Below, piece by piece: positions 1 through 64,000 of a DNA stretch of 64,000 bases; position 1 is the stretch's first letter, and every line of letters begins with the position of its first letter. Both the position numbers and the translations under genes were made by a program. The notes beneath the pieces are model-generated. The model was not told where the DNA came from, did not search any database, and saw only the letters and a list, made by a program, of their open reading frames with translations. The DNA lies in contig JAUYAV010000019.1 in the NCBI GenBank assembly GCA_030693325.1, forward strand, positions 134,618 to 198,617. Reading direction: 5' to 3'. Source of the DNA: a bacterium. GTDB lineage: Bacteria; Patescibacteriota; Minisyncoccia; UBA6257; MFKM01.

Positions 1-1
1 A

Positions 2-1711
2 AATACTCCAAAATTAAAAAAACTTATAATCGGCGAGGGCTTGATTAGCGCCGAGGAATTTGATGTTTTAGCCGTTGAAGCCGATAGAAAGAAACAGAAT
101 CTGGTTGACCTTTTGATTTCCCGGGGCTTTATAACCTTGGATTATTTTTATACGCTTTTATCAAAATCTTTAACAATAAACCGGATTGATTTAAAAGCCC
201 AAAAAATTGATGAAACAATTTTGAATCTTTTACCGCAGGATTTAGCCCAGTCGCGCCGGGTTATTATTTTTAACCGCGAAGCCGACGGCACTTTGGACGC
301 GGCTATGGAAGACCCCACTAATTTAAATATTTTGGATTTTTTACAGCGCCGTCTTGAAGCTAAGATAAAACCGTTTTTGGTTACCGACGCCGAACTTGAT
401 TGGGGATTTTCTTTATATGAAGCGCGTTTAGCCCAGGATTTCAGAAAAATAATTGAAGAAAACGTTGAGGCCTCTCTGCGCTCCCATCTTCGCAAGGAAG
501 AAGAACTGGCCGTAGCCGCCGGCGAACTGCCCATTATCGCTATTGTGAATAATCTTTTGGCTTATGCGGCTTCTGTCCAGGCTTCCGATATCCATCTGGA
601 AATTTCTGAAGATAATGTCGTGGTTCGTTTCCGCATTGACGGTATTCTTCATGAAATCATCAGAATTCCCAAGGCGGCTCAGCCGGCGATTGTCGCCCGG
701 ATTAAGCTTTTGTCCGGCTTAAGAGTTGACGAACATTCCCGGCCTCAGGACGGCCGTTTTCGTTTTGAGAGCAGTAAGCAATTCATTGATATCCGGGTTT
801 CGGTGATGCCTACTTTTTACGGCGAAAAACTGGAAATGCGGCTGTTGTCCGCCGCCCAAAAACCTCTTTCTTTTGCCGAGTTGGGGATGCTTAAAGACGA
901 TATTAAAATTTTGGAAGAAAATATCAAAAAAACTTTCGGAATGCTTTTAGTTTGCGGGCCGACCGGTTCCGGGAAAACCACCACGCTGTATTCGGTTTTA
1001 AATACCCTAAATCGTCCCGAAGTCAATATCGTCACTATTGAAGACCCGATAGAATACAACATCCGTTATGTCAACCAGACCCAGGTTAATCCCGCGGCGG
1101 ATATCACTTTCGCCAACGGCTTGAGGGCGATTTTGCGGCAAGACCCGAATATTATTATGGTCGGTGAAATTCGGGATGTCGAAACAGCGGAAATAGCCGT
1201 TCAATCTGCTCTTACCGGCCACTTGGTTCTATCAAGCTTGCACACTAATGACGCGCCGACCGCTGTTCCACGATTGATGGATATGAAAATTCCTCCTTTT
1301 TTGGTAGCCGCCGTTTTAAATGTGATTGTGTCTCAGCGTTTGGTTCGGCAGATCCACCGCGACTGCATTGAATCTTATATTCCGGAGAAAGAAATTTTAG
1401 AGGCTATCCGCAAACAATTGATTGATTTGGGTTTTAGCTCGGAAAATATTAAACTTCCAAAAGCTTTTTATCGCGGTCGGGGATGCCCGGCTTGCAATTC
1501 TACCGGTTATTCGGGCAGAATGGCTATTTTTGAAATACTTAATGTCACCGATGAAATAAGGAAGTTGATTGTCAGTCCGGATTTCTCGCTTGACGCCATC
1601 AGCGGAATGGCTCATAAAGAGGGAATGGTTTCTATGTTTGAAGATGGACTTAAGAAAATTGAATTAGGAATTACGACAGTTGAAGAATTAATGAGGGTAA
1701 TCCGCGAGTAA
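2..1711 (+). CDS. pilB: Type IV pilus assembly ATPase PilB / GspE family. It is 5'-partial: the reading frame is open to the window edge and the ORF track starts at a TTG at 41.
   Basis: Walker A GPTGSGKTT; GspE N-terminal domain; C-terminal CxxC…CxxC typical of PilB/GspE; followed by pilC. Confidence 0.85.
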   Translation, partial: NTPKLKKLIIGEGLISAEEFDVLAVEADRKKQNLVDLLISRGFITLDYFYTLLSKSLTINRIDLKAQKIDETILNLLPQDLAQSRRVIIFNREADGTLDAAMEDPTNLNILDFLQRRLEAKIKPFLVTDAELDWGFSLYEARLAQDFRKIIEENVEASLRSHLRKEEELAVAAGELPIIAIVNNLLAYAASVQASDIHLEISEDNVVVRFRIDGILHEIIRIPKAAQPAIVARIKLLSGLRVDEHSRPQDGRFRFESSKQFIDIRVSVMPTFYGEKLEMRLLSAAQKPLSFAELGMLKDDIKILEENIKKTFGMLLVCGPTGSGKTTTLYSVLNTLNRPEVNIVTIEDPIEYNIRYVNQTQVNPAADITFANGLRAILRQDPNIIMVGEIRDVETAEIAVQSALTGHLVLSSLHTNDAPTAVPRLMDMKIPPFLVAAVLNVIVSQRLVRQIHRDCIESYIPEKEILEAIRKQLIDLGFSSENIKLPKAFYRGRGCPACNSTGYSGRMAIFEILNVTDEIRKLIVSPDFSLDAISGMAHKEGMVSMFEDGLKKIELGITTVEELMRVIRE

Positions 1712-1825
1712 TATTTTTCTCTATATTTATCTTTTTTATCAACATTTATCTTATGGTCAAACAGATAAAAATAGAGATAATAATAGATAAACATAGATAA
1801 AATTAAGAAATAAAAATAATTAACC

Positions 1826-3034
1826 ATGAGATTTTCCTACATAGCCAGCGAGCCTTCCGGAAAAATTGTTGAAGGCGAAATGGAAGCCCAGGGAGTGGCG
1901 GAGGTTTTGGAATTTTTAGCCGGCAAAGGATTGAAACCGGTCAGTGTCAAAATTGTCAAGGGAGTCAAGACGGGCGGCGGAGGTTTTTTGAGCGCCACGA
2001 TTACCGAAACCGATAAAATTTTCATTACCAAATATTTGGGGTTGATGTTGAAGGTAGGCACTGATCTTTTGCAGGCCATTGAGGTTCTGATAACGGATTT
2101 TGACAAGCCGGTTGTCAAGATGTTTTTGAGCGAGGTGCGAGCAAACTTGAAAAAAGGCCAGCCCTTTTATCTTTCTTTCGCTAAATATCCGAGATTTTTT
2201 AATAAGGTTTTTGTCAATTTGATAAAAGCGGGGGAGGCCTCTGGAAATCTGGATAAAGTTTTGGAAGATATGAGCGTCACTTTGGAAAAACAGCAGGATA
2301 TTAAAAATCGCATCAAGGGGGTTTTGATTTATCCGATTTTTCTTCTGGCGACTTCGTTTTTCATCCTATTTTTTTTGGTTACCTTCGCTCTTCCGAAAAT
2401 TGCCAATGTTTTTGTGGGAGGCGGGTTTAAGCCGCCGCTATTTTCAAGGATTGTTTTCGCCGTAGGAGGATTTTTCGGAAAATATGCTTTATTTTTATTG
2501 TTCTTTTTGATTATCGGAGGAATCGCCGCTTTTTATTTTTATAAAACCTCCGTTGCCTTTCGGCGCTACGTTTTTAATCTTTTAAATTATTTTCCCGGAG
2601 TTCGCGATGTTATTAACAAGATAGCTCTCCAGCGATTTGCCGCGACCCTGGCTTCTTTAATTGAAGCCGGCTTGCCCCTGACTCAAGGGATAGAACTTAC
2701 GGCCCAGGCGGTTGGCAACGAAGAAATGGCAGAAGCGCTTTTAAGAATTTCCAGGGAAGGCATAACTAAAGGTTTGAGCGTGAGTGATTCTTTCCGGAGA
2801 GAAGCGATTTTCCCGCGGGTGGTTGTTAATCTAATCGCGATTTCAGAAAAAGCCGGTCATATTGAAAATGTTTTAAAAACCCTAAGTCATTTTTATGAAA
2901 ACGAAACTGACACATCCATCAAGTTTATGGTTTCCATGCTTGAACCGGCTCTTTTGATGGGTATGGGTGTCGTTGTCGGAACGATTGCCCTTTCTATAAT
3001 TGTTCCTATATATCAGTTGACAACCAAATTTTAA
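1826..3034 (+). CDS. pilC: Type IV pilus inner-membrane platform protein PilC/GspF
   Basis: 402 aa; two GspF-like repeats with TM segments; immediately downstream of pilB. Confidence 0.85.
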   Translation: MRFSYIASEPSGKIVEGEMEAQGVAEVLEFLAGKGLKPVSVKIVKGVKTGGGGFLSATITETDKIFITKYLGLMLKVGTDLLQAIEVLITDFDKPVVKMFLSEVRANLKKGQPFYLSFAKYPRFFNKVFVNLIKAGEASGNLDKVLEDMSVTLEKQQDIKNRIKGVLIYPIFLLATSFFILFFLVTFALPKIANVFVGGGFKPPLFSRIVFAVGGFFGKYALFLLFFLIIGGIAAFYFYKTSVAFRRYVFNLLNYFPGVRDVINKIALQRFAATLASLIEAGLPLTQGIELTAQAVGNEEMAEALLRISREGITKGLSVSDSFRREAIFPRVVVNLIAISEKAGHIENVLKTLSHFYENETDTSIKFMVSMLEPALLMGMGVVVGTIALSIIVPIYQLTTKF

Positions 3035-3036
3035 TC

Positions 3037-3528
3037 ATGGAACATAAAACATTCCAAGATTCAAAAAAAAGCGGCTTTACTTTAATTGAGCTTTTAATAA
3101 CAATAGCCATTTTGACGACCCTCGCGGTTATTGGCGGCGTTAATCTTTTTAGTTATTCCAGCCGTCAAAGTTTAACCTCGGCCGCCGATGAAATTGTCGC
3201 CATTCTCAGGCAGGCCCAAACTAGTTCCATAAGTCAGGAAAGCGGAGACCAATGGGGTGTTCATTTTTTAAATGCGACAACGACCCAGGGTTTGATTCAG
3301 CTTTTTCACGGGTCCAGCTTTGCCGCCGGCACCTTGGTTAACAGCCAGGTTTTGCCTTCCGGCGTTCAATTTATTAATCCCGTTTCTGGTACTTCCACGG
3401 ATGTTATTTTTTCAAAAGTGACTGGTTATCCGAATGCCTCCGCGTCTATCAAGTTGGCTCTTATAATTGATTCTAATACGTCTTCCACTATTACTATCAG
3501 CGCCATAGGTAAGGTGTCTAGATTTTAG
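3037..3528 (+). CDS. Prepilin-type N-terminal cleavage/methylation domain protein (pilin/pseudopilin)
   Basis: N-terminus KKSGFTLIELLITIAIL: class III signal G|FTLIE followed by a hydrophobic helix. Confidence 0.8.
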   Translation: MEHKTFQDSKKSGFTLIELLITIAILTTLAVIGGVNLFSYSSRQSLTSAADEIVAILRQAQTSSISQESGDQWGVHFLNATTTQGLIQLFHGSSFAAGTLVNSQVLPSGVQFINPVSGTSTDVIFSKVTGYPNASASIKLALIIDSNTSSTITISAIGKVSRF

Positions 3529-3583
3529 CGGCGATTAGAATTTTGTTTAATGATTTTTTATTGTTAAAATAATTTTATGAAGA

Positions 3584-4210
3584 ATGCGCATTAAAAATAA
3601 CAAAGGCCAGGCCCTGATAGAAATTCTTGTCGGTTTGGCTGTGGGCGCTATTTTAATAGGCGGGGCGACTGCGGCGATAGTGGCAATTTTGCGTTCCAAT
3701 TTGGAAAGTAAAAATTTTCAAGCCGCTTCTTCTCTGAGTCAGGAATTATTAGACGATGCCAAAACGATGGCCGAAGCCGACTGGCATAATATTTATAATT
3801 TAAGCAAGGGTTCCGGCACCCAATATTACGTGGCGGCTTCCGGTACAGTCTTGGCTGTTTTTTCCGGTACCACCACAACTCTGGTTGGAAATATCACTTA
3901 TACCAAATTTTTTTCCATAGAGGATGTCGGCCGTGATTCCTCCAATACTATCGTGGCCAGTGGCGGCACTGATGACCCCTCTACTCAAAAAATCACCAGC
4001 CATGCCCAGTGGCCAAGCGCCGGTAAAACATCGGATGTGCCTCTTATTGTTTATTTGACGCGCTGGCGAAATATAATTTCTCAACAGACCAATTGGTCGG
4101 GAGGGGTTGGTCAGACGGAGCCAGTTCTTGAATTCAGCAATCAATTCGCCAGCTCCACGGGTATTGATTATTCCTCCAGTACCGGCTCAATCATTATTCA
4201 GGGATTTTAA
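3584..4210 (+). CDS. Prepilin-type protein (second pilin/pseudopilin)
   Basis: N-terminus NKGQALIEILVGLAVGAIL: G|QALIE prepilin motif. Confidence 0.75.
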   Translation: MRIKNNKGQALIEILVGLAVGAILIGGATAAIVAILRSNLESKNFQAASSLSQELLDDAKTMAEADWHNIYNLSKGSGTQYYVAASGTVLAVFSGTTTTLVGNITYTKFFSIEDVGRDSSNTIVASGGTDDPSTQKITSHAQWPSAGKTSDVPLIVYLTRWRNIISQQTNWSGGVGQTEPVLEFSNQFASSTGIDYSSSTGSIIIQGF

Positions 4211-4212
4211 GA

Positions 4213-4394
4213 GCAAACCAAACTTGCCCTCGAAAATCCCGACTTCGTCGAGGATCCTCGATTTATCGGGACCAGAATAATTTTGCTCCAGCGACAAAAT
4301 TTTCTTTTCCCTCGTTCCGCTGGCTCTCCGCTTCGCTCCGAGGCCAAGCCCAGCGGAACTGCGGGATATTTTCTCAGACAAGTTTGGTTTGCTC
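4213..4394. repeat. GC-rich ~180-bp segment bounded by a 16-bp inverted repeat (gagcaaaccaaacttg / caagtttggtttgctc)
   Basis: Perfect terminal inverted repeats seen directly; internal palindromes (tcgaggatcctcga); no convincing ORF. Confidence 0.5.
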
Positions 4395-4423
4395 TAAGAA
4401 AGAGTTTTTTCCTAAAGGAAGTT

Positions 4424-4461
4424 TACTATTGTAATTCCACGATCGTGGAATTACAATAGTA
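4424..4461. repeat. 38-bp perfect palindrome TACTATTGTAATTCCACGATCGTGGAATTACAATAGTA (copy 1 of 3)
   Basis: Identical copies at ~55180 and ~62817; here it sits just upstream of the grpE promoter. Confidence 0.9.
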
Positions 4462-4475
4462 GGTGAATTTTATAG

Positions 4476-4503
4476 TTGACTTTGATTTTTTTGAAATTAT
4501 AAT
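4476..4503 (+). promoter_or_regulatory. Sigma70-like promoter for grpE-dnaK (TTGACT-N16-TATAAT)
   Basis: Near-consensus -35 and -10 hexamers 18 nt upstream of the grpE start. Confidence 0.55.
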
Positions 4504-4520
4504 TTATAGTTCATTTTGAT

Positions 4521-5078
4521 ATGGAAGAACAAACAACTCAACCAGAAGAAATTAAACCCGCCTCCGCTGACTCGGCCTCCATAGCCGAAGCTACTTCGGC
4601 GAAGGAGGCAGCTTCGGCGGGCAAGGAAGAAAAAACAGAGGACGAATTATCAAAATGCCAAAAAGAAAAGGATGAATATCTTGACGGCTGGAAACGCGCC
4701 AAAGCCGAACTTATCAATTATAAAAAAGATGAGGCTAAGCGGTTTGAAATAGTGATAAAGCTGGCTAATGAAGGACTGATTAAAGAATTATTATTGGTTT
4801 TGGACAGTTTTGATTTGGGATTGGCATCTTCGGAAAAAGAAGGTTCGGCGCAAAAAGGGATGTACTTGATTCGTTCGCAACTCAAGGATATTCTTAAATC
4901 TTACGGCTTGGAGGAAATAGAAACTTCGCCCGGCGAAAAATTTGATATAAATATTCATGAAGCAGTGGCAGAAATAGAATCAGATCAGCCGTCTGGAACT
5001 GTGATTGAAGAAGTTGAAAAGGGTTATTTATTAAACGGCCGGGTCATCAGGCCGGTTAGAGTAAGAATTTCTAAATAA
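4521..5078 (+). CDS. grpE: Nucleotide exchange factor GrpE
   Basis: 185 aa; acidic N-terminus, coiled coil and a GrpE-like C-terminal region; directly upstream of dnaK. Confidence 0.8.
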   Translation: MEEQTTQPEEIKPASADSASIAEATSAKEAASAGKEEKTEDELSKCQKEKDEYLDGWKRAKAELINYKKDEAKRFEIVIKLANEGLIKELLLVLDSFDLGLASSEKEGSAQKGMYLIRSQLKDILKSYGLEEIETSPGEKFDINIHEAVAEIESDQPSGTVIEEVEKGYLLNGRVIRPVRVRISK

Positions 5079-5086
5079 AATAAAAT

Positions 5087-6889
5087 ATGGCAAAAATTTT
5101 AGGCATTGATTTAGGGACAACATATTCGGCGATGGCGGTTATTGAAGCGGGGGAGCCGAAAATAATTGAAAACGCCGAGGGCAACCGGACGACGCCTTCC
5201 GTTGTATCTTTGAGCAAAAACGAGGAACGGCTGGTGGGTTTGCTGGCGAAACGGCAATCAGTCACCAACCCCAAAAACACTATTTTTTCAGTGAAACGTT
5301 TAATTGGCCGGAGGTTCACCGACAAAACCGTCCAATATGATAAGACCTGGTTTTCGTATGAAATTAAGGAGGGAGCTAACGGCGGCGTGGAAATAAAAAT
5401 GGGCGACCGTTGGTATAAGCCCGAGGAAATTTCGGCGATGATTTTGCAAAAATTCAAAGCGGATGCCGAAGCCAAACTGGGAGAAAAAATTGATGAAGCG
5501 GTTATCACCGTGCCGGCTTATTTTGACGACAGTCAGCGCCAAGCGACCAAAAACGCCGGAGAAATCGCCGGATTTAAAGTGCGGCTTATTCTTAACGAGC
5601 CGACAGCCGCGGCTTTGGCTTATGGTTTGAATAAAAATAAAAACGAACAGATTATTGTCTATGATTTCGGCGGCGGCACTTTTGATATTTCCATTCTGGA
5701 AGTCAGCGAAGATGTCATTGAAGTAAAAGGAACCGGCGGCGACACCCATTTGGGCGGCGATGATTTTGATAAAAGAATAATTGATTATTTGGTTTCCGAA
5801 TATAAAAAACAGGAAGGGGCTGACATTTCCAAAGACCCGTTGGCTTTACAGCGCTTAAAAGAAGCGGCTGAACGTGCCAAGCACGAACTTTCTACCGCTT
5901 TAGAAACCGAAATTAATCTTCCTTATATTACGACCGATGCTTCCGGTCCCAAACATTTCCTGATGAAATTAACCCGGGCTAAACTGGAAGAATTAGTCGG
6001 CGATTTGATTGAGCGCTCCATAAAATTAGTTGATGAAACTTTAAAAGAAGCGAACTTCAAACCCGCGGACATTGAGCAAATAGTTTTGGTCGGCGGCCAG
6101 ACGAGAATGCCGGCGATTCAGGAAGCGGTCAAAAAATTTTTCGGCAAAGAACCGCATAAAGATGTCAATCCGGATGAAGTGGTAGCGGCCGGAGCGGCTA
6201 TTCAGGCCGGAATTCTTCAGGGCGAAGTAAAAGATATTCTGCTTTTGGATGTTTCGCCTTTAGGCCTAAGTATTGAAACTATGGGCGGAATCGCGACCCC
6301 GATGATTCCGAAAAACACCACCATCCCAACGGCTAAAACCCAGGTTTTTTCCACGGCGGCTGACAGCCAGACGGCGGTGGAAGTTCATGTGCTTCAGGGA
6401 GAGCGGGAAATGGCGGCTGACAATAAAACTTTGGGCAAATTTTTTCTTGACGGAATTCCGCCGGCGTCTCGGGGCGTGCCCCAAATTGAAGTCACTTTTG
6501 ACATTGATGCTAACGGCATTTTGAATGTTTCCGCTAAAGATAAAGCCAGCGGCAAAACCCAGTCAATCAGAATTGAGGCGACCACTTCATTAAATAAAGA
6601 AGAAGTGGAGAGGTTGAAACAGGAAGCGGCGCTTCACGCCGAAGAAGATAAGAAAAAGAAAGAGTTAGTGGAAGCGAAAAATCAGGCGGAGTCATTGATT
6701 TATCTGGCGGAAAAAACGCTGAAAGAAAACGGCGAAAAAATCGGCCAGGAAGCCAAAGATTCCTTAACGGCAAAAATAGAAAAAATAAAATCAACCAAAG
6801 AAAGCGATAATACAGAAGAAATCCAAGCGGCGGTCAACGAACTTTCTCAAGCTCTTCAAGACATCGGCAAAGGATTGTATAATAAATAA
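5087..6889 (+). CDS. dnaK: Molecular chaperone DnaK (Hsp70)
   Basis: [18 protein letters not shown]; DLGGGTFD; full Hsp70 ATPase and substrate-binding domains. Confidence 0.97.
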
Positions 6890-6892
6890 ATA

Positions 6893-7879
6893 ATGGCTGA
6901 TTTAATTTCTAAAGAAAGCGGCGGTTTTAATCAATCGTCTGTTAAAATTATCCCTCTTTTATTTTTGGAGATTGTTTCGGCTTTTTTGATGAGTTTTTAC
7001 TTTCGGCAGCTGATGACCGGTTTTAGCGTCCTGAATTTAATTTGGTTTTCAGCTGGGCTCGCTTTGTTTGTTATTATTTCTTTCCTAGCCGCTTTGTTTG
7101 TGAATGAATTACTATGGTCAAGTTTGGCGGCCGGTTTGTCGGTGATAGTCAGCCTGGCGGTTTTTTACGATTATTTTTCAGTGGTTTTGTTGGGATTCGG
7201 GTTTTTGATTTTTTTGATTTTGGTTTGGGGCATATCCAGATTAAAGACAGATTCAGATAATACCTTAAAGATTAATTTTTCTCACTTATCAAAAATATTT
7301 CTGTCTAAAATAACTTTAGCAACGGCGATTTTGCTTTGTCTTTTTGCTTATTTTTTGTTTTCTGCCAAGGGCGGTTTCCCGATTTCTTTTGAAAGTTTCC
7401 GGGTTTTCATACTGAAACCCAATGAAGGAATAATTAGTATTTTCGTTCCTAATTTTAAATTTCAGGAACCATTACAAAAGGTTTTGGCCGGCGTTCTGGA
7501 AAATCAATTATCCCAAAGTATCCCAAATTTTAAAAATTTACCGGCTTCAGTCAAAGAAACGGTTATCGCCTCGGCCGTTGATCAGGAATTCGGCGTTAGT
7601 TTGACCAAAGCTCTCGGTTATCAGGTCAATCTTAAGGACTCGGTTGACAAGGTTGTTTATGATTCTTTGGTGATAAAATTTGACCAGCTTGACCCAACGG
7701 CTAAAAATTGGATATATATCGGAGTTTTTGTTGCTTTGTTTTTTACCATCAGGTTTTTATTCATCCCGATAAATTGGGTGCTTTCTATTTTAATGTTTTT
7801 AATCTATCAATTACTGTTGGCGGTCAAGTTTGTCAGCATTAAATCGGAATCAAGAAGCAAGGAAGTTTTCAGTATATAA
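6893..7879 (+). CDS. Hypothetical polytopic membrane protein inserted between dnaK and dnaJ
   Basis: 328 aa, multiple hydrophobic helices, no recognisable motif. Confidence 0.5.
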   Translation: MADLISKESGGFNQSSVKIIPLLFLEIVSAFLMSFYFRQLMTGFSVLNLIWFSAGLALFVIISFLAALFVNELLWSSLAAGLSVIVSLAVFYDYFSVVLLGFGFLIFLILVWGISRLKTDSDNTLKINFSHLSKIFLSKITLATAILLCLFAYFLFSAKGGFPISFESFRVFILKPNEGIISIFVPNFKFQEPLQKVLAGVLENQLSQSIPNFKNLPASVKETVIASAVDQEFGVSLTKALGYQVNLKDSVDKVVYDSLVIKFDQLDPTAKNWIYIGVFVALFFTIRFLFIPINWVLSILMFLIYQLLLAVKFVSIKSESRSKEVFSI

Positions 7880-7900
7880 AAAATTTTCTCTAAATTTGGC

Positions 7901-9034
7901 ATGAGCAAGGATTACTATAAAATTTTAGGAGTGGAACGCAGCTCCTCGGCCGAGGAAATCAAAAAAGCTTTTTATAAGCTGGCTCATTTGTATCATCCTC
8001 ATAAAGCCGGCAAGGACGAAAAAAAATTCAAAGAATTAAACGAAAAATTCAAGGAAATCAACGAGGCCTATCAGGTGCTTTCCGACAAAAGCAAACGGGA
8101 ACAATATGACCGTTTTGGAAAAGTTTTTGAAGGAGCGTCGGCGGGCGGCGGGGAATGGCCTTCCGGGTTTGAACAGGGGTTTGGTTCATCAGGTGGCGGC
8201 CCTGGTTTTGATTTTGAAGGAGATTTGGGCGACCTCGGCGATTTGGGGGAATTTTTTGAGACTTTTTTCGGAGGAATGAGCGGGCGCCAGCCCAGACGCA
8301 CTTATCGCCGCGGGTCGGATATGGAAATAGTTCAGGAAATAAGTTTGGAAGAATCTTTTTCCGGGGTTCGGCGGCATTTGGAATATAAAACTTTTATCAC
8401 TTGCGATAAATGTAAAGGTTTGGGCTACGATAAAAAAGAAGGGAAAAGCGTTTGCTCAACTTGCGCCGGTCGCGGGGAAATCAAGGAAAACCGCCAGACC
8501 TTTTTCGGAAATTTTTCCCAGAATCGGGTTTGCTCCCAGTGCCATGGTATGGGCGAAGTGCCCAATAAAATTTGCCTGGAATGCAAAGGTTCCGGCCAGA
8601 AGTCCAGCATCAGGGAAGTGGATATTGATATTATCCCGGGCGTGGCTGACGGCCAGATTATAAAAATAAAAGGCATGGGCGAGGCGGGCGAGCGGGGCAG
8701 TGAAACCGGGGATTTATATGTCCGGATTAAAGAAAAACCCCATCCGCTTTTCCGCCGGGAAGGAGATGATTTGTATATGTCCCAGGATTTGAAATTCACC
8801 GAGGCCTTGCTGGGCAAAAAAATAAAAATAAATGATTTAAGCGGCGAATACCTGAATATTGAATTACCGGCCGGGTTTAATTTCAAAGAAAAATTGAAAG
8901 TTGGCGGCAAAGGGATGCCGCACTTGCATGGCATGGGCCGGGGTAATCTTTATATGGAATTTGACCTTAAACTGCCGAAACATCTTTCCGAAAAAGCCAA
9001 AAAAATAATTGAGGATTTAGACAAGGAGATATAA
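7901..9034 (+). CDS. dnaJ: Chaperone DnaJ. The J-domain, G/F region and four CxxCxGxG zinc-finger repeats are present, but the J-domain carries HPH instead of the HPD tripeptide.
   Basis: DYYKILGV…LYHPHK; [24 protein letters not shown] and CLECKGSG repeats. Confidence 0.9.
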
Positions 9035-9165
9035 AGGGTTTTCTGCAGCCCAGTACATAACGCTTTATGTATGGGCTAGTTAGCAAACTTTTACCCCGCC
9101 GATGGCGGGGTGCTCAAATTTATGATAAAATTTATTTCACTAAGGGGTCATAAATTTTAATAAAT

Positions 9166-10218
9166 TTGGCAATGGAAATCATTTTTTTAATCGTTATTTT
9201 ATTGGTTTTATTGGGCGGCTTGGCGCTGATTTTTTGGTTTTTGAAAAATCGTTTAGCAGTGCCGAAAAATGACGAGCAATCTTTGCTGATGATTCAAAAC
9301 CAGATTGGTGAAATTACCAAAACTCTTGATAATAAACTTGGTGAGTCAACTAAAAGTATGCAAAGCCAGTTTGACAGCAGTAGCCGGTTAATCAAAGAAA
9401 TCACCCAGGAACTTACTAAAGTCGGTGAAGGGCAAAAGCAGGTGGTGGATGTCGCAAGGCAGTTGGAGGACCTTCAGGATATTTTAAAGAATCCGAAACA
9501 ACGGGGAAATTTGGGCGAATACTCCCTGGAACTGTTATTGCAGAATTTTTTTCCTCATAATTACGAATCCCAGTATGAATTTAAAGACGGCACGAAAGTT
9601 GATTTTATAATCCGCATTAAGGATAAAATTATCCCGATTGATTCTAAATTCAGTTTGGAAAATTATCAGAGAATTTCAGAAGCTAATGACGAAAACCAAA
9701 AGCAGAAACTGGAAGAAGCTTTTAAAAGCGATATCAAAAAACGCATTGATGAAACGGCTAAATATATCAAGCCGGAAGAAAATACGATGGATTTCGCTTT
9801 TATGTTTATTCCAAGCGAAGCGATTTATTATGACCTTTTAGTTAATAAAATCGGCGCTTTGAAAGTTAATACCCGCGATTTGATAGAGTATGCCACGAGA
9901 GAAAAGAAAGTGATTATCGTTTCGCCAACGTCATTTATAGCTTATCTTCAAACCGTTCTTCAGGGCCTGAAAGCCATGCATATAGAAGAAGAAACGAAGA
10001 CAATTATTAAAAACGTAGAAGAATTAAGACGGCATTTGATCGGTTATGCCGATTTTTCTAAAAAAATAGGAGTGCATCTGGGCACGACCGTTAATATGTA
10101 TAATCAATCACAAAAGGAATTCAAGAAAATAGATAAAGACGTTTTGAGAATTACGGGCAAGGTAGTGGGAGTAGAGCCCTTGAATTTAGAAAGTCCGGAA
10201 AATGAAGACGGAGAATAA
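9166..10218 (+). CDS. rmuC: DNA recombination protein RmuC-like
   Basis: N-terminal TM segment, long coiled coil and an RmuC-type C-terminal domain. Confidence 0.6.
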   Translation: MAMEIIFLIVILLVLLGGLALIFWFLKNRLAVPKNDEQSLLMIQNQIGEITKTLDNKLGESTKSMQSQFDSSSRLIKEITQELTKVGEGQKQVVDVARQLEDLQDILKNPKQRGNLGEYSLELLLQNFFPHNYESQYEFKDGTKVDFIIRIKDKIIPIDSKFSLENYQRISEANDENQKQKLEEAFKSDIKKRIDETAKYIKPEENTMDFAFMFIPSEAIYYDLLVNKIGALKVNTRDLIEYATREKKVIIVSPTSFIAYLQTVLQGLKAMHIEEETKTIIKNVEELRRHLIGYADFSKKIGVHLGTTVNMYNQSQKEFKKIDKDVLRITGKVVGVEPLNLESPENEDGE

Positions 10219-11098
10219 AGTTGAGAAATTTTACGAGCGGCTTGGCAGGCCGTCTGGTGATTTTTCTTTGAAAAGACGCCAGCAGGACGTTCTTTTTGAC
10301 AAAAAGTGGCTGCGGTTTCTGAAACTATCGCATTTTTTCAGGCATTTGCCTTTTATAGATTTTATTTTAGGAGCCGGGTCAATGGCGCTGGGGAATGTCC
10401 ACCAAGATTCGGATTTTGATGTTATTGTTGGAGCAAAATCCGGCAGAATTTTTACGGCCAGATTTTTTTGTATTTTAATGTTCGGTTTATTGGGCCGGCG
10501 CCGCCACGCTAAGCGTGGCTATCTGCCCCGCTCAGCGGGGCGCCAAAAACTTTCACATCGGGAAGCCGCCAGTAATAAAATTTGTTTTAATCATTTTGTC
10601 ACTCCGCGGAGTTATTGCCTGAAACCGCCCCACAATATTTATTGGCGGGAACTTTATCAGAATTTGGTTCCGATTTACGGCCGAAAAGAAAAAATCAGGG
10701 AATTTTTTGAAGCCAATAATTGGATGGGGGAGCGGATTTACCCCGTTAGAAGTTCAGCTAAGTTTTCGGGTTTTTCAACGAACGAAAGCGAATTCGCCTG
10801 CGGCTCCAATTTTTCAAAGAAAAAAGCTTTGTTGAAAACTTCTAACGGGGTTTATTCCGATGACTTGCGCCATGGATTTTATGAGCCGAGTTTTATTGCT
10901 TCTATTTTGGAAAAAATGTTAAGCGGCCGGTTTGGTGATTTTATAGAACGAATATTGAAACAAATTCAAATTAAAAGAATTAAAAAAAGCCCGAAAGACA
11001 GTTTGGGATTTGAGCCGCGAATGGTTTTCAATAATGATGAACTGGAGTTTCATCCCGACACCTTGAGAATCCATAAATTGCTGTCCGATGAAAAGTAA
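10202..11098 (+). CDS. Hypothetical protein with a Pol-beta-like nucleotidyltransferase motif (GS…DSDFDV). It hosts a copy of the GC-rich in-frame element.
   Basis: GAGSMALGNVHQDSDFDVIV; GC-rich palindromic insert at 10498-10545. Confidence 0.4.
   Translation: MKTENKVEKFYERLGRPSGDFSLKRRQQDVLFDKKWLRFLKLSHFFRHLPFIDFILGAGSMALGNVHQDSDFDVIVGAKSGRIFTARFFCILMFGLLGRRRHAKRGYLPRSAGRQKLSHREAASNKICFNHFVTPRSYCLKPPHNIYWRELYQNLVPIYGRKEKIREFFEANNWMGERIYPVRSSAKFSGFSTNESEFACGSNFSKKKALLKTSNGVYSDDLRHGFYEPSFIASILEKMLSGRFGDFIERILKQIQIKRIKKSPKDSLGFEPRMVFNNDELEFHPDTLRIHKLLSDEK
10498..10545. repeat. GC-rich ~48-bp double-hairpin element (GGCGCC-GCCACGCTAAGCGTGGC-TATCT-GCCCCGCTCAGCGGGGC-GCC), in-frame inside the CDS
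   Basis: Near-identical to the reverse complement of 18810-18855 inside fusA. Confidence 0.85.
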
Positions 11099-11942
11099 AT
11101 CCATTATTCTTGTTGTTGTTCTGCTTTTGGCTCTTGATCTTCTGGTTTGGCGGACAATTATTCTCATCAATCCTTCGGATGATCTGACGATCTATTTTTT
11201 ATCCGTCGGTCAGGGCGACAGCGAATTGGTTATTTTGCCCGGTGGTGTCAAGGTTCTAATAGACGGCGGACCAAACAATGAAGTGCTTACTGATTTGGCC
11301 GCGATTTTGCCTCAGACCGACAGATATATTGATTTGGTGATTAATTCTCATCCGGAAATTGACCATTTTCTCGGCTTGATTGACGTTTTGAAAAATTATC
11401 GGGTCGGGACTTTCATTTCCAACGGTCGCGAGGGGACAGCCGATTCTTGGCAGGCCTTGGTTGAAGTTTTGAAGAATAGCAAAATTCCCGCCGTGAGCTT
11501 GGCGGCCGGCGACCGAATTCGCTATCGGGAAAATTACTTTGACATTCTTTCCCCGGATAAAAATTTTATCAATAATAAAGATTTAAATGATACAAGCTTG
11601 GTGGTGCTTCTTAAAAGCCAAAATCTCAAAGCTCTATTTGTCGGAGACATCGGAGTCAAGCCGGAAAAATATTTAGCCGCTAAATTTGACATCAGCGCCG
11701 ATATTTTGAAAGTCGGCCATCATGGTTCAAAATATTCATCCATCGCAGATTTTTTAAAAGCCGTGTCACCGAAGATTGCGGTTACTGAAGTCGGGAAAAA
11801 TACTTACGGCCATCCGACCAAAGAAGTTTTGGACAGATTGGCTTCAATCGGCGCTCAAATTTACCGGACGGACAATAATGGGACCGTAAAAATTGTGGTG
11901 GCGAAAGATTCTTCTCAAATTCAAGTTTTTAAAGAAAAATGA
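11088..11942 (+). CDS. MBL-fold metallo-hydrolase (resembles the ComEC C-terminal domain) with an N-terminal TM anchor
   Basis: HPEIDH (HxHxDH) motif and a later GHHGS motif. Confidence 0.65.
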   Translation: MKSKSIILVVVLLLALDLLVWRTIILINPSDDLTIYFLSVGQGDSELVILPGGVKVLIDGGPNNEVLTDLAAILPQTDRYIDLVINSHPEIDHFLGLIDVLKNYRVGTFISNGREGTADSWQALVEVLKNSKIPAVSLAAGDRIRYRENYFDILSPDKNFINNKDLNDTSLVVLLKSQNLKALFVGDIGVKPEKYLAAKFDISADILKVGHHGSKYSSIADFLKAVSPKIAVTEVGKNTYGHPTKEVLDRLASIGAQIYRTDNNGTVKIVVAKDSSQIQVFKEK

Positions 11943-11976
11943 TAGAATTTTACTAGTGGCTAGCGACTAAAACAAT

Positions 11977-13386
11977 ATGGAAAGAATATATATAAAAGAT
12001 CTCAAAAATTATATTGGCCAGGAAATAACCATAAAAGGCTGGGTTGATGTTCGTCGGGACCAGGGCAAGCTTATCTTTTTTGATTTTCGGGATATGTCCG
12101 GTAAGGTGCAGGGTGTTGTTTTGCCAAACGCTTCCAAAGCTCACGAAGTAGGATCAAAATTAAGAACAGAATGGGTTGTTGAGGTGCGAGGGAAAGTAAA
12201 CCAACGGCCAGAAAGAGCTGTGCAAAAAGACAAGCAGAATGGCGATATTGAGTTGGAAATTCTTGAAATATCTGTGCTCAATAAAGCCGAGACGCCGCCT
12301 TTTGATATTTCCGGAGATGGGAAAGAAATTAACGAAGAAGCGCGTCTTCGTTATCGCTATATTGACCTGCGACGAAGCAGAATGCAAAAAAATATACGAA
12401 ATAGAGATAAATTAATTTCCTTTTTTAGAGATTATATGCACAAAGAAGGTTTTGTTGAGATAGAAACTCCCATTATGATGAAAGGGACCCCGGAAGGATC
12501 TCGTGAATATGTTGTGCCCTCAAGACTTGAGAACGGAAAATTTTATGTATTACCGCAATCACCGCAACAATTTAAACAGTTGAGTATGGTTGCTGGTTTT
12601 GAGAAATATTTTCAAATTGCAAGATGTTTTAGAGACGAAGACACGAGAGGCGACAGACAACCGGAATTTACTCAACTTGATTATGAAATGTCATTTGTTG
12701 ACCAAGAAGATATCCTTCAATTAACAGAAAAAATGTTTATTGAAATGGTCACGAAATTGTATCCCCAAAAACATATTACTCAGATTCCATTTCCAAGAAT
12801 TACATATAAGGAATCAACGGAAAAATTTGGATCAGATAAGCCGGATATGAGAAAAAACAAGGAGGATAAAGACGAGCTATCATTTACTTGGGTTATTGAT
12901 TTCCCTATGTTTGAGAAAGGAGAAGATGGTAAGTTGTCGGCAACACATCATCCATTCTGTTCTGTAAATGACGAAGATTTGAAAAACTTTATGGAAGGTA
13001 AAGAGTTGCTCTCAGTTAGAGCAAAAGCATATGATCTTGTTTTAAATCAATACGAATTAAGCTCAGGAAGTGTAAGAATTCATAAATCCGATGTGCAGAA
13101 GAAAATGTTTGACTATCTTGGTATCGGCGAGGAAGATCAACAAAAAAGATTTGGTCATATGCTTGAGGCATTTAAATACGGTACTCCTCCACACGCCGGA
13201 TTTGCTCCCGGTATAGATAGAATCGTTATGATAATGGAAAATGAGCCGAATATTCGCGAAGTTATTGCATTTCCTAAAACCGGCGACGGCCGAGATTTGA
13301 TGATGAATGCGCCGTCTGAGATAACAAATGAACAGTTACGAGAGTTGGGAATTAAAATTGAAAAAAATAATATACCTAAAAAATAG
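11977..13386 (+). CDS. aspS: Aspartyl-tRNA synthetase. It is compact (469 aa) and lacks the bacterial GAD insertion domain.
   Basis: N-terminal OB fold; class II motifs FQIARCFRDED and GTPPHAGFAPGIDR. Confidence 0.8.
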   Translation: MERIYIKDLKNYIGQEITIKGWVDVRRDQGKLIFFDFRDMSGKVQGVVLPNASKAHEVGSKLRTEWVVEVRGKVNQRPERAVQKDKQNGDIELEILEISVLNKAETPPFDISGDGKEINEEARLRYRYIDLRRSRMQKNIRNRDKLISFFRDYMHKEGFVEIETPIMMKGTPEGSREYVVPSRLENGKFYVLPQSPQQFKQLSMVAGFEKYFQIARCFRDEDTRGDRQPEFTQLDYEMSFVDQEDILQLTEKMFIEMVTKLYPQKHITQIPFPRITYKESTEKFGSDKPDMRKNKEDKDELSFTWVIDFPMFEKGEDGKLSATHHPFCSVNDEDLKNFMEGKELLSVRAKAYDLVLNQYELSSGSVRIHKSDVQKKMFDYLGIGEEDQQKRFGHMLEAFKYGTPPHAGFAPGIDRIVMIMENEPNIREVIAFPKTGDGRDLMMNAPSEITNEQLRELGIKIEKNNIPKK

Positions 13387-13463
13387 GCTTTATTGTGGTA
13401 TATTTATTATTGAAGTAAGACATCATAAGAATCGCACCTTAAAATAATTTTATAAAAAAGGAG

Positions 13464-13865
13464 GTGGATATGTATTATGATTGGCTGAACGGTTTTATCA
13501 CGCCTTTAATAAAGATATTTGAGAAAGAGTTAAGAAAGGGTTTTGTTTACGATTTAAGGATGGCTGAAATGGCGGCTAAGCACAGCGATGCGATGAGAAA
13601 ATATAATGTGGATTATTCTTATCATGCTCCGAAAGAATTTTGGGATACAGCGTTTGCCGAATTAGTGGGTGATCCTTATTATGTTTTTTATGATGATTGG
13701 GCGATCAGGCAAGCAATGGAAGAAATTGCTTACAAGTTTTTGAATTCGCCCGCTGGCCATCGAAGCGCTTTAGAAAAATATCCAGTTATAGGCGGCGGGA
13801 TAGCTCTCAACCAGATTGGAAACGGCTGGGTAAAGGTTTATACAACCTTGAGATTAAGATACTAA
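13464..13865 (+). CDS. Small hypothetical protein, paralog 1 of a tandem pair
   Basis: Strong SD AAGGAGGTG; shares YYDW, IGgGIAL and TLRLR motifs with 14013..14426; has its own terminator. Confidence 0.55.
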   Translation: MDMYYDWLNGFITPLIKIFEKELRKGFVYDLRMAEMAAKHSDAMRKYNVDYSYHAPKEFWDTAFAELVGDPYYVFYDDWAIRQAMEEIAYKFLNSPAGHRSALEKYPVIGGGIALNQIGNGWVKVYTTLRLRY

Positions 13866-13868
13866 TTT

Positions 13869-13900
13869 TAAAAGAGCTCTGATAAGCCAGAGCTCTTTTC
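13869..13900 (+). terminator. Rho-independent terminator hairpin (aaaagagctctg…cagagctctttt)
   Basis: 12-bp GC-containing stem followed by a T-run. Confidence 0.7.
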
Positions 13901-14012
13901 ATTTAGAAAATAATCTCTTTACAAGAGGGGTTTGTTAGAGTTTAATATTAGAGTCTTAAACTAAATAATTTAAGAAAACCGCATTTTAAAAATTTAAAAA
14001 GGGAGGTGGATT

Positions 14013-14426
14013 ATGGATGCCGTTGCCGCTTATTACGACTGGATACGCAGGTTGGTTAATTTTTTTATCATAGAACTGGAAGAAATATACGGGACAAAAT
14101 TTGACAGAGATGAGGAGATGACTTTAGGCGCGACTGACCACAGCAAGCAGATGATGCTCAAAGGTTATCCTTATAAGATTATTGGCGAATTTACGGGACC
14201 GATACTTTTTGAAAAAATTGAATTTGTGCAGGACGGAATAGCTTTTTATAATCAGTCGTCAATTGAACAAACCTTGAAGAGAATGCTTTATGATATTCTG
14301 AATTCAATTAGTCCGAACTTTCGTCCCTGTATAAAGAATTACCGTTTTATCGGCGTGGGGATAGCTTTAAGAGAACTGCATGGTGAAATATTCCTTTACG
14401 CCACCCTAAGGTTAAGATTAGAATAA
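14013..14426 (+). CDS. Small hypothetical protein, paralog 2 of the tandem pair
   Basis: Strong SD GGGAGGTG; shares motifs with 13464..13865. Confidence 0.55.
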   Translation: MDAVAAYYDWIRRLVNFFIIELEEIYGTKFDRDEEMTLGATDHSKQMMLKGYPYKIIGEFTGPILFEKIEFVQDGIAFYNQSSIEQTLKRMLYDILNSISPNFRPCIKNYRFIGVGIALRELHGEIFLYATLRLRLE

Positions 14427-14435
14427 ATAATAAAT

Positions 14436-14474
14436 CAAAAAAGAGTTCCGATTAATCGGAACTCTTTTTCTTTT
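14436..14474 (+). terminator. Rho-independent terminator (aaaaaagagttccgattaatcggaactctttttt)
   Basis: Perfect hairpin followed by a T-run. Confidence 0.7.
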
Positions 14475-14659
14475 GAATCAAACAAAAACCTCGCCTTGTA
14501 TAAAATCCTGATAAAAAATCAGGTGGGTGGACTCAGTTTTAGCCCAAGGGCTAAAACGATTCGTCCTCCCGTTTAAAAATTTATTGTGCAGGATTTTAAC
14601 TTAGCGAGGATAATATCATTATAGCATAAAGTGAATGTCGGAAACAGGTATTTCAAGAC

Positions 14660-15490
14660 CTAAAGTCCGAATAATCTAATAGCGTTTTGATAAGTTTGCT
14701 CCGCCACTTTTTCCAAGGAAAGACCGCAAATTTCGGCTATTTTTTGAGCCGTGTACTTGACATAAAGCGGTTCGTTTCTTTGGCCACGGTAGGGGACAGG
14801 CGCCAAATAAGGGCAGTCGGTTTCAATCAATATTTTTTCCAGCGGCATATCTCTGATAATGTCGTCATAGTCGGAAGAATAGGTGATTATTCCTGTAAAC
14901 CCGAGATACAAACCTAAATCCAAATATTGTTTCGCCTGTTGACTATTGCCCGAAAAACAATGGACTACGCCTTTAAATTGATATTCGGTATTTTTCAATT
15001 CTTTGATGAGTTCATCATAAGCTTCACGGCAATGGATGATAAGCGGTTTATCTAATTCTTGAGCTAATTTTAAATGGTTTAAAAATAATTCTTTTTGTTT
15101 GATTCTTAGTTGCGGATCGGTTGTCCGATAATAATCCAGGCCGGTTTCGCCGACAGCCACAACCTTATCAGAACTTTTTGCTAAAGCTAAATATTTTTGG
15201 TAATCAAAATTTTCATCTCCGACATGGGTAGGGTGGAGCCCGATAGCCGCCCAAACTCCTTTTTCGTAATTTCCGGCGATAGCCACCGCTTTTTCGCTGG
15301 TATCATATCTAGAGCCGACATTAATCAGCCAAAGATTTTCATCAAGGCATTTTTTGATGATTTTCGGATAGTCGTCATTAAAGGCCTTGAAATTAAGATG
15401 GCTGTGGGAATCAAAAAATTTCATAATAAATTTATAACGCATTTTATCTATAAGAGCAACTGGATTTCGCATTTGCGAGTTATAAAACAA
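14660..15490 (-). CDS. tatD: TatD-family metal-dependent hydrolase/DNase (TTG start)
   Basis: FDSHSHLN motif; conserved TatD His/Asp/Glu residues. Confidence 0.85.
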   Translation of the reverse strand: MFYNSQMRNPVALIDKMRYKFIMKFFDSHSHLNFKAFNDDYPKIIKKCLDENLWLINVGSRYDTSEKAVAIAGNYEKGVWAAIGLHPTHVGDENFDYQKYLALAKSSDKVVAVGETGLDYYRTTDPQLRIKQKELFLNHLKLAQELDKPLIIHCREAYDELIKELKNTEYQFKGVVHCFSGNSQQAKQYLDLGLYLGFTGIITYSSDYDDIIRDMPLEKILIETDCPYLAPVPYRGQRNEPLYVKYTAQKIAEICGLSLEKVAEQTYQNAIRLFGL

Positions 15491-15655
15491 AAACCTTCGT
15501 GAAAACGAAGGTTATATAAAAAGTTTAACTTGGTCGCAATTACTGAACGAAGCTCGAACCTTTTTCGAGCGGAAATCGCTCGAATGATTTCGCTCCGCGT
15601 TTCCGCCCGCCGAACTTCGGCGAGCAAAGCAAAACAATTTTCAAAATGTCTGAAA

Positions 15656-15729
15656 TGGTCGGGCTGCCGGGAATCGAACCCGGGCTAAATCTACCCCATA
15701 GACTCGTGCTACCATTACACCACAACCCG
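15656..15729 (-). tRNA. tRNA-Pro (anticodon GGG), CCA encoded
   Basis: Manual fold: acceptor CGGGUUG/CAGCCCG; anticodon loop AUGGGGU; T-loop GGTTCGATTCC. Confidence 0.75.
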
Positions 15730-15753
15730 TTTCTTGTATAATATAATTTAAGA

Positions 15754-16515
15754 ATGAGAAAAGCAAAACATCGGAATGGTGTGCGATATTCTCTATGGGT
15801 AAAAGAAAAGACAGTCGCGTTACGGCAGGAGGGAAAAACTCATCGTGAGATTGTGAAAGAATTGGGCATTAGTCTCGGCTCTGCTGATTTATGGACGAAG
15901 GGGATAGCGTTGTCGCGCGAACAGAAAATTGCGATACAAAGAAGGCGTAATAAGCATATCTTTACGCCCAAAGAAAGAAAATTAATATCAGAGAGATTGA
16001 GGCCATTTCAATATCAATTGCAATATCGCAATGAAGATCTGATTGATAAAATAAGAAAATTTTATGCGGAAAACGGGAGAATTCCTCTCAAGCGCGAGTT
16101 TAATTCCCTCAGAATTTTTAGAGAACGTTTTGGTAGCTGGAATAATGCAATTAAATTAGCCGGATTTGAACCAAATCAAGTTATATTCTCAAAGAAATTC
16201 ATCGCTAAAGACGGACATATTTGTGATTCATTTGCGGAAAAAATCGTAGATGATTGGTTATCCTACTACCGCATTAAACATGAGAGAAACTTTCCTTATG
16301 AAAACACAAAAATGACCGCTGATTTTAAGACGGGCAATTTTTTGATAGAATATTTTGGCCTTGCCGGAGAAATAAAAGTTTATGATCAATTAATCAAAAA
16401 GAAAAGAATTTTAGCCAGAGATAGAAAAATGAGCCTTATTGAAATTTATCCCAAAAATTTATTTTCAAAAGATTATAAAACTTTTTTAAGAAAAATATTC
16501 AAACCGCTATCTTAG
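15754..16515 (+). CDS. Hypothetical protein with an N-terminal HTH, an HNH-endonuclease-associated repeat (GSWNNAIKLAGF) and a possible C-terminal nuclease-like domain
   Basis: REIVKELGIS HTH; FRERFGSWNNAIKLAGFEP matches the HNH-associated repeat; adjacent to tRNA-Pro. Confidence 0.4.
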   Translation: MRKAKHRNGVRYSLWVKEKTVALRQEGKTHREIVKELGISLGSADLWTKGIALSREQKIAIQRRRNKHIFTPKERKLISERLRPFQYQLQYRNEDLIDKIRKFYAENGRIPLKREFNSLRIFRERFGSWNNAIKLAGFEPNQVIFSKKFIAKDGHICDSFAEKIVDDWLSYYRIKHERNFPYENTKMTADFKTGNFLIEYFGLAGEIKVYDQLIKKKRILARDRKMSLIEIYPKNLFSKDYKTFLRKIFKPLS

Positions 16516-16525
16516 AAAAAGTATT

Positions 16526-16708
16526 CTATTTTTCCCTTGCCTGAGTTCTAACGCATTTCGTGCAGGCTTTCACTCTTTTGCCTGAAGCCGATTTAGTCCA
16601 CTGGAGGTTGGGATGTTTTCTGGTTTTTTCGGTGGGATTATATTTGCCGCGAAGTTTTTTACGGCTTCTCCCCATGATGGATATTTTTTCGCAAAAATAA
16701 CATTTCAT
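16526..16708 (-). CDS. rpmB: 50S ribosomal protein L28
   Basis: 60 aa; NPNLQ-like (HPNLQW) motif and CTKC zinc ribbon. Confidence 0.7.
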   Translation of the reverse strand: MKCYFCEKISIMGRSRKKLRGKYNPTEKTRKHPNLQWTKSASGKRVKACTKCVRTQAREK

Positions 16709-16777
16709 AATACCCTTTATATTAAAAGGTTGTTATAATAAAATCAATCCCTTGATAGATTCGGGATTAAATTATTT

Positions 16778-17404
16778 ATGTCTGACATTTCCATCACAAT
16801 TTTTCAGCTGATTGTTTTATATGCCTCAATGGTCATTCATGAAGTTTCTCATGGACTGACCGCTTATAAATTGGGCGACCCGACGCCGAAGTTGGCCGGC
16901 CGGCTGACTTTCAACCCCTTAAAACACATTGACCCGTTCGGCACGGTGCTTCTGCCTATGTTTCTTATCTTATTTCATAGTCCTTTTGTGATTTGTTATG
17001 CCAAACCGGTTCCTTTCAATCCCGATAATTTCCGGAACGTTAAAAAAGGAATTATACTTACGGGATTGGCCGGGCCGCTTTCTAATATTTCTCTGGCGGT
17101 TATTTTTTCTATATTGATAAGATTACTGGGTTTTTTCGGAATTTTATCTTCTTCGCTTTTGACTTTTTTGTTTATCGTCGTTTTTTTGAATCTTTTATTC
17201 GCTTTTTTCAATCTGGCTCCTTTTCCGCCTTTTGACGGGCATCATATCTTTTTCTCGCTTTTGCCGGATAAATTTTATGGGATTAAAAATTTTTTGACGG
17301 GAAATTATTTTTTCCTGATGCTGATTTGGGTTTTTCTTGCTTTTCCGTATTTAATTGTTCCGTTGGCTTATCGGCTTTCCCTGATTTTTATCGGAAGTGC
17401 TTAA
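16778..17404 (+). CDS. Membrane zinc metalloprotease, peptidase M50 (site-2 protease) family
   Basis: HEVSHG (HExxH) within a TM helix; polytopic. Confidence 0.7.
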   Translation: MSDISITIFQLIVLYASMVIHEVSHGLTAYKLGDPTPKLAGRLTFNPLKHIDPFGTVLLPMFLILFHSPFVICYAKPVPFNPDNFRNVKKGIILTGLAGPLSNISLAVIFSILIRLLGFFGILSSSLLTFLFIVVFLNLLFAFFNLAPFPPFDGHHIFFSLLPDKFYGIKNFLTGNYFFLMLIWVFLAFPYLIVPLAYRLSLIFIGSA

Positions 17405-17412
17405 CAAAAGGG

Positions 17413-17551
17413 TTGACCCCGTTAGAAGCCTGACGAATCCTAAATTAAGCAACAATCAACAAAGTCCTGTTTAAAATAAAAATTTAATTCAATCTAGAAA
17501 CAGAAAAATTTAATAAATTTTTCTGTTTTAGGGCTTCTAACGGGGTTGACA
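17413..17551. repeat. Family-A palindromic MITE-like element, copy 1 (TIR ACCCCGTTAGAAGCC…GGCTTCTAACGGGGT). Its right end carries a TTGACA -35 box for rpsL.
   Basis: 15-bp terminal inverted repeats and internal hairpin acagaaaaattt…aaatttttctgt; homologous copies at ~22583 and ~58841. Confidence 0.85.
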
Positions 17552-17573
17552 ATCCTTTTGATTCCAGTATTAT
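17546..17573 (+). promoter_or_regulatory. Putative promoter of the rpsL-rpsG-fusA operon (TTGACA-N16-TATTAT)
   Basis: The -35 lies inside the right terminus of the family-A element. Confidence 0.5.
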
Positions 17574-17633
17574 TTAGAAATTATCTGCCAGAGACGGATT
17601 TGTCTTCGGCGGAAAGATTAAAATTTTAGCGAT

Positions 17634-18053
17634 ATGCCTACGATCAGACAATTAATTAAAAAAGGAAGAAAGAAAACGAGCGCTAAAAAGAAAACCCCGG
17701 CTTTAGGGCGTTATTTCAATTATCTTAAAAATCGCCCAACTAATTCCGTTTCGCCTTTCAAGCGGGGAGTTTGCCTGAAAGTTTTCACCACCACTCCTAA
17801 AAAACCGAATTCCGCTTTGAGAAAAGTGGCCCGGGTGCGTTTGAGCAACGGGATGGAAGTGACGGCTTATATTCCCGGTGAAGGACATCTTCTTCAGGAG
17901 CATTCGGTGGTTTTAATTCGCGGCGGCCGGGTGAAAGATTTGCCGGGCGTGAGATATCACATTGTCCGTGGGATTTTGGATACCACCGGCGTGGAAAACC
18001 GGAAACAACAGCGCTCGAAATACGGAGCTAAAAGACCTAAAGTAAATGCGTAA
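17634..18053 (+). CDS. rpsL: 30S ribosomal protein S12
   Basis: [13 protein letters not shown]…[16 protein letters not shown]. Confidence 0.97.
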
Positions 18054-18519
18054 AAAACAAATTTATAAAAACAGAAAATTGCGCCAGCCCGATATTAAAT
18101 TCAACAGTTTAGTTGTTGGCCGATTTATCAATTATTTGATGTTTGAAGGGAAAAAATCTTTAGCGGAGAAAATAGTTTATCAGGCCTTTGAACAAATAGA
18201 GAAAACAACCAAAGAAGACCCGATGAAAGTTTTTGAAAAGGCCTTGGAAAATGTCAGTCCGCTGGTGGCTGTGGCCTCCCGGAGAGTCGGAGGCGCTAAT
18301 TATCAGGTGCCGATGGAAGTGAGGCCGGAAAGAAAATTCTTCCTGGCTGGTCATTGGATTATCGCGGCCGCCCGAGCGCGGAAAGGAAGAACCATGGTTG
18401 AAAACTTGGCGGAAGAAATTATCGCCGCTTCCAAAAACGAAGGAACGGCCGTTAAAAAGAAACAGGACATGCATCGAGTAGCGGAAGCTAACCGAGCGTT
18501 CGCCCATTTTGCGAGATAA
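18046..18519 (+). CDS. rpsG: 30S ribosomal protein S7
   Basis: S7 family, 157 aa. Confidence 0.95.
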
Positions 18520-18521
18520 AA

Positions 18522-18575
18522 GTAATTACTGTAATTACAGTAATTACAGCAATTACAGCAATTACCGTAATTACT
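18522..18575. repeat. Six tandem 9-bp repeats GTAATTACN in the rpsG–fusA spacer
   Basis: gtaattact gtaattaca gtaattaca gcaattaca gcaattacc gtaattact. Confidence 0.9.
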
Positions 18576-18584
18576 ATTTTTTTT

Positions 18585-20711
18585 ATGCGTCAATATCCTT
18601 TAGAAAAATATCGTGATATCGGCATCATTGCCCACATTGATGCTGGGAAAACAACCGTTTCCGAACGGATTCTTTTTTACACCGGAATTTCCCATAAAAT
18701 CGGCGAGGTTCATACCGGCGATACCGTTATGGACTGGATGGAGCAGGAAAGAGAAAGAGGAATTACGATTACGGCGGCGGCCACGACTTGCTACTGGACC
18801 CCGACTTACGGCGCCCCGCTGAGCGGGGTAGATAGCCACGCTGAGCGTGGCGGCGACGAATACAGAATCAATATTATTGACACTCCGGGCCATATTGATT
18901 TTACCGTTGAAGTTCAGCGTTCACTGAGGGTGCTTGACGGCGGAGTGGTTGTTTTTGACGGCGTGGCGGGAGTGGAGCCGCAGTCGGAAACGGTCTGGCG
19001 TCAGGCGGACAAATACAAAGTGCCGCGGATTTGTTTTGTGAACAAGCTTGACAGGATGGGAGCTGATTTTGAAAAAACTTTACGGTCCATCAGAGAGCGC
19101 TTGCACCCGAAACCGGCAGTGCTTCAGTGGCCTATCGGCCTTGAAGAAAAATTTGAAGGCGTTATTGATTTGTTAAAACGGCAGGCCTTTTATTTTGAAG
19201 GGGATCATGGTGAAAAAATAATTGCTAAAGAAATCCCGGAAAATTTTAAAAAAACGGCTGAAGAAAAAAGAGAAAAATTAGTGGAGATGATTGCCGAAAC
19301 CGATGACAATTTATTACATCGCTATCTTGAAGGCCAGGAAATCAGCCAAGAGGATTTGAAAAAGACGCTAAGAGTTGCCTCCTTAAAAGGAGAATTAATT
19401 CCTGTGCTTTGCGGCAGCGCTTTGAAAAATAAAGGCGTTCAGCTTCTCTTGGACGCGGTTGTTGATTATTTGCCTTCGCCGCTTGATTTGCCGCCGGTAA
19501 AAGGCATTAACCCGGATAATCAAAAAGAAGAAGAAAGGTCAGCTAAAGACGGGCAGCCGTTTGCCGCTCTGGCTTTTAAAATCGCAACCGATCCGTTTGT
19601 GGGCTCGCTGACTTTTTTCCGGGTTTATTCCGGGGTGCTTCAAAAAGGGACTTATGTTTTAAACGTTTCCAAAAATTCTCAGGAAAGAATCGGCCGGATT
19701 TTGCGAATGCACGCCAATCACCGGGAAGAAGTGGATGAAGTTTGCGCGGGCGACCTTGGGGCTTTTGTGGGTTTAAAAAACACCACGACCGGAGATACTC
19801 TTTGCGACCCCGAGCACCCGATTATTTTGGAAAAAATTGTTTTCCCCGAGCCGGTCATTTCTATTCGGATTGAACCGAAAACCAAAGTTGACCAGGAAAA
19901 AATGTCTATGGCTTTGCATAGGCTTTTAGAGGAAGATCCGACTTTCAAAGTGATTGGCGACCCCGATACCGGCGAAACTATTATTTGGGGGATGGGGGAG
20001 CTTCATTTGGAAATTATTGTTGACCGGATGAAACGGGAATTCAGCGTTGAATGCAGTGTCGGCCGGCCTCAAGTGGCTTACAAGGAAACCATAGTTGGAA
20101 CGGCTGAAGCCGAAGGCAAATACATTCGCCAATCCGGCGGTCGCGGTCAATACGGTCATGTCTTTTTGAGAGTGGAACCCTTGGAACGAGGGAAGGGCTT
20201 TGAATTTGTTAATGCTATTAAAGGAGGCACTATTCCCTCGGAATTTATTCCGGCCGCGGAAAAAGGAGTTAAAGAAGCGATGGACAAAGGCGTTTTGGCC
20301 GGCTATCCTTTTGTTGACACCAAAGTCACGCTTTATGACGGTTCTTACCACGATGTTGATTCTTCGGAAGCGGCTTTCAAAATCGCCGGGTCTATCGCTT
20401 TCCAGGAAGCGGTAAAAAGAGCCAAAATGGTTTTACTGGAGCCGATGATGAAAGTTCAGGTGATTACCCCGCCGAATTTCTTGGGCGATGTCACTGGCGA
20501 CCTTAACGCCCGCCGGGGCAAGATTGAGGCCATGACCGAAAGAATTGGAATTAATGTCATTGACGTGAAAGTTCCTTTGTCGGAAATGTTCGGTTATGCC
20601 ACTAATATAAGGTCAATGACCCAGGGCCGCGGCAGTTTCACGATGGAATTTAACAGCTATGAAGAAGTGCCCAATAATATTACTCAGCGGATTGCCGAGG
20701 GCAAAAAATAA
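18585..20711 (+). CDS. fusA: Elongation factor G. It carries a ~12-aa insertion, encoded by the GC-rich element, just before the [11 protein letters not shown]3 motif.
   Basis: [14 protein letters not shown] and full EF-G domains. Confidence 0.97.
18810..18855. repeat. GC-rich double-hairpin element inside fusA, in reverse orientation relative to the copy at 10498
   Basis: ggcgcc-ccgctgagcgggg-tagata-gccacgctgagcgtggc-ggcg encodes [18 protein letters not shown]. Confidence 0.85.
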
Positions 20712-20719
20712 AAAGGCGC

Positions 20720-20886
20720 GGGGTTGACCCCCACACCAATTAAGTTTTTGTCCATCTAAATTTTCAAAGAAAATTTAGATGGACTAGATTTATCCAAATA
20801 AAATTTTTCATTGTTTTGCTCAGATTTTCTTTCTAAGAAAATTATCCAGTAATATTAAACTTGATTGGTGTGGGGGTTGACATAAA
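20720..20886. repeat. Family-B palindromic element (TIR GGTTGACCCCCACACCAAT…ATTGGTGTGGGGGTTGAC) between fusA and tuf
   Basis: 19-bp inverted termini and an internal perfect hairpin gtccatctaaatttt…aaaatttagatggac. Confidence 0.8.
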
Positions 20887-20903
20887 AAAAAATTCACTAT
20901 AAA
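20877..20903 (+). promoter_or_regulatory. Putative tuf promoter (TTGACA-N15-TATAAA) formed by the right end of the family-B element
   Basis: Hexamers read directly; 50 nt upstream of tuf. Confidence 0.45.
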
Positions 20904-20955
20904 CTAAACAAGTCGTTTTATTATTAAAAAATCAAAATAAAAATTTAAATTAAAT

Positions 20956-22155
20956 ATGGCAGAAAAAGCAAAATTCGTCAGATCAAAACCCCACGTTAAC
21001 GTCGGGACTGTCGGTCACATTGACCACGGCAAGACGACTTTAACGGCGGCGATAATGAATGTTCTTAAATTAAAAGGTCTTATTCAAAAAGCCGAAGGCG
21101 TGGATCAGATTGACAATGCGCCCGAAGAAAAAGCTCGGGGGATTACGATTGCCATTCACCACTCGGAATACGAAACCGAGAAAAGACACTATGCCCACAT
21201 TGATTGTCCGGGGCACGCCGACTATATCAAAAACATGATTACGGGTTCCGCCCAGATGGACGGCGCGATTTTGGTGGTTTCCGCGGCTGACGGCCCGATG
21301 CCTCAAACCCGAGAGCATATTATTTTGGCCCGTCAGGTTGGAGTTCCTTATATTGTTGTCTTTTTGAACAAAGTTGACCAGGTTGACGATAAGGAATTAA
21401 TTGATTTAGTTGAGTCCGAAGTGAGAGAGCTTTTGAAAAAATATGAATTTCCTGGCGATGAGATTCCGGTTATTCGCGGTTCAGCCCTTAAGGCCTTGGA
21501 AGCCAAATCAGTTGACGATGAATGGTGCAAACCGATTCTTGAATTAGCCAAAGCGCTTGATGAATATATTCCTGACCCGATTAGAGAAACCGACAAGCCT
21601 TTTCTTATGCCGGTTGAGGATATTTTTAGCATTGAAGGTCGCGGCACGGTGGTTACCGGAAGAGTTGAGCGGGGAGTAGTCAAAGTCAACGAAGAGGTTG
21701 AACTGGTTGGCTTGAAACCCACGAGCAAAGTGGTAGTCACGGGCATTGAAATGTTTAATAAGGTATTAGATGAAGGTCGCGCTGGAGAAAACGTTGGTAT
21801 TTTGCTTCGGGGTTCTAAAAAAGAGGACGTGGAGCGCGGTCAGGTTATCGCTAAAACCGGCAGTGTTACGCCGCACACTGAATTTGAAGCCAGTGCTTAT
21901 ATTTTGAGTAAAGAAGAAGGTGGCCGTCATACGCCGTTCTTCACCGGTTATAAACCCCAATTTTACATTCGGACCTGTGATATCACCGGCGAAGCGACTC
22001 TTCCTGCCGGAACGGAAATGGTAATGCCCGGCGATACCGTCAATCTTAGTATCAAACTTATTGCTCCGGTGGCTTTGGAAGAAAAACAACGTTTCGCTAT
22101 TCGCGAAGGAGGCAAAACGGTAGGCGCTGGCGCCATAACTAAGATAATAAAGTAA
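20956..22155 (+). CDS. tuf: Elongation factor Tu
   Basis: [14 protein letters not shown] and NKVD motifs; 399 aa. Confidence 0.98.
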
Positions 22156-22161
22156 GAGTTT

Positions 22162-22503
22162 ATGGCGAAAGTTTCTAAAAAAGTTGCCGAAGTGGAAGAA
22201 AAGGAAAGAGTAAGATTGAAAATCAAGGCTTACGACCATAAACTGATTGACAATTCTTGTCGGCAAATAATTGAAGTCATAGAACGTCAGGGCGGAGAAG
22301 TAGTTGGCCCTGTTCCTCTACCGACTGAATTTCACCGTTATACCGTCAATCGTTCAACCTTTATCCATAAAGATTCACGCGAGCAATTTGAAATGAGAGT
22401 GCACAAACGCTTGATAGATATCATCAATCCCAGCCAGAAAATAATTGCTTCGCTGGATAATCTTAATTTGCCGGCAGGGGTTGATATTGAAGTGAAGCTA
22501 TAG
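22162..22503 (+). CDS. rpsJ: 30S ribosomal protein S10
   Basis: [13 protein letters not shown] signature. Confidence 0.95.
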
Positions 22504-22548
22504 TAATATTTGGGGTAAGAAATAAAGGATTTAGCCAAAAAAAATAAT

Positions 22549-22585
22549 CAAAACTGCCGAGGCTAAACCTGGGCAGTTTTGATTT
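22549..22585 (+). terminator. Hairpin plus T-run after rpsJ (aaaactgccgagg…cctgggcagttttgattt)
   Basis: ~13-bp stem with one mismatch followed by TTTTGATTT; a terminator inside the S10 operon is unusual. Confidence 0.5.
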
Positions 22586-22708
22586 ACCCCGTTAGAAGTC
22601 ATGACGAATTCCAAGCTAAATAATTATTAACGGGAATGGAAATTTAATTTATTTTCCAAAAACAGAAAAAATTTTAAAATTTTTTCTGGCCAAGACTTCT
22701 AACGGGGT
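22583..22708. repeat. Family-A palindromic element, copy 2, inserted between rpsJ and rplC
   Basis: CCCCGTTAGAAGTC…GACTTCTAACGGGG with the same internal acagaaaaa/tttttctg hairpin. Confidence 0.85.
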
Positions 22709-22719
22709 TTAAAACAAAT

Positions 22720-23169
22720 ATGAGTTTAATAACAGGAAAAAAATTACAAATGAGCCAGATTTTCAAAGACGGAAAAGTAATTCCGGTTACCCCGATTAAG
22801 GTTGCCGATATTTCGGTTTTTAATGAAGGCGAATTGCTCAAGATAACCGGAATAAGCCGCGGTATAGGATTTCAGGGCGTAGTCAAACGCTGGGGTTTCC
22901 ATGGCGGACCGAAAAGTCATGGGGGTAAACACAGCTTGCGGGCTCCAGGCTCAATCGGCTCAACCGCGCCTCAGCGGGTGTTAAAAGGCAGGAAAATGGC
23001 CGGTCGAACCGGCGGCCGCCAAAAAACCATCGGAAATCTTGAAGTAGTTTCTTTAAATAAAGAAAATGCCGTTTTAATGGTGAAAGGAGCGATACCCGGC
23101 TATAAAAATTCAGAAATTAAAATTCAGAAAGACGCCAGTCATAAAGCATTAAAAAAGAAATTACGGTAA
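22720..23169 (+). CDS. rplC: 50S ribosomal protein L3 (short, 149 aa)
   Basis: L3 N-terminal KKLQMSQIF…GFQGVVKRWGF. Confidence 0.9.
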   Translation: MSLITGKKLQMSQIFKDGKVIPVTPIKVADISVFNEGELLKITGISRGIGFQGVVKRWGFHGGPKSHGGKHSLRAPGSIGSTAPQRVLKGRKMAGRTGGRQKTIGNLEVVSLNKENAVLMVKGAIPGYKNSEIKIQKDASHKALKKKLR

Positions 23170-23199
23170 TTGCCGTAATTACTGTAATTACAGTAATTT
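23170..23199. repeat. Three tandem TTAC[AT]GTAA 9-mers in the rplC–rplD spacer
   Basis: ttgccgtaattactgtaattacagtaattta. Confidence 0.85.
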
Positions 23200-23202
23200 A
23201 AT

Positions 23203-23841
23203 ATGAAAGCGGATTTATTCAATCAAAAAAACGAAAAAATTGGAACAGTGGAATTACCCGAAGCCGTTTTTGGCGTTAAATTTAATTCGGACTTGGTTCA
23301 TCAAGTATTGACGGTCCAGGTCGCTAATCGCCGAAGAACCTTAGCCGACACAAAAGACAGAGGCGAAGTCAGAGGCGGCGGTAAGAAGCCCTGGAAGCAA
23401 AAAGGCACGGGCCGGTCAAGGCAGGGTTCAAGCCGTTCACCTTTATGGAAAGGCGGCGGGGTCACTTTTGGTCCTCAAAAAGAAAGAAATTTTTCCAGAA
23501 GTATAAATCAAAAAATGAAGCAATTGGCGATTTTCGGAATTTTTTCCAAAAAATTAGCCGATCAGGAAATTAAAATTATTGACACTTTGAATTTGGAAGA
23601 CCGCAAGACCAAAAAATTAGCCGAGCTGTTGAAAAAATTTATTACGCCCAAGGAAAGCGTTTTATTGATTCCCGCCAACGAAAACAAAATTATTTATTTG
23701 GCCGGGCGAAATTTGCCCAAAGTCGGCGTTATGAGTCCCGAGTCGCTCAATGTTTACGATTTGCTGAAATATAGAAAAATTCTTTTGGACCAAACCGCCG
23801 TTGAATCAATAGTTAAACATTATAAATTAATCAGTAATTAA
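23203..23841 (+). CDS. rplD: 50S ribosomal protein L4
   Basis: L4 family; position in the operon. Confidence 0.93.
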   Translation: MKADLFNQKNEKIGTVELPEAVFGVKFNSDLVHQVLTVQVANRRRTLADTKDRGEVRGGGKKPWKQKGTGRSRQGSSRSPLWKGGGVTFGPQKERNFSRSINQKMKQLAIFGIFSKKLADQEIKIIDTLNLEDRKTKKLAELLKKFITPKESVLLIPANENKIIYLAGRNLPKVGVMSPESLNVYDLLKYRKILLDQTAVESIVKHYKLISN

Positions 23842-23859
23842 GTAATTACAGTAATTACA
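23842..23859. repeat. Two tandem GTAATTACA 9-mers in the rplD–rplW spacer
   Basis: gtaattacagtaattaca. Confidence 0.8.
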
Positions 23860-23867
23860 AAAAAACT

Positions 23868-24143
23868 ATGAGAATGATAATTAAAAAACCAATAATCAGC
23901 GAGAAGACAATGGACTTGAGTAATATCAACAAGTATGTTTTTTCGGTTGACCGGGAAGCCAGTTCTTGCGAAATCAAGAAAGGGATAGAATCTATTTATA
24001 AAGTGAAAGTGGAGTCGGTGAATATTATCAACAAAAAAGGAAAAGTTAAAAGATTGGGCCGCAGTCTCGGCCGCCGGCCGGCCTCTAAAAAAGCTATTGT
24101 TACCATAAAAAAGGGACAGGTGATTGATGTTTTGCCAAAATAA
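23868..24143 (+). CDS. rplW: 50S ribosomal protein L23
   Basis: L23 family; order in the operon. Confidence 0.9.
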   Translation: MRMIIKKPIISEKTMDLSNINKYVFSVDREASSCEIKKGIESIYKVKVESVNIINKKGKVKRLGRSLGRRPASKKAIVTIKKGQVIDVLPK

Positions 24144-24147
24144 AAAA

Positions 24148-24891
24148 ATGAGCGCCAAATTAATCAAAAAAATAAAAAATTCAGCCGGGAGAAATTCCTC
24201 GGGAAGAATAACGGTTCGCCATCAGGGCGGCGGCCATAAGCAATTATACCGCTTGGTTGATTTTAAGCAGGACAAATTTGGCATTGTTGGCCGGATTGAA
24301 TCACTGGAATACGATCCTTATCGTAGCGGTCTTATCGCTTTAGTGGTTTATACCGACGGCGAAAGGCGGTATATTTTGGCATCTTTGGAAATGAAAGTGG
24401 GCGATAAAATTATCTCTTCAGCCGATGCTCCTTTAAAGCCGGGTAATCGCACTCAATTGAAACGTATGCCGGTGGGAATTTTCGTGTATAATGTTGAAAT
24501 CTTCCCCGGTAAGGGCGGACAATTAGCTCGCTCAGCGGGTTTAGTTGCCCAGGTTCTGGCCAATGAAGACGGATATACTCAACTGAAATTAGCTTCCGGA
24601 GAAGTCAGAAAATTTTTATGGGATTGTTATGCTACTATTGGCCGGGTTTCTTACCCGGAGCATAATTTGGAAGTAATCGGGAAAGCCGGCCGTTCGCGCT
24701 GGCTGGGTATCAGACCGACAGTCAGGGGTACTGCAATGAATCCCCGCGATCATCCGTACGGAGGCGGCGAAGGCCGTCAACCTCGGGGAACTCGCCGGCC
24801 AAAAACCAAATGGGGAAAAATTACCGGCGGTCATAGAACCCGGAATAAAAAGAAATGGTCAAATAAATTAATAATAAAACGGAGAAAATAA
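24148..24891 (+). CDS. rplB: 50S ribosomal protein L2 (the start is more likely MSAKLIKK than the track's 24124)
   Basis: GRNSSGRITVRHQGGGHK; C-terminal GGGEGRQPRG. Confidence 0.95.
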   Translation: MSAKLIKKIKNSAGRNSSGRITVRHQGGGHKQLYRLVDFKQDKFGIVGRIESLEYDPYRSGLIALVVYTDGERRYILASLEMKVGDKIISSADAPLKPGNRTQLKRMPVGIFVYNVEIFPGKGGQLARSAGLVAQVLANEDGYTQLKLASGEVRKFLWDCYATIGRVSYPEHNLEVIGKAGRSRWLGIRPTVRGTAMNPRDHPYGGGEGRQPRGTRRPKTKWGKITGGHRTRNKKKWSNKLIIKRRK

Positions 24892-24898
24892 ATTTTTT

Positions 24899-25222
24899 AT
24901 GTCAAGAAGCAGTAAAAAAGGCCCATACGTTTACCAGAAGTTATTGGAAAAAATAGCTAAATTAAAGCCGGGCGATTTGACGCCGATTAAAACCTGGGCC
25001 AGAGATTCGGAAATTTCTCCGGAAATGGTTGATTATACTTTTGGCGTTCATAACGGCAAAAATTTCATAACCGTGAGGATAAGCGAGGAAATGGTTGGTC
25101 ATCGGTTGGGTGAATTCTCGCTGACCCGAAAATTCGTCAAGCACGGCGGTAAGATTCAAAAAGAATTGGAACAGAAGAAAGAGCAGGATCAAGCCAAAGC
25201 GTCAACGCCGCCTGCCAAATAA
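24899..25222 (+). CDS. rpsS: 30S ribosomal protein S19
   Basis: S19 family. Confidence 0.93.
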   Translation: MSRSSKKGPYVYQKLLEKIAKLKPGDLTPIKTWARDSEISPEMVDYTFGVHNGKNFITVRISEEMVGHRLGEFSLTRKFVKHGGKIQKELEQKKEQDQAKASTPPAK

Positions 25223-25232
25223 TAATTAAAAT

Positions 25233-25778
25233 ATGAAAACCCAAACGGCAAAATTAAAATATTTGAAAATTAGTCCGCGAAAAACTCGGCTGGTTGCTGA
25301 TTTAATAAAAGGACTGCGGGCTAATGAAGCTGAAGCTCAGCTTTTGTTTTTGCCGAACAGGGCGAGTAAGCCGATTTTGAAATTATTGCGTTCGGCGATG
25401 GCTAACGCCAAAAATAACCAGCAGTTAAACGTTGAAAAACTTTTAGTAAAGGAAATCAGGGTGGATATCGGTCCCAGCCAAAAACGTTGGCGAACCAGAG
25501 CCCGGGGCGCAATGAGTCCGATCGCAAAAAAAAGTTGCCATATTTCTTTGGTTTTAGAAGAGTCGGATAAAGAGATCCCTTTGAAATATAAATTTATTCC
25601 CAAACCCAAAAAAGCCAAAAAGGAAAAATCTAAAAAAAGAAATACCGAAAAAGCCTTATCAGCGGAAAAACAGGAAAAGTCAGAAAATGTGAAATCGGAA
25701 AAACAACGGATAGTCCGGGAAGCCAAACCTGAAAAAGTCGGGGCTTTTAGAAAATTTTTCAGAAGAAAAGCGATATAA
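25233..25778 (+). CDS. rplV: 50S ribosomal protein L22 with a Lys-rich C-terminal extension
   Basis: L22 core plus K/E-rich tail. Confidence 0.9.
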   Translation: MKTQTAKLKYLKISPRKTRLVADLIKGLRANEAEAQLLFLPNRASKPILKLLRSAMANAKNNQQLNVEKLLVKEIRVDIGPSQKRWRTRARGAMSPIAKKSCHISLVLEESDKEIPLKYKFIPKPKKAKKEKSKKRNTEKALSAEKQEKSENVKSEKQRIVREAKPEKVGAFRKFFRRKAI

Positions 25779-25787
25779 AATAAATTT

Positions 25788-26474
25788 ATGGCTCAAAAAA
25801 TCAACCCATATTCTTTAAGATTAGGCATTATCAAAAATTGGCAGAATCGCTGGTTTTTGAAGAAGAGCCTGAATTACTTATTGGAAGAAGATTATCTGAT
25901 AAGAAAGGAAGTTTTGAAAATAGTCATCAAGGCTGGGATAGCCGGAATTGAAATTGAGCGGGCGGGAAATCTTTGTAAGATTTTTATCAAAGCGGCCCGG
26001 CCGGGATTGATTATCGGCAAAGGCGGCAAGGGAATAGAAGATCTAAAGAAAGTTGTTGAAAAAATAATCGCGGATTTTCGGCGCCGGAAAAAAATCAAAG
26101 AAATTCCGGAACTTAATCTTAATATTGAAGAATTAAAACGAACCGAGATTTCGGCCCAGGTAGAGGCCCAAGCCATCGCTTTTGATTTAGAAAGAAGGTT
26201 GCGTTTTCGAAGGGTGATGAAACAGCATTTAGACGCCATTATGCAGAATAGAACAGCTAAAGGAGCTAAAATACATTTGGCAGGCCGGCTGGATGGAGCG
26301 GAAATTGCCCGGAAAGAATGGTTGGAGGCCCGCGGCGGAAGAATGCCCTTGACTAATCTCAGGGCTGATATTGATTACGGCGAAGCCACGGCCTTCACTA
26401 CTTTTGGAACCATCGGCGTCAAGACCTGGATTTATAAAGGAGAAATATTCGGCGGTAAGACGCCTAAAAATTAA
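25788..26474 (+). CDS. rpsC: 30S ribosomal protein S3
   Basis: KH domain and S3 C-terminal domain. Confidence 0.95.
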   Translation: MAQKINPYSLRLGIIKNWQNRWFLKKSLNYLLEEDYLIRKEVLKIVIKAGIAGIEIERAGNLCKIFIKAARPGLIIGKGGKGIEDLKKVVEKIIADFRRRKKIKEIPELNLNIEELKRTEISAQVEAQAIAFDLERRLRFRRVMKQHLDAIMQNRTAKGAKIHLAGRLDGAEIARKEWLEARGGRMPLTNLRADIDYGEATAFTTFGTIGVKTWIYKGEIFGGKTPKN

Positions 26475-26483
26475 ACTTTTATC

Positions 26484-26894
26484 ATGCTTGAACCAAAAAA
26501 AATAAAACATCGGAAGTGGCATAAAGGCCGCTCCAAAAAAAGATTAACGGAAAGCCGGGGCACGCGCTTGGCTTTCGGCAGTTTTGGATTGCAAGCCCTG
26601 ACGCCGTATTGGGTGACCGGCCGCCAGATTGAAGCTGTCCGTAAAACCATTAGCCATTCCCTAAAAAGTCGTGGTAGAATTTGGATTAGGATTTTTCCCG
26701 ACAAACCTATCACTAAAATGCCGCCGGAAGTTACTTTGGGCGGCGGGAAAGGCGAGGTTGATCATTATGTTTTTCCGGTTAAGCCCGGACGGATTATGTT
26801 TGAAGTTGATGGTGTGGAAGCGGCGGTGGCTTTGCACGCTCTTAAAATGGGAGGCCGAAAATTACCGTTAAAATCAAGAATTATCAGCAAATAA
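26484..26894 (+). CDS. rplP: 50S ribosomal protein L16
   Basis: L16 family. Confidence 0.95.
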   Translation: MLEPKKIKHRKWHKGRSKKRLTESRGTRLAFGSFGLQALTPYWVTGRQIEAVRKTISHSLKSRGRIWIRIFPDKPITKMPPEVTLGGGKGEVDHYVFPVKPGRIMFEVDGVEAAVALHALKMGGRKLPLKSRIISK

Positions 26895-26897
26895 AAT

Positions 26898-27089
26898 ATG
26901 AAAAAGAAAATTTTTCAAGAAACAAAAAATAAATCAGCGGTTGAACTTCAGAAAGATTTAGTCGGACATCGGGAACGCTTAAGAGTTTTGAAATTTGACT
27001 TAGCGGCGGGAAAAGTGAAGAATATCAAAGAAATCCAGGGGGTTAAAAAGACGATTGCCCAGATTTTAACGATTTTAAAAATTAAATAA
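26898..27089 (+). CDS. rpmC: 50S ribosomal protein L29
   Basis: 63 aa; position in the operon. Confidence 0.85.
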
Positions 27090-27099
27090 TAATTTTATC

Positions 27100-27342
27100 A
27101 TGACCAGAAAATTAAAAGGAAAAATAGTTTCCGATAAAATGCAAAAAACGCGGGTGGTAGCCGTGACGAGATTAACATTGCATCCGAAATATAAAAAATA
27201 TTACAAAATAACCCGGCGGTTCAAAGCCCATGACGAAAATAACGAATATAAGGTCGGCGAAGAAGTCATTATGGAAGAGACAAGGCCGTTGAGCAAAGAT
27301 AAAAGATGGCGGATTATTAGCAGAATAACCGCTAGCGGCTAG
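27100..27342 (+). CDS. rpsQ: 30S ribosomal protein S17
   Basis: S17 family. Confidence 0.9.
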
Positions 27343-27360
27343 TCGTTAGTTACTAAATTT

Positions 27361-27729
27361 ATGATTCAAGAACGAACAATATTAAAAACGGCTGATAATT
27401 CTGGAGCGAAGATAATTCGCTGTTTTCGGATTTTAGGCGGAACGGGGCGGCGTTATGCCCGAATCGGGGATATTATTATCGCGTCCGTGCAAACCGCCGA
27501 ACCCAGAAAAGCTGTTAAAAAGAAGGAAATTGTAAGAGCGGTTGTTGTCAGACAGCGCCAGCCGTTGCGCCGGCCTGACGGTTCTTATGTTCGTTTTGAT
27601 GAAAATGCCGCTGTTTTAATTGATGACAAAAATGAGCCCCGGGGAACGAGAGTTTTCGGCCCGATTCCTCAAGAATTGAAAGAAAAAGGTTTTGAAAAAA
27701 TTATAACCATGGCTGAAGAAATTGTATAA
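27361..27729 (+). CDS. rplN: 50S ribosomal protein L14
   Basis: MIQERTILKTADNSGAK. Confidence 0.97.
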   Translation: MIQERTILKTADNSGAKIIRCFRILGGTGRRYARIGDIIIASVQTAEPRKAVKKKEIVRAVVVRQRQPLRRPDGSYVRFDENAAVLIDDKNEPRGTRVFGPIPQELKEKGFEKIITMAEEIV

Positions 27730-27731
27730 AT

Positions 27732-28037
27732 ATGAAAATCAAAAAAAACGACACAGTTAAAATATTAACGGGCAAAGATCGCGGAAAAACCGGGAAAGTG
27801 ATTAAGGTAAATTTAAAAACCCGGAAATTAATGGTTGAAGGACTTAATCTTTATAAAAAACACATGCGGCCAAAGAAGCAGGGCGAAAAAGGCGAAATCA
27901 TTCAAATTAGCCGGCCGATGAATGTTTCCAATTTAATGATTGTCTGTCCTAATTGTAAATTGGCAGCCCGGGTCGGTTTTCGTTTTGAGAAAGATAATAA
28001 ATTTAGATATTGTAAAAAATGCCAAAGCCGAATTTAA
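27732..28037 (+). CDS. rplX: 50S ribosomal protein L24 with a C-terminal CxxC…CxxC zinc-ribbon extension. It overlaps the rplE start by 19 nt.
   Basis: KOW region KKNDTVKILTGKDRGKTGKV; CPNCK…CKKC. Confidence 0.9.
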   Translation: MKIKKNDTVKILTGKDRGKTGKVIKVNLKTRKLMVEGLNLYKKHMRPKKQGEKGEIIQISRPMNVSNLMIVCPNCKLAARVGFRFEKDNKFRYCKKCQSRI

Positions 28038-28516
28038 TAAAAAATAACATAGAAAAAATTGTGGTGAATATCGGAGTGGGGAAACTGAGACAGCAGGGGC
28101 AATTTGAAGAAAAAATTCTTCCGGAAATTATCAGGGAGATGTCTTTAATTACGGGTCAAAAACCCCTTACCCGGCCCGCTAAAAAAGCTATTGCCGGTTT
28201 TAAAACCAGATTGGGCGATATTGTCGGTTTGAAAGTTACTCTTCGCGGCAAAAGAATGTTTGATTTTTTCACCCGTTTTGTTAATGTAGTGTTGCCTCGG
28301 ATTAAAGATTTTCGGGGATTGGAGCTGGGAATCGTTGACGCTTCAGGCAATCTTTCGGTTGGCGTTGAAGACCAATTGGTCTTTCCGGAAATTGACGCTG
28401 ATAGCACCAAAGTGGATTTTGGTTTGGAGATAACCATCGTCCCCAGAATTAAAATCCGGGAGAAAGCGATGGAATTATACAAAACATTGGGCGTTCCGCT
28501 GAAATATCAAAAATAA
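28019..28516 (+). CDS. rplE: 50S ribosomal protein L5
   Basis: L5 family. Confidence 0.93.
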
Positions 28517-28520
28517 AATT

Positions 28521-28706
28521 ATGGCAAAGAAATCAGTCATAGCGAGGTCGCAAAAACCTCCGAAATACAGCACCAGAGTCGTCAGACGCTGTTTTCGTTG
28601 CGGCCGGAAAAGAGGTTATATGGGAGATTTCAATCTTTGCCGGATATGTTTCAGAGAATTAGCAAGTCGGGGCGAAATTCCCGGAGTTAAAAAATCATCT
28701 TGGTAA
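28521..28706 (+). CDS. rpsN: 30S ribosomal protein S14 type Z (zinc-binding)
   Basis: 61 aa; CFRCGRKRG…CRICFRE. Confidence 0.93.
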
Positions 28707-28709
28707 TAT

Positions 28710-29081
28710 ATGTATATTAATTTACTGATTAACATAAAAAATAATCAAGAAGCCGGAAAGAATTTTTTCAAAATTCCTTTCTCTAAAATGGACTTGGCAA
28801 TTGCCGAGTTGCTTTTAAAGCAGGGTTATTTAAAAAGCGTTGAAGCCGAAGGAAAAGCGGTCAAGAAGGTGATTGAAATAACTCTTAAAGAAGGAAAGGC
28901 CGTCAAGGGAATTAAATTTGTCAGCAAGCCGTCAAGAAGAATGTATGCCGGTTATAAGGAAATCAGGTCGGTGAAAAGCGGCTACGGGATGGAAGTGATT
29001 TCCACTCCCAAAGGAATTATGAGCGATAAAGAAGCCCGGAAACAAAAATTAGGCGGCCAGTTGCTTTTTAAAATTTGGTAA
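28710..29081 (+). CDS. rpsH: 30S ribosomal protein S8
   Basis: S8 family. Confidence 0.9.
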   Translation: MYINLLINIKNNQEAGKNFFKIPFSKMDLAIAELLLKQGYLKSVEAEGKAVKKVIEITLKEGKAVKGIKFVSKPSRRMYAGYKEIRSVKSGYGMEVISTPKGIMSDKEARKQKLGGQLLFKIW

Positions 29082-29671
29082 TTTTACGAAATACGAATAT
29101 GTCTAAAATCGGCAAAAAAATAATCATTATCCCGGACGGCATAAAAACCGAAATTAAGGATAATAAAATCAGTTTTCAAAACGCTAAAAGCGAGATTATT
29201 GAGCTTGAGATTTTGCCCGGAGTTTCGGCTTCTCTCCAAGACAAAATTTTGTCTTTCACTATTGAAAACGAAAATCGGGAGAGCCGGACCAATTGGGGGA
29301 CAGTGAGATCTTTGGCGAATAATGCCGTCATCGGCCTCTCTCAGGGATTTGTCAAAACCCTGGAGATTGAAGGTGTTGGGTATAAAGTTGAAAAAGACGG
29401 GGAAAATTTAGTGTTCAAGCTTGGATTTTCTCATCTCATTCGTTTATCTATACCAGCCGGGATTAAAGCCGAGATTTCCAAAAATATTATTAAAATTTCC
29501 GGAGTTGACAAAACTTTGGTAGGTAAAATTGCGGCTGAGATCAGAGATTTTAAAAAACCGGAGCCTTACAAAGGGAAAGGCATAAAATACCAGGGAGAAA
29601 TTATTAAAAGAAAAACCGGCAAGAAAGTTGAAGCTACGACCGGAGGAGCGGGAGCCGCAAAAGCAAAATAA
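29075..29671 (+). CDS. rplF: 50S ribosomal protein L6
   Basis: L6 two-domain repeat. Confidence 0.93.
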
Positions 29672-29673
29672 AT

Positions 29674-30021
29674 ATGAAAGAACAAATAAATAAAATCAGG
29701 GAAAGAAGAGAAAGGCGGGTGCGAGCCGGCATTCGCGGCACCGCGGAAAGGCCGCGGCTTAGCGTTTTCCGAAGCCATCGCTCTATTTATGCTCAATTAA
29801 TTGATGATTCTGTCAGCCGGACTTTGGCCGCCGCCGCCAGCAAGGAGCTTAAAAAAACCGGAGATAAAAAAAATCAAGCCAAAGCTGTGGGAGAATTACT
29901 CGCCAAGAAAGCTAAAGAGATAGGAATAAAATCGGCGATTTTTGACAGAGGGGCATATCAATATCACGGTCGGGTGAAGGCCTTAGCCGAGGCCTTTAAA
30001 GAAAGCGGGCTGAAATTATAA
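29674..30021 (+). CDS. rplR: 50S ribosomal protein L18
   Basis: L18 family. Confidence 0.93.
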
Positions 30022-30031
30022 TTACAATAAT

Positions 30032-30475
30032 ATGATTCCACAAAAAAAATCAGAATTCACGGAAAAAGTTTTAGACATTGCTCGGGTTACCCGGGTGGTG
30101 GCCGGAGGCAAAAGATTTCGTTTTCGGGCGACTATGGTTATCGGCGATAAAAAAGGGAGAATCGGCGTTGGTTTGGGCAAGGGGCTGGATGTCGCTCAAT
30201 CCGTGGAAAAGGCAAAACGTGACGCCTTAAAAAATTTAATGACCATAAAATTAAAAGATGGCCGTACCATTCCGTATGAAGTGGAAGCGAAATACAGCGC
30301 GGCTCGGGTTCGCTTGAAACCCGCCAAAGCCGGGCACGGCTTGATTGCCGGCGGCGCCTGCCGGGTAGTTTTGGAACTGGCGGGTGTCAAAGATATTTCG
30401 GCTAAGATTTTGGGCCGGACTTCCAATAAATTAACCAATGCCTTAGCGACTATTGAAGCGTTAAAACAAATTTAA
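30032..30475 (+). CDS. rpsE: 30S ribosomal protein S5, followed directly by L15 with no L30 gene
   Basis: S5 family. Confidence 0.95.
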   Translation: MIPQKKSEFTEKVLDIARVTRVVAGGKRFRFRATMVIGDKKGRIGVGLGKGLDVAQSVEKAKRDALKNLMTIKLKDGRTIPYEVEAKYSAARVRLKPAKAGHGLIAGGACRVVLELAGVKDISAKILGRTSNKLTNALATIEALKQI

Positions 30476-30510
30476 AATTAATTTCGCATTTTACGTTATA
30501 AATTTTTACT

Positions 30511-30933
30511 ATGCAATTACATCAAATACAACCGAGACATAAAAATGAAAATAAGAAACGGATTGCCCGCGGCGGAAAACGTGGCACTTATTCCGGCCGG
30601 GGACAAAAAGGACAGTCATCACGCGCCGGCGCCAAATTCCTTCCGGCCGAACGAGTTTTGATAATCAGAATCCCAAAACGGCGGGGATTCAAGAATAAAC
30701 CTTTGGCCCCAAAACCTATTATTTTGAAATTAAATGATTTGGAGAAAAAATTTGATAATAATCAAACAATTAATATAAAAGTTTTATTGGAAAAAGGTTT
30801 TATTAAAAATGAGAACCAGCGGGTGAAAATTCTGGACGGGGGAGAAGTCAAAAAAACTTTTGAAATTGAGGGTTTGGAAGTATCAGTAAAAGCCGCGGAG
30901 AAAATAAAATCCGCCGGCGGTAAAATTAAATAA
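30511..30933 (+). CDS. rplO: 50S ribosomal protein L15
   Basis: Gly/Arg-rich N-terminus typical of L15. Confidence 0.9.
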   Translation: MQLHQIQPRHKNENKKRIARGGKRGTYSGRGQKGQSSRAGAKFLPAERVLIIRIPKRRGFKNKPLAPKPIILKLNDLEKKFDNNQTINIKVLLEKGFIKNENQRVKILDGGEVKKTFEIEGLEVSVKAAEKIKSAGGKIK

Positions 30934-30990
30934 ACTCAACTAGAGTTAGTTCCCTAATGGAATAAAGTGCTGTAAAATACGGAATAAGAC

Positions 30991-32262
30991 ATGAACAAAT
31001 TTCTTCAGCTATTTAAAATCAAAGACCTGCGCAACAAAATCTTAATGGTGGTTTTTTTGCTTCTGGTTTTCAGATTGATGGCGGCGATTCCCATTCCTGG
31101 CGTTGACCCTGGAAAATTGCGGGAATTTTTTGCCTCCAACCAACTATTCGGCCTTATGAACATATTTTCGGGCGGCGCTTTGTCCAGTTTATCTATTATG
31201 ATGTTGGGCGTGGGGCCGTACATCACTGCGACCATTATTCTTCAGTTGTTGATGATAATTTTTCCGCGGCTCAAAGAAGTTTATTACGAAGAAGGAACGG
31301 CCGGCCGGGCCAAATTTAATCGATATTCACGTTATCTGACCGTGCCTTTAGCCGCTGTCAGCGCTTACGGATTTTTAAATTTATTGAAAGCCCAGCAGGT
31401 AATCACTGCCTTGACCCCGTTCAATCTCTTGATGAACGTTATCGTGATAACAGCCGGCTCTATCCTCTTGATGTGGATAGGCGAGCTAATCAGCGAATAC
31501 AAAATCGGCAATGGCGTTTCTTTGATTATTTTTGCCGGAATTGTCAGCGGTTTGCCGGCCGGCCTTCGTTCCATACTTTTCTCTTTTAATGCGGCGGCTC
31601 TACCCTCTTATGTGATTTTTGCGATTTTGGCCGTAGTAGTTATTGCCGGGGTGACTTTTATTAATGAAGGAGAAAGAAAAATTCCGGTTTCTTATGCCAA
31701 ACGCGTGCGGGGAACAAAACTTTACGGCGGAGCGGCGAGTTATCTGCCTTTAAAAGCCAATCAAGCCGGCGTTATCCCGATTATCTTCGCTATTTCGGTT
31801 TTGCTTTTTCCGCAGTTTATCGCCCAGGCCGTTTCCATTTTTTCAGTGGACCTTTCTTTAAAATTAAATTCCTTGGTCACGAATTTTCTCAACAATACCT
31901 GGACTTACAGCATAATATATTTTCTTTTGGTTGTAGTTTTCACCTATTTTTACACCGCCATTACTTTTGATCCCAAAGAAATCGCCAAAAATCTTCAGCA
32001 GAACGGCGGCTTTATTCCGGGTTTACGGCCTGGTTTGCCGACAAGCGATTTCATCGCCAAAATCGTTACCCGGATTACTCTTTTCGGCTCATTATTCTTG
32101 GGGCTGATAGCTGTTCTTCCTAATATCACGAGGATTGCGATGGGTGTTTCGGCTATGACTATCGGAGGAACGGCTTTGCTGATTGTGGTGGCAGTGGCTT
32201 TGGAAACAATGAAACAAATAGATTCTCAATTGGTAACCCGAGAATATGAAGGAATCTTTTAG
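30991..32262 (+). CDS. secY: Preprotein translocase subunit SecY
   Basis: 423 aa, 10 TM helices, SecY signature. Confidence 0.95.
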   Translation: MNKFLQLFKIKDLRNKILMVVFLLLVFRLMAAIPIPGVDPGKLREFFASNQLFGLMNIFSGGALSSLSIMMLGVGPYITATIILQLLMIIFPRLKEVYYEEGTAGRAKFNRYSRYLTVPLAAVSAYGFLNLLKAQQVITALTPFNLLMNVIVITAGSILLMWIGELISEYKIGNGVSLIIFAGIVSGLPAGLRSILFSFNAAALPSYVIFAILAVVVIAGVTFINEGERKIPVSYAKRVRGTKLYGGAASYLPLKANQAGVIPIIFAISVLLFPQFIAQAVSIFSVDLSLKLNSLVTNFLNNTWTYSIIYFLLVVVFTYFYTAITFDPKEIAKNLQQNGGFIPGLRPGLPTSDFIAKIVTRITLFGSLFLGLIAVLPNITRIAMGVSAMTIGGTALLIVVAVALETMKQIDSQLVTREYEGIF

Positions 32263-32947
32263 CGGCAATAAGGCAATTATCCTTTACGGACCCCCTGGTT
32301 CGGGGAAGGGAACGCTGGCAAATCTTTTATCTAAAAATTTCGGTTTTGTTAATTTTGACACCGGTCAGCATTTAAGAGAGATGCTTTACGACCCTAAGTT
32401 TCAAAAAAACAAAACGATTCAAAAAGAAAAATTATTGAATCAATCGGGCAAGCTTAACACTCCGTCTTTCGTTCTGAAATTAGTTTCAGCGGCGACAAAA
32501 AAAATAGCGTCAGTGGATTGTAGTGTTATTTTCACAGGTTCTCCGAGAACTATTTTTGAAGCTTTTGGCGACAAAAAAAATAATGGCTTGATGGGGGTTT
32601 TGGAAAAACTTTATGGCCGGAAGAATATTTTTATTTTTGAATTAAGGGTAAGTCCTGAAATTTCAATAAAAAGAAATTCGCATCGGGTAATTTGCGCCAT
32701 TTGCGGCCAGCCGTCTTTATTTTTATATACGGGTAAAACTCCTTGCTGCGCTGTTTGCGCCGGGCCTTTTGAAAAAAGAATAGATGACAATCCCGAGATT
32801 TTTGAAACCCGCTTGGCGGAATATCAAAATAGAACCCAGCCTATTTTTGGAAGATTAAAAGAAAAGGATTATAAAATATTTTCTTTAGACGGCGCACCCG
32901 CGCCTTATATAGTTTTTGAGAAAATAGTTTCCAAGCTTAAGCTTTAA
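32246..32947 (+). CDS. adk: Adenylate kinase with a zinc-binding LID (divergent)
   Basis: GPPGSGKGT P-loop; CAICG…CCAVCAG. Confidence 0.8.
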   Translation: MKESFSGNKAIILYGPPGSGKGTLANLLSKNFGFVNFDTGQHLREMLYDPKFQKNKTIQKEKLLNQSGKLNTPSFVLKLVSAATKKIASVDCSVIFTGSPRTIFEAFGDKKNNGLMGVLEKLYGRKNIFIFELRVSPEISIKRNSHRVICAICGQPSLFLYTGKTPCCAVCAGPFEKRIDDNPEIFETRLAEYQNRTQPIFGRLKEKDYKIFSLDGAPAPYIVFEKIVSKLKL

Positions 32948-32948
32948 A

Positions 32949-33707
32949 ATGATTAAATTAAAAACCGGGCGCGATATTGAAATGATTGCCGAATCGGGCC
33001 GGATTCTGGCTGAAGTTCTGGAAAAAATTTCCCGGGAAGCCAGGGTCGGCGTTGCTCTTGATTCTTTGGAAAATTCGGCCAGGCGTTTAATCAAAACAGC
33101 CGGCGCTAAGCCGGCTTTCCTGGGCTATCGTCCGTCAAGCAGCGATAAGCCGTTTCCGGCGGCGCTTTGCCTATCCTTAAACGAACAGGTGGTCCACGGC
33201 TTACCGTCGCCTTATAAATTGCGTTCCGGCGATTTGCTGAAAATTGATTTGGGGGTGGATTATAAGGGCTATATCAGCGATGCCGCGGTTAGTTTGGGGA
33301 TCGGGAAGATTTCGCTGGTTGCTCAAAAATTAATTGAAGCCGTCAAAAAATCGCTGGAAGCCGCCGTTAACGAAGCCCGGCCGGGGAAATATCTGGGCGA
33401 CTTGGGATATGTTATTGAAACAATTATTAAAAAATCCGGTTTCAGCGTCATTAAAGGATTGACCGGACACGGCGTTGGTTTTAAACTTCATGAAGATCCG
33501 ACCATTTTTAATTACGGAAATAAAGGCGAAGGATTGGCCTTAAAATCGGGCATGGTTTTGGCGATTGAGCCGATGGCTTGCCTTGGCAAAGAGAGGATAG
33601 TCCAGAGGTCAGATGACAGTTTCGCCACCGCTGACGGCAGTTTAACGGCTCATTTTGAGCATACGGTAGCGATTACGGAAAACGGCCCGCGGATTCTAAC
33701 GCTTTGA
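32949..33707 (+). CDS. map: Methionine aminopeptidase type I
   Basis: M24 pita-bread fold; conserved metal-ligand positions. Confidence 0.9.
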   Translation: MIKLKTGRDIEMIAESGRILAEVLEKISREARVGVALDSLENSARRLIKTAGAKPAFLGYRPSSSDKPFPAALCLSLNEQVVHGLPSPYKLRSGDLLKIDLGVDYKGYISDAAVSLGIGKISLVAQKLIEAVKKSLEAAVNEARPGKYLGDLGYVIETIIKKSGFSVIKGLTGHGVGFKLHEDPTIFNYGNKGEGLALKSGMVLAIEPMACLGKERIVQRSDDSFATADGSLTAHFEHTVAITENGPRILTL

Positions 33708-33790
33708 CCAAATTCCTAAAATATGCTATTATTATAGGTATGAAAGCTCTTTAAAATAACCAGTAAATTTTAGAAAGGAGGTGATATGAG

Positions 33791-34300
33791 ATGTTTTCAG
33801 ACGAAGTGGTATTCGGTACTGACTTGGACGGAGTTGTCAGTTTGCTGCCTTTTAACCTGAAACCGGCTAAGCTGAATTCGGCCAACGAAAGAAGTCTTTA
33901 CCGCTTGCAGGAATCTTGGATTATGCAAAGAGGTTTTAACTTCTTGATTCGCAAGCCGAACCTGGAAATAAAAAATCTGATGGACGAGCTGCGGCTGAAG
34001 GGAATCCGGTTGGTGATTATTTCAGCTTCCAATGTTAGTTACCGGGAAGAACTGAAGATATGGCTGAAGTTTCATAATTTTTCTGTTGACGATCTGATAC
34101 TGAAAGAAAGTTTTTACGAAGAAGGCGTTGATTACAAAGCAAGGGTTGTTCCGGGCATTTGCAATTTCTATATTGACGATAAAGAAGAAATAGTCCGGGC
34201 TATCAATAACGCCAGCAACGGAAAATGCCGAGCCATTCTCTACCAGCCAGGCCAGACAAGCAAAGATTTGCTCAAAGAACTCCTTCCGGTTTTTGTTTGA
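33791..34300 (+). CDS. HAD-superfamily hydrolase (small, 5'-nucleotidase-like)
   Basis: TDLDGVV motif I and a later IDDK motif; strong SD GGAGGTG. Confidence 0.6.
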   Translation: MFSDEVVFGTDLDGVVSLLPFNLKPAKLNSANERSLYRLQESWIMQRGFNFLIRKPNLEIKNLMDELRLKGIRLVIISASNVSYREELKIWLKFHNFSVDDLILKESFYEEGVDYKARVVPGICNFYIDDKEEIVRAINNASNGKCRAILYQPGQTSKDLLKELLPVFV

Positions 34301-34324
34301 AACCGTTCCGATATTCATCGGAAC
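34291..34324. terminator. Bidirectional terminator hairpin between the convergent HAD gene and topA
   Basis: aaaccgttccgatattcatcggaacggttttttc. Confidence 0.65.
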
Positions 34325-34334
34325 GGTTTTTTCT

Positions 34335-36506
34335 TTAAGATTTTATTTTGTGCGGATTGTGATTGGGGCAGATTTTATTACTGCATCGTTCCGGGATTGT
34401 TTTCGTGCCTTCCATCATAAGCGAACCGCAATCTTTGCAGATATTTCCCGTGGGTTTGGTTTTCATAATATATTTGCAGTTCGGATATTCCGAACAGCCG
34501 TAAAATATCCCAAACCGGCCTCGCTTCTCAACCAGAACTCCTTTTTTACAGATAGGGCAGGTTACATTGGTTCTTTTCGCCGCCTCGGCGGCTTCGTCTT
34601 TTTTAATATAACGGCATTTCGGATATCTGTTGCAGGATATGAATTTGCCGAATTTTCCCTCGCGTTCAATGAGTTTGCCTTCTTTACATTTCGGACAGGC
34701 CTCTCCGGTTTCTTTGGGCGGTTCCATCGCTTTGCCGTCAATTGTGCGGGCGCCGGCGCAATCGGGGAATCGCGAACAACTCAAGAATTTTCCCTTGCGG
34801 CCAAGCTTAATGACCATATTGCCGCCGCATTCCGGGCAGACAATGCTTTTATCCGCTTCGCCCAGGGTGGTTATTTTTTCGGCGCTACTTTTTTCTTTAA
34901 CCTGTTCCGAAAAGGGTTTATAAAAATCGCCCAGTGTTTTTGCGTATTCTCTTTTCCCTGCCGCGATTTCGTCAAGCTCATCTTCCATTTTAGCCGTGAA
35001 AGAGTCGGCAATGATGTTGCCGAAATTTTTTTCCAGAAAGTCGCTGACAACTTCGCCGGTGTCGGTAGGGTGAAGTGTTTTTTGAATTTTTTCCACGTAG
35101 CCGCGGTCCTGGATTGTTTTGATGATTGTCGCGTAAGTGCTTGGTCTGCCGATGCCGCGTTTTTCCAGTTCCTTGACCAATCCGGCCTCGGTATATCTTG
35201 ACAACGGCATGGTTTCTTTTTTCTCTGATTCAATTTTTTCCAGAGCCAGAGCATCACCTTCGTTGGTTTTGGGGAGTTCTATTTCTTTGCCGCTTGCTTC
35301 CGGGTCAACCGCGAGCCAGCCGTCAAAGAGCGTCCGCGAACCGGTCACGGTAAAGTCGGGGATATCTTTGCTTTTTATATTGGCGGAAATTTTTGTTTTC
35401 AGTATTTTTGAGTCGCTCATTTGGGAAGCCACGGCCCGTTTCCAGATTAATTTATAAAGTTTTTCTTCTTCCTCGGTATTACCGGCTGATTCCACGGAAA
35501 AATTGCTTGGCCGGACGGCTTCGTGCGCTTCCTGGGCATTTTTGCTTTGGGTTTTATAAACCCTGTTTTCCAGATAATTTTTCCCCAGTTTTTTTAATAT
35601 GGTTTTTGATATTTCTTCAATCGCTTTTGTCGCCATATTCAAACTGTCGGTTCGCATATAAGTGATATGTCCCGCTTCGTAAAGTCTTTGAGCAAAATAC
35701 ATTGTTCGTGACGGCGAGAAGCCCAGCCGGGAGCTCGCGGTTTGCTGTAAAGTGGATGTGATAAACGGCGGCAAAGGCGAGCGTTTGGTTTCTTTTTCTT
35801 CAACGCCGATTACAGACCAGCCTTCTTTTTTTCCTTTTTCAAGAATTTCATTTACATCTTTTTCACTGCGCGGTTCCTTAGAACACACCAGCGAGAGCGT
35901 TTCTTTTTTATCGTTTTTAAAGTCAGCCGTTATAGTCCAATAATTTTCCGGCTTAAACGCGCGGATTTCCCGCTCGCGCTCCATAATAATGCGGAGGGCG
36001 GGGGATTGGACGCGGCCGGCCGAAAGCCCGTATCTGACTTTTTTCCAGATAAGGCCGCTTAAATCGTAGCCGACCAGCCGGTCTAAGACCCGGCGGGCTT
36101 CCTGCGCTTTTCTTAAATTTTCATCAATTTTCCGCGGATGTTGCAGCGCTTCTTCCACTGCTTCTTGCGTGATTTCATGAAAAGATATTCTTTTTATTTT
36201 TTTTCCTTTAAGGCCTAAGGCCTCGGCGATGTGCCAGGCGATGGCTTCGCCTTCGCGGTCAGGGTCGGTTGCGAGGATAACTTCGTCTGATTTGTCGGCA
36301 AGTTTTTTAAGTTCGGAAACAATTCCTTCTTTCCCTTTAATGATTTCATAGCGGGGTTTAAATTCGTGCTCAATATCAATCGCTTTTTTGTTGTTTTTCG
36401 GCAAATCGCGGATGTGCCCGACCGAAGATTTCACGGTGTAATTTTTGCCGAGATATTTTGAGATGGTTTTTGTTTTGGTCGGGGACTCAACGATGACTAA
36501 ATTCAT
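34335..36506 (-). CDS. topA: DNA topoisomerase I with C-terminal zinc ribbons
   Basis: TOPRIM N-terminus, catalytic Tyr region, several CxxC…CxxC ribbons. Confidence 0.95.
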   Translation of the reverse strand: MNLVIVESPTKTKTISKYLGKNYTVKSSVGHIRDLPKNNKKAIDIEHEFKPRYEIIKGKEGIVSELKKLADKSDEVILATDPDREGEAIAWHIAEALGLKGKKIKRISFHEITQEAVEEALQHPRKIDENLRKAQEARRVLDRLVGYDLSGLIWKKVRYGLSAGRVQSPALRIIMEREREIRAFKPENYWTITADFKNDKKETLSLVCSKEPRSEKDVNEILEKGKKEGWSVIGVEEKETKRSPLPPFITSTLQQTASSRLGFSPSRTMYFAQRLYEAGHITYMRTDSLNMATKAIEEISKTILKKLGKNYLENRVYKTQSKNAQEAHEAVRPSNFSVESAGNTEEEEKLYKLIWKRAVASQMSDSKILKTKISANIKSKDIPDFTVTGSRTLFDGWLAVDPEASGKEIELPKTNEGDALALEKIESEKKETMPLSRYTEAGLVKELEKRGIGRPSTYATIIKTIQDRGYVEKIQKTLHPTDTGEVVSDFLEKNFGNIIADSFTAKMEDELDEIAAGKREYAKTLGDFYKPFSEQVKEKSSAEKITTLGEADKSIVCPECGGNMVIKLGRKGKFLSCSRFPDCAGARTIDGKAMEPPKETGEACPKCKEGKLIEREGKFGKFISCNRYPKCRYIKKDEAAEAAKRTNVTCPICKKGVLVEKRGRFGIFYGCSEYPNCKYIMKTKPTGNICKDCGSLMMEGTKTIPERCSNKICPNHNPHKIKS

Positions 36507-36507
36507 A

Positions 36508-37365
36508 TTATTTTAAATTATACCGTCCTAAATTTTCTTTGATTATACCTTTAATAACTAAGAAAGCGATGGTTTTATTAACGACTTGCGAGTCCAGTTT
36601 AGTTAATTCAATAATTTTGTCAATAGAAAGTGATTTTTTATTTTTCGGAAATATTTTTAAAATCAATTCTTCTTCGGGGCTGAAATTTTCTTTTGAGGTT
36701 ATCGGTTTGATATTTAAATCGTCTAAAATATCTTTAGCGGAAATAGCCAAGCGCGCTCCTTCCCGGATTAACCGGTGCGAACCGGCATAATTATAATGAT
36801 TGGCCGGGCCGGGCACTATAAAAACTTCCCGGTTTTGCTCCAGAGCCAGCCGGGCGGTTACTAATGAACCGGAGCGTTCCGGGGCTTCCACTACGATGGT
36901 CGCCAGGCATAAGCCACTGACAATCCGATTGCGAGCTAAAAAGTTGGAAGGAAAAGCGGGTTCATCGGGGGCATATTCGGAAATTATCGCTCCGTCCAAT
37001 TCTAAAATTTTTTCAGCCAGATTTTTGTTCTGGCTGGGATAAATTTTATTCAAGCCATTGCCTAAAACCGCCAGAGTTTTCCCCTTAGCCGCCACCACGC
37101 CTTCATGAGCCGCGGTGTCAATTCCCATCGCCAAGCCGCTGACGATAACGCAGCCGGCCTCGCTTAACTCTCTGGCTAAGGTTCTGGCGATTAAACAGCC
37201 GTTTGGCGTGGCCTTGCGGGTGCCGACAATGGCGAGGTGAGGGAGTTTTTCGTTTGACAGATTTCCTAAGATATATAAGTTCGCCGGCGGGTCCGAAATT
37301 TGTTTTAAAAGAAAAGGATAGCTGGAATCCTTTGAAGTTATTTTTCTAATTTTTTTATTGTTCAA
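36508..37365 (-). CDS. dprA: DNA processing protein DprA (Smf)
   Basis: GLAMGIDTAAHEGV Rossmann-like DprA motif; conserved dprA-topA pair. Confidence 0.9.
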   Translation of the reverse strand: MNNKKIRKITSKDSSYPFLLKQISDPPANLYILGNLSNEKLPHLAIVGTRKATPNGCLIARTLARELSEAGCVIVSGLAMGIDTAAHEGVVAAKGKTLAVLGNGLNKIYPSQNKNLAEKILELDGAIISEYAPDEPAFPSNFLARNRIVSGLCLATIVVEAPERSGSLVTARLALEQNREVFIVPGPANHYNYAGSHRLIREGARLAISAKDILDDLNIKPITSKENFSPEEELILKIFPKNKKSLSIDKIIELTKLDSQVVNKTIAFLVIKGIIKENLGRYNLK

Positions 37366-37900
37366 ATTGGATTATTTTGTTATTATAAGAGCAATGACTA
37401 ATTTTAAGCAAGAATTGATGAAAAAATTGTCATTTGTTTTATTGATATTAATAATACCAGTTACGGGTCTGGTTTTTTTGGGTACAGACATCGGGCACCG
37501 AGCTGAAACGACCAAGACACAGCGGCAAAGCTTAGCGGATCACTCTGAAAGCTTGTCGCTCTATGCGAAGTTGCAAAGCCAATCTGTTGAAGCTGAACCC
37601 TATATCAGTGTTTTACAGAATGTGCTTCCAATCAGAGACCGTCTTCTTGATTTTCAAAAAGAGATGGAACGGTTGGCGACTCAATCGGGAGTGGGTTTCG
37701 GATTTAATTTTATGGCAGAGACGCCATCAACCGCCACTGCGGCGGGCCGGATGGGATTTACTATGGTCAGTCAGGGCTCAATTTCCAAAATTTTTAACTT
37801 TATTAAATTAATGGAAAACAGCCGGTTCTTGGTGAGTTTCAGTAATTTTGATTTCACCGGTTCAACGGCAAATATCAACGGTGAAGTTTTATTCCATTAA
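37358..37900 (+). CDS. Hypothetical protein with an N-terminal TM anchor (the start is probably internal, MTNFKQEL)
   Basis: ORF only. Confidence 0.35.
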   Translation: MFKLDYFVIIRAMTNFKQELMKKLSFVLLILIIPVTGLVFLGTDIGHRAETTKTQRQSLADHSESLSLYAKLQSQSVEAEPYISVLQNVLPIRDRLLDFQKEMERLATQSGVGFGFNFMAETPSTATAAGRMGFTMVSQGSISKIFNFIKLMENSRFLVSFSNFDFTGSTANINGEVLFH

Positions 37901-37911
37901 ACTTATAAATT

Positions 37912-38130
37912 ATGCCGAAAACAAAACAAGTAAAATCCAACCAGGAATTGACTTTTTTGATAGTAGCGGTTTTAATGTTAATTATCCTTATTACTGTCAT
38001 ATCTTGGAATTTGGGTTTTCTGGCTAAAAATTTGAATATGGCCTTGAATCCCAATGTTTTGAAAGAGCCAACGGTTGACCAATTTAACATTGATGGGTTC
38101 AAAGCATTGGGCCTGACAAAATCTTTATAG
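37912..38130 (+). CDS. Small hypothetical membrane protein
   Basis: One TM helix. Confidence 0.3.
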   Translation: MPKTKQVKSNQELTFLIVAVLMLIILITVISWNLGFLAKNLNMALNPNVLKEPTVDQFNIDGFKALGLTKSL

Positions 38131-38147
38131 CAGTAATTTTGGCGTGG

Positions 38148-38219
38148 GGGTGTGTAGTTCAGTGGTAGAACGCTGTCCTGATAAGACAGAGGTCGGAGGT
38201 TCGATCCCTCCCACACCCA
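38148..38219 (+). tRNA. tRNA-Ile (anticodon GAT)
   Basis: Manual fold: acceptor GGGUGUG/CACACCC; anticodon loop CUGAUAA; T-loop GGTTCGATCC; no encoded CCA. Confidence 0.75.
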
Positions 38220-38261
38220 CTGGAAGAGTTCATTAATAATTCAGTTAAAAAGGAGGAAAGG

Positions 38262-38867
38262 ATGAAACGGATTAGAGCTTATTTTTACGCGGGAATAATT
38301 TTAGTTTTGCCTTTGGGGTTATTGCTGTTTATTTTATCCTGTTTGGTAAAGATTTTTAAAAATATTTCTTCGGCAATCGGTTTAAAGACGGTCATTTTCA
38401 GCTTGGTAGCAAAATTGCCGTTGCCTTCGTTTTTATTGGCAACCGGAGAATGGTTAGAATGGTTGTTGATTGCCGTTAGTATCGCGGCAATTCTGATATT
38501 TTTGGGATGGTTCAGTTCAAAAATAGGGAAAAGAATAATTGAGTTTTTAGAAAGGGCGATTAAAAAAATTCCGCTGATTGGCTCTCTCTATTTTACTTTT
38601 AGAGAAACGGCGAAACTCACTCTTAAAGAAAAAAAGGCCTTTAGGGAGGTAGTCAAGGTGCAAGTTATTGAGGGAATCCAGAGTATCGGGTTTGTGGTCC
38701 AGAGAAAGGATACAAAGGTAGTTGTTTTTATTCCTTTTGTTCCAAATCCCTTAACTGGCATCACGATTATTGTTGATAGTAGTCTGGTTATTCCTACAGG
38801 TTTAAGCGTTGAAGAAGGAATGAGATGGATGATCAGTTTTGGCGCCTCTCCTGATTTATTATCCTGA
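38262..38867 (+). CDS. Membrane protein (DUF502-like)
   Basis: Two N-terminal TM helices plus a soluble domain; strong SD AAGGAGGA. Confidence 0.4.
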   Translation: MKRIRAYFYAGIILVLPLGLLLFILSCLVKIFKNISSAIGLKTVIFSLVAKLPLPSFLLATGEWLEWLLIAVSIAAILIFLGWFSSKIGKRIIEFLERAIKKIPLIGSLYFTFRETAKLTLKEKKAFREVVKVQVIEGIQSIGFVVQRKDTKVVVFIPFVPNPLTGITIIVDSSLVIPTGLSVEEGMRWMISFGASPDLLS

Positions 38868-38932
38868 TATATCAAGCGAATCCCGCCAGTTCATGATGGA
38901 CTGGTGGGATTTTTTATTTTAAAATTATATCT

Positions 38933-39415
38933 ATGATTCTTTTCGCCCACGTTGTTTTCGCCGATGCCGTCAGTTCCGCGGGAAATTTTCCTTGGCCGAT
39001 GGCTTTTTTGTTCGGTTTAATATCCCATCATTTGTTGGATTTCATTCCTCATCTTGACGCCGGTTGTGTCTGGCCGGAAAAAGACAGAGATGCCGGCACA
39101 ATGCCCAAAGCAGTTGTAATTTTTATTGCCGCTGACGCTTTATTGACATTGGGGTTTTTAATTTGGTGCGCTTTTTTTCTGAAAATAAATTGGGCTATTT
39201 TGTTCTGGGCGAGTTTTGGCGCGGCTTTGCCGGATTTAATCGTCACCGGCTTTCCTTTTTTCATTCCTAAAATTAAATCTTGGCCATGGGTGAAAAAATA
39301 TGAAAAATTCCACTATAGCCTTTTTGACCACTTAGGCATTTCCACTAATTGGATTTTTGGCATTTTTAGCACTATATTGATAATCGGAGTTTCTTTTTGG
39401 TTGTTGCTGAAATAA
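38933..39415 (+). CDS. Hypothetical polytopic membrane protein
   Basis: Four or five hydrophobic helices. Confidence 0.4.
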   Translation: MILFAHVVFADAVSSAGNFPWPMAFLFGLISHHLLDFIPHLDAGCVWPEKDRDAGTMPKAVVIFIAADALLTLGFLIWCAFFLKINWAILFWASFGAALPDLIVTGFPFFIPKIKSWPWVKKYEKFHYSLFDHLGISTNWIFGIFSTILIIGVSFWLLLK

Positions 39416-39419
39416 ACAG

Positions 39420-39491
39420 GGGCCCGTAGTTCAGTGGTAGAACGCCTCATTTGCAATGAGGAGATCAGCGGTTCGATCCCGCTCGGGTCCA
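39420..39491 (+). tRNA. tRNA-Ala (anticodon TGC) with the G3:U70 identity pair
   Basis: Manual fold: GGGCCCG…CGGGUCC acceptor with G3·U70; anticodon loop UUUGCAA. Confidence 0.8.
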
Positions 39492-39602
39492 CAGGAACAA
39501 AGATTATTTCTTCCCAATTTTATGCTGTGGATAACTTGCTTTGGACTTTCTATTTACTTTCTAGTATACTGAAGCTGATAGTGAAAAGTTAATCCACACA
39601 TT

Positions 39603-41078
39603 ATGCTTACTAAACGCCAAAAACAAATTCTCGATTTTATTACCGACTATCAAAAACGAAAAAGGTATGCCCCCACTCTTGAAGATATATGCAAAAAATT
39701 TAAACTTGCATCGGTTTCAACGGCTCATTTTCATATTTCCAAACTTCGTGATTTGGGATATTTAACGAAGGAAGAAAACAAGCCTCGTTCCATCTCTGTT
39801 TCGAAACACGAGCAAATGGTTAAAATCCCTCTTTTGGGGACCATTGCCGCCGGACAACCAATTGAAGCAATCCAAAACAAAGAAATGATTGCGGTTCCCA
39901 AAAGTATGCTTCCACGTTCGTCGGAAGTATACGCGCTCCGCGTTGTTGGAAATAGTATGATTGACGAGAATATCAACGACGGCGATATCGTTTTAGTAAG
40001 ACAACAAGAAACAGCGGAGAATGGGCAAAAGGTCGTGGCGCTTATTGATAACCACGAAGCAACGCTCAAAAAGTATTATCAAGAGCGAGGACATATTCGC
40101 CTACAACCAGCTAATAAAAATATGGAGCCGATCATATTGCGAAATGGTCGGGATATTTCCATACAAGGAATAGTGCTTGATGTGATCAGAGATGCTGGCA
40201 CAGCTACTCTTAAGAAAGAACAAGTGAAAATGTATTCCGATACAAAACTATTAAAAAATACGCTTATATCTAAACCATATTATGAAAAACCAAAATTCAA
40301 ACTTTACCAAGCAAACTGCTTGGACATTCTTGCCAAACTTTCTGAAAATTCTGTTGATATGATTTTTGCCGATCCCCCCTATAATCTTTCAAACGGAGGC
40401 ATTACCGTTCACGCTGGACGAATGGTTAGCGTCAATAAAGGAGATTGGGACAAGAGCAAGGGATTCAAAGATGATTACGATTTTCATTACAAATGGATAG
40501 ATGCCTGTCGGAGAGTTTTAAAACCCCATGGTACACTTTGGGTTAGTGGCACTTACCATTCAATTTATCAATGCGGTTATGCTTTGCAGTCACTTGGATA
40601 CCAAATTCTAAACGATGTCGCTTGGTTCAAACCAAACGCATCGCCGAATTTAAGTTGCCGATATTTTACGGCAAGCCATGAAACTTTACTTTGGGCGAGA
40701 AAGGATAAAAAGGCAAAACATATTTTCAATTATGCTTTAATGAAAAATGGCAACTGGCCGGAAGATCAGCTAAAAAAACCAGGGCTTCAAATGCGTTCGG
40801 TTTGGGCGATGGGAACACCGAAAACAATTGAAAAAAGATTTGGAAAACATCCTACGCAAAAACCGGAAGATTTACTAAAACGAATCGTGCTTGCCTCAAC
40901 TAACAAGGGCGATTTAGTTGTTGATCCATTCACTGGAAGTTCAACAACTGGAATTGCCGCCTATCTTTTGGGACGGCACTTTATCGGTGTTGATACTGAA
41001 CCAAAGTATTTGGATGTATCAATAAAGCGATTTGAGGAATTGGATCGCAATCTAAAAAATAAATACAAAAAAGTATGA
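39603..41078 (+). CDS. Fusion protein: a full LexA-like repressor (wHTH, Ala-Gly cleavage site, S24 Ser/Lys peptidase) joined to a beta-class N6-adenine (DPPY) DNA methyltransferase
   Basis: LexA part: LGTIAAGQP, VVGNSM and ATLKKY. MTase part: IFADPPYNLS (motif IV) followed by VVDPFTGSSTTG (motif I). Confidence 0.8.
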   Translation: MLTKRQKQILDFITDYQKRKRYAPTLEDICKKFKLASVSTAHFHISKLRDLGYLTKEENKPRSISVSKHEQMVKIPLLGTIAAGQPIEAIQNKEMIAVPKSMLPRSSEVYALRVVGNSMIDENINDGDIVLVRQQETAENGQKVVALIDNHEATLKKYYQERGHIRLQPANKNMEPIILRNGRDISIQGIVLDVIRDAGTATLKKEQVKMYSDTKLLKNTLISKPYYEKPKFKLYQANCLDILAKLSENSVDMIFADPPYNLSNGGITVHAGRMVSVNKGDWDKSKGFKDDYDFHYKWIDACRRVLKPHGTLWVSGTYHSIYQCGYALQSLGYQILNDVAWFKPNASPNLSCRYFTASHETLLWARKDKKAKHIFNYALMKNGNWPEDQLKKPGLQMRSVWAMGTPKTIEKRFGKHPTQKPEDLLKRIVLASTNKGDLVVDPFTGSSTTGIAAYLLGRHFIGVDTEPKYLDVSIKRFEELDRNLKNKYKKV

Positions 41079-41590
41079 AAACAAAAGGAATAGGCGGAGG
41101 CAATACGATAACAGGGCTCAACTTTGAGAAAGAACGCGATATCTTGGCAATTCTTAAGAAAGCGAAAGATTATTCCGTAAAAGGCAATGTCATTTACTAT
41201 CAAGGAAAAGAAGTAGCTAGAAGTTATCGCAAGCAAGGTTTATATAAATTCTTAACAGGGGAGGGCGTTGATTGGCGAAAACTTATTTCAAAGCGTCTTT
41301 TACCGGACGAAGCCTTGTATGTGATTGCGAATAACACTCTTTTTATTATTGAGATGAAATTTCAAAAAGTCGCGGGTTCGGTTGATGAAAAGTTACAAAC
41401 CTGCGATTTTAAGAAGAAGCAGTACCGCAAACTTATGGCACCGCTGAATATTGAGGTTGAATATATCTATATTCTCAATGATTGGTTTAAAAATCCATCA
41501 TACAAGGATACTCTTGATTATGTTATTTCGGTCGGGTGCCAATACTATTTCAACTATCTCCCTCTTAAAAAATTAGGATTGCCGGTATAA
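41075..41590 (+). CDS. Putative type II restriction endonuclease (PD-(D/E)xK), translationally coupled to the methyltransferase through an ATGA overlap
   Basis: LPDEALYVI…IIEMKFQK gives a P-D…E-x-K arrangement. Confidence 0.5.
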   Translation: MKTKGIGGGNTITGLNFEKERDILAILKKAKDYSVKGNVIYYQGKEVARSYRKQGLYKFLTGEGVDWRKLISKRLLPDEALYVIANNTLFIIEMKFQKVAGSVDEKLQTCDFKKKQYRKLMAPLNIEVEYIYILNDWFKNPSYKDTLDYVISVGCQYYFNYLPLKKLGLPV

Positions 41591-41606
41591 AGTTTTCTAA
41601 ACTATT

Positions 41607-41807
41607 ATGAAATTTAATCAAGAATGGGATTTTATAACTACCGAAGTCCACGGCGAAAAACCAAGCAAAACAAACCTGTCCAAAAGAGAAATATTATTTG
41701 CTCTGCAAATTCTGCTAACCAAAATTGGGCGAACAACCGAAATAAGCAAAATGCATTTTTTAAGAGAAAATTATTTCAGCTTAAAAGAGGCATACTTTCT
41801 CGCATAG
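41607..41807 (+). CDS. Small hypothetical protein (uncertain; overlaps an alternative-frame ORF)
   Basis: ORF only. Confidence 0.2.
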   Translation: MKFNQEWDFITTEVHGEKPSKTNLSKREILFALQILLTKIGRTTEISKMHFLRENYFSLKEAYFLA

Positions 41808-41943
41808 AACCAAAGGACTTTGGCGATAAAGAAACATATCCTCAATTTCAATTATGGTATGTTTAGCAAAAAAGATTTTTGAAACTAGAGAACAAGTAGT
41901 GTAAAATTAACCCCAAAGGCATACTTCAATTAAAATAATCCAA

Positions 41944-42129
41944 TTGGAGATAACATTTATGGCAATCTTAATTATCTATATAGCAATTTCTCTGGCGATG
42001 GGTGTGAATATAGAAAAATCGATAAATTCCTCAAATTATAAACGTCCATTAGCGGTGAGAATCGGCTTATATATTACAGCGATAATGCTACTTATACTTT
42101 TAGCCAAAATACTGAAAATAAATTTATGA
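41944..42129 (+). CDS. Small membrane protein
   Basis: Two TM helices. Confidence 0.35.
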   Translation: MEITFMAILIIYIAISLAMGVNIEKSINSSNYKRPLAVRIGLYITAIMLLILLAKILKINL

Positions 42130-42192
42130 ATACAAGGGGAATAATTAAAGATTTTTTAATAAAATATAAATAGGTTAAATATATTTAAAATT

Positions 42193-42384
42193 ATGAACAT
42201 TCAAGTGATATTTACTCTGGCCGTGGTAATTATTTTAATAGTAGCAGCTCTTTACTTTAAGCCACTAAGAAAAGCGATAGGTTTATTGCTTGTCATTTTA
42301 GGTACGCTTGTGAGCTTGACGGTTATTGGTTTAGTCTTAGGTATACCAACGATAATTATTGGTGGTCTTTTATTATTTATTTAA
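42193..42384 (+). CDS. Small membrane protein
   Basis: Two TM helices. Confidence 0.35.
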   Translation: MNIQVIFTLAVVIILIVAALYFKPLRKAIGLLLVILGTLVSLTVIGLVLGIPTIIIGGLLLFI

Positions 42385-42614
42385 TGAATAAAATTAAAGA
42401 ATATAAGTGGATTATTTTAATAACACTTCTAATTTTAGGGTTTAGTTTTTATTGGTTTTCGTGGAGACCAAGTGAAATCCGCAAAGATTGTTTTCAAAAA
42501 GAGTATAGCTATGTTTACTACCCAACATCTGAAAGCAACCGGCTTGTAGGAAATGCATTGGACTTTAATTACGAGTATCTAAAATGTGTTCGTTTTTTCG
42601 GGTTACCAAATTAA
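42384..42614 (+). CDS. Small protein with an N-terminal TM anchor
   Basis: ORF overlaps the previous stop (ATGA). Confidence 0.35.
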   Translation: MNKIKEYKWIILITLLILGFSFYWFSWRPSEIRKDCFQKEYSYVYYPTSESNRLVGNALDFNYEYLKCVRFFGLPN

Positions 42615-42880
42615 TTATGGATTTTTGTCATTTTAATTGTCAATTTAGAGGAGAGGTAAAAAAAATTAATAACCATTTTTATATTTTAAAAAATAGGTAT
42701 GCTTTGCCACCGCTGACTAAAATGCCCAAGTTAAATCCCTTACCAGTTATTTCTATACCAGCTCCTCAATCAAATATTCCTCCAATTACTCTTAGTATTG
42801 AGTCGGTAGATGGTTTTTAGGTATTGACTAATCTTGGCCATGCGGCCTTAAGTTGTAATAAATTTTTTGTAAGGAAGGAT

Positions 42881-42918
42881 AAAAGCGCCCGCCTATCAGT
42901 AGGCGGTTTTTTATTTTT
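42881..42918 (+). terminator. Rho-independent terminator at the end of the island
   Basis: aaaagcgcccgcctatcagtaggcggttttttattttt. Confidence 0.65.
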
Positions 42919-42929
42919 TGCTAAAGAAA

Positions 42930-42992
42930 ATGCCCTTGGATTTGGAAAAACTTAATAAAGAGCAAAAAGGAGTAGCGAAAGCTAGGGTATAG
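42930..42992 (+). pseudogene. 5' fragment of the UvrD-like helicase gene (MPLDLEKLNKEQKGVAKARV*), ~42 nt near-identical to 44216-44257
   Basis: Direct comparison shows 3 mismatches over 42 nt, followed by divergence and an in-frame stop. Confidence 0.6.
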
Positions 42993-43088
42993 CGAAAAAC
43001 AAGTACTTCAATAACTGATTGAGGTATTTTTATTAATTCCACCGAGCAAGCTCCATAATCCAAAAATTCGTGGTAAAATGATAAAAAT

Positions 43089-44216
43089 ATGGAGCCGTTA
43101 GCATCAAAAATAAGACCGAAAATTTTGGAAGAATTTGTCGGTCAGGAGCATTTAGTCGGAGAAGGAAAGCCTTTTAATATAGCTATAAAACAAAAGCATT
43201 TGTTTTCTTTTATTTTATGGGGGCCTCCTGGAACCGGAAAAACTACTTTGGCCAAGATATATGCCAATAGTCTGAACGCAAAAATTTATGAATTGTCCGC
43301 GGTTTCGGCCGGAAAAGCGGATATCAGAAAAATACTAGAAGAAGACTCGGACGGAGTTCCTAAAGTTTTATTTTTAGACGAAATACATCGCTTTAATAAA
43401 TCCCAGCAGGACTTTCTGCTTCCTTATGTTGAAAGAGGGGAGATAATTTTGATTGGCGCCACTACCGAAAATCCGAGTTTTGAAGTGATATCGGCTTTGC
43501 TTTCCCGATGCCGAGTTTTCGTTTTAAATGAACTTTCAGAAAATAACATAAAGGCCATTATTAAAAGAACCGGAATGAAAATGGATGAAGCGGCGGAAGA
43601 TTGGCTGGTAAATGCGGCCAATGGCGATGCCAGACAAGTAATAACTTTGTTGGAAAACACCAGCGAACTTTATAAAAAGATTACGGTGGAAAATTTAAAA
43701 AACGTTCTCCAATCAAAGTTTTTGAGATACGACAAAGTCGGGGAAGAACATTACAACACTATTTCCGCCTTTATCAAAAGCATGAGAGCGAGCCAGCCTG
43801 ATGCGGCTTTGTATTATTTGGCTCGGATGATTGATTCCGGCGAAGACCCAAAATTTATAGCCAGAAGAATGGTTATTTTTGCTTCCGAGGATATTGGTTT
43901 GGCTCAGCCCACAGCCTTAGTAGTGGCTAATGATGTTTTTCGGGCCGTGGAAATAATCGGTCTGCCCGAATGCGGTATTAATTTGGCTCACGGAGTAGCT
44001 CATCTGTGCCAGTGTAAAAAAGACAGAAGAGCCCATGATGCTTATATGGAAGCGATGGAAGACGTAAAAAATTTCGGCAATCTTCCTATCCCTTTAAGTT
44101 TGCGGAATCCTGAGACAAAATTAATGAAAGATTTAAATTACGGCAAAGGATACGAAAAATATTCCAAGGAATCTTTTCTGCCCGAAAAATTAAAAGGAAA
44201 AAAATATTTAAAATAA
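43089..44216 (+). CDS. rarA: Replication-associated recombination protein RarA/MgsA (AAA+)
   Basis: WGPPGTGKTTLA; FLDEIHRFNKSQQD; MgsA C-terminal helical domain. Confidence 0.9.
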   Translation: MEPLASKIRPKILEEFVGQEHLVGEGKPFNIAIKQKHLFSFILWGPPGTGKTTLAKIYANSLNAKIYELSAVSAGKADIRKILEEDSDGVPKVLFLDEIHRFNKSQQDFLLPYVERGEIILIGATTENPSFEVISALLSRCRVFVLNELSENNIKAIIKRTGMKMDEAAEDWLVNAANGDARQVITLLENTSELYKKITVENLKNVLQSKFLRYDKVGEEHYNTISAFIKSMRASQPDAALYYLARMIDSGEDPKFIARRMVIFASEDIGLAQPTALVVANDVFRAVEIIGLPECGINLAHGVAHLCQCKKDRRAHDAYMEAMEDVKNFGNLPIPLSLRNPETKLMKDLNYGKGYEKYSKESFLPEKLKGKKYLK

Positions 44217-47200
44217 TGCCCCTGAATCTGGAAAAACTTAATAAAGAGCAAAAAGAAGCCGTGGTTCATGGCCAGGGGCCGCTTTTGATTGTGGCCGGAG
44301 CCGGAACCGGCAAAACGACGGTTATCACCCAGAGAATAGTTAATTTAATTGAAAAGGAGAAAGTTAAACCTGAAGAAATATTGGCCGTCACTTTTACCGA
44401 AAAGGCGGCCGCGGAAATGGAAGAAAGGGTTGATATTCTTTTGCCTTATGGCTATGTGGATTTGTGGATTTCCACTTTCCATTCTTTCTGCGAAAGGGTC
44501 TTGCGCGATTACGCTTTGGATATCGGCTTGCCGGCGGATTTTAAGATTTTAGACAACACGGCCGGCTGGCTTTTGGTTTATCGCAATCTGGAAAAATTCA
44601 ATCTCGATTATTACAAACCCCTGGGGAATCCGACCAAATTTATCCAGGCCCTGATTTCTCATTTTTCCCATTGCAAAGACCAGGCGATTTATCCCGAAGA
44701 TTATTTAAAATACGCCGAAAAGCTGAAAACCCGGGATGACGCGCCGGAAGAAAATGAAACCGAGAGGATAAAAGAAGTGGCGAACGCTTACCATGTTTAT
44801 CAGCGTTTGCTTTTGGAGAACAGTTCTCTGGATTTTGGCGATTTGATAAATTATTGTTTGAAATTGTTTCAGAAAAGGCCGCTGATTTTGAAAAAATATC
44901 GGGAAAAATTCAAATACATTTTAGTTGACGAATTTCAGGACACCAACTGGGCGCAATACGAGCTTATAAAAATCTTAGCGGCGCCGAAAAATAATCTGAC
45001 CGTCTGTGCCGACGATGACCAATGTTTGCCGGGCAATTCAAAAATAGAGATTTTTGAGAACGATAAAATCAAAATAAAGGAAATTAAAAAAATTGAAATA
45101 GGCGATAAAGCATTAACAGCCGTAGGAAAAGGTCATATAGGGGTTGCTAATGTGAATAATGTTTTCGTCAAAAACAAGAGGGCAAAGATATTAACCGTTA
45201 AAACAGAAGGCGGCTATTCAGTAAGCGTGACAGATAATCATAAAATGTTTTGCTGTGTTCCAAGAACTGCTCGGCAGAATTATCATTATGTTTATTTGAT
45301 GTTTAGAAAAAATTTGGGGTGGAGGATAGGGGTAACTGATGATTTAATTTTGCGGCTTAGGATAGAGCGTTCGGCAGATAAAATTTTGGCAATAAGGGCC
45401 TTTAACACTGATTCTGAAGCGAGATATCACGAAACATTGTGGTCGTTGAAGTACGGCATACCCACTTGTTGTTTTAAAAGCAGGGAAGGCATCGTTATCA
45501 AAGAAAATGAGTTGGCTAAATTATATAAGGAAATTAATACCGAAGATAATATACGGAAATTAGCTCAAGATTTAAATATTGACTTAGATTCGCCCCATTA
45601 TTGTCTAGATGCCGTTAACAGGGGAAGAAGCGTCAGGATAATCATCAATTTGCAAATGTGCTACAGAAATTACCGAAGCAAGGAACACGTCAGAAGCGAG
45701 AAAACTCTGCTTTTGAATGGCTTGACAAGGCACAGGCTTTATTTGGAAACGTCAGACAAGCAAACAATTAAGAAGCTAAAAACAGCAGGATATATTCTTT
45801 ATAAAGCGAGGAAAGGAATGAAATTAAACATAGAAGGAGGCGATGTAAAAGATCTTGAAGGAAAAGCAAGAGCGATAGAAAAAATTACAGGCGGATTCAT
45901 AGAATATAAATTTAATGTTGCGAGCAAATACAGCAAGCCGTCAGGCACGGCACGAAATTATATGTCTTTGATTATGCCCGCAAAAAATTTAGTTTTAGGA
46001 CACTATCTTCCGGTAAAAAAAGGCGCTGAGATAATTTACGATAAAATAATTTCAATTAAAGAAGTTGATAAAAAAATAAAAGTATATGATTTGGAAATCG
46101 ACAAAACCCATAATTTTATAGCCAACGGAATAGTGGTCCACAATTCTGTTTATAGGTGGAGAGGGGCATCTTATAGCAACATAGTCCAATTCAATAAAGA
46201 TTTCCCGAAAGCCGAGCAAATTTCTTTGGTTAAAAATTACCGGTCCGGCCAGAATATTTTGGATTTGGCTTATAAATTCATAAAAGCCAATAATCCCGAC
46301 CGCCTTGAATACGTAAATAAAATAAACAAGGAATTAATCGCCCAGGAAAAAGGTGAAGGCAAAATAGAGCATATTTTGGCGAAGAACCTGGAAGAAGAAG
46401 TTGATAAAACAATAAAGAAGATCTTAGGGATTCTTAAAAAAGACAAAGACGCCGGTTATAACGATTTTGCGATTTTAGTCAGAGCCAATGACGCGGCCAA
46501 TCCTTTTATTAAGGCCCTGGAGCGCGCGGGCTTGCCTTATCAATTTTTGGCTTCAAGAGGGCTTTATTCAAAGCCGGTTATTTTGGACGTAATCTCATAT
46601 TTCAAACTTTTGGATAATTACCACGAGAGCCCGGCGGTTTACCGGATCTTGAATATGCCATTTTTGGAAATCCCGCCCGCGGATATTATGAAGCTTACTC
46701 AATACAGCCACAAAAAAACAAAGTCGCTTTATGAGGCGATGGAAGAGCTTCCTCTAATTCCGGGAATTTCTCCGGAAGTTCAGGAAAAAATCCTTTTCGT
46801 TTTGAGCTTGATTAAAAAACACGCCATTTTTGCCAAAGAAAAATCGGTCTCGGAAATAATGATTGCATTTCTTAAAGAGTCGGGATATATAAAATATTTA
46901 ACGAAAAAAGACGACAAAGAACAGTTTGATTTACTCAATCAATTCCATAAAAAAGTGAAGAATTTTGAGAGTGCGGCAATAGAGCCGACTTTAGGCAATT
47001 TTATGCGGGAAATAAATCTTGAGATAGAATCCGGCGAAGAAGGAAAGCTTGAATTTGACCCCGAGCAAGGCCCGGACATGATAAAAATAATGACTATCCA
47101 CGGAGCTAAGGGCTTGGAATTCAAATATGTTTTTTTGGTTAATATGGTGGATAAAAGATTTCCGACAATGGAAAGAAAGGATTTAATTGAGCTACCCGAA

Positions 47201-48298
47201 GATTTAATCAAAGACATAAAGCCAACTGGGGATGTTCATTTGCAGGAAGAAAGGCGCATTTGCTATGTGGCCATTACCAGAGCCAAGAAAGATATTTATT
47301 TCACTTCGGCTGAAGATTATGGCGGGGTGAGAAAAAAGAAATTGTCTCGCTTTCTGATTGAAATGGGATACCAGGAAAAAACTGAAAAACCGAAAAACTT
47401 AAAAACTCAAAACGAAATGCTCGCGGAGAAACCGATTTCGGTCGGGACAAAAAACAAGCCGATGCCGGATTATCTGCCGAAACATTTTTCGTATTCGCAA
47501 TTGGCGGCTTTTGACAAGTGTCCGTTGCAGTATAAATTCGCTTTTATTCTGAAGGTTCCGACCAGAGGCAAGGCCGTGTTTTCTTTCGGGAAGACGATGC
47601 ATAATACTTTTTATGAATTTTTAAAATACGCCAACGAAGGCAGCGCGAGCAATCAAACAAATTTGTTCGGGTTTGAAGAAAAAACAATTAAGGCCGGTAA
47701 AAAAGCCCTGTCTGCCGGCAGGCATGAAAAATCTTTAGATTTAGACGATTTAACGGAAATTTATGAGAAAAACTGGATTGACGAATGGTATGAGAGTAAA
47801 AAACAAAAAGAGGATTATCGCAAGCTCGGCAGGAAAATAATTAAAGATTTTTATGATGAATTTGTAAAAAATCCGCCGAAAGTTTTAAAAATCAATAATG
47901 CCTTTGCTTTGGAAATGCCGTTTAACCTGAAAATAGGGGGATATGCCTTATACGGCGTGGTGGACAGAATTGATGAAGAGGATGGTGGCGTGACCATCAT
48001 TGATTACAAAACAGGAAATTCTAAAGACAAGCTGTATCCGGGCGATAAAGAACAATTGTTGATTTATCAGATAGCGGCTGAAGAGATATTCAAACTAAAG
48101 CCCCAAAAATTGGCTTATCATTATTTAACCGACGGCAAGAAAGCGTCTTTTCTCGGAACGGAAAAAGAGAAAGAACAGCTGAAAGAAAAAATAATCCAAG
48201 AGATTGAAGAAATAAAAGGCAGTGATTTCAAGGCGAAGCCGAGTCAGCTTTGCGCTTTCTGCGATTTCAAGGATATTTGCGATTCCGCTCAGAGATAG
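44216..48298 (+). CDS. UvrD/PcrA-family helicase fused to a C-terminal RecB/Cas4-like PD-(D/E)xK nuclease (AddA-like). It is interrupted by an intein in helicase motif III.
   Basis: AGAGTGKTT; DEFQDTN; …CADDDQ|C…HN|SVYRWRGAS; C-terminal IIDYKTG and CAFCDFKDICD. Confidence 0.9.
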   Translation: MPLNLEKLNKEQKEAVVHGQGPLLIVAGAGTGKTTVITQRIVNLIEKEKVKPEEILAVTFTEKAAAEMEERVDILLPYGYVDLWISTFHSFCERVLRDYALDIGLPADFKILDNTAGWLLVYRNLEKFNLDYYKPLGNPTKFIQALISHFSHCKDQAIYPEDYLKYAEKLKTRDDAPEENETERIKEVANAYHVYQRLLLENSSLDFGDLINYCLKLFQKRPLILKKYREKFKYILVDEFQDTNWAQYELIKILAAPKNNLTVCADDDQCLPGNSKIEIFENDKIKIKEIKKIEIGDKALTAVGKGHIGVANVNNVFVKNKRAKILTVKTEGGYSVSVTDNHKMFCCVPRTARQNYHYVYLMFRKNLGWRIGVTDDLILRLRIERSADKILAIRAFNTDSEARYHETLWSLKYGIPTCCFKSREGIVIKENELAKLYKEINTEDNIRKLAQDLNIDLDSPHYCLDAVNRGRSVRIIINLQMCYRNYRSKEHVRSEKTLLLNGLTRHRLYLETSDKQTIKKLKTAGYILYKARKGMKLNIEGGDVKDLEGKARAIEKITGGFIEYKFNVASKYSKPSGTARNYMSLIMPAKNLVLGHYLPVKKGAEIIYDKIISIKEVDKKIKVYDLEIDKTHNFIANGIVVHNSVYRWRGASYSNIVQFNKDFPKAEQISLVKNYRSGQNILDLAYKFIKANNPDRLEYVNKINKELIAQEKGEGKIEHILAKNLEEEVDKTIKKILGILKKDKDAGYNDFAILVRANDAANPFIKALERAGLPYQFLASRGLYSKPVILDVISYFKLLDNYHESPAVYRILNMPFLEIPPADIMKLTQYSHKKTKSLYEAMEELPLIPGISPEVQEKILFVLSLIKKHAIFAKEKSVSEIMIAFLKESGYIKYLTKKDDKEQFDLLNQFHKKVKNFESAAIEPTLGNFMREINLEIESGEEGKLEFDPEQGPDMIKIMTIHGAKGLEFKYVFLVNMVDKRFPTMERKDLIELPEDLIKDIKPTGDVHLQEERRICYVAITRAKKDIYFTSAEDYGGVRKKKLSRFLIEMGYQEKTEKPKNLKTQNEMLAEKPISVGTKNKPMPDYLPKHFSYSQLAAFDKCPLQYKFAFILKVPTRGKAVFSFGKTMHNTFYEFLKYANEGSASNQTNLFGFEEKTIKAGKKALSAGRHEKSLDLDDLTEIYEKNWIDEWYESKKQKEDYRKLGRKIIKDFYDEFVKNPPKVLKINNAFALEMPFNLKIGGYALYGVVDRIDEEDGGVTIIDYKTGNSKDKLYPGDKEQLLIYQIAAEEIFKLKPQKLAYHYLTDGKKASFLGTEKEKEQLKEKIIQEIEEIKGSDFKAKPSQLCAFCDFKDICDSAQR
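45023..46144 (+). mobile_element. Intein (~374 aa) with a putative, degenerate homing-endonuclease core
   Basis: Cys1 (CLPGNSKI); block B TDNHKM; C-terminal VVHN followed by Ser+1; the extein motif III DDDQ/SVYRWRGA is restored on excision. Confidence 0.8.
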
Positions 48299-48313
48299 GT
48301 AATAATAAATAAT

Positions 48314-48517
48314 ATGAACGGGCAAAACAGAGAAGACGTAAAAATCGGTTCGAGAGTGGAAGTCGTACTAAAGGCGGATCAAAAAACAGGAACGCTTACC
48401 TCGGGAACAGTGGCGGAAATTTTGACCAATTCCGGTTTTCATCCGCATGGGATTAAAGTGCGTCTGGAAGACGGGCAAGTCGGTCGGGTGCAAAACATCG
48501 TGTCGCCCGCAAATTAA
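48314..48517 (+). CDS. Small YwbE/DUF2196-like protein
   Basis: HPHGIKVRLEDGQVGRV. Confidence 0.45.
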   Translation: MNGQNREDVKIGSRVEVVLKADQKTGTLTSGTVAEILTNSGFHPHGIKVRLEDGQVGRVQNIVSPAN

Positions 48518-48540
48518 CCATTTTTCAGCCAATTTATAAA

Positions 48541-49281
48541 ATGATTTCTTTAATTTATGAAACTAAGGATTTTATCGCGGTTAATAAACCGTCCGGAGTT
48601 TTGGTTCATCCGATTGAAAGCCAAAAAGAGCAAACTGAATTAACATTGGTTGATTGGGTTTTGGAAAGATACCCCGAAGTAAAAAATGTCGGAGATGACC
48701 CGATAATTCGGCCGGGAATCGTTCATCGGCTGGATCGCGACACTTCCGGAGTGATTATAATCTGCCGCAACCAGCAGTTTTTTGAATATCTGAAAAATCT
48801 TTTCAAAACTCACCAGATTAAAAAGACATATCTGGCCTTAGTTTGGGGGAAACTGGAACCGAAATCCGGCGAAATAAACGCCCCAATCGGCATTAAAAGC
48901 GGAACAATAAAAAGAACCGTCTGCCAGAGAAAAGCTAAAGACATAAAGGAGGCGATAACAGAATATAAAGTTTTAAATTATTATCAGTATAAATCAGATT
49001 TAAATCAGCATGAATCAGCGACTTTCAGCTTGCTGAAAGTAACTCCTAAAACCGGTCGGACGCATCAGATTAGAATTCATTTGGCGTCAGTCAATCATTC
49101 GGTGGTGGGAGACAAGCTTTATGGTTTTAAAAAACTGAAAATACCGTTTGATTTAAACCGGCAATTCCTTCATGCTACTTCTTTGGAGTTTAGTTCGGCT
49201 GACGGGCATCGTATTAAACTTGAAGCTGAATTGCCGGAAGAACTCAGAAGGATTATTGACACGCTTGACGAAAAAAGTTAA
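48541..49281 (+). CDS. RluA-family pseudouridine synthase
   Basis: HRLDRDTSGVII catalytic Asp motif. Confidence 0.85.
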   Translation: MISLIYETKDFIAVNKPSGVLVHPIESQKEQTELTLVDWVLERYPEVKNVGDDPIIRPGIVHRLDRDTSGVIIICRNQQFFEYLKNLFKTHQIKKTYLALVWGKLEPKSGEINAPIGIKSGTIKRTVCQRKAKDIKEAITEYKVLNYYQYKSDLNQHESATFSLLKVTPKTGRTHQIRIHLASVNHSVVGDKLYGFKKLKIPFDLNRQFLHATSLEFSSADGHRIKLEAELPEELRRIIDTLDEKS

Positions 49282-49292
49282 GCTAAATAACT

Positions 49293-49691
49293 ATGGAAAA
49301 AGAGATTTTGGAAAAAATAAAACCTGGCGTTACTATCCGGGTTCATGAAAAATTCAAGGAAGGGGAAAAAACCCGGACTAGTCTTTTTGAAGGAACGATT
49401 CTTGCCCGCAAGCACGGCTCGGAAATCGGGGCGACTTTCACTGTCCGAAGAGTGAGCCAGGGAGTAGGCATGGAAAAGATTTTCCCGATTCATTCACCGA
49501 ATATTTATAAAATAGAAATTTTAAGAAGCCCTAAGGTGAGGCGGGCGAAACTTTATTATCTGCGGAGAGAATCCGAAAAAGAAGTCCGGCGAAAACTTAA
49601 AAAAGAAATGGTCAAAACCGTGGCCGCCAAGAAAACAGAATTAACCGAGGAACCGGTGGAAGTTCAAATCAACGAAAATTCGGTAAAATAA
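49293..49691 (+). CDS. rplS: 50S ribosomal protein L19
   Basis: [22 protein letters not shown]…[11 protein letters not shown]. Confidence 0.9.
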
Positions 49692-49701
49692 AAACCCAAA
49701 A

Positions 49702-49783
49702 GCCCAGGTGGCGGAACTGGTATACGCGTGCGTTCGAGGGGCGCATGCCGCAAGGATTGAGGGTTCAAATCCCTCCCTGGGCA
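49702..49783 (+). tRNA. Type II (long variable arm) tRNA with a Leu-like body (A73, GCGG…CGCG D-arm). The anticodon reading is ambiguous: GAG (Leu) or CGA.
   Basis: Manual fold: acceptor GCCCAGG/CCUGGGC; T-arm GAGGGTTCAAATCCCTC; anticodon region GUGCGUUCGAGGGGCGCA. Confidence 0.7.
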
Positions 49784-49855
49784 CATTATCCTTGCTTAAT
49801 AATCGGTTTTTTGTTAATATTAAAATACCCAAGCGGGTATTTTAATTTTGTCTAT

Positions 49856-51841
49856 ATGGCTAAAAAACAGGGAAAAATTAAGGAAAAATCAATAAAAAAA
49901 GGAACCGCTGAAGCTACTCCGGCTAAAGAGAAGGAGGTTTCTTACGAAGCCAAGGATATCTATGTTTTGGAAGGGCTGGAACCGGTCAGAAAACGTCCGG
50001 CGATGTATATCGGCTCAACCGGCGTTGACGGGCTTCATCATTTAATTTGGGAAGTAGTGGACAACTGCATTGACGAGGCGATGGGCGGTTACGCCAAAAA
50101 TATCAAAGTGGAATTGTTTAAAGATAACCGGGTGGCGGTGGCTGATGACGGCCGCGGCATTCCGGTAGATATTCATCCTCACACTAAAAAATCGGCCTTG
50201 GAAACCGTGTTGTGCACTTTGCATGCAGGTGGAAAATTCGGGGGCGAATCATACAAAGTGGCAGGCGGGCTTCATGGTGTCGGCGTTTCGGTGGTCAACG
50301 CTTTATCAAGATGGCTGCGGGTTGAGGTTTGTCGAAACGGCAATCTTTATTCGCAGGAATACAAAGAAGGCAAGCCGCAATACAAAGTCAGAAAAGAAGG
50401 GAAATGCGGGCAGACGGGGACTAAAGTAATTTTTGAACCTGATACGAAGATTTTTCAAGCGGTTGAATTTGATTTGAAAAAAATAATCGGCCATCTCCGA
50501 CAGCAGGCCTATTTGACGCCGAAGTTAAGAATAGAAATTATTGACAATCGTTCGGAACAGACCGAGGCCTATGGTTTTTATTTTGAAGGAGGACTTAAAT
50601 CTTTTGTTAAATATTTAATCGGGAACAAAGAACCGATTCAAAATCAAATTTTTCATCAAAGCCGGAGTTACGAAAAAATTTTGGTGGAATCGGCTTTTAC
50701 TTACACCAACGACATTGAAGTTCAGGAAATAAGTTTCGCTAATAATATTTATACCCCCGATGGCGGGATGCATTCAACCGGTTTTCGGTCGGCTTTGACC
50801 AGAACTATTAATGATTTCGGCCGCCGCGAGGGCTATCTTAAAGAATCCGAGGAAAATTTAATCGGCGAGGATGTCCGCGAAGGTTTGGTGGCGGCGGTGT
50901 CGGTAAAATTAGGGGAACCTCAATTTGAGGGGCAAACCAAAGCCCGGTTGGGCAATCCGGAAGCCCGAACTGCGGTGGAAACCGTAGTCAATGAAGCACT
51001 TAAGGAATTTTTTGAGCGTTATCCATCTGACGGCCGAAGGATTGTTGAAAAATGTCTTTTGACGGCTAAAGCGCGGCAGGCGGCCAAAGCGGCCAAAGAA
51101 ACGGTTTTGAGAAAAGGGGCTTTAGAAGGAATGACTTTACCGGGAAAATTAGCTGATTGCAGTTCTCGCAGTCCCGAAGAATCAGAGCTGTTCATCGTTG
51201 AGGGCGATTCGGCCGGCGGAAGCGCCAAGCAGGGCCGCGATAGGCGGACTCAGGCCATCTTGCCTTTGCGGGGCAAAATTCTTAATGTGGAAAAATCAAG
51301 AATGGACAAGATGCTGATGAACCAGGAAATAAGGAACTTGGTTATCGCCATCGGCACGGCTATTGGTGAAGCCTTTGATCTTTCAAAACTTCGCTATCAT
51401 AAGGTGATTATTATGACTGATGCCGATACTGACGGCGCTCACATCCGGACCTTGTTGTTGACTCTTTTTTACCGCTATCTTGTGCCTATAATTGAAAACG
51501 GGCATCTTTTTATCGCCCAGCCGCCGCTTTTCCGTCTTCAGAAAGGCAAGGAAGTCCATTATGCTTACAAAGAAGCGGAACGGGACCGTATTCTTAAATT
51601 ATTTTCTGACGATGGGAAAACCGGCGTGACTATCCAACGCTATAAAGGTTTGGGAGAAATGAATCCCGAACAACTCTGGGAAACAACGATGAATTCCGAT
51701 TCCCGCCAGTTGAAACAGGTGATGATAGAAGATGCGGTTGAAGCCGACCGGCTTTTTGATATTCTCATGGGGGAGGAAGTGGAGCCCCGGAAGAATTTCA
51801 TCCAGGCGCATGCCACCGCCGTTAAAAATTTGGATATTTGA
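49856..51841 (+). CDS. gyrB: DNA gyrase subunit B (or topoisomerase IV subunit B). The true start is MAKKQG; the track's N-terminal extension overlaps the tRNA.
   Basis: GHKL ATPase, TOPRIM (EGDSAGG) and [11 protein letters not shown] motifs. Confidence 0.85.
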
Positions 51842-51884
51842 TTCTTCATTTACAAATTCCAATTTTAATATATAATCTTAAATT

Positions 51885-52073
51885 ATGCTCACTAAGATCA
51901 AAAATTTTCTGCAGGAAGCCATACAGGAATTCAAAAGAATCAATTGGCCTTCACGCCAAGAAGCTACCCGTTACACTTTATTTGTGATTGTTTTTTCTTT
52001 GGCAACGGCGGCATTCTTAGGATTAATTGATTTCATTTTTCTTTTTCTGTTAAATAAATTTTTTATAAAATAA
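51885..52073 (+). CDS. secE: Preprotein translocase subunit SecE
   Basis: 62 aa, single C-terminal TM helix; upstream of nusG. Confidence 0.8.
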   Translation: MLTKIKNFLQEAIQEFKRINWPSRQEATRYTLFVIVFSLATAAFLGLIDFIFLFLLNKFFIK

Positions 52074-52074
52074 A

Positions 52075-52623
52075 ATGCCCAAACAAGCGCCAAAACAAGA
52101 ACGCCATTGGTATGCCATTCACACTTATTCCGGCTATGAAGATGCCGTAGTTCGCTATTTAAAACAGAGATTAGAATCTTTGGAAATGCAGGAAAAAATT
52201 TTTGAGGTATTAGTTCCAAAGGAGAAAAAAATTAAAATAAAAAACGGTAAGCGTCAGCAAATTGAAGAAAAAATTTATCCCGGATATGTCTTGGTTGATA
52301 TGATTTTGGACGATGATTCCTGGTATGTGGTCAGAAATACGCCAAGGGTAACCGGTTTTGTCGGGGCGGAAAGCACCAAGCCGACCCCGCTTTCTAAAGA
52401 AGAAATTGAAAGTTTGATGGCGAAGATGGGCGAGAAGGAAGCGAAATTCAATATTGACTTTAAGGTGGGAGAAATGGTAAAAATTGTTGATGGCCCCTTC
52501 AGAGACCATGACGGCAAAATAGCGGAAATTATAGAAGAGCACGGCAAGGTTAAAGTGAAGGTTCCTATTTTCAGCCGTGAAACCATAATTGAATTAGATA
52601 TGTTGCAGGTAAAAAAATTATAA
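52075..52623 (+). CDS. nusG: Transcription antitermination factor NusG
   Basis: NGN domain [11 protein letters not shown] plus a C-terminal KOW. Confidence 0.93.
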
Positions 52624-52624
52624 T

Positions 52625-53047
52625 ATGGCAAAACTAATAAAAATAATTACAAAATTGCAGATTCAGGCCGGCAAGGCCAATCCGGCGCCTCCGGTGGGCA
52701 CGGCCTTAGGCCCGCATGGAGTTAATATCGGGCAATTCTGCTCTCAATTCAATGAAGCAACCAAGGAAATGAGTGATGTTATTCCGGTTGTGATTACCAT
52801 TTATCAGGACCGAAGTTTTGAATTTAAGCTGAAAACCCCGCCGGTTTCGGCTTTGCTTAAAAAAGCCGCTGGTTTGGAAAAAGGCTCCGGTGATCCGTTG
52901 AAAACCAAAGTGGGGAAAGTAACCAAGGAAGATGTCCGCAAAATTGTTGAAAGGAAAATGGTGGATTTGAACACCGACAGCATAGAATCGGCCGAGAAAA
53001 TTGTAGCAGGAACGGCGAGAAGCATGGGGATTGAGATAGAAAAGTAG
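52625..53047 (+). CDS. rplK: 50S ribosomal protein L11 (no rplA follows)
   Basis: [21 protein letters not shown]. Confidence 0.95.
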
Positions 53048-53065
53048 AAAGATAAATTGACCCCT

Positions 53066-53109
53066 AAGGCCTTCTGATTTAGAATCAAATCAGAAGGCCT
53101 TTTTATTTT
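53066..53109 (+). terminator. Strong rho-independent terminator after rplK
   Basis: aaggccttctgattt-agaatc-aaatcagaaggcctttttatttt. Confidence 0.8.
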
Positions 53110-53110
53110 A

Positions 53111-53719
53111 ATGCGCAAAAATCCCTATAAAGGAAAATTTATTGTTTTTGAAGGATTGGATGGTTCCGGGAAAAGCGTTCAGATGGAGCTTTTAGATAGA
53201 TTCTTAAAAAAAGGTGGATTTGACGTTGTTTTGACAAAAGAACCAACGATGGATTCGCGCGCCGGCAAAACGATTCGTCTTGTTTTGGAAAGAAAGAAAA
53301 AAATTTCGCCTAAAAAACTTCAGGCGTTGTATAGCCAGGATAGAAAAGCCCATCTAACCGGGCTTATTATGCCTAATCTCAAAAAAGGTAAAGTTGTTAT
53401 TTCTGACAGATATTGTTTTTCGTCTTTTGCCTATGGAAGCATGGGAGTGCCGTTAAGCTATCTTCTAAAAATTAATGATAAATTTTTATTGCCTGATTTG
53501 GTTTATTTTATAAATACCAACCCGGAAACCTGTATTTCACGGATAGAAAAAAGAGGGAAGAAGAAAACTCTGTTTGAGTATAAAGAAAAATTGGAAAATG
53601 TTTATCAAAATTATAAAAAAATTCTCAAGAAATTCAAAAATGTTATCATAATTGACGGAGAGAAAAGCATCAAAGAAACACACCGGCAGATAATTAAAAA
53701 GATTATAAATTATGTATAA
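53111..53719 (+). CDS. tmk: Thymidylate kinase
   Basis: FIVFEGLDGSGKS P-loop. Confidence 0.85.
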   Translation: MRKNPYKGKFIVFEGLDGSGKSVQMELLDRFLKKGGFDVVLTKEPTMDSRAGKTIRLVLERKKKISPKKLQALYSQDRKAHLTGLIMPNLKKGKVVISDRYCFSSFAYGSMGVPLSYLLKINDKFLLPDLVYFINTNPETCISRIEKRGKKKTLFEYKEKLENVYQNYKKILKKFKNVIIIDGEKSIKETHRQIIKKIINYV

Positions 53720-55169
53720 ACCCACTATTGGTTTGGAAATTCACTCTGAATTAAAGACCAGAAGCAAAATGTTTTGTGCTAGTCCGAATAACCCCGATGA
53801 AACCCGGCCTAATTTCAATGTTTGCCCGATTTGCCTGGGGCATCCCGGAACCCTGCCGGTTATTAACGAAGAAGCCGTAAAATCAGTTATCAAGCTGGGC
53901 TTGGCTGTTGCCGGGAAAATTCCTTTAGTTTCCCGTTTTGACCGCAAAAGTTATTTTTATCCCGACTTGCCCAAAGGTTATCAGATTTCCCAATATAAAC
54001 AGCCGTTGGTGGAGGGCGGAACTTTGAACGGCGTTAAAATCACCAGAGTCCATTTAGAAGAAGATACTGGCACGCTTTCTCATGATAAAGAAAATCACAG
54101 TTTGGTGGATTTCAACCGCGCCGGCGTTCCTTTAATGGAATTAGTTACCGAGCCGGATATCAGAAGCGGTGAAGAAGCGGTGGCTTTTGCCAAAGAATTA
54201 CAGCTTATTTTACGGTATCTGGATATTTCCGAGGCCAATATGGAAAAAGGGCAAATGCGGGTGGAGGTAAATATTTCGCTTCGTGAAATCGCGGATATCA
54301 GCATGAATCAGTTTGATAATCAGCATGAATCAGCGTCTACCTTAGGAACTAAGGTAGAAGTAAAAAATTTAAATTCTTTTAAGTCGGTGAAAGAGGCGGT
54401 TGATTATGAAATAAAAAGACAGACTGAAATTTTAGAGGAGGGGAAGCAGGTGATACATGAAACCCGCGGCTGGGATGACGTAAAAAGAATAACAGTCAGT
54501 CAGCGCAGTAAGGAAAAAGCCCATGATTATCGTTATTTTCCGGAACCGGATTTGCCGCCGCTGGATTTAGTCAAATTTAATATTAAAGAATTGAAAGATT
54601 CGCTTCCGGAATTGCCGGCGGCAAAAAGAAATCGTTTTGAAAAAGAATATGGCCTGACGCTGGCCCAGGCGGAAATTCTCATTGAAGATAATTATATCGC
54701 CGGATATTTTGAAAAGGCCGTGAAGGAACTTAAACTTCTGGCTTCAGATTATAAACCCCAAGTTTTGTTTAATTATTTAACTTCAGACTTTTTTGGCTTG
54801 ATAACCGAACAGGGGATTTCTTTAAAAGAATCAAAAATCAATCCGCGGCAGTTAGCCGAACTAACGGGTTTGATTATTGAAAATAAAATTTCCAGCCGAA
54901 TCGCCAAGGATGTTCTGGGAGAAATGTTTTTATCCGGCTTAAACCCGCGGCAGATTATCCAGGAAAAAGGATTAAGTCAGATTTCTGATGAAGCGATAAT
55001 TAAAAAAACTATAGAGGAGGTGATAATGGAAAATTCGGCGGCCTTGTCTGATTATAGAAAAGGCAAAGCCAATGCCTTGCAATTTTTAATCGGTCAGGCG
55101 ATGAAAAAGCTCAAAGGCCAAGCCAACCCTGAAATCCTGAAAAATCTTTTTGAAGAATCTTTACGATAA
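53712..55169 (+). CDS. gatB: Asp/Glu-tRNA(Asn/Gln) amidotransferase subunit B. It contains the in-frame AATCAGC mini-repeat.
   Basis: PTIGLEIHSELKT; full GatB/YqeY domains. Confidence 0.92.
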   Translation: MYKPTIGLEIHSELKTRSKMFCASPNNPDETRPNFNVCPICLGHPGTLPVINEEAVKSVIKLGLAVAGKIPLVSRFDRKSYFYPDLPKGYQISQYKQPLVEGGTLNGVKITRVHLEEDTGTLSHDKENHSLVDFNRAGVPLMELVTEPDIRSGEEAVAFAKELQLILRYLDISEANMEKGQMRVEVNISLREIADISMNQFDNQHESASTLGTKVEVKNLNSFKSVKEAVDYEIKRQTEILEEGKQVIHETRGWDDVKRITVSQRSKEKAHDYRYFPEPDLPPLDLVKFNIKELKDSLPELPAAKRNRFEKEYGLTLAQAEILIEDNYIAGYFEKAVKELKLLASDYKPQVLFNYLTSDFFGLITEQGISLKESKINPRQLAELTGLIIENKISSRIAKDVLGEMFLSGLNPRQIIQEKGLSQISDEAIIKKTIEEVIMENSAALSDYRKGKANALQFLIGQAMKKLKGQANPEILKNLFEESLR

Positions 55170-55179
55170 TCAAAAGATT

Positions 55180-55217
55180 TACTATTGTAATTCCACGATC
55201 GTGGAATTACAATAGTA
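55180..55217. repeat. 38-bp perfect palindrome, copy 2, between the convergent gatB and miaA genes; it overlaps the last miaA codons
   Basis: Identical to 4424-4461. Confidence 0.9.
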
Positions 55218-56142
55218 AAAATTTATTTGCCATTGAACGGGCCTGATTTTCCGTCTTAATCCAAATAATACTTTTATCCCTTTTAAACCAGGTTATCTGG
55301 CGTTTGGCGTAGCGGTAAATTTCTTTTTTCATTTGCTCGGTCATTTCTTCATAAGAAATCAAACCGCGCAGATAATCGGCGGCCAGCCGGTATTCCAAGC
55401 CCAATTCCCCAAACCGTTTCCAGTTTAGTCCTTTTTTGTGGAGTTTTTCTATTTCTTCAATCAGACCTTTTTTCAGCGTTTTTTCCAATCTTTGATTGAT
55501 TAACTGCCGAAGTTCGTTTGGTGTTTTTTTGATGCCTATTTTTAATACCGCAAACGCGGTCGCTGATTTCCGCTGATTCCGCTGATTTACGCTGATAGCA
55601 TTTCGCTCTAACGGCGGTACGGGAGATCCGGTTGTGATAACGATTTCCAGGGCCCTGACTAATCTTCTTCGGTTGCAAGGGTCAATATTAGCCGCTCTTT
55701 TGGGATCAAATTTCTGAAGCATCCGGAAAAGTTCTTCTAATGATTTTTTTTCAAGCCGTTTTCGCAAACCTTTCTGAGGAGCCACGGCCGGCAATTTATA
55801 ATCATAAATCAAAGCGTCAATGTAAAATCCGCTGCCGCCGACTATTATTGGAAATTTATTTTTTTTAAAAATTCCATTCAGGATTTTTTTGGCCGCTTTT
55901 TGATATTGGACCACAGTATAAGTTTTTTGCGGCTTAACAATGTCAATCATATGATGTTTGACGCCTTTCATTTCTTTTTTGGTTATTTTTTCCGTGCCGA
56001 TATTCAGTCCTTTATAAATCTGGCGGGAGTCAGCCGAAATTATTTCGCCGTTAAATTTCTTGGCGATTTTAATGGCCAATTGCGATTTCCCGGAAGCCGT
56101 CGGCCCGAGAATGACGATGATTTTATTATTTATATTTTTCAT
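55207..56142 (-). CDS. miaA: tRNA dimethylallyltransferase
   Basis: GPTASGKS P-loop; IISADSRQIY. Confidence 0.9.
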   Translation of the reverse strand: MKNINNKIIVILGPTASGKSQLAIKIAKKFNGEIISADSRQIYKGLNIGTEKITKKEMKGVKHHMIDIVKPQKTYTVVQYQKAAKKILNGIFKKNKFPIIVGGSGFYIDALIYDYKLPAVAPQKGLRKRLEKKSLEELFRMLQKFDPKRAANIDPCNRRRLVRALEIVITTGSPVPPLERNAISVNQRNQRKSATAFAVLKIGIKKTPNELRQLINQRLEKTLKKGLIEEIEKLHKKGLNWKRFGELGLEYRLAADYLRGLISYEEMTEQMKKEIYRYAKRQITWFKRDKSIIWIKTENQARSMANKFLLL

Positions 56143-56228
56143 TTATTTCATTATAAACCATTTTGGTTGATTTTTTTAAAAAAAAGTGTCCCGATAGTTA
56201 TCGGGACACTGTGCTATAAGGAGGTGAA

Positions 56229-56732
56229 TTAAATATTGGGGATTTTTATCAGGAATCCGACTGGTAGCGCTCTGACTTGATCGGGGCAAGAACCAAGATT
56301 GTTAAGCCAAGCGGTATGTTTCCAATTTTTTCCGGCCAATTTGAACAAGGTATCGCCCGGCATAATTTTGTGTATGTACCCGGGGAATTTAATTATTCTA
56401 CCCGCTTGCAGATTGTCGGCGTCTTTAATATGGTTGAATTTAGCGACTTTTAACGCATTTATTCCCCCAAAGAGACTATATAGAGTGTCTCCGGTTTTTA
56501 CTTTATAGCTCAAGAGCGGGCGGTTTTCCGCGGTTTTGAGTTTTCTGGAAAGCAAAGAAACTTTCTGGGAAAGGTGGCCTATCTGAACTTCTTTTTTCTG
56601 TATTTGCTGTTTCGCGAGCGCAACTGTCTGCTGCGACTGGGAAAGCTGATTATTCTTGGAGTTAAATGCGAATGCCAAGCCGACTATCAAAACCAGGCTA
56701 ATCAGTCCGATTATCACATTAGATATTTTCAT
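56229..56732 (-). CDS. LysM-domain peptidoglycan-binding protein with an N-terminal TM anchor and two LysM repeats
   Basis: YKVKTGDTLYSLFG and HKIMPGDTLFKLAG. Confidence 0.8.
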   Translation of the reverse strand: MKISNVIIGLISLVLIVGLAFAFNSKNNQLSQSQQTVALAKQQIQKKEVQIGHLSQKVSLLSRKLKTAENRPLLSYKVKTGDTLYSLFGGINALKVAKFNHIKDADNLQAGRIIKFPGYIHKIMPGDTLFKLAGKNWKHTAWLNNLGSCPDQVRALPVGFLIKIPNI

Positions 56733-56744
56733 TGCGTTCCCTCC

Positions 56745-56850
56745 TTCTGTAAAACGTCCTGCGCTGCCGGCAATCCGGCCAGGATTGCTTTGGACGGCCC
56801 TTCCTTACGGGCGTTGGTCACCGCGCCAAAATTAGCACGGGGGACTTGTC
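56745..56850 (-). ncRNA. GC-rich (~65%) structured RNA candidate in the LysM leader, closed by CCUGCGC…GCGCAGG with nested GC hairpins. Riboswitch or other cis-regulatory RNA; identity not established.
   Basis: Compositional island and nested complementary segments read on the minus strand; a GUAA tetraloop is followed by GGAAGGGC. Confidence 0.4.
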
Positions 56851-56878
56851 GGTGCGCAGGGTATTGGTTAATAAATTA

Positions 56879-56965
56879 ATGGAAATAAACAGGCAGTTTA
56901 AGGTCGTGCCCGCGACCGCGTACAACAGCCTTCTTTGCAATGAGCGACCGATCTAATCAGCCAGC
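56879..56965 (-). CDS. Candidate 28-aa Cys-containing uORF peptide (MARNNIRWLIRSVAHCKEGCCTRSRARP) with a perfect SD AAAGGAGGTG
   Basis: Read manually on the minus strand; not in the ORF track because it is shorter than 60 aa. Confidence 0.3.
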
Positions 56966-57082
56966 GAATATTGTTTCTTGCCATTTTTACACCTCCTTTT
57001 AGTTAGATTTTTATGTTAAAAAGCTTTTTAAAGCAAAGCAAAGTTTTAACTTTATGTCAAGACGTTTGCGGAAATTCTGTCG

Positions 57083-58834
57083 TTAAATGGTTTTGTCCGC
57101 GATCTCTTTTTTGATTTGCTCAAGAAGTTTTTCCAGTTTGATTTCTCCTTCCTGGCCGCGGCGGTAGTGGCGGATATTAACGGTATCGTTTTGAAGTTCT
57201 TTGTCGCCGACAACCAGAACATAGGGAATTTTTTGGATTTCGGCTTCGCGGATGCGTTTGGAAACCGTCAGGTTTTCGTCGCTAAGAGAAACGCGGATGC
57301 CGTTTGCTGATAGCTGTGAATTAATTTCTTGAGCGTAAGTTATATGGGCGGCTCCGATATTGATTATTTGCGCTTGGACAGGGGATAGCCAAAGCGGCAA
57401 GGCGCCGGCGTAATGCTCCAGCAACATTCCGAAAAATCTTTCCAGCGAGCCCATCAGCGCGCGGTGAATCATATATGGCCGGTGGGTTTTGCCGTCTTTA
57501 TCAACGAATTCCATTTTGAATTTTTCGGGCATATTGAAATCAAACTGGATGGTGGAGCATTGCCATTCGCGGCCAAGGGCGTCTTTTATTTTAATGTCTA
57601 TTTTTGGGCCGTAAAAAGCGCCGCCGCCTTCGTCAACGGAATAATCAAGTTTGGAATCTTTTAAGGTTTTTTCAAGGGCGAGGGTGGCTTCCTCCCACAT
57701 TTTTTTACTGCCGACTGATTTTTTTTTGGGCTTGGTGGAAAGATAAATATGAAAATCATTAAAGCCGAAACTTTTCAAAATATAAAAACAGAAATCCAGA
57801 ACTTTTTTGATTTCAAAAGGCATTTGTTCGGGGGTGCAGATTAAATGGGCATCATCCTGAGTGAAACCGCGGACGCGCAAAAGTCCATGGAGAACTCCGG
57901 CTTTTTCGTAGCGGTAAACTGTTCCAAGTTCCGCCCAACGCATCGGCAAATCCCGATAAGAGCGGATGCGGTTTTTGTAAATTAAAATATGGAACGGGCA
58001 GTTCATCGGTTTGATATAATATTCGTTTTCGTCTATTTCCATCGGGCTGTACATATTTTCTTTGTAAAAATCCAAATGGCCGCTGGTTTCCCAGAGGGTT
58101 GATTTGCCGATGTGCGGTGTGAAAACGATTTCGTAGCCGTTTTGATAATGAGCCTGGCGCCAAAAATCTTCTATTATTACCCGGATGCGGCCGGCCTTGG
58201 GGTGCCAGTAGATTAAGCCGGGCCCGCCCATGCTTTCGTGAATACTGAATAAATCCAAATCCTGGCCTAAGCGGCGGTGGTCGCGTTTCTGGGCTTCGGC
58301 GATTGTACTGATATAGCCGTCTAATTCTTTTTTGGTTTCAAAAGCCAGGCCGTAAATCCGGGTGAGCATCGGATTTTTTTCATCGCCTTTCCAGTAAGCT
58401 CCGGCAATTTTTATCAAATTAAAAGCTTCTGGGTCTATTTCTTTGGTGTTTTTAATATGAGGTCCGGCGCATAAATCAACAAATTCTCCATTTTGATAAA
58501 CGGTGATTTGTTTAGAAGGCAGATCTTTTAATAGTTCTAATTTATATGGCTGGTTTTTGAATATTTTTTTGGCTTCGGCTTTGGAAACTAATTTTCTTTT
58601 GAAAGAAATATTCTGCTTTATCAATTCTTTCATCCGCTTTTCTATTTTCGGCAAATTTTCGGGAGACAACCCGCCTTCGCCAGAGGCTTTGGCGGGCAAG
58701 TCAAAATCATAATAAAAGCCGTTTTCAATGGCCGGCCCGATGCCGAATTTTACGCCAGGAAAAATTTCGCCGACCGCTGCGGCCATAATATGGGATAAAG
58801 AATGGCGGATTTTATTTAATTGGATATCAGGCAT
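57083..58834 (-). CDS. thrS: Threonyl-tRNA synthetase. The start is revised to MPDIQL, because the track's upstream ATG lies inside the palindromic element.
   Basis: Class II core, HxxxH editing motif and anticodon-binding domain. Confidence 0.9.
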   Translation of the reverse strand: MPDIQLNKIRHSLSHIMAAAVGEIFPGVKFGIGPAIENGFYYDFDLPAKASGEGGLSPENLPKIEKRMKELIKQNISFKRKLVSKAEAKKIFKNQPYKLELLKDLPSKQITVYQNGEFVDLCAGPHIKNTKEIDPEAFNLIKIAGAYWKGDEKNPMLTRIYGLAFETKKELDGYISTIAEAQKRDHRRLGQDLDLFSIHESMGGPGLIYWHPKAGRIRVIIEDFWRQAHYQNGYEIVFTPHIGKSTLWETSGHLDFYKENMYSPMEIDENEYYIKPMNCPFHILIYKNRIRSYRDLPMRWAELGTVYRYEKAGVLHGLLRVRGFTQDDAHLICTPEQMPFEIKKVLDFCFYILKSFGFNDFHIYLSTKPKKKSVGSKKMWEEATLALEKTLKDSKLDYSVDEGGGAFYGPKIDIKIKDALGREWQCSTIQFDFNMPEKFKMEFVDKDGKTHRPYMIHRALMGSLERFFGMLLEHYAGALPLWLSPVQAQIINIGAAHITYAQEINSQLSANGIRVSLSDENLTVSKRIREAEIQKIPYVLVVGDKELQNDTVNIRHYRRGQEGEIKLEKLLEQIKKEIADKTI

Positions 58835-58840
58835 GATTTT

Positions 58841-58973
58841 CACCCCGTTAGAAGTCTGGTTCATGTTTAATAATGATTATTATTTTAATTAAAAATTCAT
58901 ATTTGATTAACCTATCTGTTATGACAGAAAAATTTCTATAGAAATTTTTCTGTTCAAGACTTCTAATGGGGTT
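58841..58973. repeat. Family-A palindromic element, copy 3, filling the gap between the dnaE stop and the thrS start
   Basis: CCCCGTTAGAAGTC…GACTTCTAATGGGG with the internal acagaaaaattt…aaatttttctgt hairpin. Confidence 0.85.
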
Positions 58974-61900
58974 CATAATTCTCTTGCTTCGTTGCAGATA
59001 ACTTTAGTTTCTCCGTTTCTTAGGGAAAGCTGGCCGTTTATCATCAAGATATTATTTTCTTTCCAAAGATTGGGATTTTTGGAAAAAGTTTCGGAGAAAA
59101 CAATGACTTCCAAATTATCGCTTAAATCTTCAATTTTGACAAACAGCATCGGTTGGCCCCTCTTGGTTATAATTCTCTGGATACTGGAAACCACACCGGC
59201 CACTTTAAGCCGGGCCCGGTCTTTGAGCCCGCCATTCATTGTCTCTTTTATCGGCTGGACGCGATTTTCTTTGAGTTGATTGGTATATCTTTTAAGGGGA
59301 TGGTCGGAAATATAAAGTCCCAAAAGTTCTTTTTCCCAGGATAATTTCGTTTTGGCATCGGCGGCTTCAACCTGATTCAGTTTAAGTGAAGTTAATTTTG
59401 GCTGGTAATTGAAAAGGCTGTTCTGGTTGCTTAATTTATTTTTTTTACTCAAAGAATTAAATTTCAATAATTCTTCGCTGTTTGATAGGGCGGCCTGTCT
59501 TTCAATGCCCATTGAATCAAGGCAGCCGCTTTTTATCAAACTTTCCAGGGATTTTTTATTAAGGTCGCGGTGGTTAACCCGGTTGAGAAAATCCGGCAAA
59601 CTTTCAAACGGTCCGCCCCGGCCGCGTTCTTCAATCATTATAGAAACGATATTGGCGCCGATGTTTTTAACGGCTAAAAGTCCGAAACGGATATTGTTGG
59701 AATTTTCCGGAGCGAAATCGGTATAACTTTTATTGATGTCAGGCGGTAGGACGATAATATTTGCTTTTCGGGCCTCATTAACCAGAAAGGCGATGCGTTC
59801 AATGTCATCGGTGTTGGCGTTTAATAAGCTGCTAAAAAATTCCACCGGATAATGAGCTTTGAGATAAGCGGTTTGATAACCGATAAGGGCGTAGCAGGTG
59901 GCATGGCTTTTATTAAATCCGTATTGGGCAAATGGTTCAAACCATTGCCAGATTTTTCGGGCGGTTTTTTCTTCAATGCCGTTTTTGATCATGCCTTCAA
60001 TCATTTTTTCGGCCTGGGCCTGAAGCAGGGATTTTATTTTTTTACCTACCGCCTTTCTCAAAATATCGGCTTCGGTCAGAGAAAAACCAGCGAGGTCGCG
60101 GGCGATGGTCATTAGTTGTTCCTGATAAATGGCAACACCATAAGTTTTGGCCAAAATTGGCTCCAACCGCGGATGAAGATAAGTGATTTCTTCCTGGCCG
60201 TGTTTCCGGCGGATATATTGGGGGATCAATTCCATCGGCCCCGGCCGGTATAAAGAAACCATGGCGATAATATCCTCAATTTCACTCGGTTTTAATTGTT
60301 TTAAGTAGCCGCGCATACCAGAACCTTCCAGCTGAAAAATTCCGGTGGTTTCGGCGGCGCGCAGAAGTTCAAAAGTTTTTTTATCATCAAGAGGAATTTT
60401 ATTGATGTCAATTTCTTTTTGATAAATGTCTTTTATTAATTTCAAAGTGTTTTCAATAATGGTCAGGTTGCGGAGGCCCAGAAAGTCCATTTTCAGAAGT
60501 CCTAAATCTTCAATGCTGTGCATTTCAAACTGGGTAATGATGATATCTTTGTTTTGCGGCGCATATTGAAGCGGCAAATAATTAGTAAGAGCTTCTTTTG
60601 AAATCACCAGGCCGCAGGCATGGACCGAGGCGTGACGGGCAACACCTTCCATTTTTTTCGCTGAGTCAATTAATTTTTTGGCGTTGGCATCGTGCTCATA
60701 AAGGTCGCGCAGTTCGGTTACTTCTTCAAGCGCTTTCTCTAAGTTAAATTGAAAAGGAATCATTTTGGCGGTTTGGTCGCAAAAGCCGTAGGCGAAACCT
60801 AAAGCCCGGCCGGAATCGCGAATCGCCGCCCGAGCCGCCATTGTTCCGAAAGTGATAATTTGCGCCACCCGGTCGGTGCCGTATTTTTCCCGGACATAAG
60901 CCACCACTTCATCGCGCCGGACATCGGTAAAATCAATGTCAATATCGGGCATCTGAATACGGTCGGCGTTCAAAAATCTTTCAAAAAGCAGGTCGTATTT
61001 TAAGGGATTAATATTGGTTATGTCTAAAACATAAGAAACCAGACTGCCGGCGGCCGAGCCCCGGCCGGGCCCGACAACGATGCCCCGCTGTTTTGCCCAG
61101 GCAATAATATCCCGAACAATCAGGAAATAATCGGCAAAGCCGGTTTTTTCAATCACAGAAAGCTCGTAATCAAGCCGTTTTTTTATTTCCTCGGTGATTT
61201 CGGAAAAACGACTGGCTAATTTTTCATTAACAAGATTGCGGAGATAAGAATTAGAGGTTTGGCCTTCGGGAACGGGGAAGTCCGGCATGAGAATTTTTCC
61301 CAATTCAATTTCCAAATTACAGCGGTCTGCAATTTTAATAGTGTTAGTAATCGCTTCCGGAGTTTCTTTGAAAAATTCGGCCATTTGTTCCGGAGAGCGC
61401 ATAGAGAAATCGTCAGTGAAAGTGAGCCGGCCGGGATCATCTACCGTATTGCCTGTTTGGATTGCCAGAAGAATTTCATGATAAGGCGCGTCTTCTGATT
61501 TAAGATAATGAATGTCCTGAGTGGCTACTAAAGGCGCTCCGGTTTCTTTTGAGAGTTCAATGATAGCTTGATTAATTTTTTCGGAATCTTTTATTCCGGG
61601 GTGATGGCCGATTTCCAAAAAGAAATTTTCCGGGCCGAAAATGTTTTGATATTCAAGAATTTTTTCTTTGGCCACCGAAATTTTTTCCGCCGCAATCAGC
61701 CGCGAAATTTCTCCGGACAGGCAAGCTGAGGTCGCAATAATTCCCTCATGGTGTTGCGCTAAAAGTTCCTTATCAATTCTTGGCTTATAATAAAATCCTT
61801 CCAAATTTGATTTGGTCACTAATTGGAGAAGATTTAGCCAGCCAGTTTTATTCTGGGCCAGAAGAATTAAATGATAGGGCCGGTCGTCAATTCGGGAACG

Positions 61901-62131
61901 CTTATCAAATCGGCTTTGGGACGCTAAATACGCTTCCACGCCGATAATCGGTTTGATTCCGGCTTTTTTTGCCTTTTGGTAGAACTCAATCGCCCCATAA
62001 AGATTTCCATGGTCGGTTATCGCCAGAGCCTCCATGCCTAATTCTTTGGCGCGGTTAATTAAATCGTCAATTTTCGCCAAGCCGTCAAGCAAGGAATAAT
62101 GGGAATGAGTATGGAGATGGACGAATTTCAT
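58973..62131 (-). CDS. dnaE: DNA polymerase III alpha subunit (the start is probably MKFVHLHTHSHYS)
   Basis: PHP domain HTHSHYSLLDG, polymerase core and OB fold. Confidence 0.93.
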   Translation of the reverse strand: MKFVHLHTHSHYSLLDGLAKIDDLINRAKELGMEALAITDHGNLYGAIEFYQKAKKAGIKPIIGVEAYLASQSRFDKRSRIDDRPYHLILLAQNKTGWLNLLQLVTKSNLEGFYYKPRIDKELLAQHHEGIIATSACLSGEISRLIAAEKISVAKEKILEYQNIFGPENFFLEIGHHPGIKDSEKINQAIIELSKETGAPLVATQDIHYLKSEDAPYHEILLAIQTGNTVDDPGRLTFTDDFSMRSPEQMAEFFKETPEAITNTIKIADRCNLEIELGKILMPDFPVPEGQTSNSYLRNLVNEKLASRFSEITEEIKKRLDYELSVIEKTGFADYFLIVRDIIAWAKQRGIVVGPGRGSAAGSLVSYVLDITNINPLKYDLLFERFLNADRIQMPDIDIDFTDVRRDEVVAYVREKYGTDRVAQIITFGTMAARAAIRDSGRALGFAYGFCDQTAKMIPFQFNLEKALEEVTELRDLYEHDANAKKLIDSAKKMEGVARHASVHACGLVISKEALTNYLPLQYAPQNKDIIITQFEMHSIEDLGLLKMDFLGLRNLTIIENTLKLIKDIYQKEIDINKIPLDDKKTFELLRAAETTGIFQLEGSGMRGYLKQLKPSEIEDIIAMVSLYRPGPMELIPQYIRRKHGQEEITYLHPRLEPILAKTYGVAIYQEQLMTIARDLAGFSLTEADILRKAVGKKIKSLLQAQAEKMIEGMIKNGIEEKTARKIWQWFEPFAQYGFNKSHATCYALIGYQTAYLKAHYPVEFFSSLLNANTDDIERIAFLVNEARKANIIVLPPDINKSYTDFAPENSNNIRFGLLAVKNIGANIVSIMIEERGRGGPFESLPDFLNRVNHRDLNKKSLESLIKSGCLDSMGIERQAALSNSEELLKFNSLSKKNKLSNQNSLFNYQPKLTSLKLNQVEAADAKTKLSWEKELLGLYISDHPLKRYTNQLKENRVQPIKETMNGGLKDRARLKVAGVVSSIQRIITKRGQPMLFVKIEDLSDNLEVIVFSETFSKNPNLWKENNILMINGQLSLRNGETKVICNEAREL

Positions 62132-62299
62132 TTTGATATTAACATCATAATTCTTTTGCCAAAAAAACAAAACCCCCACGCCATGTGAGGGTAAAAGATC
62201 ACTTCGAAATTTCGGAGTGGTTTGACAGGCATGTTTTATTATTATTAAATAATGTGAAGTCAAACAGCAAATTAACAAATTAATATAAGGAGGTGGAAG

Positions 62300-62485
62300 A
62301 TGAATTTAAGACAGCATATTAATATGGCAAGGGGATTGGGGATTGCTCATGCAACCGCAGTTATAGTTAATTTTAAGATGGGATTGAGAAGCGGCGACCC
62401 TAAAGAAACAGATATCAGTCAATTAACTAAGGAGGAAAAACAGATTCTGATTAATGCGGGTTTGCTGAAAAAAATGAGGAGGTGA
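62300..62485 (+). CDS. Small hypothetical protein
   Basis: Strong SD AAGGAGGTG. Confidence 0.4.
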   Translation: MNLRQHINMARGLGIAHATAVIVNFKMGLRSGDPKETDISQLTKEEKQILINAGLLKKMRR

Positions 62486-62721
62486 AAAAAATGGCGAGAG
62501 GATGTCCTGAATGTGGCAGTGAAAAAATTGTAAATGAAAATACCGGCAAAGATTTAAAGATCAAGCTTTTTGGGGAAATTTTTTATATTTGTAAAGATTG
62601 CGATTGCGAATGGACGCATTGTTATGCTGTCGGTTTCAAGGTCACTCGCCATGGAAAATTCTTCAAAAAGAAAAACAAGATTCAAATCCAAGTCCGAAAA
62701 AGAGGATTAATTGTCTCTTAA
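62482..62721 (+). CDS. Small zinc-ribbon protein (CPECG…CKDCDC)
   Basis: Strong SD GAGGAGGTG; overlaps the previous stop. Confidence 0.45.
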   Translation: MKKMARGCPECGSEKIVNENTGKDLKIKLFGEIFYICKDCDCEWTHCYAVGFKVTRHGKFFKKKNKIQIQVRKRGLIVS

Positions 62722-62745
62722 AAAGTAAAGTTAGATATTTATTCC

Positions 62746-62783
62746 AAAAGCCCTGAGTTTTTACTCAGGGCTTTTTATTTATT
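62746..62783 (+). terminator. Rho-independent terminator
   Basis: aaaagccctgagtttttactcagggctttttattt. Confidence 0.75.
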
Positions 62784-62816
62784 TCCACAACACAATTTAA
62801 ATTACTAAATTCAATT

Positions 62817-62854
62817 ACTATTGTAATTCCACGATCGTGGAATTACAATAGTAA
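62817..62854. repeat. 38-bp perfect palindrome, copy 3
   Basis: Identical to 4424-4461. Confidence 0.9.
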
Positions 62855-62967
62855 AATTGGAGTTGAACTTCTTTTGCCGGGTTTGACCTTTTTTTAGAAA
62901 TATCATAAGATTAATTATTATTAATTGTATTTAGTGTGAGTAATTTGTAGTTAGGAATAAATTTTTC

Positions 62968-62996
62968 GTTTCTAATTACTAATTACTCAATTACTA
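62968..62996. repeat. Four tandem TAATTAC 7-mers upstream of rpmF
   Basis: taattactaattactcaattactaattac. Confidence 0.8.
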
Positions 62997-63028
62997 ATTA
63001 CTTAAATTTTGAGCAAAGCGAAAAATTT

Positions 63029-63178
63029 ATGGGTGGCGTACCAACAAAACATCATTCAAAATCAAAAGTCGGCCGGAGACGGTCTCAACTCTTTTTAAAG
63101 AAAGGCAAATTTGCGGTTTGTCCGGTTTGCGGCGGCCCGAAATTGTCTCATTGTTCTTGTCCGCAGTGCAAGAAATAA
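63029..63178 (+). CDS. rpmF: 50S ribosomal protein L32 (49 aa, zinc ribbon)
   Basis: Manual translation MGGVPTKHHSKSKVGRRRSQ…CPVCGGPKLSHCSCPQCKK; shorter than the ORF-track cutoff. Confidence 0.75.
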   Translation: MGGVPTKHHSKSKVGRRRSQLFLKKGKFAVCPVCGGPKLSHCSCPQCKK

Positions 63179-63242
63179 AGAGTTTGCCATAGATTTTTTT
63201 ATCCGCCTTGCCCGGCGGATTTAAAATTTATATAATAATGGT

Positions 63243-63689
63243 ATGGCATCTCGTCAATTAGCTCGCTCAATAGTTTTACAATCGCTTTACGAATGGGATT
63301 TTTACGGCCAAAAGGCCGACCTTATAAAAATTATTGAACGCAACTTAAAAGAGTTTGCGCCGGGTTTGGACGAACCGGAATTTGTCTGGCGCTTAACGCA
63401 AGGCGTGATTGACCACAAAGACGAATTGGACAAAATAATCGTGAGCGCGGCTCCCGAATGGCCGTTAAACCAGATTTCCATTGTTGACCGCAATGCTTTA
63501 AGAATTGGCCTTTATGAATTGCTTTACGCCGATAAAAAAGAAGTGCCGGATAAGGTGGCGATTAACGAAGCCATTGAAATAGCAAAAAATTTCGGCGGTC
63601 CCACTTCGGGAAAATTCATCAACGGCGTTTTGGGAACGGTTTATAAAGAAATAGAAAAATCAAGAAAGCAGACAGCCGCTATCGGCTAG
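63243..63689 (+). CDS. nusB: Transcription antitermination factor NusB
   Basis: [14 protein letters not shown]. Confidence 0.9.
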
Positions 63690-63703
63690 TTATTTTAATT
63701 TAT

Positions 63704-64000
63704 ATGGATTCTTCAAAATTAGAAAAAGAAATAGGAGTTGAGTTTAAAAATAAAAATTTACTCAAAGAGGCATTAACCCATCGCTCCTATCTTAATGAAA
63801 ATCCCAGTTGGGGACAGCACAATGAACGGATGGAATTTTTGGGCGATTCGGTTTTGGAATTAATCACTTCAGATTTTCTTTACAAAAAATATCCCGGCCG
63901 GAACGAAGGGGATCTTACTGTTTTACGGGCCGCTTTGATAAATTATCAGATGCTGGCTCAGGTGGCCCGGGAAATTGATTTGGAAAATTACATTCTTCTT
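63704..64000 (+). CDS. rnc: Ribonuclease III (3'-truncated by the window edge)
   Basis: ERMEFLGDSVLEL signature. Confidence 0.85.
   Translation, partial: MDSSKLEKEIGVEFKNKNLLKEALTHRSYLNENPSWGQHNERMEFLGDSVLELITSDFLYKKYPGRNEGDLTVLRAALINYQMLAQVAREIDLENYILL

Follow-up and report, generated by a model that had tools for sequence, protein, structure and literature searches.

A 38-bp perfect palindrome, TACTATTGTAATTCCACGATCGTGGAATTACAATAGTA (PAL), with CGATCG at its centre, is under purifying selection over all of its 38 bp and is not the product of recent spread; we file it among the dispersed intergenic palindromes, where it is notable for selection that acts on every position across species. 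The window, i.e. the whole stretch of 64,000 nucleotides that we analyzed, holds three exact copies (4424-4461, 55180-55217, and 62816-62853), and the number expected by chance, estimated from 100 dinucleotide-preserving shuffles of the window, is 0. The first-pass annotation had reported three identical 38-bp perfect palindromes and had placed them at grpE-dnaK, between gatB and miaA, and between a small-gene pair and rpmF. Exact matching confirms the former claim, with the single correction that the third copy starts at 62816 (noted as ~62817, off by one), and gene positions together with Pfam matches confirm the gene context of all three. We detected no further copies in the window at up to 3 mismatches and no isolated half-sites beyond chance-level 2-mismatch matches. 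Likeness among the window copies ends at the borders of PAL, save for a T at the left and usually AA at the right. The copies are single at each locus and lie 50.8 kb and 7.6 kb apart, on which ground a CRISPR repeat was rejected. The features of the window to which we refer below are as follows.

4424 to 4461, no strand: PAL copy 1, an exact match, with a MITE-like element 23 nt to its left and the grpE −35 box 14 nt to its right.
4429 to 4457, plus strand: promoter-like TTGTAA-N17-TACAAT within copy 1, 9/12 in a consensus scan, with its mirror on the minus strand at 4456-4428.
4476 to 4503, plus strand: canonical grpE-dnaK promoter, TTGACT-16-TATAAT, an 11/12 match downstream of copy 1.
15424 to 15490, minus strand: orthologous "empty site" upstream of tatD, at which an ordinary TTGCTC...TATAAA promoter stands 6 nt ahead of the ATG in the window (by alignment and TatD orthology).
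55180 to 55217, no strand: PAL copy 2, between the convergent genes gatB (stop at 55169) and miaA.
62746 to 62775, plus strand: canonical intrinsic terminator of the small-gene pair, with a 13-bp stem and a T run after it; copy 3 lies 40 nt downstream.
62816 to 62853, no strand: PAL copy 3, in the spacer between that terminator and a promoter-like site ahead of rpmF-nusB-rnc.
62883 to 62911, plus strand: promoter-like TTGACC-17-TAAGAT, a 9/12 match between copy 3, which lies 29 nt upstream, and rpmF.

Copy 1 is followed by grpE (start at 4521) and then dnaK, the products of which are recognized by Pfam as GrpE and Hsp70. The stop codon of miaA (55207-55209, minus strand) falls within copy 2. 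The start of rpmF (63029; L32 by Pfam) lies 175 nt after copy 3, and a zinc-ribbon protein beside this copy, which gave faint Ogr/Lar matches only, is missing from the orthologous site in L007 (copies outside the window are cited by such locus numbers). We note that GATC is strongly avoided in the window, yet PAL keeps one at its centre; a link to restriction sites was rejected because this avoidance yields no mechanism. Another MITE-like element is also present in the PAL-bearing genomes.

The first-pass annotation had suggested genome-wide counts, and we ran two scans beyond the window. When species-representative genomes were scanned with the central 24 bases of PAL fixed and the 14 outer bases free, 24 loci were found in three MAGs (Candidatus Jorgensenbacteria/Paceibacterota), i.e. 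13 loci in Paceibacterota WB02no9_41_8, 6 in Candidatus Jorgensenbacteria RIFCSPLOWO2_12_FULL_42_11, and 5 in Patescibacteria H52-bin014_1, and the copies of one MAG are spread over 13 different contigs. The outer 14 bases, although free in the search, were identical at 24/24 of these loci. Metagenomes were scanned with 10+10 arm bases fixed and the centre free in length and sequence; this gave 26 matches with 8-nt spacing, 24 of which are PAL and two of which are unrelated, and the 8 central bases thus left free read ACGATCGT in 23/24 copies and GCGATCGT in 1/24. Altogether, the MAGs, related metagenome contigs, and the window contain PAL 52 times, at 41 sites that differ in their flanks, and PAL density is ~5-13 or more copies per genome, or ~one per 20-50 kb. 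The exact core is confined to one subclade; the taxonomy names at least 22 Jorgensenbacteria MAG species. Full-length PAL was absent from IMG/VR viral contigs, where matches either have other spacings or amount to one chance half-site, and a BLAST search of phage and plasmid collections returned no match; a phage or plasmid origin was therefore rejected. A sequencing or assembly artefact (an adapter-like palindrome of 2 × 19 bp) was rejected because independent assemblies, produced by several projects, show these same sites with orthologous flanks, and in one clade only. A DNA uptake sequence was rejected as well, since such sequences are ~10-12 bp long and occur roughly once per kb in genes and intergenic DNA, whereas PAL has 38 bp, occurs ~once per 20-50 kb, and is only intergenic. 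In the literature searched, we found neither the PAL sequence nor such an element in this phylum described.

The identity of the copies had been put down to either recent spread or strong constraint, and a comparison of orthologous sites decides for the latter. We defined nine orthologous site groups from both flanking genes (tatD; lepA/tRNA-Lys; 2-hydroxyacid dehydrogenase/tRNA-Lys; rpmF; grpE; gatB/miaA; htpX/GGDEF; ychF; and comEC), the flanking proteins of which are 70-94% identical. In 15 pairwise comparisons over the nine groups, PAL is identical at 568/570 positions compared with ~56% identity in the ±40-nt flanks. Because neutral DNA would have gained many changes, we conclude that purifying selection acts on the entire 38 bp. 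Gene conversion could also keep copies alike, but it would have to act between 38-bp islands without flanking homology, which we consider unlikely. Further, WB02no9_41_8, a relative of the window organism with flanking proteins 77-94% identical, has a counterpart of each of the three window copies at the orthologous position. The copy orthologous to copy 1 is L008, in this MAG; L009 is orthologous to copy 2, and L007 and L083 are orthologous to copy 3.

Over the 41 sites, 38 copies are letter-perfect, loop included, and the three variants carry 1, 2, and 2 substitutions, all of them one-sided; decayed copies with 3-10 mismatches were not found in ~400 kb of related DNA. Conservation tapers off with distance from PAL: the first outward base is a purine in 82/82 flanks (75 A and 7 G), whereas A occupies the second place in 79% and T the third in 61%. 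The flanks lengthen the palindrome at 29/41 sites and form direct repeats at 1/41 sites (2 nt), or at 5/41 if self-complementary AATT is counted. A search for a second motif beside PAL by k-mer enrichment in the flanks gave A/T-rich words only.

The set of occupied sites differs between subclades. We compared the RIFCS and H52 genomes with the window and WB02no9, and 3/3 testable sites are filled in one subclade and empty in the other. Upstream of tatD, L001/L115 and L003 carry PAL, and the window has an ordinary promoter instead. At grpE, the window and L008 carry PAL, and the intergenic region of the RIFCS genome (L115) is without it and has its own TTGACT...TACAAT promoter. Between cysS and tRNA-Pro, PAL is present in L013, and in L020 the tRNA gene and cysS are 16 nt apart. 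Because an identical 38-mer is unattainable by point mutation, new copies must arise by copy-paste, presumably through transposition or recombination. None of the three empty sites displays a clean insertion boundary, and no target-site duplication was seen outside PAL at the 41 sites; a TA duplication may lie inside the 38-mer. A longer parent element with PAL ends was not found, and ~60 scanned proteins neighboring PAL copies include neither a transposase domain nor a RAYT. The rearrangement or synteny breakpoints that we observed do not fall at PAL.

The genomes are ~89-93% coding, and each of the 41 sites is intergenic. Among the 36-38 sites that could be classified, 22 have co-directional neighbors, 8 divergent ones, and 6 (~16%) convergent ones, a mix of orientations close to random intergenic placement. 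The distance from PAL to the start codon or downstream promoter varies from 9 to ~200 nt: four genes other than tatD start 9-10 nt past PAL, and ~ten start 18-46 nt past it. The neighbors are diverse housekeeping genes, encoding TatD, two GT4 glycosyltransferases, 2-hydroxyacid dehydrogenase, RF1, ClpP, CysRS, a GGDEF protein, LemA-HtpX, an MFS transporter, YchF, Def, ComEC, LeuRS, LepA, SecD, SpoU, GrpE/DnaK, GatB/MiaA, L32/NusB, and several tRNAs, and no candidate DNA-binding protein was found adjoining any copy. Because these neighbors are functionally unrelated, a heat-shock or other coherent regulon was rejected, and their diversity indicates a generic module rather than a specific regulon. 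The idea that the copy at grpE has a CIRCE-like heat-shock role likewise lacks support, given the unrelated neighbors and the empty grpE site in the related genome (L115). The accompanying remark that PAL does not match CIRCE is correct, and CIRCE does not occur in the window at up to 3 mismatches. The CIRCE/HrcA operator resembles PAL in being an inverted repeat highly conserved across species, and it occurs at the dnaK operon; however, it consists of TTAGCACTC-N9-GAGTGCTAA with a variable spacer of 9 bp and occurs only at chaperone operons, whereas PAL is invariant throughout and stands beside unrelated genes. In this genome, other palindromic repeats, in the form of GTAATTAC arrays, fill intercistronic spacers.

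We noted that PAL has promoter-like content on both strands. TTGTAA occupies positions 6-11 and TACAAT positions 29-34, 17 bp apart, with the symmetric pair on the other strand; the match to the consensus is 9/12 on both strands in all three window copies, and the conserved promoter positions TTG and TA...T are kept in the hexamers. As ~2.5% of random palindromes of PAL composition score as well, this match is suggestive only. TACAAT is also the −10 box of the grpE promoter in PAL-less L115. At tatD in L115/L001 and L003, a canonical terminator is followed by PAL and then by 10 or 18 nt to the ATG, leaving no room for another promoter, and the window has an ordinary leaderless-type promoter where these relatives carry PAL. 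We infer that PAL stands in for the ordinary promoter at tatD in two species, where it would itself have promoter activity. At many other sites, a canonical promoter comes after PAL, which there could be no more than an additional promoter upstream of it, and at the convergent sites there is no gene for an outward PAL promoter to drive. In this lineage, Shine-Dalgarno motifs are rare genome-wide and short or leaderless 5′ ends are common; a comparison of Shine-Dalgarno motifs between first and internal genes was uninformative because the motifs are too rare. The purine that always adjoins PAL would fit a transcription start at that base, which is suggestive.

PAL could alternatively act at the RNA level, as a co-transcribed REP-like hairpin in intercistronic or 3′ regions that RNase III would process, that would stabilize mRNA on its 3′ or 5′ side, or that would be a terminator poor in U tract, a reading that we regard as unlikely. 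It draws on a very stable stem: PAL folds into a hairpin of 17-19 bp with a 4-nt GAUC loop, at −24.5 kcal/mol as RNA (z = −7) and −17.7 kcal/mol as DNA, and TT/AA flanks would lengthen the stem to ~19-21 bp, roughly two helical turns. It is also consistent with the 22/36 classifiable sites that lie in short spacers between co-directional genes, with the presence of rnc in the window, with the occupation of intercistronic spacers by GTAATTAC arrays, and with two of the three variants, L067 and L073, whose substitutions give G·U wobbles on the sense transcript. However, RNA stems allow compensatory or wobble changes, and the loop of an RNA hairpin need not be palindromic, yet 38/41 copies are letter-perfect including the loop, and a strand-specific test for G·U wobbles in flanks and variants was not significant. 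Against Rfam 15, nothing in the window but tRNAs passed the gathering score, and around copy 1 we obtained only generic hairpin (miRNA) matches far below threshold. Where PAL lies 9-10 nt from a start codon, a hairpin would hinder initiation in a lineage in which Shine-Dalgarno motifs are rare. Many copies, moreover, would lie outside mature transcripts, since they follow a terminator and precede a canonical promoter (window copy 3, L007, and L083; L090/L024; and, probably, window copy 1) or lie between divergent promoters (L005, L034, and L087, the dehydrogenase/tRNA-Lys site, with canonical promoters). The placement in spacers outside the expected mature transcripts, together with letter-perfect conservation that includes the loop, favors a role on double-stranded DNA rather than as RNA.

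A plain intrinsic terminator, which had also been proposed, is not borne out as the role of PAL in general. An intrinsic terminator would place a U tract directly after a GC-rich stem, on the transcribed side and at gene 3′ ends, and the canonical ones of these genomes pair such a stem with a run of 5-6 T, whereas the PAL stem is AT-rich. Copies are by no means restricted to convergent gene ends, which account for 6 of the 36-38 classifiable sites, and T tails are not enriched on the side relevant to termination: at least 5 T in the 8-nt tail are found in 35% of cases where a gene reads into PAL versus 44% on the other side. Further, separate canonical terminators adjoin several copies, which indicates that PAL is not needed for termination there. 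The proposal retains some force locally. Copy 2, which has TTT/AAA flanks and T-rich tails on both sides, as the hairpin reading would also expect, displays a lenient terminator pattern in both directions, as do the convergent sites L047 and L056, and PAL may have a local terminator role at copy 2 and at two or three other convergent sites.

The explanation to which we incline, tentatively and with rather less than even confidence, is that PAL was REP-like in origin and would now be a selected docking module on double-stranded DNA, combining a bidirectional promoter with a site for a putative dimeric protein. A small copy-paste palindrome of the REP or MITE type would have spread, and its resident copies would now be kept by purifying selection. 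The dyad would then be a symmetric docking site, in which each 19-bp arm could supply a −35-like TTGTAA and the mirror arm a −10-like TACAAT 17 bp off, and σ70 holoenzyme could start outward in either direction a few bases past PAL, where the flank is a purine. Multiple copies of 38 bp that are letter-perfect across species imply that some protein or machine must read PAL with very high specificity. Because the invariant spacer TTCCACGATCGTGGAA and the outermost bases are not needed by RNA polymerase, a dedicated dimeric protein is the simplest explanation for their conservation. This putative protein would read ~19 bp per half-site and could be a nucleoid protein, a regulator, or a domesticated transposase DNA-binding domain; it might be, or descend from, the enzyme that copies PAL. 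The role would depend on position, PAL acting as the sole promoter at some sites, as an extra upstream or divergent promoter or a protein site at others, and as a boundary or terminator-like block at convergent ends. The earlier suggestion of an operator for a dimeric regulator is most attractive as far as it concerns a DNA-level site for a general factor or RNA polymerase, and it fails as regards a specific regulon. Apart from the points already given, further observations count against the docking-module explanation: all 38 positions are invariant, which goes beyond known operators or promoters; the geometry of PAL and gene is variable, as expected of a dispersed repeat; and the G·U wobbles in two of the three variants are a weak hint of RNA pairing. 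A bolder extension, which we consider distinctly improbable, would make PAL a universal transcription "punctuation" of these reduced genomes, read together with RNA polymerase by a lineage-specific dimeric protein such as a domesticated transposase DNA-binding domain, acting as bidirectional promoter, insulator, or roadblock terminator according to context and copied to new sites by that same protein.

Other ways of reading the palindrome at the DNA level appear to us to be less able to account for these sites. A chromosome-organization site for a ParB/Noc/MatP-like or other nucleoid protein would, like parS, NBS, and matS, be identical, symmetric, low in copy number, and kept across species. 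The parS consensus is a 16-bp palindrome of the TGTTNCACGTGAAACA type, and KorB sites act in transcription control at promoters; both parS and KorB OB share with PAL the identical, dimer-recognized palindrome at low copy number. The inner TTCCAC/GTGGAA of PAL resemble parS half-sites, and the window is without a canonical parS (no match at up to 2 mismatches). However, these halves flank GATC and are 4 bp farther apart than in parS, the known sites have 13-16 bp and another sequence, and 38 invariant bp far exceeds known sites of this kind. Moreover, the copies carried by 13 contigs of one MAG display no obvious clustering, strict intergenic placement is atypical of parS, and no ParB-like gene was seen nearby, all of which makes a role of this kind very unlikely. 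A site-specific recombinase core of the lox/dif type, i.e. inverted arms around a short central overlap that would serve inversion or cassette exchange, seems to us scarcely credible. The arms and central CGATCG do resemble tyrosine-recombinase core sites, and the genes beside copy 3 differ among the window, L007, L083, and L021; but a dozen identical symmetric sites would scramble the chromosome, whereas synteny is kept at the nine orthologous sites, the breakpoints seen do not match PAL, and a recombinase gene is absent nearby.

A still-active, non-autonomous mobile element without host function would explain the turnover of sites between subclades, which demands copy-paste. It could be a REP mobilized by a RAYT/Y1 enzyme, or a minimal TA-targeting MITE in which two terminal repeats of 17-19 bp abut, and the identity of the copies would then reflect what the transposase requires. 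PAL begins and ends with TA and prefers TT_AA flanks, the same genomes contain the other MITE-like element, and REPIN-RAYT systems are long-lived and vertically inherited (PMC3337134; bioRxiv 10.1101/2021.07.10.451892). We nevertheless judge a purely selfish element to be rather unlikely, because orthologous copies stay identical while their flanks fall to 56%, and a selfish repeat would not guard old copies. The lack of decayed copies in the ~400 kb of related DNA, of a target-site duplication outside PAL, of half-sites, of a longer parent, and of a transposase gene adjoining any copy, as well as the merely ~5-13 or more copies per genome, argue in the same direction.

Among known dispersed repeats, the Correia elements of Neisseria are MITEs that create promoters, bind IHF, and form RNase III-cleaved hairpins when transcribed. 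Like PAL, they are small palindromic intergenic repeats with TA ends, and their mix of promoter, protein site, and hairpin resembles the roles proposed here for PAL; unlike PAL, which has 38 bp, no interior, and an invariant sequence, they are 100-150 bp long, have 26-bp terminal repeats and an interior, number hundreds, and are variable. REP and REPIN sequences of enterobacteria and Pseudomonas are also short, extragenic, hairpin-forming palindromes with intergenic placement and TT/AA-type flanks that are copied, vertically inherited, and long-lived (PMC3337134 and PMC3116915), but REPs are imperfect and form a variable cloud of tens to hundreds beside a RAYT, whereas PAL is perfect, essentially invariant, and present in ~5-13 or more copies. 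The label "REP-like" given to PAL in the first-pass annotation therefore describes its mode of dispersal (intergenic, palindromic, and copy-pasted) and does not extend to its low copy number, perfect symmetry, invariance, and lack of a RAYT beside the copies. Putative mobile promoters, which are directional and have 50-100 nt at ≥80% identity (Matus-Garcia et al. 2012, PMC3488235), resemble PAL in being near-identical noncoding DNA upstream of unrelated genes within and between genomes and have been read as recycled promoter DNA; PAL differs in being shorter, symmetric, 100% identical, and also present at convergent ends.

Transcription control and chromosome organization of candidate-phyla-radiation bacteria are barely known, and PAL offers a clean handle on them that can be synthesized and assayed without cultivating the organism. 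Selection at orthologous PAL sites also bears on whether REP-like elements are parasites or have host functions. On the practical side, PAL breaks short-read assemblies of these genomes, and a contig of the Logan assembly starts inside copy 3.

The gene neighbourhoods of the 38-bp perfect palindrome (PAL) showed further features in the window and in sequences from related metagenome-assembled genomes (MAGs) and metagenome contigs (L-numbers, each with its own numbering), at the following places.

Window 62300-62721, compared with L007 1771-2659, L083 3556-3804 and L021 2223-3552: stretch from dnaE to PAL copy 3
L067 245-282 and 1820-1857: PAL pair bracketing lemA-htpX, one copy with 2 substitutions
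L006 5029-5781: release factor 1 ORF, aligned to the PCRF domain profile from profile position 100 onward
L087 ~650-735: tRNA-like 5' half (ccgcccatagcttaatctggtagag), 40 nt after PAL

The small genes between dnaE and the PAL copy 3 site differ in each of the four genomes; in the window they code for a protein of 61 aa and for a zinc-ribbon protein of 79 aa whose Ogr/Lar-like matches are faint. The stretch is a variable spot adjoining a conserved PAL site. In L067, one PAL is located 10 nt upstream of lemA; the other lies between htpX, which ends 40 nt before it, and a GGDEF gene, which begins 9 nt beyond it. The PAL in L006 lies 9 nt upstream of the start of release factor 1, with the end of the fructose-bisphosphate aldolase gene 43 nt beyond it; given the point at which this release factor 1 enters the PCRF profile, it therefore lacks the usual N-terminal ~100 residues. 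The sole ARAGORN tRNA-Lys call in L087 is at 1517-1588 and is separated from the tRNA-like 5' half by a 256-aa ORF. The tRNA-like 5' half may belong to an interrupted or intron-containing tRNA gene.

Several other repeated sequences were noted, which were found either close to PAL or elsewhere in the window.

Window 4205-4400; L008 (WB02no9_41_8 MAG) 2312-2497; L006 1071-1256; L017 6415-6635: MITE-like repeat, ~195-240 bp
Window 18522-18575, 23157-23198, 23842-23860 and 62975-63010: tandem 9-bp repeats of the 8-bp palindrome GTAATTAC
Window 17513-17552, 22675-22714 and 58939-58978: conserved motif in which CAAGACTTCTAACGGGGTT follows an AT-rich hairpin (ACAGAAAAATT..AATTTTTCTGT)
Window 10496-10544 and 18810-18858: 49-nt GC-rich double-hairpin sequence, two inverted copies, 94% complementary

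The MITE-like repeat has terminal inverted repeats of 25-33 bp (AGAGCAAACCAAACTTGCC... / ...GGCAAGTTTGGTTTGCTCT), which enclose a variable, GC-rich core. PAL copy 1 lies 23 nt to the right of the window repeat; no PAL adjoins its other copies, and the RIFCS genome lacks the repeat at its grpE site. The 8-bp palindrome GTAATTAC is present in 8 exact copies (0.54 expected), and its repeats occupy short intercistronic spacers of ribosomal-protein and translation operons, immediately 5' of start codons; TAATTAC repeats related to them are located ahead of rpmF. One-mismatch versions of it, GTAATTCC and GGAATTAC, are found within the PAL arms. Two copies of the AT-rich hairpin motif are upstream of plus-strand genes and one is between dnaE and thrS, and a similar CTCTAACGGAGTT directly abuts the left side of PAL in L040 and L073. 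Both double-hairpin copies sit in frame within ORFs, and one lengthens EF-G internally by about 16-20 residues, C-terminal to ...AATTCYW, which is reminiscent of the Rickettsia palindromic elements that insert into coding genes.

Across the whole window, GATC and TCGA are strongly avoided, as restriction pressure would predict: the observed counts are 75 for GATC (213 expected, z = -11.9) and 25 for TCGA (164 expected, z = -13.9). Of the four CGATCG sites that the window contains, three form PAL centres. Shine-Dalgarno motifs are rare, preceding 6 of 62 genes in the window. Because the -10 box lies just 6-8 nt before the ATG in several first genes (e.g. window 15424-15445; L115, the RIFCS genome, 2340-2380), the sequence suggests that leaderless or very short-leader mRNAs are widespread in this lineage.

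Follow-up and report, generated by a model that had tools for sequence, protein, structure and literature searches.

A 39-nt GC-rich palindromic repeat with the core CGCTNAGCG is present twice within a 64,000-nt stretch of DNA (hereafter the window) that includes a bacterial ribosomal operon (str/S10/spc) with homologues in Patescibacteria, and it probably represents a non-autonomous, target-selective mobile element of a Patescibacteria (CPR) family, the in-gene copies of which are translated and tolerated in loops. Mobility is deduced from distribution. Alignment with close orthologues showed both copies in the window to read as insertions. Both occupy a rare target common to the two, CGCCGCCA^WAAG, and direct repeats of 4-5 nt lie on either side of each. 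Related copies at non-orthologous sites in many genomes displayed compensatory changes that keep both stems intact.

The element comprises two 17-nt hairpins, each with a 7-bp stem and a 3-nt loop, separated by a 5-nt spacer (Table 1), the consensus unit of both copies being GCCACGCTnAGCGTGGC-TATCT-rCCCCGCTCAGCGGGGC. The two copies, designated A and B, lie in opposite orientations and are identical at 37 of 39 nucleotides (two differing positions); a repeat search of the window recovered arms of 49 nt, 94% complementary, around them, and the 42-nt core pattern was matched at exactly two places, as compared with none expected from 100 dinucleotide shuffles. Neither hairpin motif occurred elsewhere within the 64-kb window. 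An initial annotation had described a 48-mer, GGCGCC...GCC, at 10498-10545 with a minus-strand partner inside fusA at 18810-18855; the sequence of the former was recovered one base away, at 10497-10544, and the latter was indeed located inside fusA on that strand, with an extent of 18810-18857. The accompanying estimate of GC contrast (~70% against ~40%) was borne out by measured values of 72% for the element and 40.8% for the window, and the quoted peptides were correct, as was the in-frame location within two unrelated long open reading frames (ORFs) of 298 and 708 residues, the second being fusA. RNA folding of copy A predicted two hairpins of 7-8 bp, with dG values of -29 to -36 kcal/mol for the element hairpins, and a single long hairpin as an alternative fold, the whole element constituting an imperfect palindrome that runs from GCCACGC... 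to ...GCGGGGC. Inverted symmetry is thereby present at the element termini, terminal inverted repeats being a criterion for miniature elements of the MITE type.

Table 1. Window positions of the two element copies, their flanking direct repeats and the genes that contain them.
Feature	Position	Strand	Sequence or basis
Copy A of double-hairpin element	10503..10541	+	Sequence, and 39-nt gap in orthologues
Copy A, hairpin 1	10503-10519		GCCACGC-TAA-GCGTGGC
Copy A, spacer between hairpins			TATCT
Copy A, hairpin 2	10525-10541		GCCCCGC-TCA-GCGGGGC
Copy B of element, reversed inside fusA	18813..18851	-	Sequence, and 39-nt gap in relatives
Copy B, read on + strand			GCCCCGC-TGA-GCGGGGT, AGATA, GCCACGC-TGA-GCGTGGC
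Direct repeat at copy A	left 10502..10506, right 10541-10545	+	CGCCA (5 nt)
Direct repeat at copy B	left 18810-18813, right 18849..18852	+	GGCG
Host gene 1	10202..11098	+	298 aa; conserved in Patescibacteria; GSxxxGNxxxxSDFDV motif
Host gene 2, fusA (elongation factor G, EF-G)	18585..20711	+	708 aa; insert in G domain

The protein encoded by host gene 1 had been termed nucleotidyltransferase-like, a description that reduced to a weak motif match to minimal nucleotidyltransferase (E=0.047), with no Pfam match to this protein. At the copy A site it reads GLLGRR[[13 protein letters not shown]]RQKL, whereas more than 25 homologues have GLLGRR-RQKL, and the DNA of one orthologue (L120/P0122) exhibited a clean 39-nt gap at the corresponding position. 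Equivalent comparisons for copy B revealed that the closest EF-G relatives, 86-90% identical, lack the insert (YWTPTYGG-DEY, as against YWTPTYG[[13 protein letters not shown]]GDEY in the window), and a clean 39-nt gap was present in the fusA DNA of L119, L124, L125 and L126. The initial annotation had proposed insertion as opposed to ancestral residues, and the clean 13-residue indel recorded at both sites relative to close orthologues upheld that proposal. The two hairpins that it had recognised were present. The proposed unit of 48 nt did not survive, the orthologue gaps giving 39 nt (13 residues), and nor did the inclusion of GGCGCC in the element: uninterrupted orthologous genes carry GGCGCC, which is therefore target (host) sequence lying outside the element.

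Copy A was found unchanged, at 39 of 39 positions, in the host gene 1 orthologue of another metagenome-assembled genome (MAG), JAVHOD01 (L026), the remainder of the gene being 89.7% identical; the probability of such identity between the two species was about 0.013. Among family copies, the spacer TATCT is common only to this copy and to copies A and B, which makes the window copies each other's closest relatives. Copy B was present in the assemblies of one sample only. The EF-G insertion point is a turn, the length of which differs among Patescibacteria EF-Gs, and is a hot spot at which other lineages harbour other inserts. That hot spot, and the confinement of copy B to a single sample, would be compatible with a chimeric assembly, fortuitous similarity or an ancient loop since lost in relatives, an explanation rendered scarcely credible by the zero chance matches expected, the independent presence of copy A in JAVHOD01, the frame kept in both genes, the precise 39-nt gaps in several relatives and the many other genomes that carry the same family.

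Both empty sites read CGCCGCCA^WAAG: the relative lacking copy A has GGCGCCGCCA^AAAG at that position, and the relatives lacking copy B have, on the element's strand, TCGCCGCCA^TAAGT. With both strands counted, the 64 kb contains just six instances of the CGCCGCCA octamer, two of which are the insertion sites. Across the family, the flanking direct repeats extend over 2-8 nt (median 5-6, as compared with ~3 in a shuffled control) and overlap the first bases of the element, this overlap with the element's own GCCA rendering target-site duplication indistinguishable from microhomology. Spread without any dedicated transposase, by means of a hairpin-stalled polymerase and microhomology-guided template switching, or of gene conversion, between an existing copy and a site sharing GCC(A), is in keeping with flanking repeats that vary in this way and run into the element, and with the 8 nt common to both window targets, which include the element's first four bases. 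No transposase, RAYT or other candidate mobilising gene was detected in the window, of which 64 ORFs were scanned or annotated by other means, and the element is too short to accommodate the sub-terminal cleavage sites carried by IS200/IS605-type ends (as in IS608), both of which also accord with an enzyme-free route. Such a route is nevertheless somewhat unlikely, because the three bases preceding CCA vary by site and yet match on the left and right (GAG/GAG, CAG/CAG, GCA/GCA, TGG/TGG, TCG/TCG), as target duplication predicts, whereas donor copying would bring the donor's flank.

Public genome and metagenome scans yielded 64 distinct relatives, nearly all of them in low-GC Patescibacteria MAGs or metagenome contigs. 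The expectation that more copies would be found elsewhere was thereby substantiated for non-orthologous sites in many Patescibacteria genomes, but not for the same assembly, where none was encountered in ~7 kb beyond the window (~2.6 kb to the left and ~4.6 kb to the right), as covered by short Logan contigs of the same run reached by exact-protein look-ups. Other Patescibacteria gave one or two pattern matches per genome, the window having two copies in 64 kb; the genomes scanned were GTDB representatives, a set that excludes the host genome of the window. Since the scans required the core CGCTNAGCG, its conservation is partly a matter of ascertainment. Stem covariation was assessed on the same relatives: 98.4% of cells were paired, and compensatory cells numbered 60, as against 18.3±3.5 in shuffles (0/500), and occurred at each of the four stem positions that the search pattern did not specify. 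In a copy found via protein homology and not by pattern (L127), the hairpin was kept by the double change TCCCGC/GCGGGA. When stems were compared for which strand folds, six G·U wobbles were counted as against 11 other mismatches.

Copies lying in frame within genes were located in ArgRS, MurD, DegT, LigB-family, Fe-S and GvpL/F genes, besides both window copies, and their orientation relative to the host gene was sense in three cases and antisense in five. The MurD copy, from another lineage, reads KAC[GPAKRGNSHAQRG]GK as against more than 35 homologues without the insert, and constitutes a third independent filled and empty pair. Two MurD proteins, P0241 and P0251, carry copies at the same site, and P0002 may do so in EF-G. 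A pattern scan of viral contigs gave zero double-hairpin matches, and BLAST searches of phage and plasmid records with the element as query gave nothing meaningful (one 85.7% match, to a Pantoea traC gene, E=0.02). A role as a DNA-uptake sequence, suggested by the presence of type IV pilus and DprA genes, was discarded since copies are far too few. No earlier description of the element in CPR, Patescibacteria or Parcubacteria was found in the open-access literature searched.

Family members lie most often flush with an end of a tRNA gene, whether 3' or 5', 19 of the 64 copies being within 6 nt of such an end (11 at 3' and 8 at 5') as compared with 0.28% expected. The tRNA discriminator and its pairing partner in the element vary in concert (GCCA...TGGC as against ACCA...TGGT). 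None of the four tRNA genes in the window has an adjoining element hairpin. The CGCTNAGCG hairpins could accordingly be viewed not as selfish DNA but as a host-function motif, either a signal for pre-tRNA 5'/3' processing or stability or a site for a dimeric protein, the in-gene copies then being by-products or acting in the pausing or processing of mRNA. Consistent with this are the 19 copies placed exactly at tRNA ends, where the stem takes in the tRNA's NCCA or first bases; the covariation with the discriminator; the maintenance of stems by compensatory change across phyla-level distances; the unchanged state of copy A between two species; and a palindrome that reaches its centre (GCTNAGC), as do dimer-bound sites. 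The hairpin-free tRNA genes of the window, however, indicate that tRNA expression in the host organism can do without such a signal, and most orthologues of both host genes lack the element, which occurs in both orientations relative to its host genes and is sporadically present or absent between close relatives; a host function is on this evidence unlikely. Low copy number counts to some extent against a mobile repeat, and the 39/39 identity of copy A, stem covariation and discriminator pairing would also fit a host-beneficial nucleic-acid function.

The link to tRNA genes may also be accommodated, as a tentative possibility, by a lineage-wide population of 38-39-nt mobile double hairpins that home to sequences resembling the tRNA acceptor end (a GC-rich stretch plus NCCA, on either strand), the 3' arm of the first hairpin pairing with the target and the target NCCA joining the stem once insertion is complete. 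A predicted enzyme acting on single-stranded DNA or at the RNA level would supply the mobilising activity. The ends of tRNA genes would thus be colonised, as would essential genes (fusA, argS, murD) when the unit is 39 nt, and the tiny gene sets of Patescibacteria would make the mobilising activity findable by phylogenetic profiling. A tRNA-minihelix model (hairpin 2 + N + CCA) fitted the window copies and a few others; it was rejected given a spacing before CCA of 0-3 nt and a MurD target without CCA, and is retained only within this speculative homing scheme.

The in-gene copies are probably translated by ribosomes. All six independent in-gene insertions of measurable unit length (both window copies, ArgRS, MurD, DegT and the LigB-family set) were of 39 nt, the Fe-S and GvpL/F copies falling outside this count as having no clear unit length; non-coding copies had units of 38 nt (n=29) or 39 nt (n=24). 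The sequence of copy A, if placed in the fusA frame, would introduce a TAG stop, and it is precisely at this loop base that copy B departs from it. Units of 39 nt only in genes and a stop-avoiding loop base in fusA are to be expected only if ribosomes read the insert, and both argue against its removal before or after translation, whether as a mini-intron, by bulge-helix-bulge-like excision or by protein splicing, such that the mature proteins would be without it. Two indirect pointers to removal, namely that hairpins as stable as these (dG -29 to -36 kcal/mol) would obstruct ribosomes and that one window gene contains an intein, leave it very improbable: 39 nt is far below the size of self-splicing introns and 13 residues far below that of inteins, and Rfam searches, at a permissive threshold for copy A and at the gathering threshold over the window, returned only noise and the four tRNAs.

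The two orientations specify different peptides, each of 13 residues, with no peptide conservation. An AlphaFold2 model of the host gene 1 protein contained only two segments with pLDDT <50, one of which, residues 107-117, overlaps the C-terminal half of the copy A insert and the linker just downstream; the insert thereby corresponds to a low-confidence segment adjoining a confidently folded core.

On the preferred reading of a mobile repeat, an existing copy would be duplicated into GC-rich sites that are (N)CCA-like or CCG-like, copying being effected either by a trans-supplied enzyme that recognises hairpins in single-stranded DNA or by hairpin-promoted template switching. Copy A would be the older because it is common to a sister species, and copy B would be derived from copy A or from a sibling of it. 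Insertions into surface loops would survive because the unit amounts to 13 codons and most reading frames through the hairpins are open, and would be translated as 13 extra residues without a function of their own, the conserved entity presumably being the hairpin and not the peptide.

The element is smaller than the Rickettsia palindromic elements (RPEs) and MITEs with which it was compared and, unlike mitochondrial GC clusters, is bacterial. The initial likening to a much smaller RPE in a CPR host was supported, homologues being named as Patescibacteria or Paceibacterota. RPEs, of ~150 bp and in ten families, have a conserved peptide and account for 44 insertions in one genome, lying in frame in unrelated and often essential genes where they are translated and tolerated without a known transposase (PMC10969869). 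The 39-nt element is likewise a palindromic repeat in frame in unrelated protein genes, but is set apart by RPE descriptions (about 100-150 bp, confined to Rickettsia, no tRNA-end link) in being of 39 nt and low copy number, without a conserved peptide, and in Patescibacteria.

Mitochondrial GC clusters (yeast GC42; a 48-nt cluster in var1) and the double-hairpin elements of Allomyces, other fungi and algae are GC-rich hairpin units of 30-80 nt in AT-rich genomes, sporadic, with very short direct repeats, occurring singly, merged or in arrays and occasionally in protein genes, with no known mobilising enzyme (PMC4478555). The present element resembles them as a short, dispersed GC-rich two-hairpin unit (72% against 41% GC) with in-gene copies; it differs from such organellar, mostly intergenic clusters of other sequences in belonging to a free-standing bacterial lineage, in retaining the core CGCTNAGCG over a very wide phylogenetic range and in its preference for tRNA ends. 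Double-hairpin elements of Allomyces and other mitochondria were reportedly described by Paquin et al. in 2000. The PstI double GC-rich palindromes of Neurospora mitochondria, attributed to Yin, Heckman and RajBhandary, are said to have CTGCAG cores and to flank tRNA genes directly. The title of the corresponding paper, as given in citing papers, is 'Highly conserved GC-rich palindromic DNA sequences flank tRNA genes' (Yin, Heckman & RajBhandary 1981). The Patescibacteria family similarly abuts tRNA genes (19/64 copies), but its sequence is other than that of these organellar palindromes, and it is the tRNA genes of relatives, and not the four in the window, that are flanked.

REP, BIME and REPIN sequences are short GC-rich imperfect palindromes, often paired, that are thought to form single-stranded DNA hairpins and to insert beside a short specific sequence; REPs are extragenic, number hundreds of copies, and have a GTAG head and a cognate RAYT (an IS200/IS605-type Y1 transposase). 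The element shares with them its short GC-rich imperfect palindromes in pairs and its insertion beside a short specific sequence; by way of difference, both window copies are intragenic, copies number two in 64 kb and one or two per genome elsewhere, no GTAG lies beside the hairpins, and the window contains no Y1 transposase. Bacterial MITEs in genes (ERIC, Correia, Nezha) usually measure 50-500 bp and can be traced to an IS family. In-frame fusions are possible in their case (PMC10969869). Like MITEs, the element is non-autonomous, has inverted symmetry at its ends and is flanked by short repeats; unlike them, it is of 39 nt, and the 64 ORFs surveyed in the window include no IS transposase domain.

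Should the preferred reading hold, the candidate phyla radiation, with genomes of only about 1,000 genes, would join Rickettsia and organelles as a setting for selfish DNA inside protein-coding genes, and a 13-codon unit of this kind would sit within EF-G, a protein that ranks among the most conserved known. That reading would also account for part of the hitherto unexplained short GC-rich indels in Patescibacteria protein alignments, indels with consequences for gene calling, for the alignments used in phylogenomics and for structure prediction in this group. The link to tRNA ends and the shared CGCCGCCA target would together provide a handle on how GC-rich hairpin elements without an enzyme of their own, such as mitochondrial GC clusters and double-hairpin elements, move.

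Host gene 1 contains in addition a second, unrelated in-frame palindromic insert of 112 nt at 10740-10851, which corresponds to residues 181-218, the other low-pLDDT segment of the AlphaFold2 model, and which fits the description of a bacterial MITE far better than the 39-nt element does.

The 48-mer reported in the initial annotation was present, albeit one base leftward at 10497-10544, with a reverse-complement partner at 18810-18857; a repeat search returned the pair as 49-nt arms that were 94% complementary. A 42-nt core pattern matched both copies and nothing else in the window (0 matches expected from 100 dinucleotide-preserving shuffles), and the hairpin motifs CCACGCTnAGCGTGG and CCCCGCTnAGCGGGG had no further occurrence there. 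As claimed, both copies lay within long ORFs with the reading frame kept, and both were GC-rich (72% against 40.8% for the window). The proposed length of 48 bp and the inclusion of flanking GGCGCC sequences required revision, the DNA gap relative to empty alleles being exactly 39 nt, and GGCGCC being host sequence because those empty alleles contain it. The mobile unit therefore reads GCCACGCTnAGCGTGGC-TATCT-rCCCCGCTCAGCGGGGC.

Features of the window bearing on the double-hairpin element and its surroundings
Feature	Position	Description
Host ORF 1	10202..11098	298 aa
Copy A	10503-10541 (+)	39-nt unit in host ORF 1
MITE-like insert	10740-10851	112 nt, 15-nt perfect terminal inverted repeats; second in-frame palindromic insert in the 298-aa gene, unrelated to the 39-nt element
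MITE-like intergenic siblings (three)	17416-17546, 22586-22708, 58842-58972	upstream of rpsL; between rpsJ and rplC; next to dnaE
Host ORF 2	18585..20711	708 aa; EF-G (fusA), all five Pfam domains present
Copy B	18813-18851 (-)	39-nt unit in fusA
tRNA genes (four)	15656-15729, 38148-38220, 39420-39492, 49702-49784	
HNH_repeat ORF	15754-16515	homing-endonuclease-associated repeat; located between host ORFs 1 and 2, adjoining tRNA-Pro; no connection with the element established
9-nt-unit tandem arrays	18522-18572, 23157-23198, 23842-23865	GTAATTAC(A/T)G; three intergenic spacers of the str/S10 region, the first between rpsG and fusA
Perfect 40-nt palindromes (three)	4422-4461, 55180-55219, 62815-62855	TTTACTATTGTAATTCCACGATCGTGGAATTACAATAGTAA; intergenic
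Methylase fusion ORF	39603-41075	LexA DNA-binding, S24 peptidase and N6/N4 DNA methylase domains; unusual fusion
UvrD/AddA-type helicase-nuclease	44216-48295	1360 aa (UvrD-helicase, UvrD_C, PD-(D/E)XK), split by an intein (Intein_splicing/Hint domains over ~residues 264-643)

Sequence comparison of orthologues, which lacked the insert at both sites with clean gaps, demonstrated insertion as opposed to ancestral sequence, as the initial annotation had supposed. Among the closest EF-G relatives in a collection of 5.8 billion proteins, homologues P0003, P0004-P0006, P0008, P0009 and P0011 (85-90% identity) read YWTPTYGG-DEY/EEY, and the window protein reads YWTPTYG, a 13-residue insert, then GDEY; the fusA DNA of relatives L119, L124, L125 and L126 is ACTTATGGCGGCGA, to which the window adds 39 bases. 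More than 25 homologues of the 298-aa protein, including P0122 (78% identity), read GLLGRR-RQKL, whereas a 13-residue insert separates GLLGRR from RQKL in the window and in one other MAG (P0123, encoded on contig JAVHOD010000045, i.e. L026), and the DNA gap in a relative lacking the insert is again exactly 39 nt. MurD provided a third clean filled/empty pair (KAC[GPAKRGNSHAQRG]GK versus KAC-GK in >35 homologues). In a more distant MurD (P0251) this position is occupied by a diverged copy, the result of either repeated insertion or one old insertion followed by precise losses.

Further copies beyond this pair were confirmed by scanning 185,579 species-representative genomes with a pattern in which the hairpin cores alone were fixed. 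Of the 69 resultant loci, those in GC-rich Actinobacteria and Proteobacteria were either chance matches on one strand or tandem repeats of other kinds; symmetric double hairpins were located in many low-GC Patescibacteria MAGs (Saccharibacteria, Paceibacterota, Komeili-, Sung-, Ames-, Andersen- and Staskawiczbacteria), plus a few bins with other labels. A metagenome scan added 48 loci, giving 64 distinct copies after deduplication. Viral contigs and the records of phages and plasmids gave no match to the double hairpin, no Rfam family matched it, and no earlier account of elements like these from CPR bacteria turned up in the open-access literature searched. In a MAG labelled Bacteroidetes (CAJXLK01, ~50% GC; L002, L009, L013, L014, L018-L022, L027, L037, L043, L053, L064, L066, L069), the hairpin core CCCCGCTNAGCGGGG was dense (87 hairpins in 120 kb), often in tandem arrays of 24-nt period; these arrays are a different, amplified form of the hairpin motif, outside the CPR.

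Read along the strand of the element, the empty alleles of the two sites, GGCGCCGCCA^AAAG and GTCGCCGCCA^TAAG, are identical at 12 of 14 positions. The shared target is rare: both strands of the 64 kb together contain CGCCGCCA just six times, including the two insertion sites, and its sharing by two random insertions would be unexpected. The short direct repeats bracketing the copies (CGCCA/CGCCA for copy A, CGCCA/CGCCG for copy B) share bases with the start of the element (GCCA), so that target duplication is inseparable from terminal microhomology. The three bases preceding CCA vary from site to site yet are equal to the left and right of each copy, which favours target duplication over copying of the donor flank. 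Flanking repeats range from 2 to 8 nt, and the MurD target lacks CCA. The element was seen to prefer GC-rich sequences resembling (N)CCA; across these AT-rich genomes such sequences lie chiefly at tRNA acceptor ends on either strand.

Of the 64 copies, 19 had a tRNA called by ARAGORN no more than 6 nt away, 11 of them at its 3' end and 8 at its 5' end, against a chance expectation of 0.28% for the same loci, and several others adjoin tRNA fragments. At 3' ends, hairpin 1 takes its first four bases from the tRNA's own N-CCA, and the base pairing with the discriminator tracks it (GCCA...TGGC versus ACCA...TGGT). GC-rich palindromes reportedly flank tRNA genes in Neurospora mitochondria, an arrangement that the tRNA association of this family recalls. 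At two loci (L003:6655-6760 and L057:3520-3580) what precedes the element is only the 3' part of tRNA-Asn (~45 nt and ~10 nt, respectively), not a whole tRNA, as expected of attachment-site duplications from an element integrated in tRNA-Asn. The four tRNA genes of the window encode no 3' CCA and have no double hairpins alongside; tRNA-Ile(GAT) and tRNA-Ala(TGC) are separated by 1.2 kb, and no rRNA gene was detected across the window.

Each hairpin comprises a 7-bp stem and a 3-nt T-N-A loop, with spacers of 3-5 nt. Maintenance of the hairpins was evident from an alignment of 49 distinct copies, in which 98.4% of stem cells were paired, and the four stem positions left free by the search pattern all covaried (G-C, C-G, A-U, U-A). 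Compensatory cells numbered 60, compared with 18.3±3.5 in column shuffles (0/500 as high), and pairing dropped to 27-57% in shifted-register controls. In the MurD copy of L127, found via protein homology instead of the pattern, TCCCGC...GCGGGA replaces CCNCGC...GCGNGG, a double compensatory change. Such covariation supports selection for self-complementarity, which could act on single-stranded DNA, RNA or a duplex palindrome. Given the likeness between the hairpins, the whole unit is alternatively predicted to fold as a single long imperfect hairpin.

In-frame copies elsewhere occupied Pfam-confirmed genes for arginyl-tRNA synthetase, MurD, a DegT-family aminotransferase, a LigB-family protein (three orthologues), a 4Fe-4S protein and GvpL/F. 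The unit measured 38 nt (n=29) or 39 nt (n=24) in non-coding copies and 39 nt in all six independent in-gene insertions in which it was measurable, the Fe-S and GvpL/F copies having no clear flanking repeat to define length. According to frame, the hairpins encode H/P/R-A-K/Q/E-R-G, P-R-S/L-A or x-L-S-x, with stops arising from the loop base only. Placed in the fusA frame, copy A would read APLSGADSHA*RG, with a stop; copy B differs from it at that very loop base, with GAG in place of TAG. The two orientations yield different peptides, and the protein sequence is therefore not the conserved property. In the AlphaFold2 model of host 1 (mean pLDDT 75), the only segments below 50 were residues 107-117, overlapping the 13-residue insert (~101-113) in its C-terminal half and the linker right after it, and 181-218, a second, 38-residue insert; the start of the first insert is modelled as the last part of helix 83-104. 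The EF-G site is a G-domain turn carrying from 0 to ~27 extra residues among Patescibacteria EF-Gs, at which alignments to solved Thermus EF-G structures break. We infer that the in-gene copies are translated.

The likeness to Rickettsia palindromic elements initially proposed holds for behaviour, those being likewise in-frame, tolerated and without a transposase (PMC10969869), but not for membership, given the different size and peptides of the 39-nt element. Its behaviour is closer to that of mitochondrial GC clusters and double-hairpin elements: GC-rich hairpins of 30-80 nt that occur in AT-rich genomes as single or merged units between very short repeats, now and then inside genes such as var1, and whose mechanism is unknown (PMC4478555). 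Those are organellar, however, and REP sequences differ in being extragenic, with a GTAG head, high copy number and RAYT; the element is not a member of any family compared.

Copy A is common to MAG JAVHOD01, where 39/39 bases are identical against 89.7% for the remaining gene and 80% at third codon positions (P ~0.013); hairpin constraint or gene conversion could account for its unchanged state. Copy B was seen in this organism only. Among all collected copies the TATCT spacer was confined to these three, so the window copies are each other's closest relatives, consistent with copy B having arisen later than copy A, within the genome. We consider it likely that the element is a mobile palindrome, non-autonomous and target-selective, which is translated where it lies in genes. 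Spread would be by copy-and-paste, through either a trans-acting enzyme recognising single-strand hairpins or hairpin-promoted template switching. No transposase was found in the window, which, with the variable repeats and the CCA-less MurD target, counts against a simple transposase picture.

Other small inserts were also recorded. The MITE-like family (112-131 nt, 13-15-nt terminal inverted repeats ACCCCGTTAGAAG(TY)) gave nine repeat-end matches in the window versus 1.6 expected, and its 38-aa insert in the 298-aa protein was shared only with P0122. Short GC-rich inserts of other sequence types occurred in homologues of both host proteins and MurD; with the second insert, they make in-frame colonisation by small palindromes look like a general habit of these genomes. 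The EF-G turn in many other Patescibacteria (P0002, P0007, P0018-P0044; L129:5027-7156) carries unrelated 6-27-residue inserts, e.g. GPSTSSGQARG and INADLDADQRRK; that of P0002 (89% identical), with a remnant palindrome GCGCGCAAGTTAGCGCG, may be a relative of the element that has decayed. Two residues past the MurD insertion site, P0242-P0244 and P0283 have an 11-residue insert (PRTRANSLRGR / PRSRASSLRGR) or ARPEQRR, pointing to a hot spot at this place for small elements of other kinds. Homologues of the 298-aa protein (P0127, P0129, P0130, P0132, P0133, P0136) contain more short inserts, their peptides having GC-rich codons (GFDHAERG, PAYAKPACRTGRASAGK, GLRHAEAGSGLAKAG, GLPAQAG); the 8-aa GFDHAERG looks like a single CCACGCTGAGCGTGG hairpin. 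The 40-nt palindromes of the window may represent a third family of repeats or else terminators acting in both directions.

Follow-up and report, generated by a model that had tools for sequence, protein, structure and literature searches.

Three palindromic elements of about 130 bp, which immediately precede rpsL, rplC and thrS in a 64-kb stretch of Patescibacteria DNA (the window, meaning the whole stretch that was analysed), raise the question of whether translation genes in this genome share a regulatory RNA leader or whether mobile DNA has settled beside them. An earlier note on this DNA had offered both readings: mobile elements carrying outward promoters, or a shared cis-regulatory structure in the leaders of ribosomal-protein and aminoacyl-tRNA synthetase genes. 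The elements very probably constitute a family of non-autonomous DNA transposons (MITEs) that occurs mainly in the Patescibacteria (CPR bacteria). The family appears to be undescribed in the searchable literature; literature searches on MITEs and palindromic elements of CPR bacteria, and a full-text search with the terminal inverted repeat (TIR) sequence, returned no relevant description.

The three palindromes are present as first described, at 17413-17551, 22583-22708 and 58841-58973, and a fourth copy (10741-10850) lies in the window inside ORF 10202-11098. The 15-mer ACCCCGTTAGAAGYC, allowing up to two mismatches, has eight matches in the window that form four inverted pairs, compared with an expectation of 0.14 from shuffled sequences, and an HMM built from 133 family members detected no copy beyond these four in the whole 64 kb. 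The element proper extends from CCCCGTTAGAAG to CTTCTAACGGGG, beginning with CCCC and finishing with GGGG, is 110-129 nt long in the window and is flanked by 4-bp direct repeats (TTGA, TTTA, TTCA and TTTA for copies 1, 2, 3 and 4, respectively). The inverted repeats first described as a 15-bp TIR are genuine, but their outermost A/T does not belong to them, being one base of the 4-bp target-site duplication. The TIRs measure 12-15 bp, CCCCGTTAGAAG(YY), with a 12-nt core (CCCCGTTAGAAG/CTTCTAACGGGG) that reaches 15 bp via paired changes at positions 13-15, and they enclose a variable non-coding core.

An RNA fold, which had been suggested as a check, produced for each window copy a long, stable stem closed by the terminal repeats (z -4.1 to -9.1 relative to shuffles). 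The internal hairpin ACAGAAAAATTT/AAATTTTTCTGT was recovered in copies 1-3, as previously reported. These copies belong to a long subfamily (~120-134 nt) with an AT-rich hairpin (consensus GCAGAAAAAATTT / AAATTTTTTCTGC) placed 5-8 nt inside the right repeat, and copy 4 to a shorter one (~110 nt), in which a GC hairpin around GCGAATTCGC occupies the centre. Pairing in the AT-rich hairpin is perfect over 9-15 bp (median 12 bp) across 45 distinct arm sequences, and it is the 45 distinct arms that are informative, as only sequences with a palindrome of at least 9 nt had been admitted to the set, which makes a count of 52 of 52 circular. The hairpin was scored per sequence; RNAalifold on 52 long copies recovered the TIR stem only, because indels misalign the internal hairpin. 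The AT-rich hairpin may be a remnant of the terminator of a parent element, or a binding or structural site.

Copy 1 is located between an M50 protease gene and the rpsL promoter, with the following features:

17417-17545, plus strand: MITE copy 1, 129 nt, long AT-hairpin subfamily, fold z -8.7
17413-16 and 17546-49, direct repeat: TTGA duplication of copy 1
17500-17526: internal AT-rich hairpin of copy 1, ACAGAAAAATTT-AAT-AAATTTTTCTGT
17546-17573, plus strand: rpsL promoter, TTGACA-16-TATTAT, in which TTGA is the right-hand duplicate

This promoter is the top promoter-like site in 17200-22900 (5.7 kb), with 11 of 12 positions matched. The right terminus of copy 1 had been thought to supply the TTGACA -35 box, a claim that the relatives contradict: L185 and L186 (M50 protein 77% identical) lack the element, have a short spacer with a single, pre-existing TTGACA, and conserve both this box and the -10 box. 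Copy 1 is inserted into the rpsL -35 box, and the TTGA duplication rebuilt the box. The element sits upstream of the -35 box and outside the rpsL transcript. In L184, the orthologous site is occupied by a decayed counterpart of copy 1; the two elements are 73% identical, against values of 76% for the adjacent non-coding leader and 87% for the flanking genes. In L182, the closest relative, the rpsL -35 site is occupied by a second MITE family and not the first.

A member of this second family is found in the window at the tuf promoter:

20728-20876, plus strand: second-family MITE, 149 nt, TIR CCCCCACACCAAT, architecture related to that of the first family
20724-27 and 20877-80, direct repeat: TTGA duplication of the second-family MITE

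It splits the tuf -35 box (promoter TTGACA-17-TAAACT at 20877-20905). At the tuf site, L186 is empty and shows TTGACA once, and an orthologous second-family copy is present in L184.

Copy 2 of the first family interrupts the junction between rpsJ and rplC:

22587-22707, plus strand: MITE copy 2, 121 nt, between rpsJ and rplC
22583-86 and 22708-11, direct repeat: TTTA duplication of copy 2
22663-22688: internal AT-rich hairpin of copy 2, from sequence and fold
22547-22582, plus strand: native terminator-like hairpin after rpsJ, AAAACTGCC...GGCAGTTTT, then GATTT

The observation that copy 2 follows a terminator-like hairpin is borne out: at ~22547-22582 there is a strong hairpin whose tail is rich in T. 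This hairpin is native and outside the element, because L184 and L186, which have one TTTA and no element at this site, keep it.

Copy 3 occupies the junction between dnaE and thrS:

58843-58971, plus strand: MITE copy 3, 129 nt, dnaE-thrS junction
58839-42 and 58972-75, direct repeat: TTCA duplication of copy 3
58923-58954: internal AT-rich hairpin of copy 3, from sequence and fold

Relative to gene direction, copy 3 is inverted with respect to copies 1 and 2, and on the gene (minus) strand the junction reads ATGAA, then the element, then TGAA. The dnaE stop TGA (58973-58975, minus strand) falls in the upstream duplicate, and the last G of the element joins the following TG to give a GTG (58843-41) in frame with thrS. 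As had been noticed, the spacer between the dnaE stop and the thrS start is filled by copy 3, and the thrS ORF has its first in-frame ATG, at 58864, within the element. The closest relative recovered by a ThrS-seeded metagenome scan has 68% ThrS identity and a different palindrome in its dnaE-thrS spacer.

The fourth copy lies within a gene:

10741-10850, plus strand: MITE copy 4, 110 nt, short subfamily, central GCGAATTCGC hairpin
10737-40 and 10851-54, direct repeat: TTTA duplication of copy 4

Copy 4 plus one duplicate amounts to 114 nt, or 38 codons, which are stop-free and in frame within ORF 10202-11098, the gene for a conserved hypothetical protein typically 225-260 aa long (547 homologues). 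Besides the window protein, P0001 and P0002 carry the 38-aa insert, and P0003 and nine other aligned homologues are without it. The syntenic locus L178 is an empty site that reads CGGATTTATTCCG, with one TTTA, where the window reads CGGATTTA-element-TTTATTCCG. The MITE in this ORF is 97.3% identical between the window and L179, compared with 75-85% for the surrounding coding DNA, and the closer relative L178 is without the MITE that L179 shares; the element in the window and L179 reflects either a recent independent insertion at the same TTTA or a transfer. The check in close relatives for empty sites was therefore clean for copies 4, 1 and 2, each with an empty allele that has a single 4-mer, thus verifying the duplication. 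A third element, a GC-rich double hairpin of 39 nt, occurs in frame in ORF 10202 and in EF-G; it accounts for 13 aa in each, absent from the former in L179 and from the latter in L184 and L186.

These loci bear directly on the proposal of a leader RNA shared by translation genes for ribosomal-protein or aminoacyl-tRNA synthetase autoregulation, which would fit the very stable folds and the location of copies 1-3, out of four in the window, before rpsL, rplC and thrS. Relatives identified by the M50 marker (77-86% protein identity) are empty, decayed or occupied by another element at rpsL/rplC, copy 1 lies outside the transcript that it would have to regulate, copy 3 is inverted and copy 4 resides in an unrelated ORF. 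Rfam detected four tRNAs in the window and no leader, intron or ribozyme family at the gathering threshold, and a search of the copy 1 region with E up to 10 gave nothing better than E = 0.68. Elsewhere the family flanks diverse genes; those downstream encode L11, S6, L4, topoisomerase I, ClpB, a PilB-type ATPase, PBP1, a histidine kinase, TsaE, RNase H, an aminotransferase and an epimerase, among others, and HisA/F, RRF, L2, L3, PilM and SSB genes are flanked as well. With empty orthologous sites, a genic copy, diverse neighbours and no Rfam match, a shared leader RNA is extremely improbable. The statement that all copies sit in the leaders of translation genes holds for the three copies on which it was based, but not for copy 4 inside its ORF, and the association with translation genes arises because the window holds the str/S10 ribosomal cluster.

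The wider distribution supports a mobile origin. A TIR-pair scan of a biased sample (one genome per species, with exact 12-nt TIRs 80-110 nt apart) identified copies on at least 120 contigs, mostly MAGs labelled as many different Patescibacteria lineages; the matches listed include Nealsonbacteria, Saccharibacteria, Falkowbacteria, Staskawiczbacteria, Kaiserbacteria, Uhrbacteria, Taylorbacteria, Kazan and others. Listed copies are 104-134 nt long, which is the only range that the scan admitted. The 4-nt flanks are identical in 90 of 133 copies (the window copies and the matches listed), and ~88% of the identical flanks have the form T..A; the duplication types among the matches listed include TTCA, TTGA, TGAA, TCAA, TTTA and others, mostly TNNA. 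The other 43 of these 133 copies are without a perfect 4-bp duplication, some having 5 bp and some mutated flanks. Some of the listed genomes have 3-4 copies per 8 kb. There are also mini-elements of 29-81 nt, hardly more than a TIR pair, several of which have duplications and two of which are on the phage contig L124. The distribution of the family is patchy, as that of mobile elements should be, because 562 kb of CPR DNA picked solely for thrS contained no full-size copy, with two mini-copies.

Taken together, the TIRs, the 4-bp duplications checked against empty sites, the small size, the lack of a transposase and the dispersed, multicopy occurrence on at least 120 contigs in unrelated contexts identify the elements as MITEs and uphold the mobile alternative of the earlier note. 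TIR pairs that are 0.8-3.5 kb apart in the fetched CPR loci contain housekeeping genes alone, and so lend the family no coding capacity. A REP or an IS200-IS605-derived palindromic element (PATE), which would be expected to have hairpin ends, to insert beside a fixed short motif and to lack a duplication, was considered and rejected given the variable 4-bp duplication verified at empty sites. The second part of the same alternative, outward promoters carried by the elements, failed: with both directions considered, 3 of 25 members of the best-defined subfamily show a sigma-70-like match, at no conserved position.

The positions at which the family inserts are far from arbitrary. About 18% of the listed copies split real -35 boxes. 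The TTGA duplication occurs in 24 listed copies, and a -10-like hexamer follows 16-18 nt downstream in 75% of them (seven of the listed TTGA-site copies have a perfect TATAAT), compared with 9% at that spacing for 12,693 control TTGA sites; as judged from the sequence, the TTGA targets are real -35 boxes. A further ~30% of the listed copies abut true start codons. The form A|TGNA-element-TGNA, to which window copy 3 belongs, is taken by 27 listed copies, and another 13 duplicate TATG. In the A|TGNA copies the upstream duplicate retains the ATG, and in many cases also the TGA stop of the preceding gene, and the last G of the element plus TG makes a GTG, from which an in-frame ORF of at least 70 codons extends in 22 of the 27 listed. 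The start-codon-class sites are true N-termini because Pfam domains start at residues 1-8 of the downstream ORFs in both the A|TGNA and the TATG classes. Among the listed sites of the TGAA type, 24 of 26 read ATGAA.

Part of this pattern can be read from the target itself. In a position-frequency table the duplication begins with T in 88% and ends with A in 89%, with a weaker G at -1 and C at +4. The resulting profile, (TG)TNNA(CA), is loosely palindromic and on its own favours TTGACA. Additionally, the listed copies avoid coding sequence overall, with in-frame genic insertions in ~6 of 133. Orientation is constrained as well. In the A1 subfamily (left end GTCTGTC...), all 17 of 17 start-codon insertions share the gene-facing end, and among the matches listed the flanking genes are antisense to the canonical element orientation in 27 cases versus 9. 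The A1 elements have a hairpin, AAGTCTGTC...GACAGACTT, followed by a T-run, a combination that resembles a terminator in 10 of 25 elements when read in the canonical direction and in 1 of 25 when read in reverse. Selection against the polar, terminating orientation would be the simplest explanation of the strictness of A1, and it fits ~40% of the A1 copies. For the start-codon excess and the repeated hits at the same nucleotide, target preference and selection may fall short.

A functional reading would be that the elements are MITEs by origin and have become portable expression modules. The transposase would target -35 hexamers and start codons, the transcribed stem-loop would be processed (by RNase III, for instance) or would bridge the old ribosome-loading region to the new GTG or ATG, and the host would use the insertions to tune or switch genes. 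The enrichment of -35 insertions (75% versus 9% with a properly spaced -10), the ~30% of listed copies exactly at true start codons and the like orientation of one subfamily, A1 (17/17), are all in its favour. The same can be said of the repeated hits, with the rpsL -35 box struck by two families, the tuf -35 box by the second family and the TTTA of ORF 10202 in two lineages (element 97% identical, flanks 75-85%), and of internal hairpin pairing kept over 45 different arm sequences. Essential genes (topA, rplK, rpsF, rplD, ssb and thrS) stand directly behind the stem, and in the Correia elements both processing by RNase III and effects on promoters have been described (PMC2649163), which sets a precedent. 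Against these stand the lack of a conserved promoter inside the elements and the ability of the weak palindrome alone to favour TTGACA. A reading frame that opens at the upstream ATG, crosses the element and closes at the TAA of the right TIR or at the duplicated TGA, which would permit translational coupling, exists at copy 3 and was rejected as a general rule, with such a frame kept in 5 of 27. Moreover, close relatives thrive without the elements, and the copy 1 orthologue in L184 decays at a near-neutral rate (73% versus 76% for the leader). On balance, a present role as expression modules is unlikely.

A different way for insertions to be harmless anywhere would be removal of the element from the message in the manner of an intron, or its skipping by the ribosome, with the 4-nt flanks as take-off and landing sites. 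Identical 4-nt flanks at the base of a long stem do join both junctions, and in several genes the start codon is directly against the stem. Among the 133 copies (matches listed), in silico excision restores a long ORF in 13, of which 6 are in frame, the element plus duplication being a multiple of 3, and at least four of the six in-frame insertions are stop-free (window copy 4, L031, L052 and L057). This in-frame, stop-free genic pattern is expected from translation, not skipping, and with the avoidance of coding sequence and no match to a ribozyme or intron family it makes removal or skipping very improbable.

The preferred reading, a MITE family mobilised in trans, provides a mechanism by which the observed sites might arise. 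The 4-bp TNNA duplication is the mark left when a DDE-type transposase acting in trans makes staggered cuts, and a symmetric target preference of that type, combined with strong purifying selection in a ~90%-coding genome, would leave mostly signal-preserving insertions behind. In so compact a genome, copies would persist only where the harm is small, and the 4-bp duplication would assist: insertion at TTGA|CA would regenerate the -35 box, insertion at A|TGAA would save the upstream TGA stop and make a GTG start from the last G of the element, and a genic insertion of length 3n-4 could be read through as extra codons. The window would exemplify each of these outcomes, with copy 1 in the rpsL -35 box, copy 2 after the rpsJ hairpin, copy 3 between the dnaE stop and the thrS start, and copy 4 presumably adding its 38 residues to a conserved hypothetical protein. 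The one-directional terminator-like hairpin and T-run of A1 would, if reversed, silence the downstream gene. Where the terminal repeats are transcribed they would form a 15-bp RNA stem, with likely effects on mRNA processing or translation.

The enzyme responsible was sought on several scales. Pfam searches of ten larger ORFs in the window found no transposase, and inspection of lone TIRs and of pairs 0.6-3.5 kb apart across ~0.9 Mb of MITE-bearing CPR contigs found no autonomous element. Candidates were rejected on inspection, as an apparent TIR pair in L060 proved to be two decayed MITEs and the other wide pairs enclose genes for HisA/F, RRF, L2, L3, PilM and SSB. A 14-mer scan of viral contigs gave 57 single-end matches; paired ends were found on L124 only, as the two mini-elements, with no transposase.

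The ends themselves suggest, at the level of sequence, an enzyme of the IS1380/piggyBac type, through the combination of CCC termini, a 4-bp T..A duplication and recurrent use of the same sites. IS1380 elements have ends that start with CC and direct repeats of 4-5 bp, per ISfinder, and the Patescibacteria family likewise has CC(C) ends and a T..A duplication of 4 bp, sometimes 5 bp. The piggyBac elements duplicate TTAA, with rare TCAA, TAAA and TATG variants, and have TIRs that start with CCC, with ends such as CCCTT, and IS1380 is their prokaryotic relative or outgroup (PMC10813416). Compared with piggyBac, the middle two target bases are free in the Patescibacteria family and TTAA is rare there, and chance may explain why CCCCGTTAGAAG looks like the ends of insect piggyBac elements (CCCTAGAAAG). 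A more ambitious proposal can be built from these parts: that Patescibacteria host a piggyBac/IS1380-like cut-and-paste system serving at least two MITE families (CCCCGTTAGAAG and CCCCCACACCAAT ends) and aimed at -35 hexamers and at start and stop codons, whose reversible inserts would rewire expression. The 4-bp duplication and terminal G would rebuild the signal, processing or bridging of the 15-bp RNA stem would keep essential genes translated, and seamless excision would bring back the original allele. As a whole, this scheme is distinctly unlikely.

Bacterial MITEs were reviewed in 2024 (PMC10969869), and the family resembles those described there in being small, bounded by TIRs and a duplication, non-coding, multicopy, variable in presence and absence between relatives, mostly intergenic, and able to form a stable hairpin if transcribed. 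It differs from the reviewed MITEs in its own TIR, CCCCGTTAGAAG, its 4-bp TNNA duplication and its occurrence mainly in Patescibacteria; the review (PMC10969869) mentions neither CPR/Patescibacteria MITEs nor IS1380-derived ones. The Rickettsia palindromic elements (RPEs) are mobile palindromes that lie in frame in genes and are translated as extra residues (PMC10969869), a behaviour echoed by copy 4, which adds 38 residues relative to a close orthologue without them and is the one window copy of the family that is in frame, stop-free and lacking in orthologues. Unlike the RPEs, for which in-frame genic copies are frequent, the Patescibacteria family has ~6 such copies in 133, and has clear TIRs and duplications.

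The nearest parallel in placement is the Correia elements of Neisseria. Correia elements have a TA duplication, 26-bp repeats and their own promoter hexamers at the ends. These MITEs of ~100-150 bp (CREE) lie just before genes and are transcribed together with them; in the RNA the inverted repeats pair into a stem, which RNase III binds or cuts, with a change in expression (PMC2649163). Placement before genes and a stem if transcribed are shared with the Patescibacteria elements. In contrast to Correia elements, those of Patescibacteria have no conserved promoter, and the -35 box beside copy 1 is target DNA. By analogy, it may be hypothesised that transcribed Patescibacteria elements are processed by RNase III.

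The genomes of CPR bacteria are tiny and dense, and still the two MITE families account for at least five insertions in this window, to which a small in-frame element of a third kind is added; the gene cluster that they invade is the most conserved one of the window and includes EF-G as well as the promoters of rpsL and tuf. With MITEs amid the conserved cluster of a compact genome, mobile DNA is therefore actively shaping reduced genomes and their proteins. For annotation, the elements account for the thrS start call, the 38-residue insert and the long spacers in the otherwise tight str/S10 operons, and they explain contig breaks in assembly and binning because many copies are at contig ends. 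A mobilising enzyme of the IS1380/piggyBac type, if such it proves to be, could be developed into a compact tool that excises seamlessly. The insertion pattern itself provides a natural data set on what a 4-bp duplication preserves, and on SD-poor initiation beside a strong stem.

The tuf promoter has its -35 box split by a copy of a second MITE family, which carries an internal hairpin (GTCCATCTAAATTTTC..GAAAATTTAGATGGAC) and lies at the following position.

Second MITE family in the window
20728-20876, 149 nt: flanked by TTGA/TTGA (20724-27 and 20877-80), with ends CCCCCACACCAAT

At this tuf site an orthologous copy is found in L184, and L186 has an empty site. The -35 box of rpsL is occupied by the same family in L182 and L183. 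Versions reduced to the two ends (26-28 nt) are found in other CPR contigs, some of them followed by a T-run and terminator-like (L187, 5838-5865). In the relative L185, GGGG or GGGGAA occurs directly 5' of the TTGACA of both rpsL and tuf (~10690-10710 and ~13770-13790). Instead of being clean empty sites, these could be footprints left where elements were lost.

Coding sequences have also received an element, a GC-rich double hairpin of 39 nt (CCACGCTAAGCGTGG..CCCCGCTCAGCGGGG) that adds 13 residues with the reading frame kept.

GC-rich 39-nt double-hairpin element in the window
~10501-10543: in ORF 10202, a conserved hypothetical protein
~18810-18848: in EF-G

The two copies are mutually inverted and 94% complementary. 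The window and L178 share the ORF 10202 copy, which L179 lacks, and the EF-G copy, which falls within the G domain ahead of a 10-residue stretch, is absent from L184 and L186. Other homologues of ORF 10202 carry inserts of their own: where the window protein has the MITE, the more distant P0013 carries an unrelated insert of 14 residues (AEAGSG..LAKAGEQI), and P0012, P0007, and P0056 have small GC-rich-looking inserts close to the N-terminus. The close relative L178 has a small GIY-YIG nuclease gene (10001-10258) between its ORF 10202 homologue and a metallo-beta-lactamase gene; the window has no GIY-YIG gene at that place, and the two flanking genes overlap.

Two additional kinds of repeat occur in the window.

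Other repeats in the window
4422-4461, 55178-55218, and 62815-62855: perfect 40-nt palindrome TTTACTATTGTAATTCCACGATCGTGGAATTACAATAGTAA, three copies
18504-18581: array of the 9-nt tandem repeat GTAATTACN, rpsG-fusA junction
23148-23207: array of the same 9-nt repeat, rplC-rplD junction

The 9-nt arrays fill both junctions in opposite orientations, and the rpsG-fusA spacer is nonexistent in L184 and L186, where the genes overlap by one base. A sequence similar to the palindrome lies upstream of thrS in the dnaE-thrS spacer of the relative L188, the place held in the window by family 1 MITE copy 3. Two window genes are also of note: a 1360-aa UvrD/AddA-type helicase-nuclease (44216-48298) contains an intein (Intein_splicing/Hint, residues ~264-643), and a single ORF (39603-41078) fuses a LexA DNA-binding domain, an S24 peptidase domain, and an N6/N4 DNA methylase domain.

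Outside the window, family 1 is represented on the phage contig L124 (IMG/VR contig 3300009431_000021) by two mini-versions.

Family 1 mini-copies on L124
2297-2354, 58 nt: supplies the C-terminal codons (..SPVRS..) of a 352-aa ORF
5697-5725, 29 nt: two ends only, flanked by CTCA/CTCA, upstream of a 609-aa ORF

A GC-rich family 1 variant, with GCCCCGTG..CACGGGGTT in its interior, is carried by contigs from non-Patescibacteria bins, namely MAGs labelled Syntrophobacter or delta proteobacterium (L010, L029, L048, and L083) and Elusimicrobiota (L063). The presence of this variant in non-CPR bins could be the product of mis-binning, or it could represent a true spread of the family beyond the CPR.

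Follow-up and report, generated by a model that had tools for sequence, protein, structure and literature searches.

Short imperfect palindromes such as REP/BIME, Correia and RUP elements and MITEs occur in many extragenic or intercistronic copies in bacterial genomes, vary between strains and, as hairpins in mRNA, can stabilise upstream cistrons. Direct repeats of the heptamer TAACTGA have been described from marine Beggiatoaceae, some Cyanobacteria and some Bacteroidetes (MacGregor 2015, PMC4679880). They consist of 2-6 head-to-tail copies in forward orientation just 5' of start codons, where a Shine-Dalgarno sequence rarely coexists with them, and 169 sets were counted in the BOGUAY genome (PMC4679880). 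In ribosomal-protein operons they are found at fusA, L3, S4, S1 and pnp; their patchy distribution suggests lateral spread, and they have no known function (PMC4679880). A third type of array, TIGR, is composed of two alternating 8-12-nt repeats with 9-nt variable spacers in 5-15 units and lies beside a Nop-domain Tas gene (PMC12045711).

Four arrays of 'TAATTACAG'-type repeats were detected close 5' of fusA, rplD, rplW and rpmF in the window, i.e. the whole 64-kb stretch of DNA analysed here (Table 1). The host, a bacterium with a tiny genome, belongs to the Patescibacteria/Paceibacterota, as placed via L4 homologues. Reading of the sequence, Tandem Repeats Finder and Pfam (flanking genes S7/EF-G, L3/L4, L4/L23 and L32) agreed with the initial annotation, which had put repeats at or near these four sites. 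Tandem Repeats Finder returned period 9 with 6.0, 4.4 and 3.2 copies for the first three arrays (score 80 for array 1) and period 7 with 4.3 copies for the fourth. The distances to the ATG amount to 10, 2, 9 and 27 nt for arrays 1-4. Arrays 2 and 3 extend into the coding sequences of rplC and rplD at their 3' ends, so that both stop codons come from the repeats; the encoded C-termini are ...KKLR* for L3 and ...LISN* for L4, the latter being three residues longer than in relatives. An assembly artefact was ruled out, as the arrays are shorter than typical k-mers and recur in the independent assemblies L042 (a Logan contig), L090 and L117; moreover, an array-less allele differs from the window in flanking bases as well. 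Exact-protein look-ups with S7, S12, L32 and EF-G for further strains of the same species gave only the same Logan contig or nothing.

Table 1 Repeat arrays, related hairpins and further elements of the window and its relatives
Feature	Position	Strand	Description
pilB-pilC spacer element	1712..1825	+	(TTTATCT)-type repeats left, (AGATAAA)-type right; fold z -2.2
Palindrome TGTAATTCCACGATCGTGGAATTACA, three exact copies	4430-4455, 55186-55211, 62822-62847		0 expected; third site: full perfect palindrome of 40 nt, 62815-62854 (one copy checked)
Gene with homing-endonuclease-associated repeat (PF18780)	15754-16515		253-aa protein; ~1.1 kb 5' of the str operon
Structured element ACCCCGTTAGAAG...CTTCTAACGGGGT	17405-17633, 22585-22713, 58865-58972 (reverse strand)		5' of rpsL; in the 216-nt rpsJ-rplC spacer (fold z -9.5); partial copy near dnaE
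Array 1, rpsG-fusA spacer	18522..18574	+	six 9-nt units, palindromic core G(T/C)AATTAC; order GTAATTAC-T-GTAATTAC-A-GTAATTAC-A-GCAATTAC-A-GCAATTAC-C-GTAATTAC; rpsG stop 5' of it at 18517-19
Linker TATTTTTTTT, array 1 to fusA ATG	18575..18584	+	10 nt, U-rich, single-stranded; fusA ATG at 18585
fusA-tuf spacer	20712-20955		244 nt; -68 kcal/mol, z -8.8
Promoter-like TTGACA-17-TAAACT	20877-20905		in the fusA-tuf spacer
rplC (L3)	22720-23169		149 aa
Array 2, rplC-rplD	23157..23200	+	~4.5 units; order GAAATTAC-G-GTAATTGC-C-GTAATTAC-T-GTAATTAC-A-GTAATTTA; rplC stop (23167-69) inside second unit; rplD ATG at 23203
Array 3, rplD-rplW	23834..23858	+	degenerate unit, then two perfect units; order GTAATTAA-GTAATTAC-A-GTAATTAC; rplD stop (23839-41) within GTAATTAA; then linker AAAAAAACT, rplW ATG at 23868
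tRNA-Ile(GAT) and tRNA-Ala(TGC)	38148-39492		DUF502 gene and 160-aa ORF between
UvrD/AddA-type helicase-nuclease with intein	44216-48298		1360 aa; Intein_splicing/Hint, residues ~264-643
Promoter-like TTGACC-17-TAAGAT	62883-62911		just 5' of rpmF hairpin
5' arm of rpmF-leader hairpin (..GAGTAATTTGTAGTTAGGAA)	62931..62957	+	complementary to array 4
Array 4, rpmF leader	62973..63001	+	four (T/C)AATTAC units, period 7-8: TAATTAC, TAATTAC, (T)CAATTAC, TAATTAC; rpmF ATG at 63029
L113 rpsL-rpsG hairpin			(TACGAAA)n/(TTTCGTA)n; -30 kcal/mol, z -6.3
L112 rplV-rpsC hairpin			(GACTAAT)n/(ATTAGTC)n; -25 kcal/mol, z -4.9
L113 rpsQ-rplN hairpin			z -4.5
L112 rpsC-rplP hairpin			z -3.8
L112 rplB-rpsS hairpin			z -2.7

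Among described systems the TAACTGA arrays are the closest published analogue, alike in position and context though not of the same family. In both cases a short unit is placed a few nt 5' of starts within ribosomal-protein operons, and a Shine-Dalgarno sequence is rare or missing. However, the unit here is (N)GTAATTAC or TAATTAC, and the 9-mer has a palindromic 8-nt core and folds, which makes orientation undefinable; the host is a member of the Patescibacteria, 3-4 arrays lie within 64 kb, and they show strain-level indels and are grouped with hairpins built from other units. A TIGR- or CRISPR-like array was rejected on architecture, as there is one 8-nt repeat with a 1-nt spacer, no variable spacers and ribosomal flanking genes. 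Literature searches returned only primers and unrelated matches for GTAATTAC alone, no published occurrence of two-unit array strings, and nothing for the combination of CPR, Shine-Dalgarno and tandem repeats.

The 8-bp core of the unit, GTAATTAC, is perfectly palindromic, which makes the arrays self-complementary. This palindromy, with the hairpins that it allows, is the central structural finding and goes beyond the initial annotation, as do the stop codons in arrays 2 and 3 and the inverted repeat at rpmF. Array 1 with its flanks was predicted to form one long A-U-rich hairpin (-19 kcal/mol, z -3.8) with inverted-repeat arms at 18518-18545 and 18551-18578 that are 86% complementary; UAUUUUUUUU (U8) and then the fusA AUG follow. 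Two small hairpins were predicted for array 2 (-13.7 kcal/mol, z -3.2), and the fold of array 3 was weak and not significant (-3.3 kcal/mol, z -0.1). The four TAATTAC 7-mers reported upstream of rpmF are indeed present; they are not stand-alone repeats, however, but constitute the 3' arm of a hairpin, the 5' arm of which lies 30 nt upstream. The fold of this leader (62930-63010) was the strongest of the four (-24.6 kcal/mol, z -6.8; 0 of 200 shuffles folded as well), with 86% complementarity between the arms 62937-62957 and 62969-62989. Altogether, predicted folds beat shuffles for three of the four arrays when partner sequence was included (1, 2 and 4). The stems are roughly 15-30 bp long with few mismatches and almost purely A-U, and an AU-rich unpaired linker of 6-19 nt always remains 5' of the AUG. 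No Rfam family matched at gathering threshold or at E<=1, where only sub-threshold generic hairpin models appeared.

Given the promoter-like site just upstream, the rpmF hairpin is probably located at the 5' end of the rpmF mRNA. The loop of this hairpin (62957-62971) is complementary in 14 of 15 positions to 63016-63030, a stretch ending in the rpmF start codon. Such pairing would permit a pseudoknot or a start-masking alternative as in some ribosomal-protein autoregulatory leaders, and in this A/T-rich sequence it may also have arisen by chance.

Structurally, REP/BIME-type palindromes are the closest analogue; these are likewise extragenic imperfect palindromes with a predicted hairpin, as at arrays 1, 2 and 4. 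They differ in having one 20-40-nt consensus and an associated RAYT transposase, whereas the arms found here are tandem 7-9-nt units that vary between the spacers of relatives. No RAYT or transposase gene was noticed in the subset of window ORFs examined. The arrays also resemble ribosomal-protein autoregulatory leaders (S7 at the str operon, L4 at the S10 operon) in placing structured RNA in or ahead of such operons, but they match no Rfam family, are not conserved, and rpsG-fusA, rplC-rplD and rplD-rplW are not known operator sites.

The folds raise the possibility that the hairpins are selected as structural RNA, which would protect the upstream cistron from 3' exonucleases, offer an RNase III site uncoupling the stabilities of cistrons, or cause partial termination before fusA (hairpin plus U8). 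Structure would count and sequence would not, hence the different repeats in each lineage. Stem length and the small number of mismatches fit this proposal, and so do the U-rich tails, UAUUUUUUUU after array 1 and UUUUAUU after a hairpin in the relative L048. The rpmF hairpin directly follows a promoter-like site, a position where 5' stem-loops stabilise mRNAs, and the predicted array 1 hairpin together with its U-rich linker has a terminator- or attenuator-like geometry. An intrinsic terminator, however, combines a G+C-rich stem with a direct U run, whereas array 1 has a long A-U stem and UAUUUUUUUU, and near-pure A-U stems are poor for termination. The plus-strand terminator scan did not call array 1 because of its AU-rich stem, and arrays 2-4 have no U run. 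The lack of significant structure in array 3 likewise speaks against selection for folding.

Could the arrays act as DNA? They might be operators or sites of nucleoid proteins, with TGTAATT/AATTACA as half-sites, or else what is left behind by a transposon that duplicates 9 bp of its target and has a palindromic hot spot. The unit is palindromic at the DNA level and recurs every 9 bp, and the 26-bp palindrome TGTAATTCCACGATCGTGGAATTACA, present in three exact copies, shares the outer half-sites. Yet 9-bp spacing does not keep phase with the DNA helix, the arrays lie inside operons and not at promoters, they are not conserved, and there is no adjacent transposase; excision footprints, moreover, are not a usual outcome in bacteria. 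Promoter function was rejected, as promoter-like matches were no commoner than in shuffles and none was centred on an array. We regard a DNA-level element as very improbable.

Orthologous loci of relatives were retrieved via L4 homologues, and L090 via a metagenome pattern scan. The near-identical sister strain L043 agrees with the window to 99-100% over 23479-24950 (~1.4 kb). The one exception is the junction between rplD and rplW, at which the window carries an insertion of net 33 nt (array 3) and a few flanking bases are altered. The array-less junction of L043 (stop, 2 nt, ATG) was also found in L044, L046, L048, L113 and L117; judged from these sequences it is the ancestral state and array 3 is derived. 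At the same site L112, the L4 of which is 83% identical, has GTAATCGCGAATTAG (2035-2111), and its L4 likewise carries a 3-residue extension (..VIAN*, where the window has ..LISN*); the sequence possibly represents an insertion that has decayed, or a different one.

A similar comparison for the rplC-rplD spacer gave 33 nt in the window versus 3 nt in L043, L044 and L113, 4 nt in L112, 10 nt in L046 and 0 nt in L048. Array 2 is common to the window, L090 and L117, all of which have the same four units separated by the same bases G, C, T and A; 0-1 substitutions were seen in ~45 nt and no variation in copy number. The L4 proteins of these lineages are only 76-94% identical and the adjacent coding DNA differs by ~10-17%. 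At ~15% divergence ~7 differences would be expected, and a rough Poisson estimate gives P(<=1) ~0.01. Thus, array 2 seems to be either constrained where present or recently spread on short recombination tracts, and the latter would explain how it stayed near-invariant despite its diverged flanks. Between the window and L043, identity drops to 83-92% in 22900-23440 versus 98-100% on both sides, a mosaic pattern which indicates recombination around array 2. An L090-like lineage as the direct donor of the tract was not supported, since similarity peaked only at the array itself.

Like microsatellites, the arrays are made of head-to-tail short units, are gained and lost between close strains and have no conserved position. 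Unlike microsatellites, the array shared by three lineages has a fixed copy number, and the unit is palindromic and reused at several loci. The initial annotation had offered AU-rich enhancers or S1 sites, a repressor operator and spacer microsatellites as interpretations, and only the last agrees with the comparison of genomes; the closest relatives do not have the arrays, and one array is an indel between strains that are 99-100% identical.

The rpsG-fusA junction was different in each lineage. In L044 the genes overlap (TAATG) and no spacer exists, L046 has (TCTAAAT)n, L048 has the palindrome AGCCACTAGTGGCT (-21 kcal/mol, z -4.3), and in L090 and L113 an inserted GC-rich hairpin is accompanied by a duplication of the 5' end of fusA. 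Some hairpin is thus present in this spacer in four of five lineages, each of independent sequence, and selection for structure could operate there. Constraint on folding would also suit array 2, which is conserved where present and in which an A/G difference preserves a U-A or U-G pair. On the other hand, L044 manages without any rpsG-fusA spacer, and the sister strain and most relatives lack arrays in both the rplC-rplD and the rplD-rplW spacer; the orthologous copies, being nearly identical, differ too little to yield a covariation signal. Judging from the predicted folds, the hairpins may serve as stabiliser, processing site or attenuator, but that selection for such RNA accounts for the arrays is in our opinion unlikely, albeit a serious alternative.

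Further oddities were observed around fusA. The first 11 fusA codons are duplicated in L090 (5990-6230, reverse strand) and L113 (2477-2560), where the old start overlaps the rpsG stop and is followed by a ~52-nt GC-rich hairpin insert, a new ATG and a re-coded N-terminus; it looks like an insertion carrying its own replacement 5' end. Downstream of fusA, the spacer to tuf has very strong predicted structure in the window. In L044 this spacer (227 nt) is also strongly structured, and in three other relatives it is short and unstructured.

Hairpins were present at other junctions of the relatives too, with one arm being a 7-9-nt tandem repeat and the other its reverse complement (Table 1). A junction table of six genomes showed that spacer lengths differ at nearly every junction and that the expansions, most of them strongly structured, are placed differently in each genome. 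One element of this kind occurs in the window as well, away from the ribosomal operons, between the pilB and pilC genes (T2SSE, T2SSF). Arrays of a palindromic unit are the extreme form of this architecture, in which left- and right-arm units coincide and the hairpin resembles a plain tandem array. One unit serves three spacers in the window, versus a separate unit per spacer in the relatives.

With moderate confidence, we therefore interpret the arrays as palindromic short tandem repeats, the self-complementary case of fast-turnover, repeat-built hairpin elements in the operon spacers of this Paceibacteria lineage. Sequence comparison shows them as derived insertions that replaced tightly coupled stop/start junctions together with the final codons of rplC and rplD, varying between near-identical strains and patchy among relatives; they thus appear to be young and strain-variable and not a conserved on/off signal for ribosomal genes. 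They probably originated through strand slippage or fold-back synthesis, processes favoured by a unit that is palindromic, and probably spread between lineages by homologous recombination of short tracts. Transcription would yield AU-rich stem-loops between the cistrons of a polycistronic mRNA. A hairpin 5' of an AU-rich start region probably does little harm where most starts have no Shine-Dalgarno sequence, and it would be tolerated as long as the A/U-rich unpaired stretch of 6-19 nt before the AUG is preserved. Any effects on expression would be structural, not sequence-specific, and dispensable, such as shielding the 3' end of the upstream segment, RNase III-type processing or partial attenuation before fusA.

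Several observations do not sit easily with fast-turnover repeats. Three spacers within 5.3 kb share one unit and the fourth element shares the AATTAC core, which pure local slippage does not explain. The near-invariant array 2 in three divergent lineages points to constraint or very recent lateral spread, array 3 barely folds, and the independent hairpins at rpsG-fusA have been mentioned above. The evidence on the source genome covers 64 kb.

Motif counts show that the pattern exceeds chance. TAATTAC occurs 28 times in the window as compared to 10.1 +/- 3.1 in shuffles, none of 100 shuffles reaching 28, and outside the arrays its frequency is close to chance. All eight exact copies of GTAATTAC fall into three spacers, and non-coding DNA makes up only 6.6% of the window. 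Scans for arrays of at least three units gave 41 loci in species-representative genomes, 60 in metagenomes and 1 in viral contigs. Across prokaryotes these were found in coding, convergent and other intergenic contexts; many matches in other phyla are accounted for by GGTAATTAC, which translates to Gly-Asn-Tyr. A coding repeat was rejected for the window, where the arrays sit between Pfam-confirmed genes. Four Patescibacteria matches were intergenic. Three had the architecture of the window (stop, array, A/U linker, ATG), one in atpA-atpG of a Saccharibacteria MAG, one before a pilin-like gene of a Jorgensenbacteria MAG and one following pnp, and the fourth (L007) lay between convergent genes. 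The GTAATTAC arrays of other Patescibacteria fold too (z -4.3 to -4.7).

Metagenome contigs with a GC content of 0.5-0.6 contained many GTAATTAC nonamer arrays, three of them in one contig. They belong to the CXWJ (L061, L064, L067, L068, L072, L074, L077, L078, L081, L098, L105) and WBZQ sets (L050, L065, L070, L076, L080, L082, L084, L086, L093, L094, L100, L102). Often the arrays are bracketed by GTAATTGGG-type and CCCAATTAC-type units, one type to each side, and very long repeat-built hairpins result. L061 encodes SusC/RagA, and at least this contig is thus from Bacteroidota.

The initial annotation had taken the recurrence at four ribosomal loci as an argument for function. This argument is weakened by the pilB-pilC hairpin, by the arrays at atpG, the pilin gene and after pnp and between convergent genes in Patescibacteria, and by the variety of contexts across prokaryotes, which comes close to the random placement irrespective of start codons that it had named as counter-evidence. 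It was also correct in stating that the genes behind the arrays have no Shine-Dalgarno sequence (0 of 4), but the observation carries no weight. A strong Shine-Dalgarno sequence precedes only 5 of 82 ORFs in the window, any 4-mer match 11 of 82, and the usual sequence 5' of starts is simply A/T-rich; the array-preceded genes are typical in this respect because absence is the norm in this genome. Arrays as a substitute for the missing Shine-Dalgarno sequence were rejected for the same reason, as ~85-95% of the ORFs are without one and ~70 such genes are array-free. In addition, almost any intergenic insertion in a compact, mostly co-directional genome falls within ~30 nt of a start codon. A textbook AAGGAGGTG stands 5' of a few genes, which means that a canonical anti-Shine-Dalgarno exists. 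The 64-kb window contains no rRNA gene.

These data also bear on the idea originally favoured, that (GUAAUUACN)n is read in a sequence-specific manner by the ribosome (S1) or by a Csp-, CsrA- or TRAP-like oligomer, recruiting or blocking ribosomes at starts without Shine-Dalgarno sequence, as proposed for the TAACTGA arrays. One unit at three or four loci 5' of translation genes would be expected from such a site, as would the invariance of the rplC-rplD array across lineages and the recurrence of GTAATTAC in other classes of Patescibacteria, where it precedes atpG, a pilin gene and the gene that follows pnp. The TAACTGA arrays offer a parallel, also standing before fusA, L3, S4, S1 and pnp and rarely together with a Shine-Dalgarno sequence (PMC4679880). 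Against a binding site, however, stand the presence or absence at strain level, the empty orthologous sites of most relatives and the unrelated units that others have at the same sites. The rpmF element has the AATTAC core in only one hairpin arm, the motif is paired and not single-stranded in the predicted folds, its distance to the AUG varies from 2 to 27 nt, and both the convergent position in L007 and the many contexts elsewhere are difficult to reconcile with a role at starts. A sequence-specific operator or enhancer is therefore unlikely, and we judge recognition of the unit by the ribosome or such an oligomer quite improbable as the explanation of the arrays.

Several further elements of the window were recorded (Table 1). 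The copies of TGTAATTCCACGATCGTGGAATTACA occupy one divergent and one convergent site and one terminator-to-promoter spacer; the outer half-sites TGTAATT/AATTACA resemble the array unit, and the sequence could be a REP-like element or a protein-binding site. The structured element ACCCCGTTAGAAG...CTTCTAACGGGGT looks MITE-like, its sole Rfam match, MtlS, being sub-threshold. Relatives have a different family, CCAAACCTTTACCC...GGGTGCTCAAT, in rpsJ-rplC, rplF-rplR and rpsQ-rplN. L3 is as short as in relatives (129-149 aa), and its Pfam match covers part of the L3 model. A tRNA-Ile/tRNA-Ala pair usually sits in the rRNA spacer; here the two genes occur without an rRNA gene. The window also encodes an intein-containing helicase-nuclease and, upstream of the str operon, a protein with a homing-endonuclease-associated repeat.

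A broader version of a functional reading would hold that repeat-built hairpins are a selected, repeatedly acquired class of intercistronic RNA in Shine-Dalgarno-poor bacteria. Spreading as short recombination tracts, they would set cistron-specific mRNA stability, processing or ribosome loading in operons for ribosomal proteins and other highly expressed genes, and the class would span the Patescibacteria studied here and the TAACTGA- and GTAATTAC-type arrays in Bacteroidota, Cyanobacteria and Beggiatoaceae. We consider this rather unlikely.

If the arrays are indeed fast-turnover repeats, they advise caution: a repeat beside a start codon in a compact, Shine-Dalgarno-poor genome is not evidence of regulation. 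The ribosomal-protein operons of CPR bacteria would then be surprisingly permissive to hairpin insertions, with junctions that are fixed in most bacteria varying here between strains. Should the hairpins prove functional, they would represent a simple, sequence-independent structural device tuning expression in essential operons of uncultured ultra-small bacteria, and would provide a second, independent example for testing the unexplained TAACTGA arrays. The array-plus and array-minus alleles at strain level constitute a natural experiment for metatranscriptomics.
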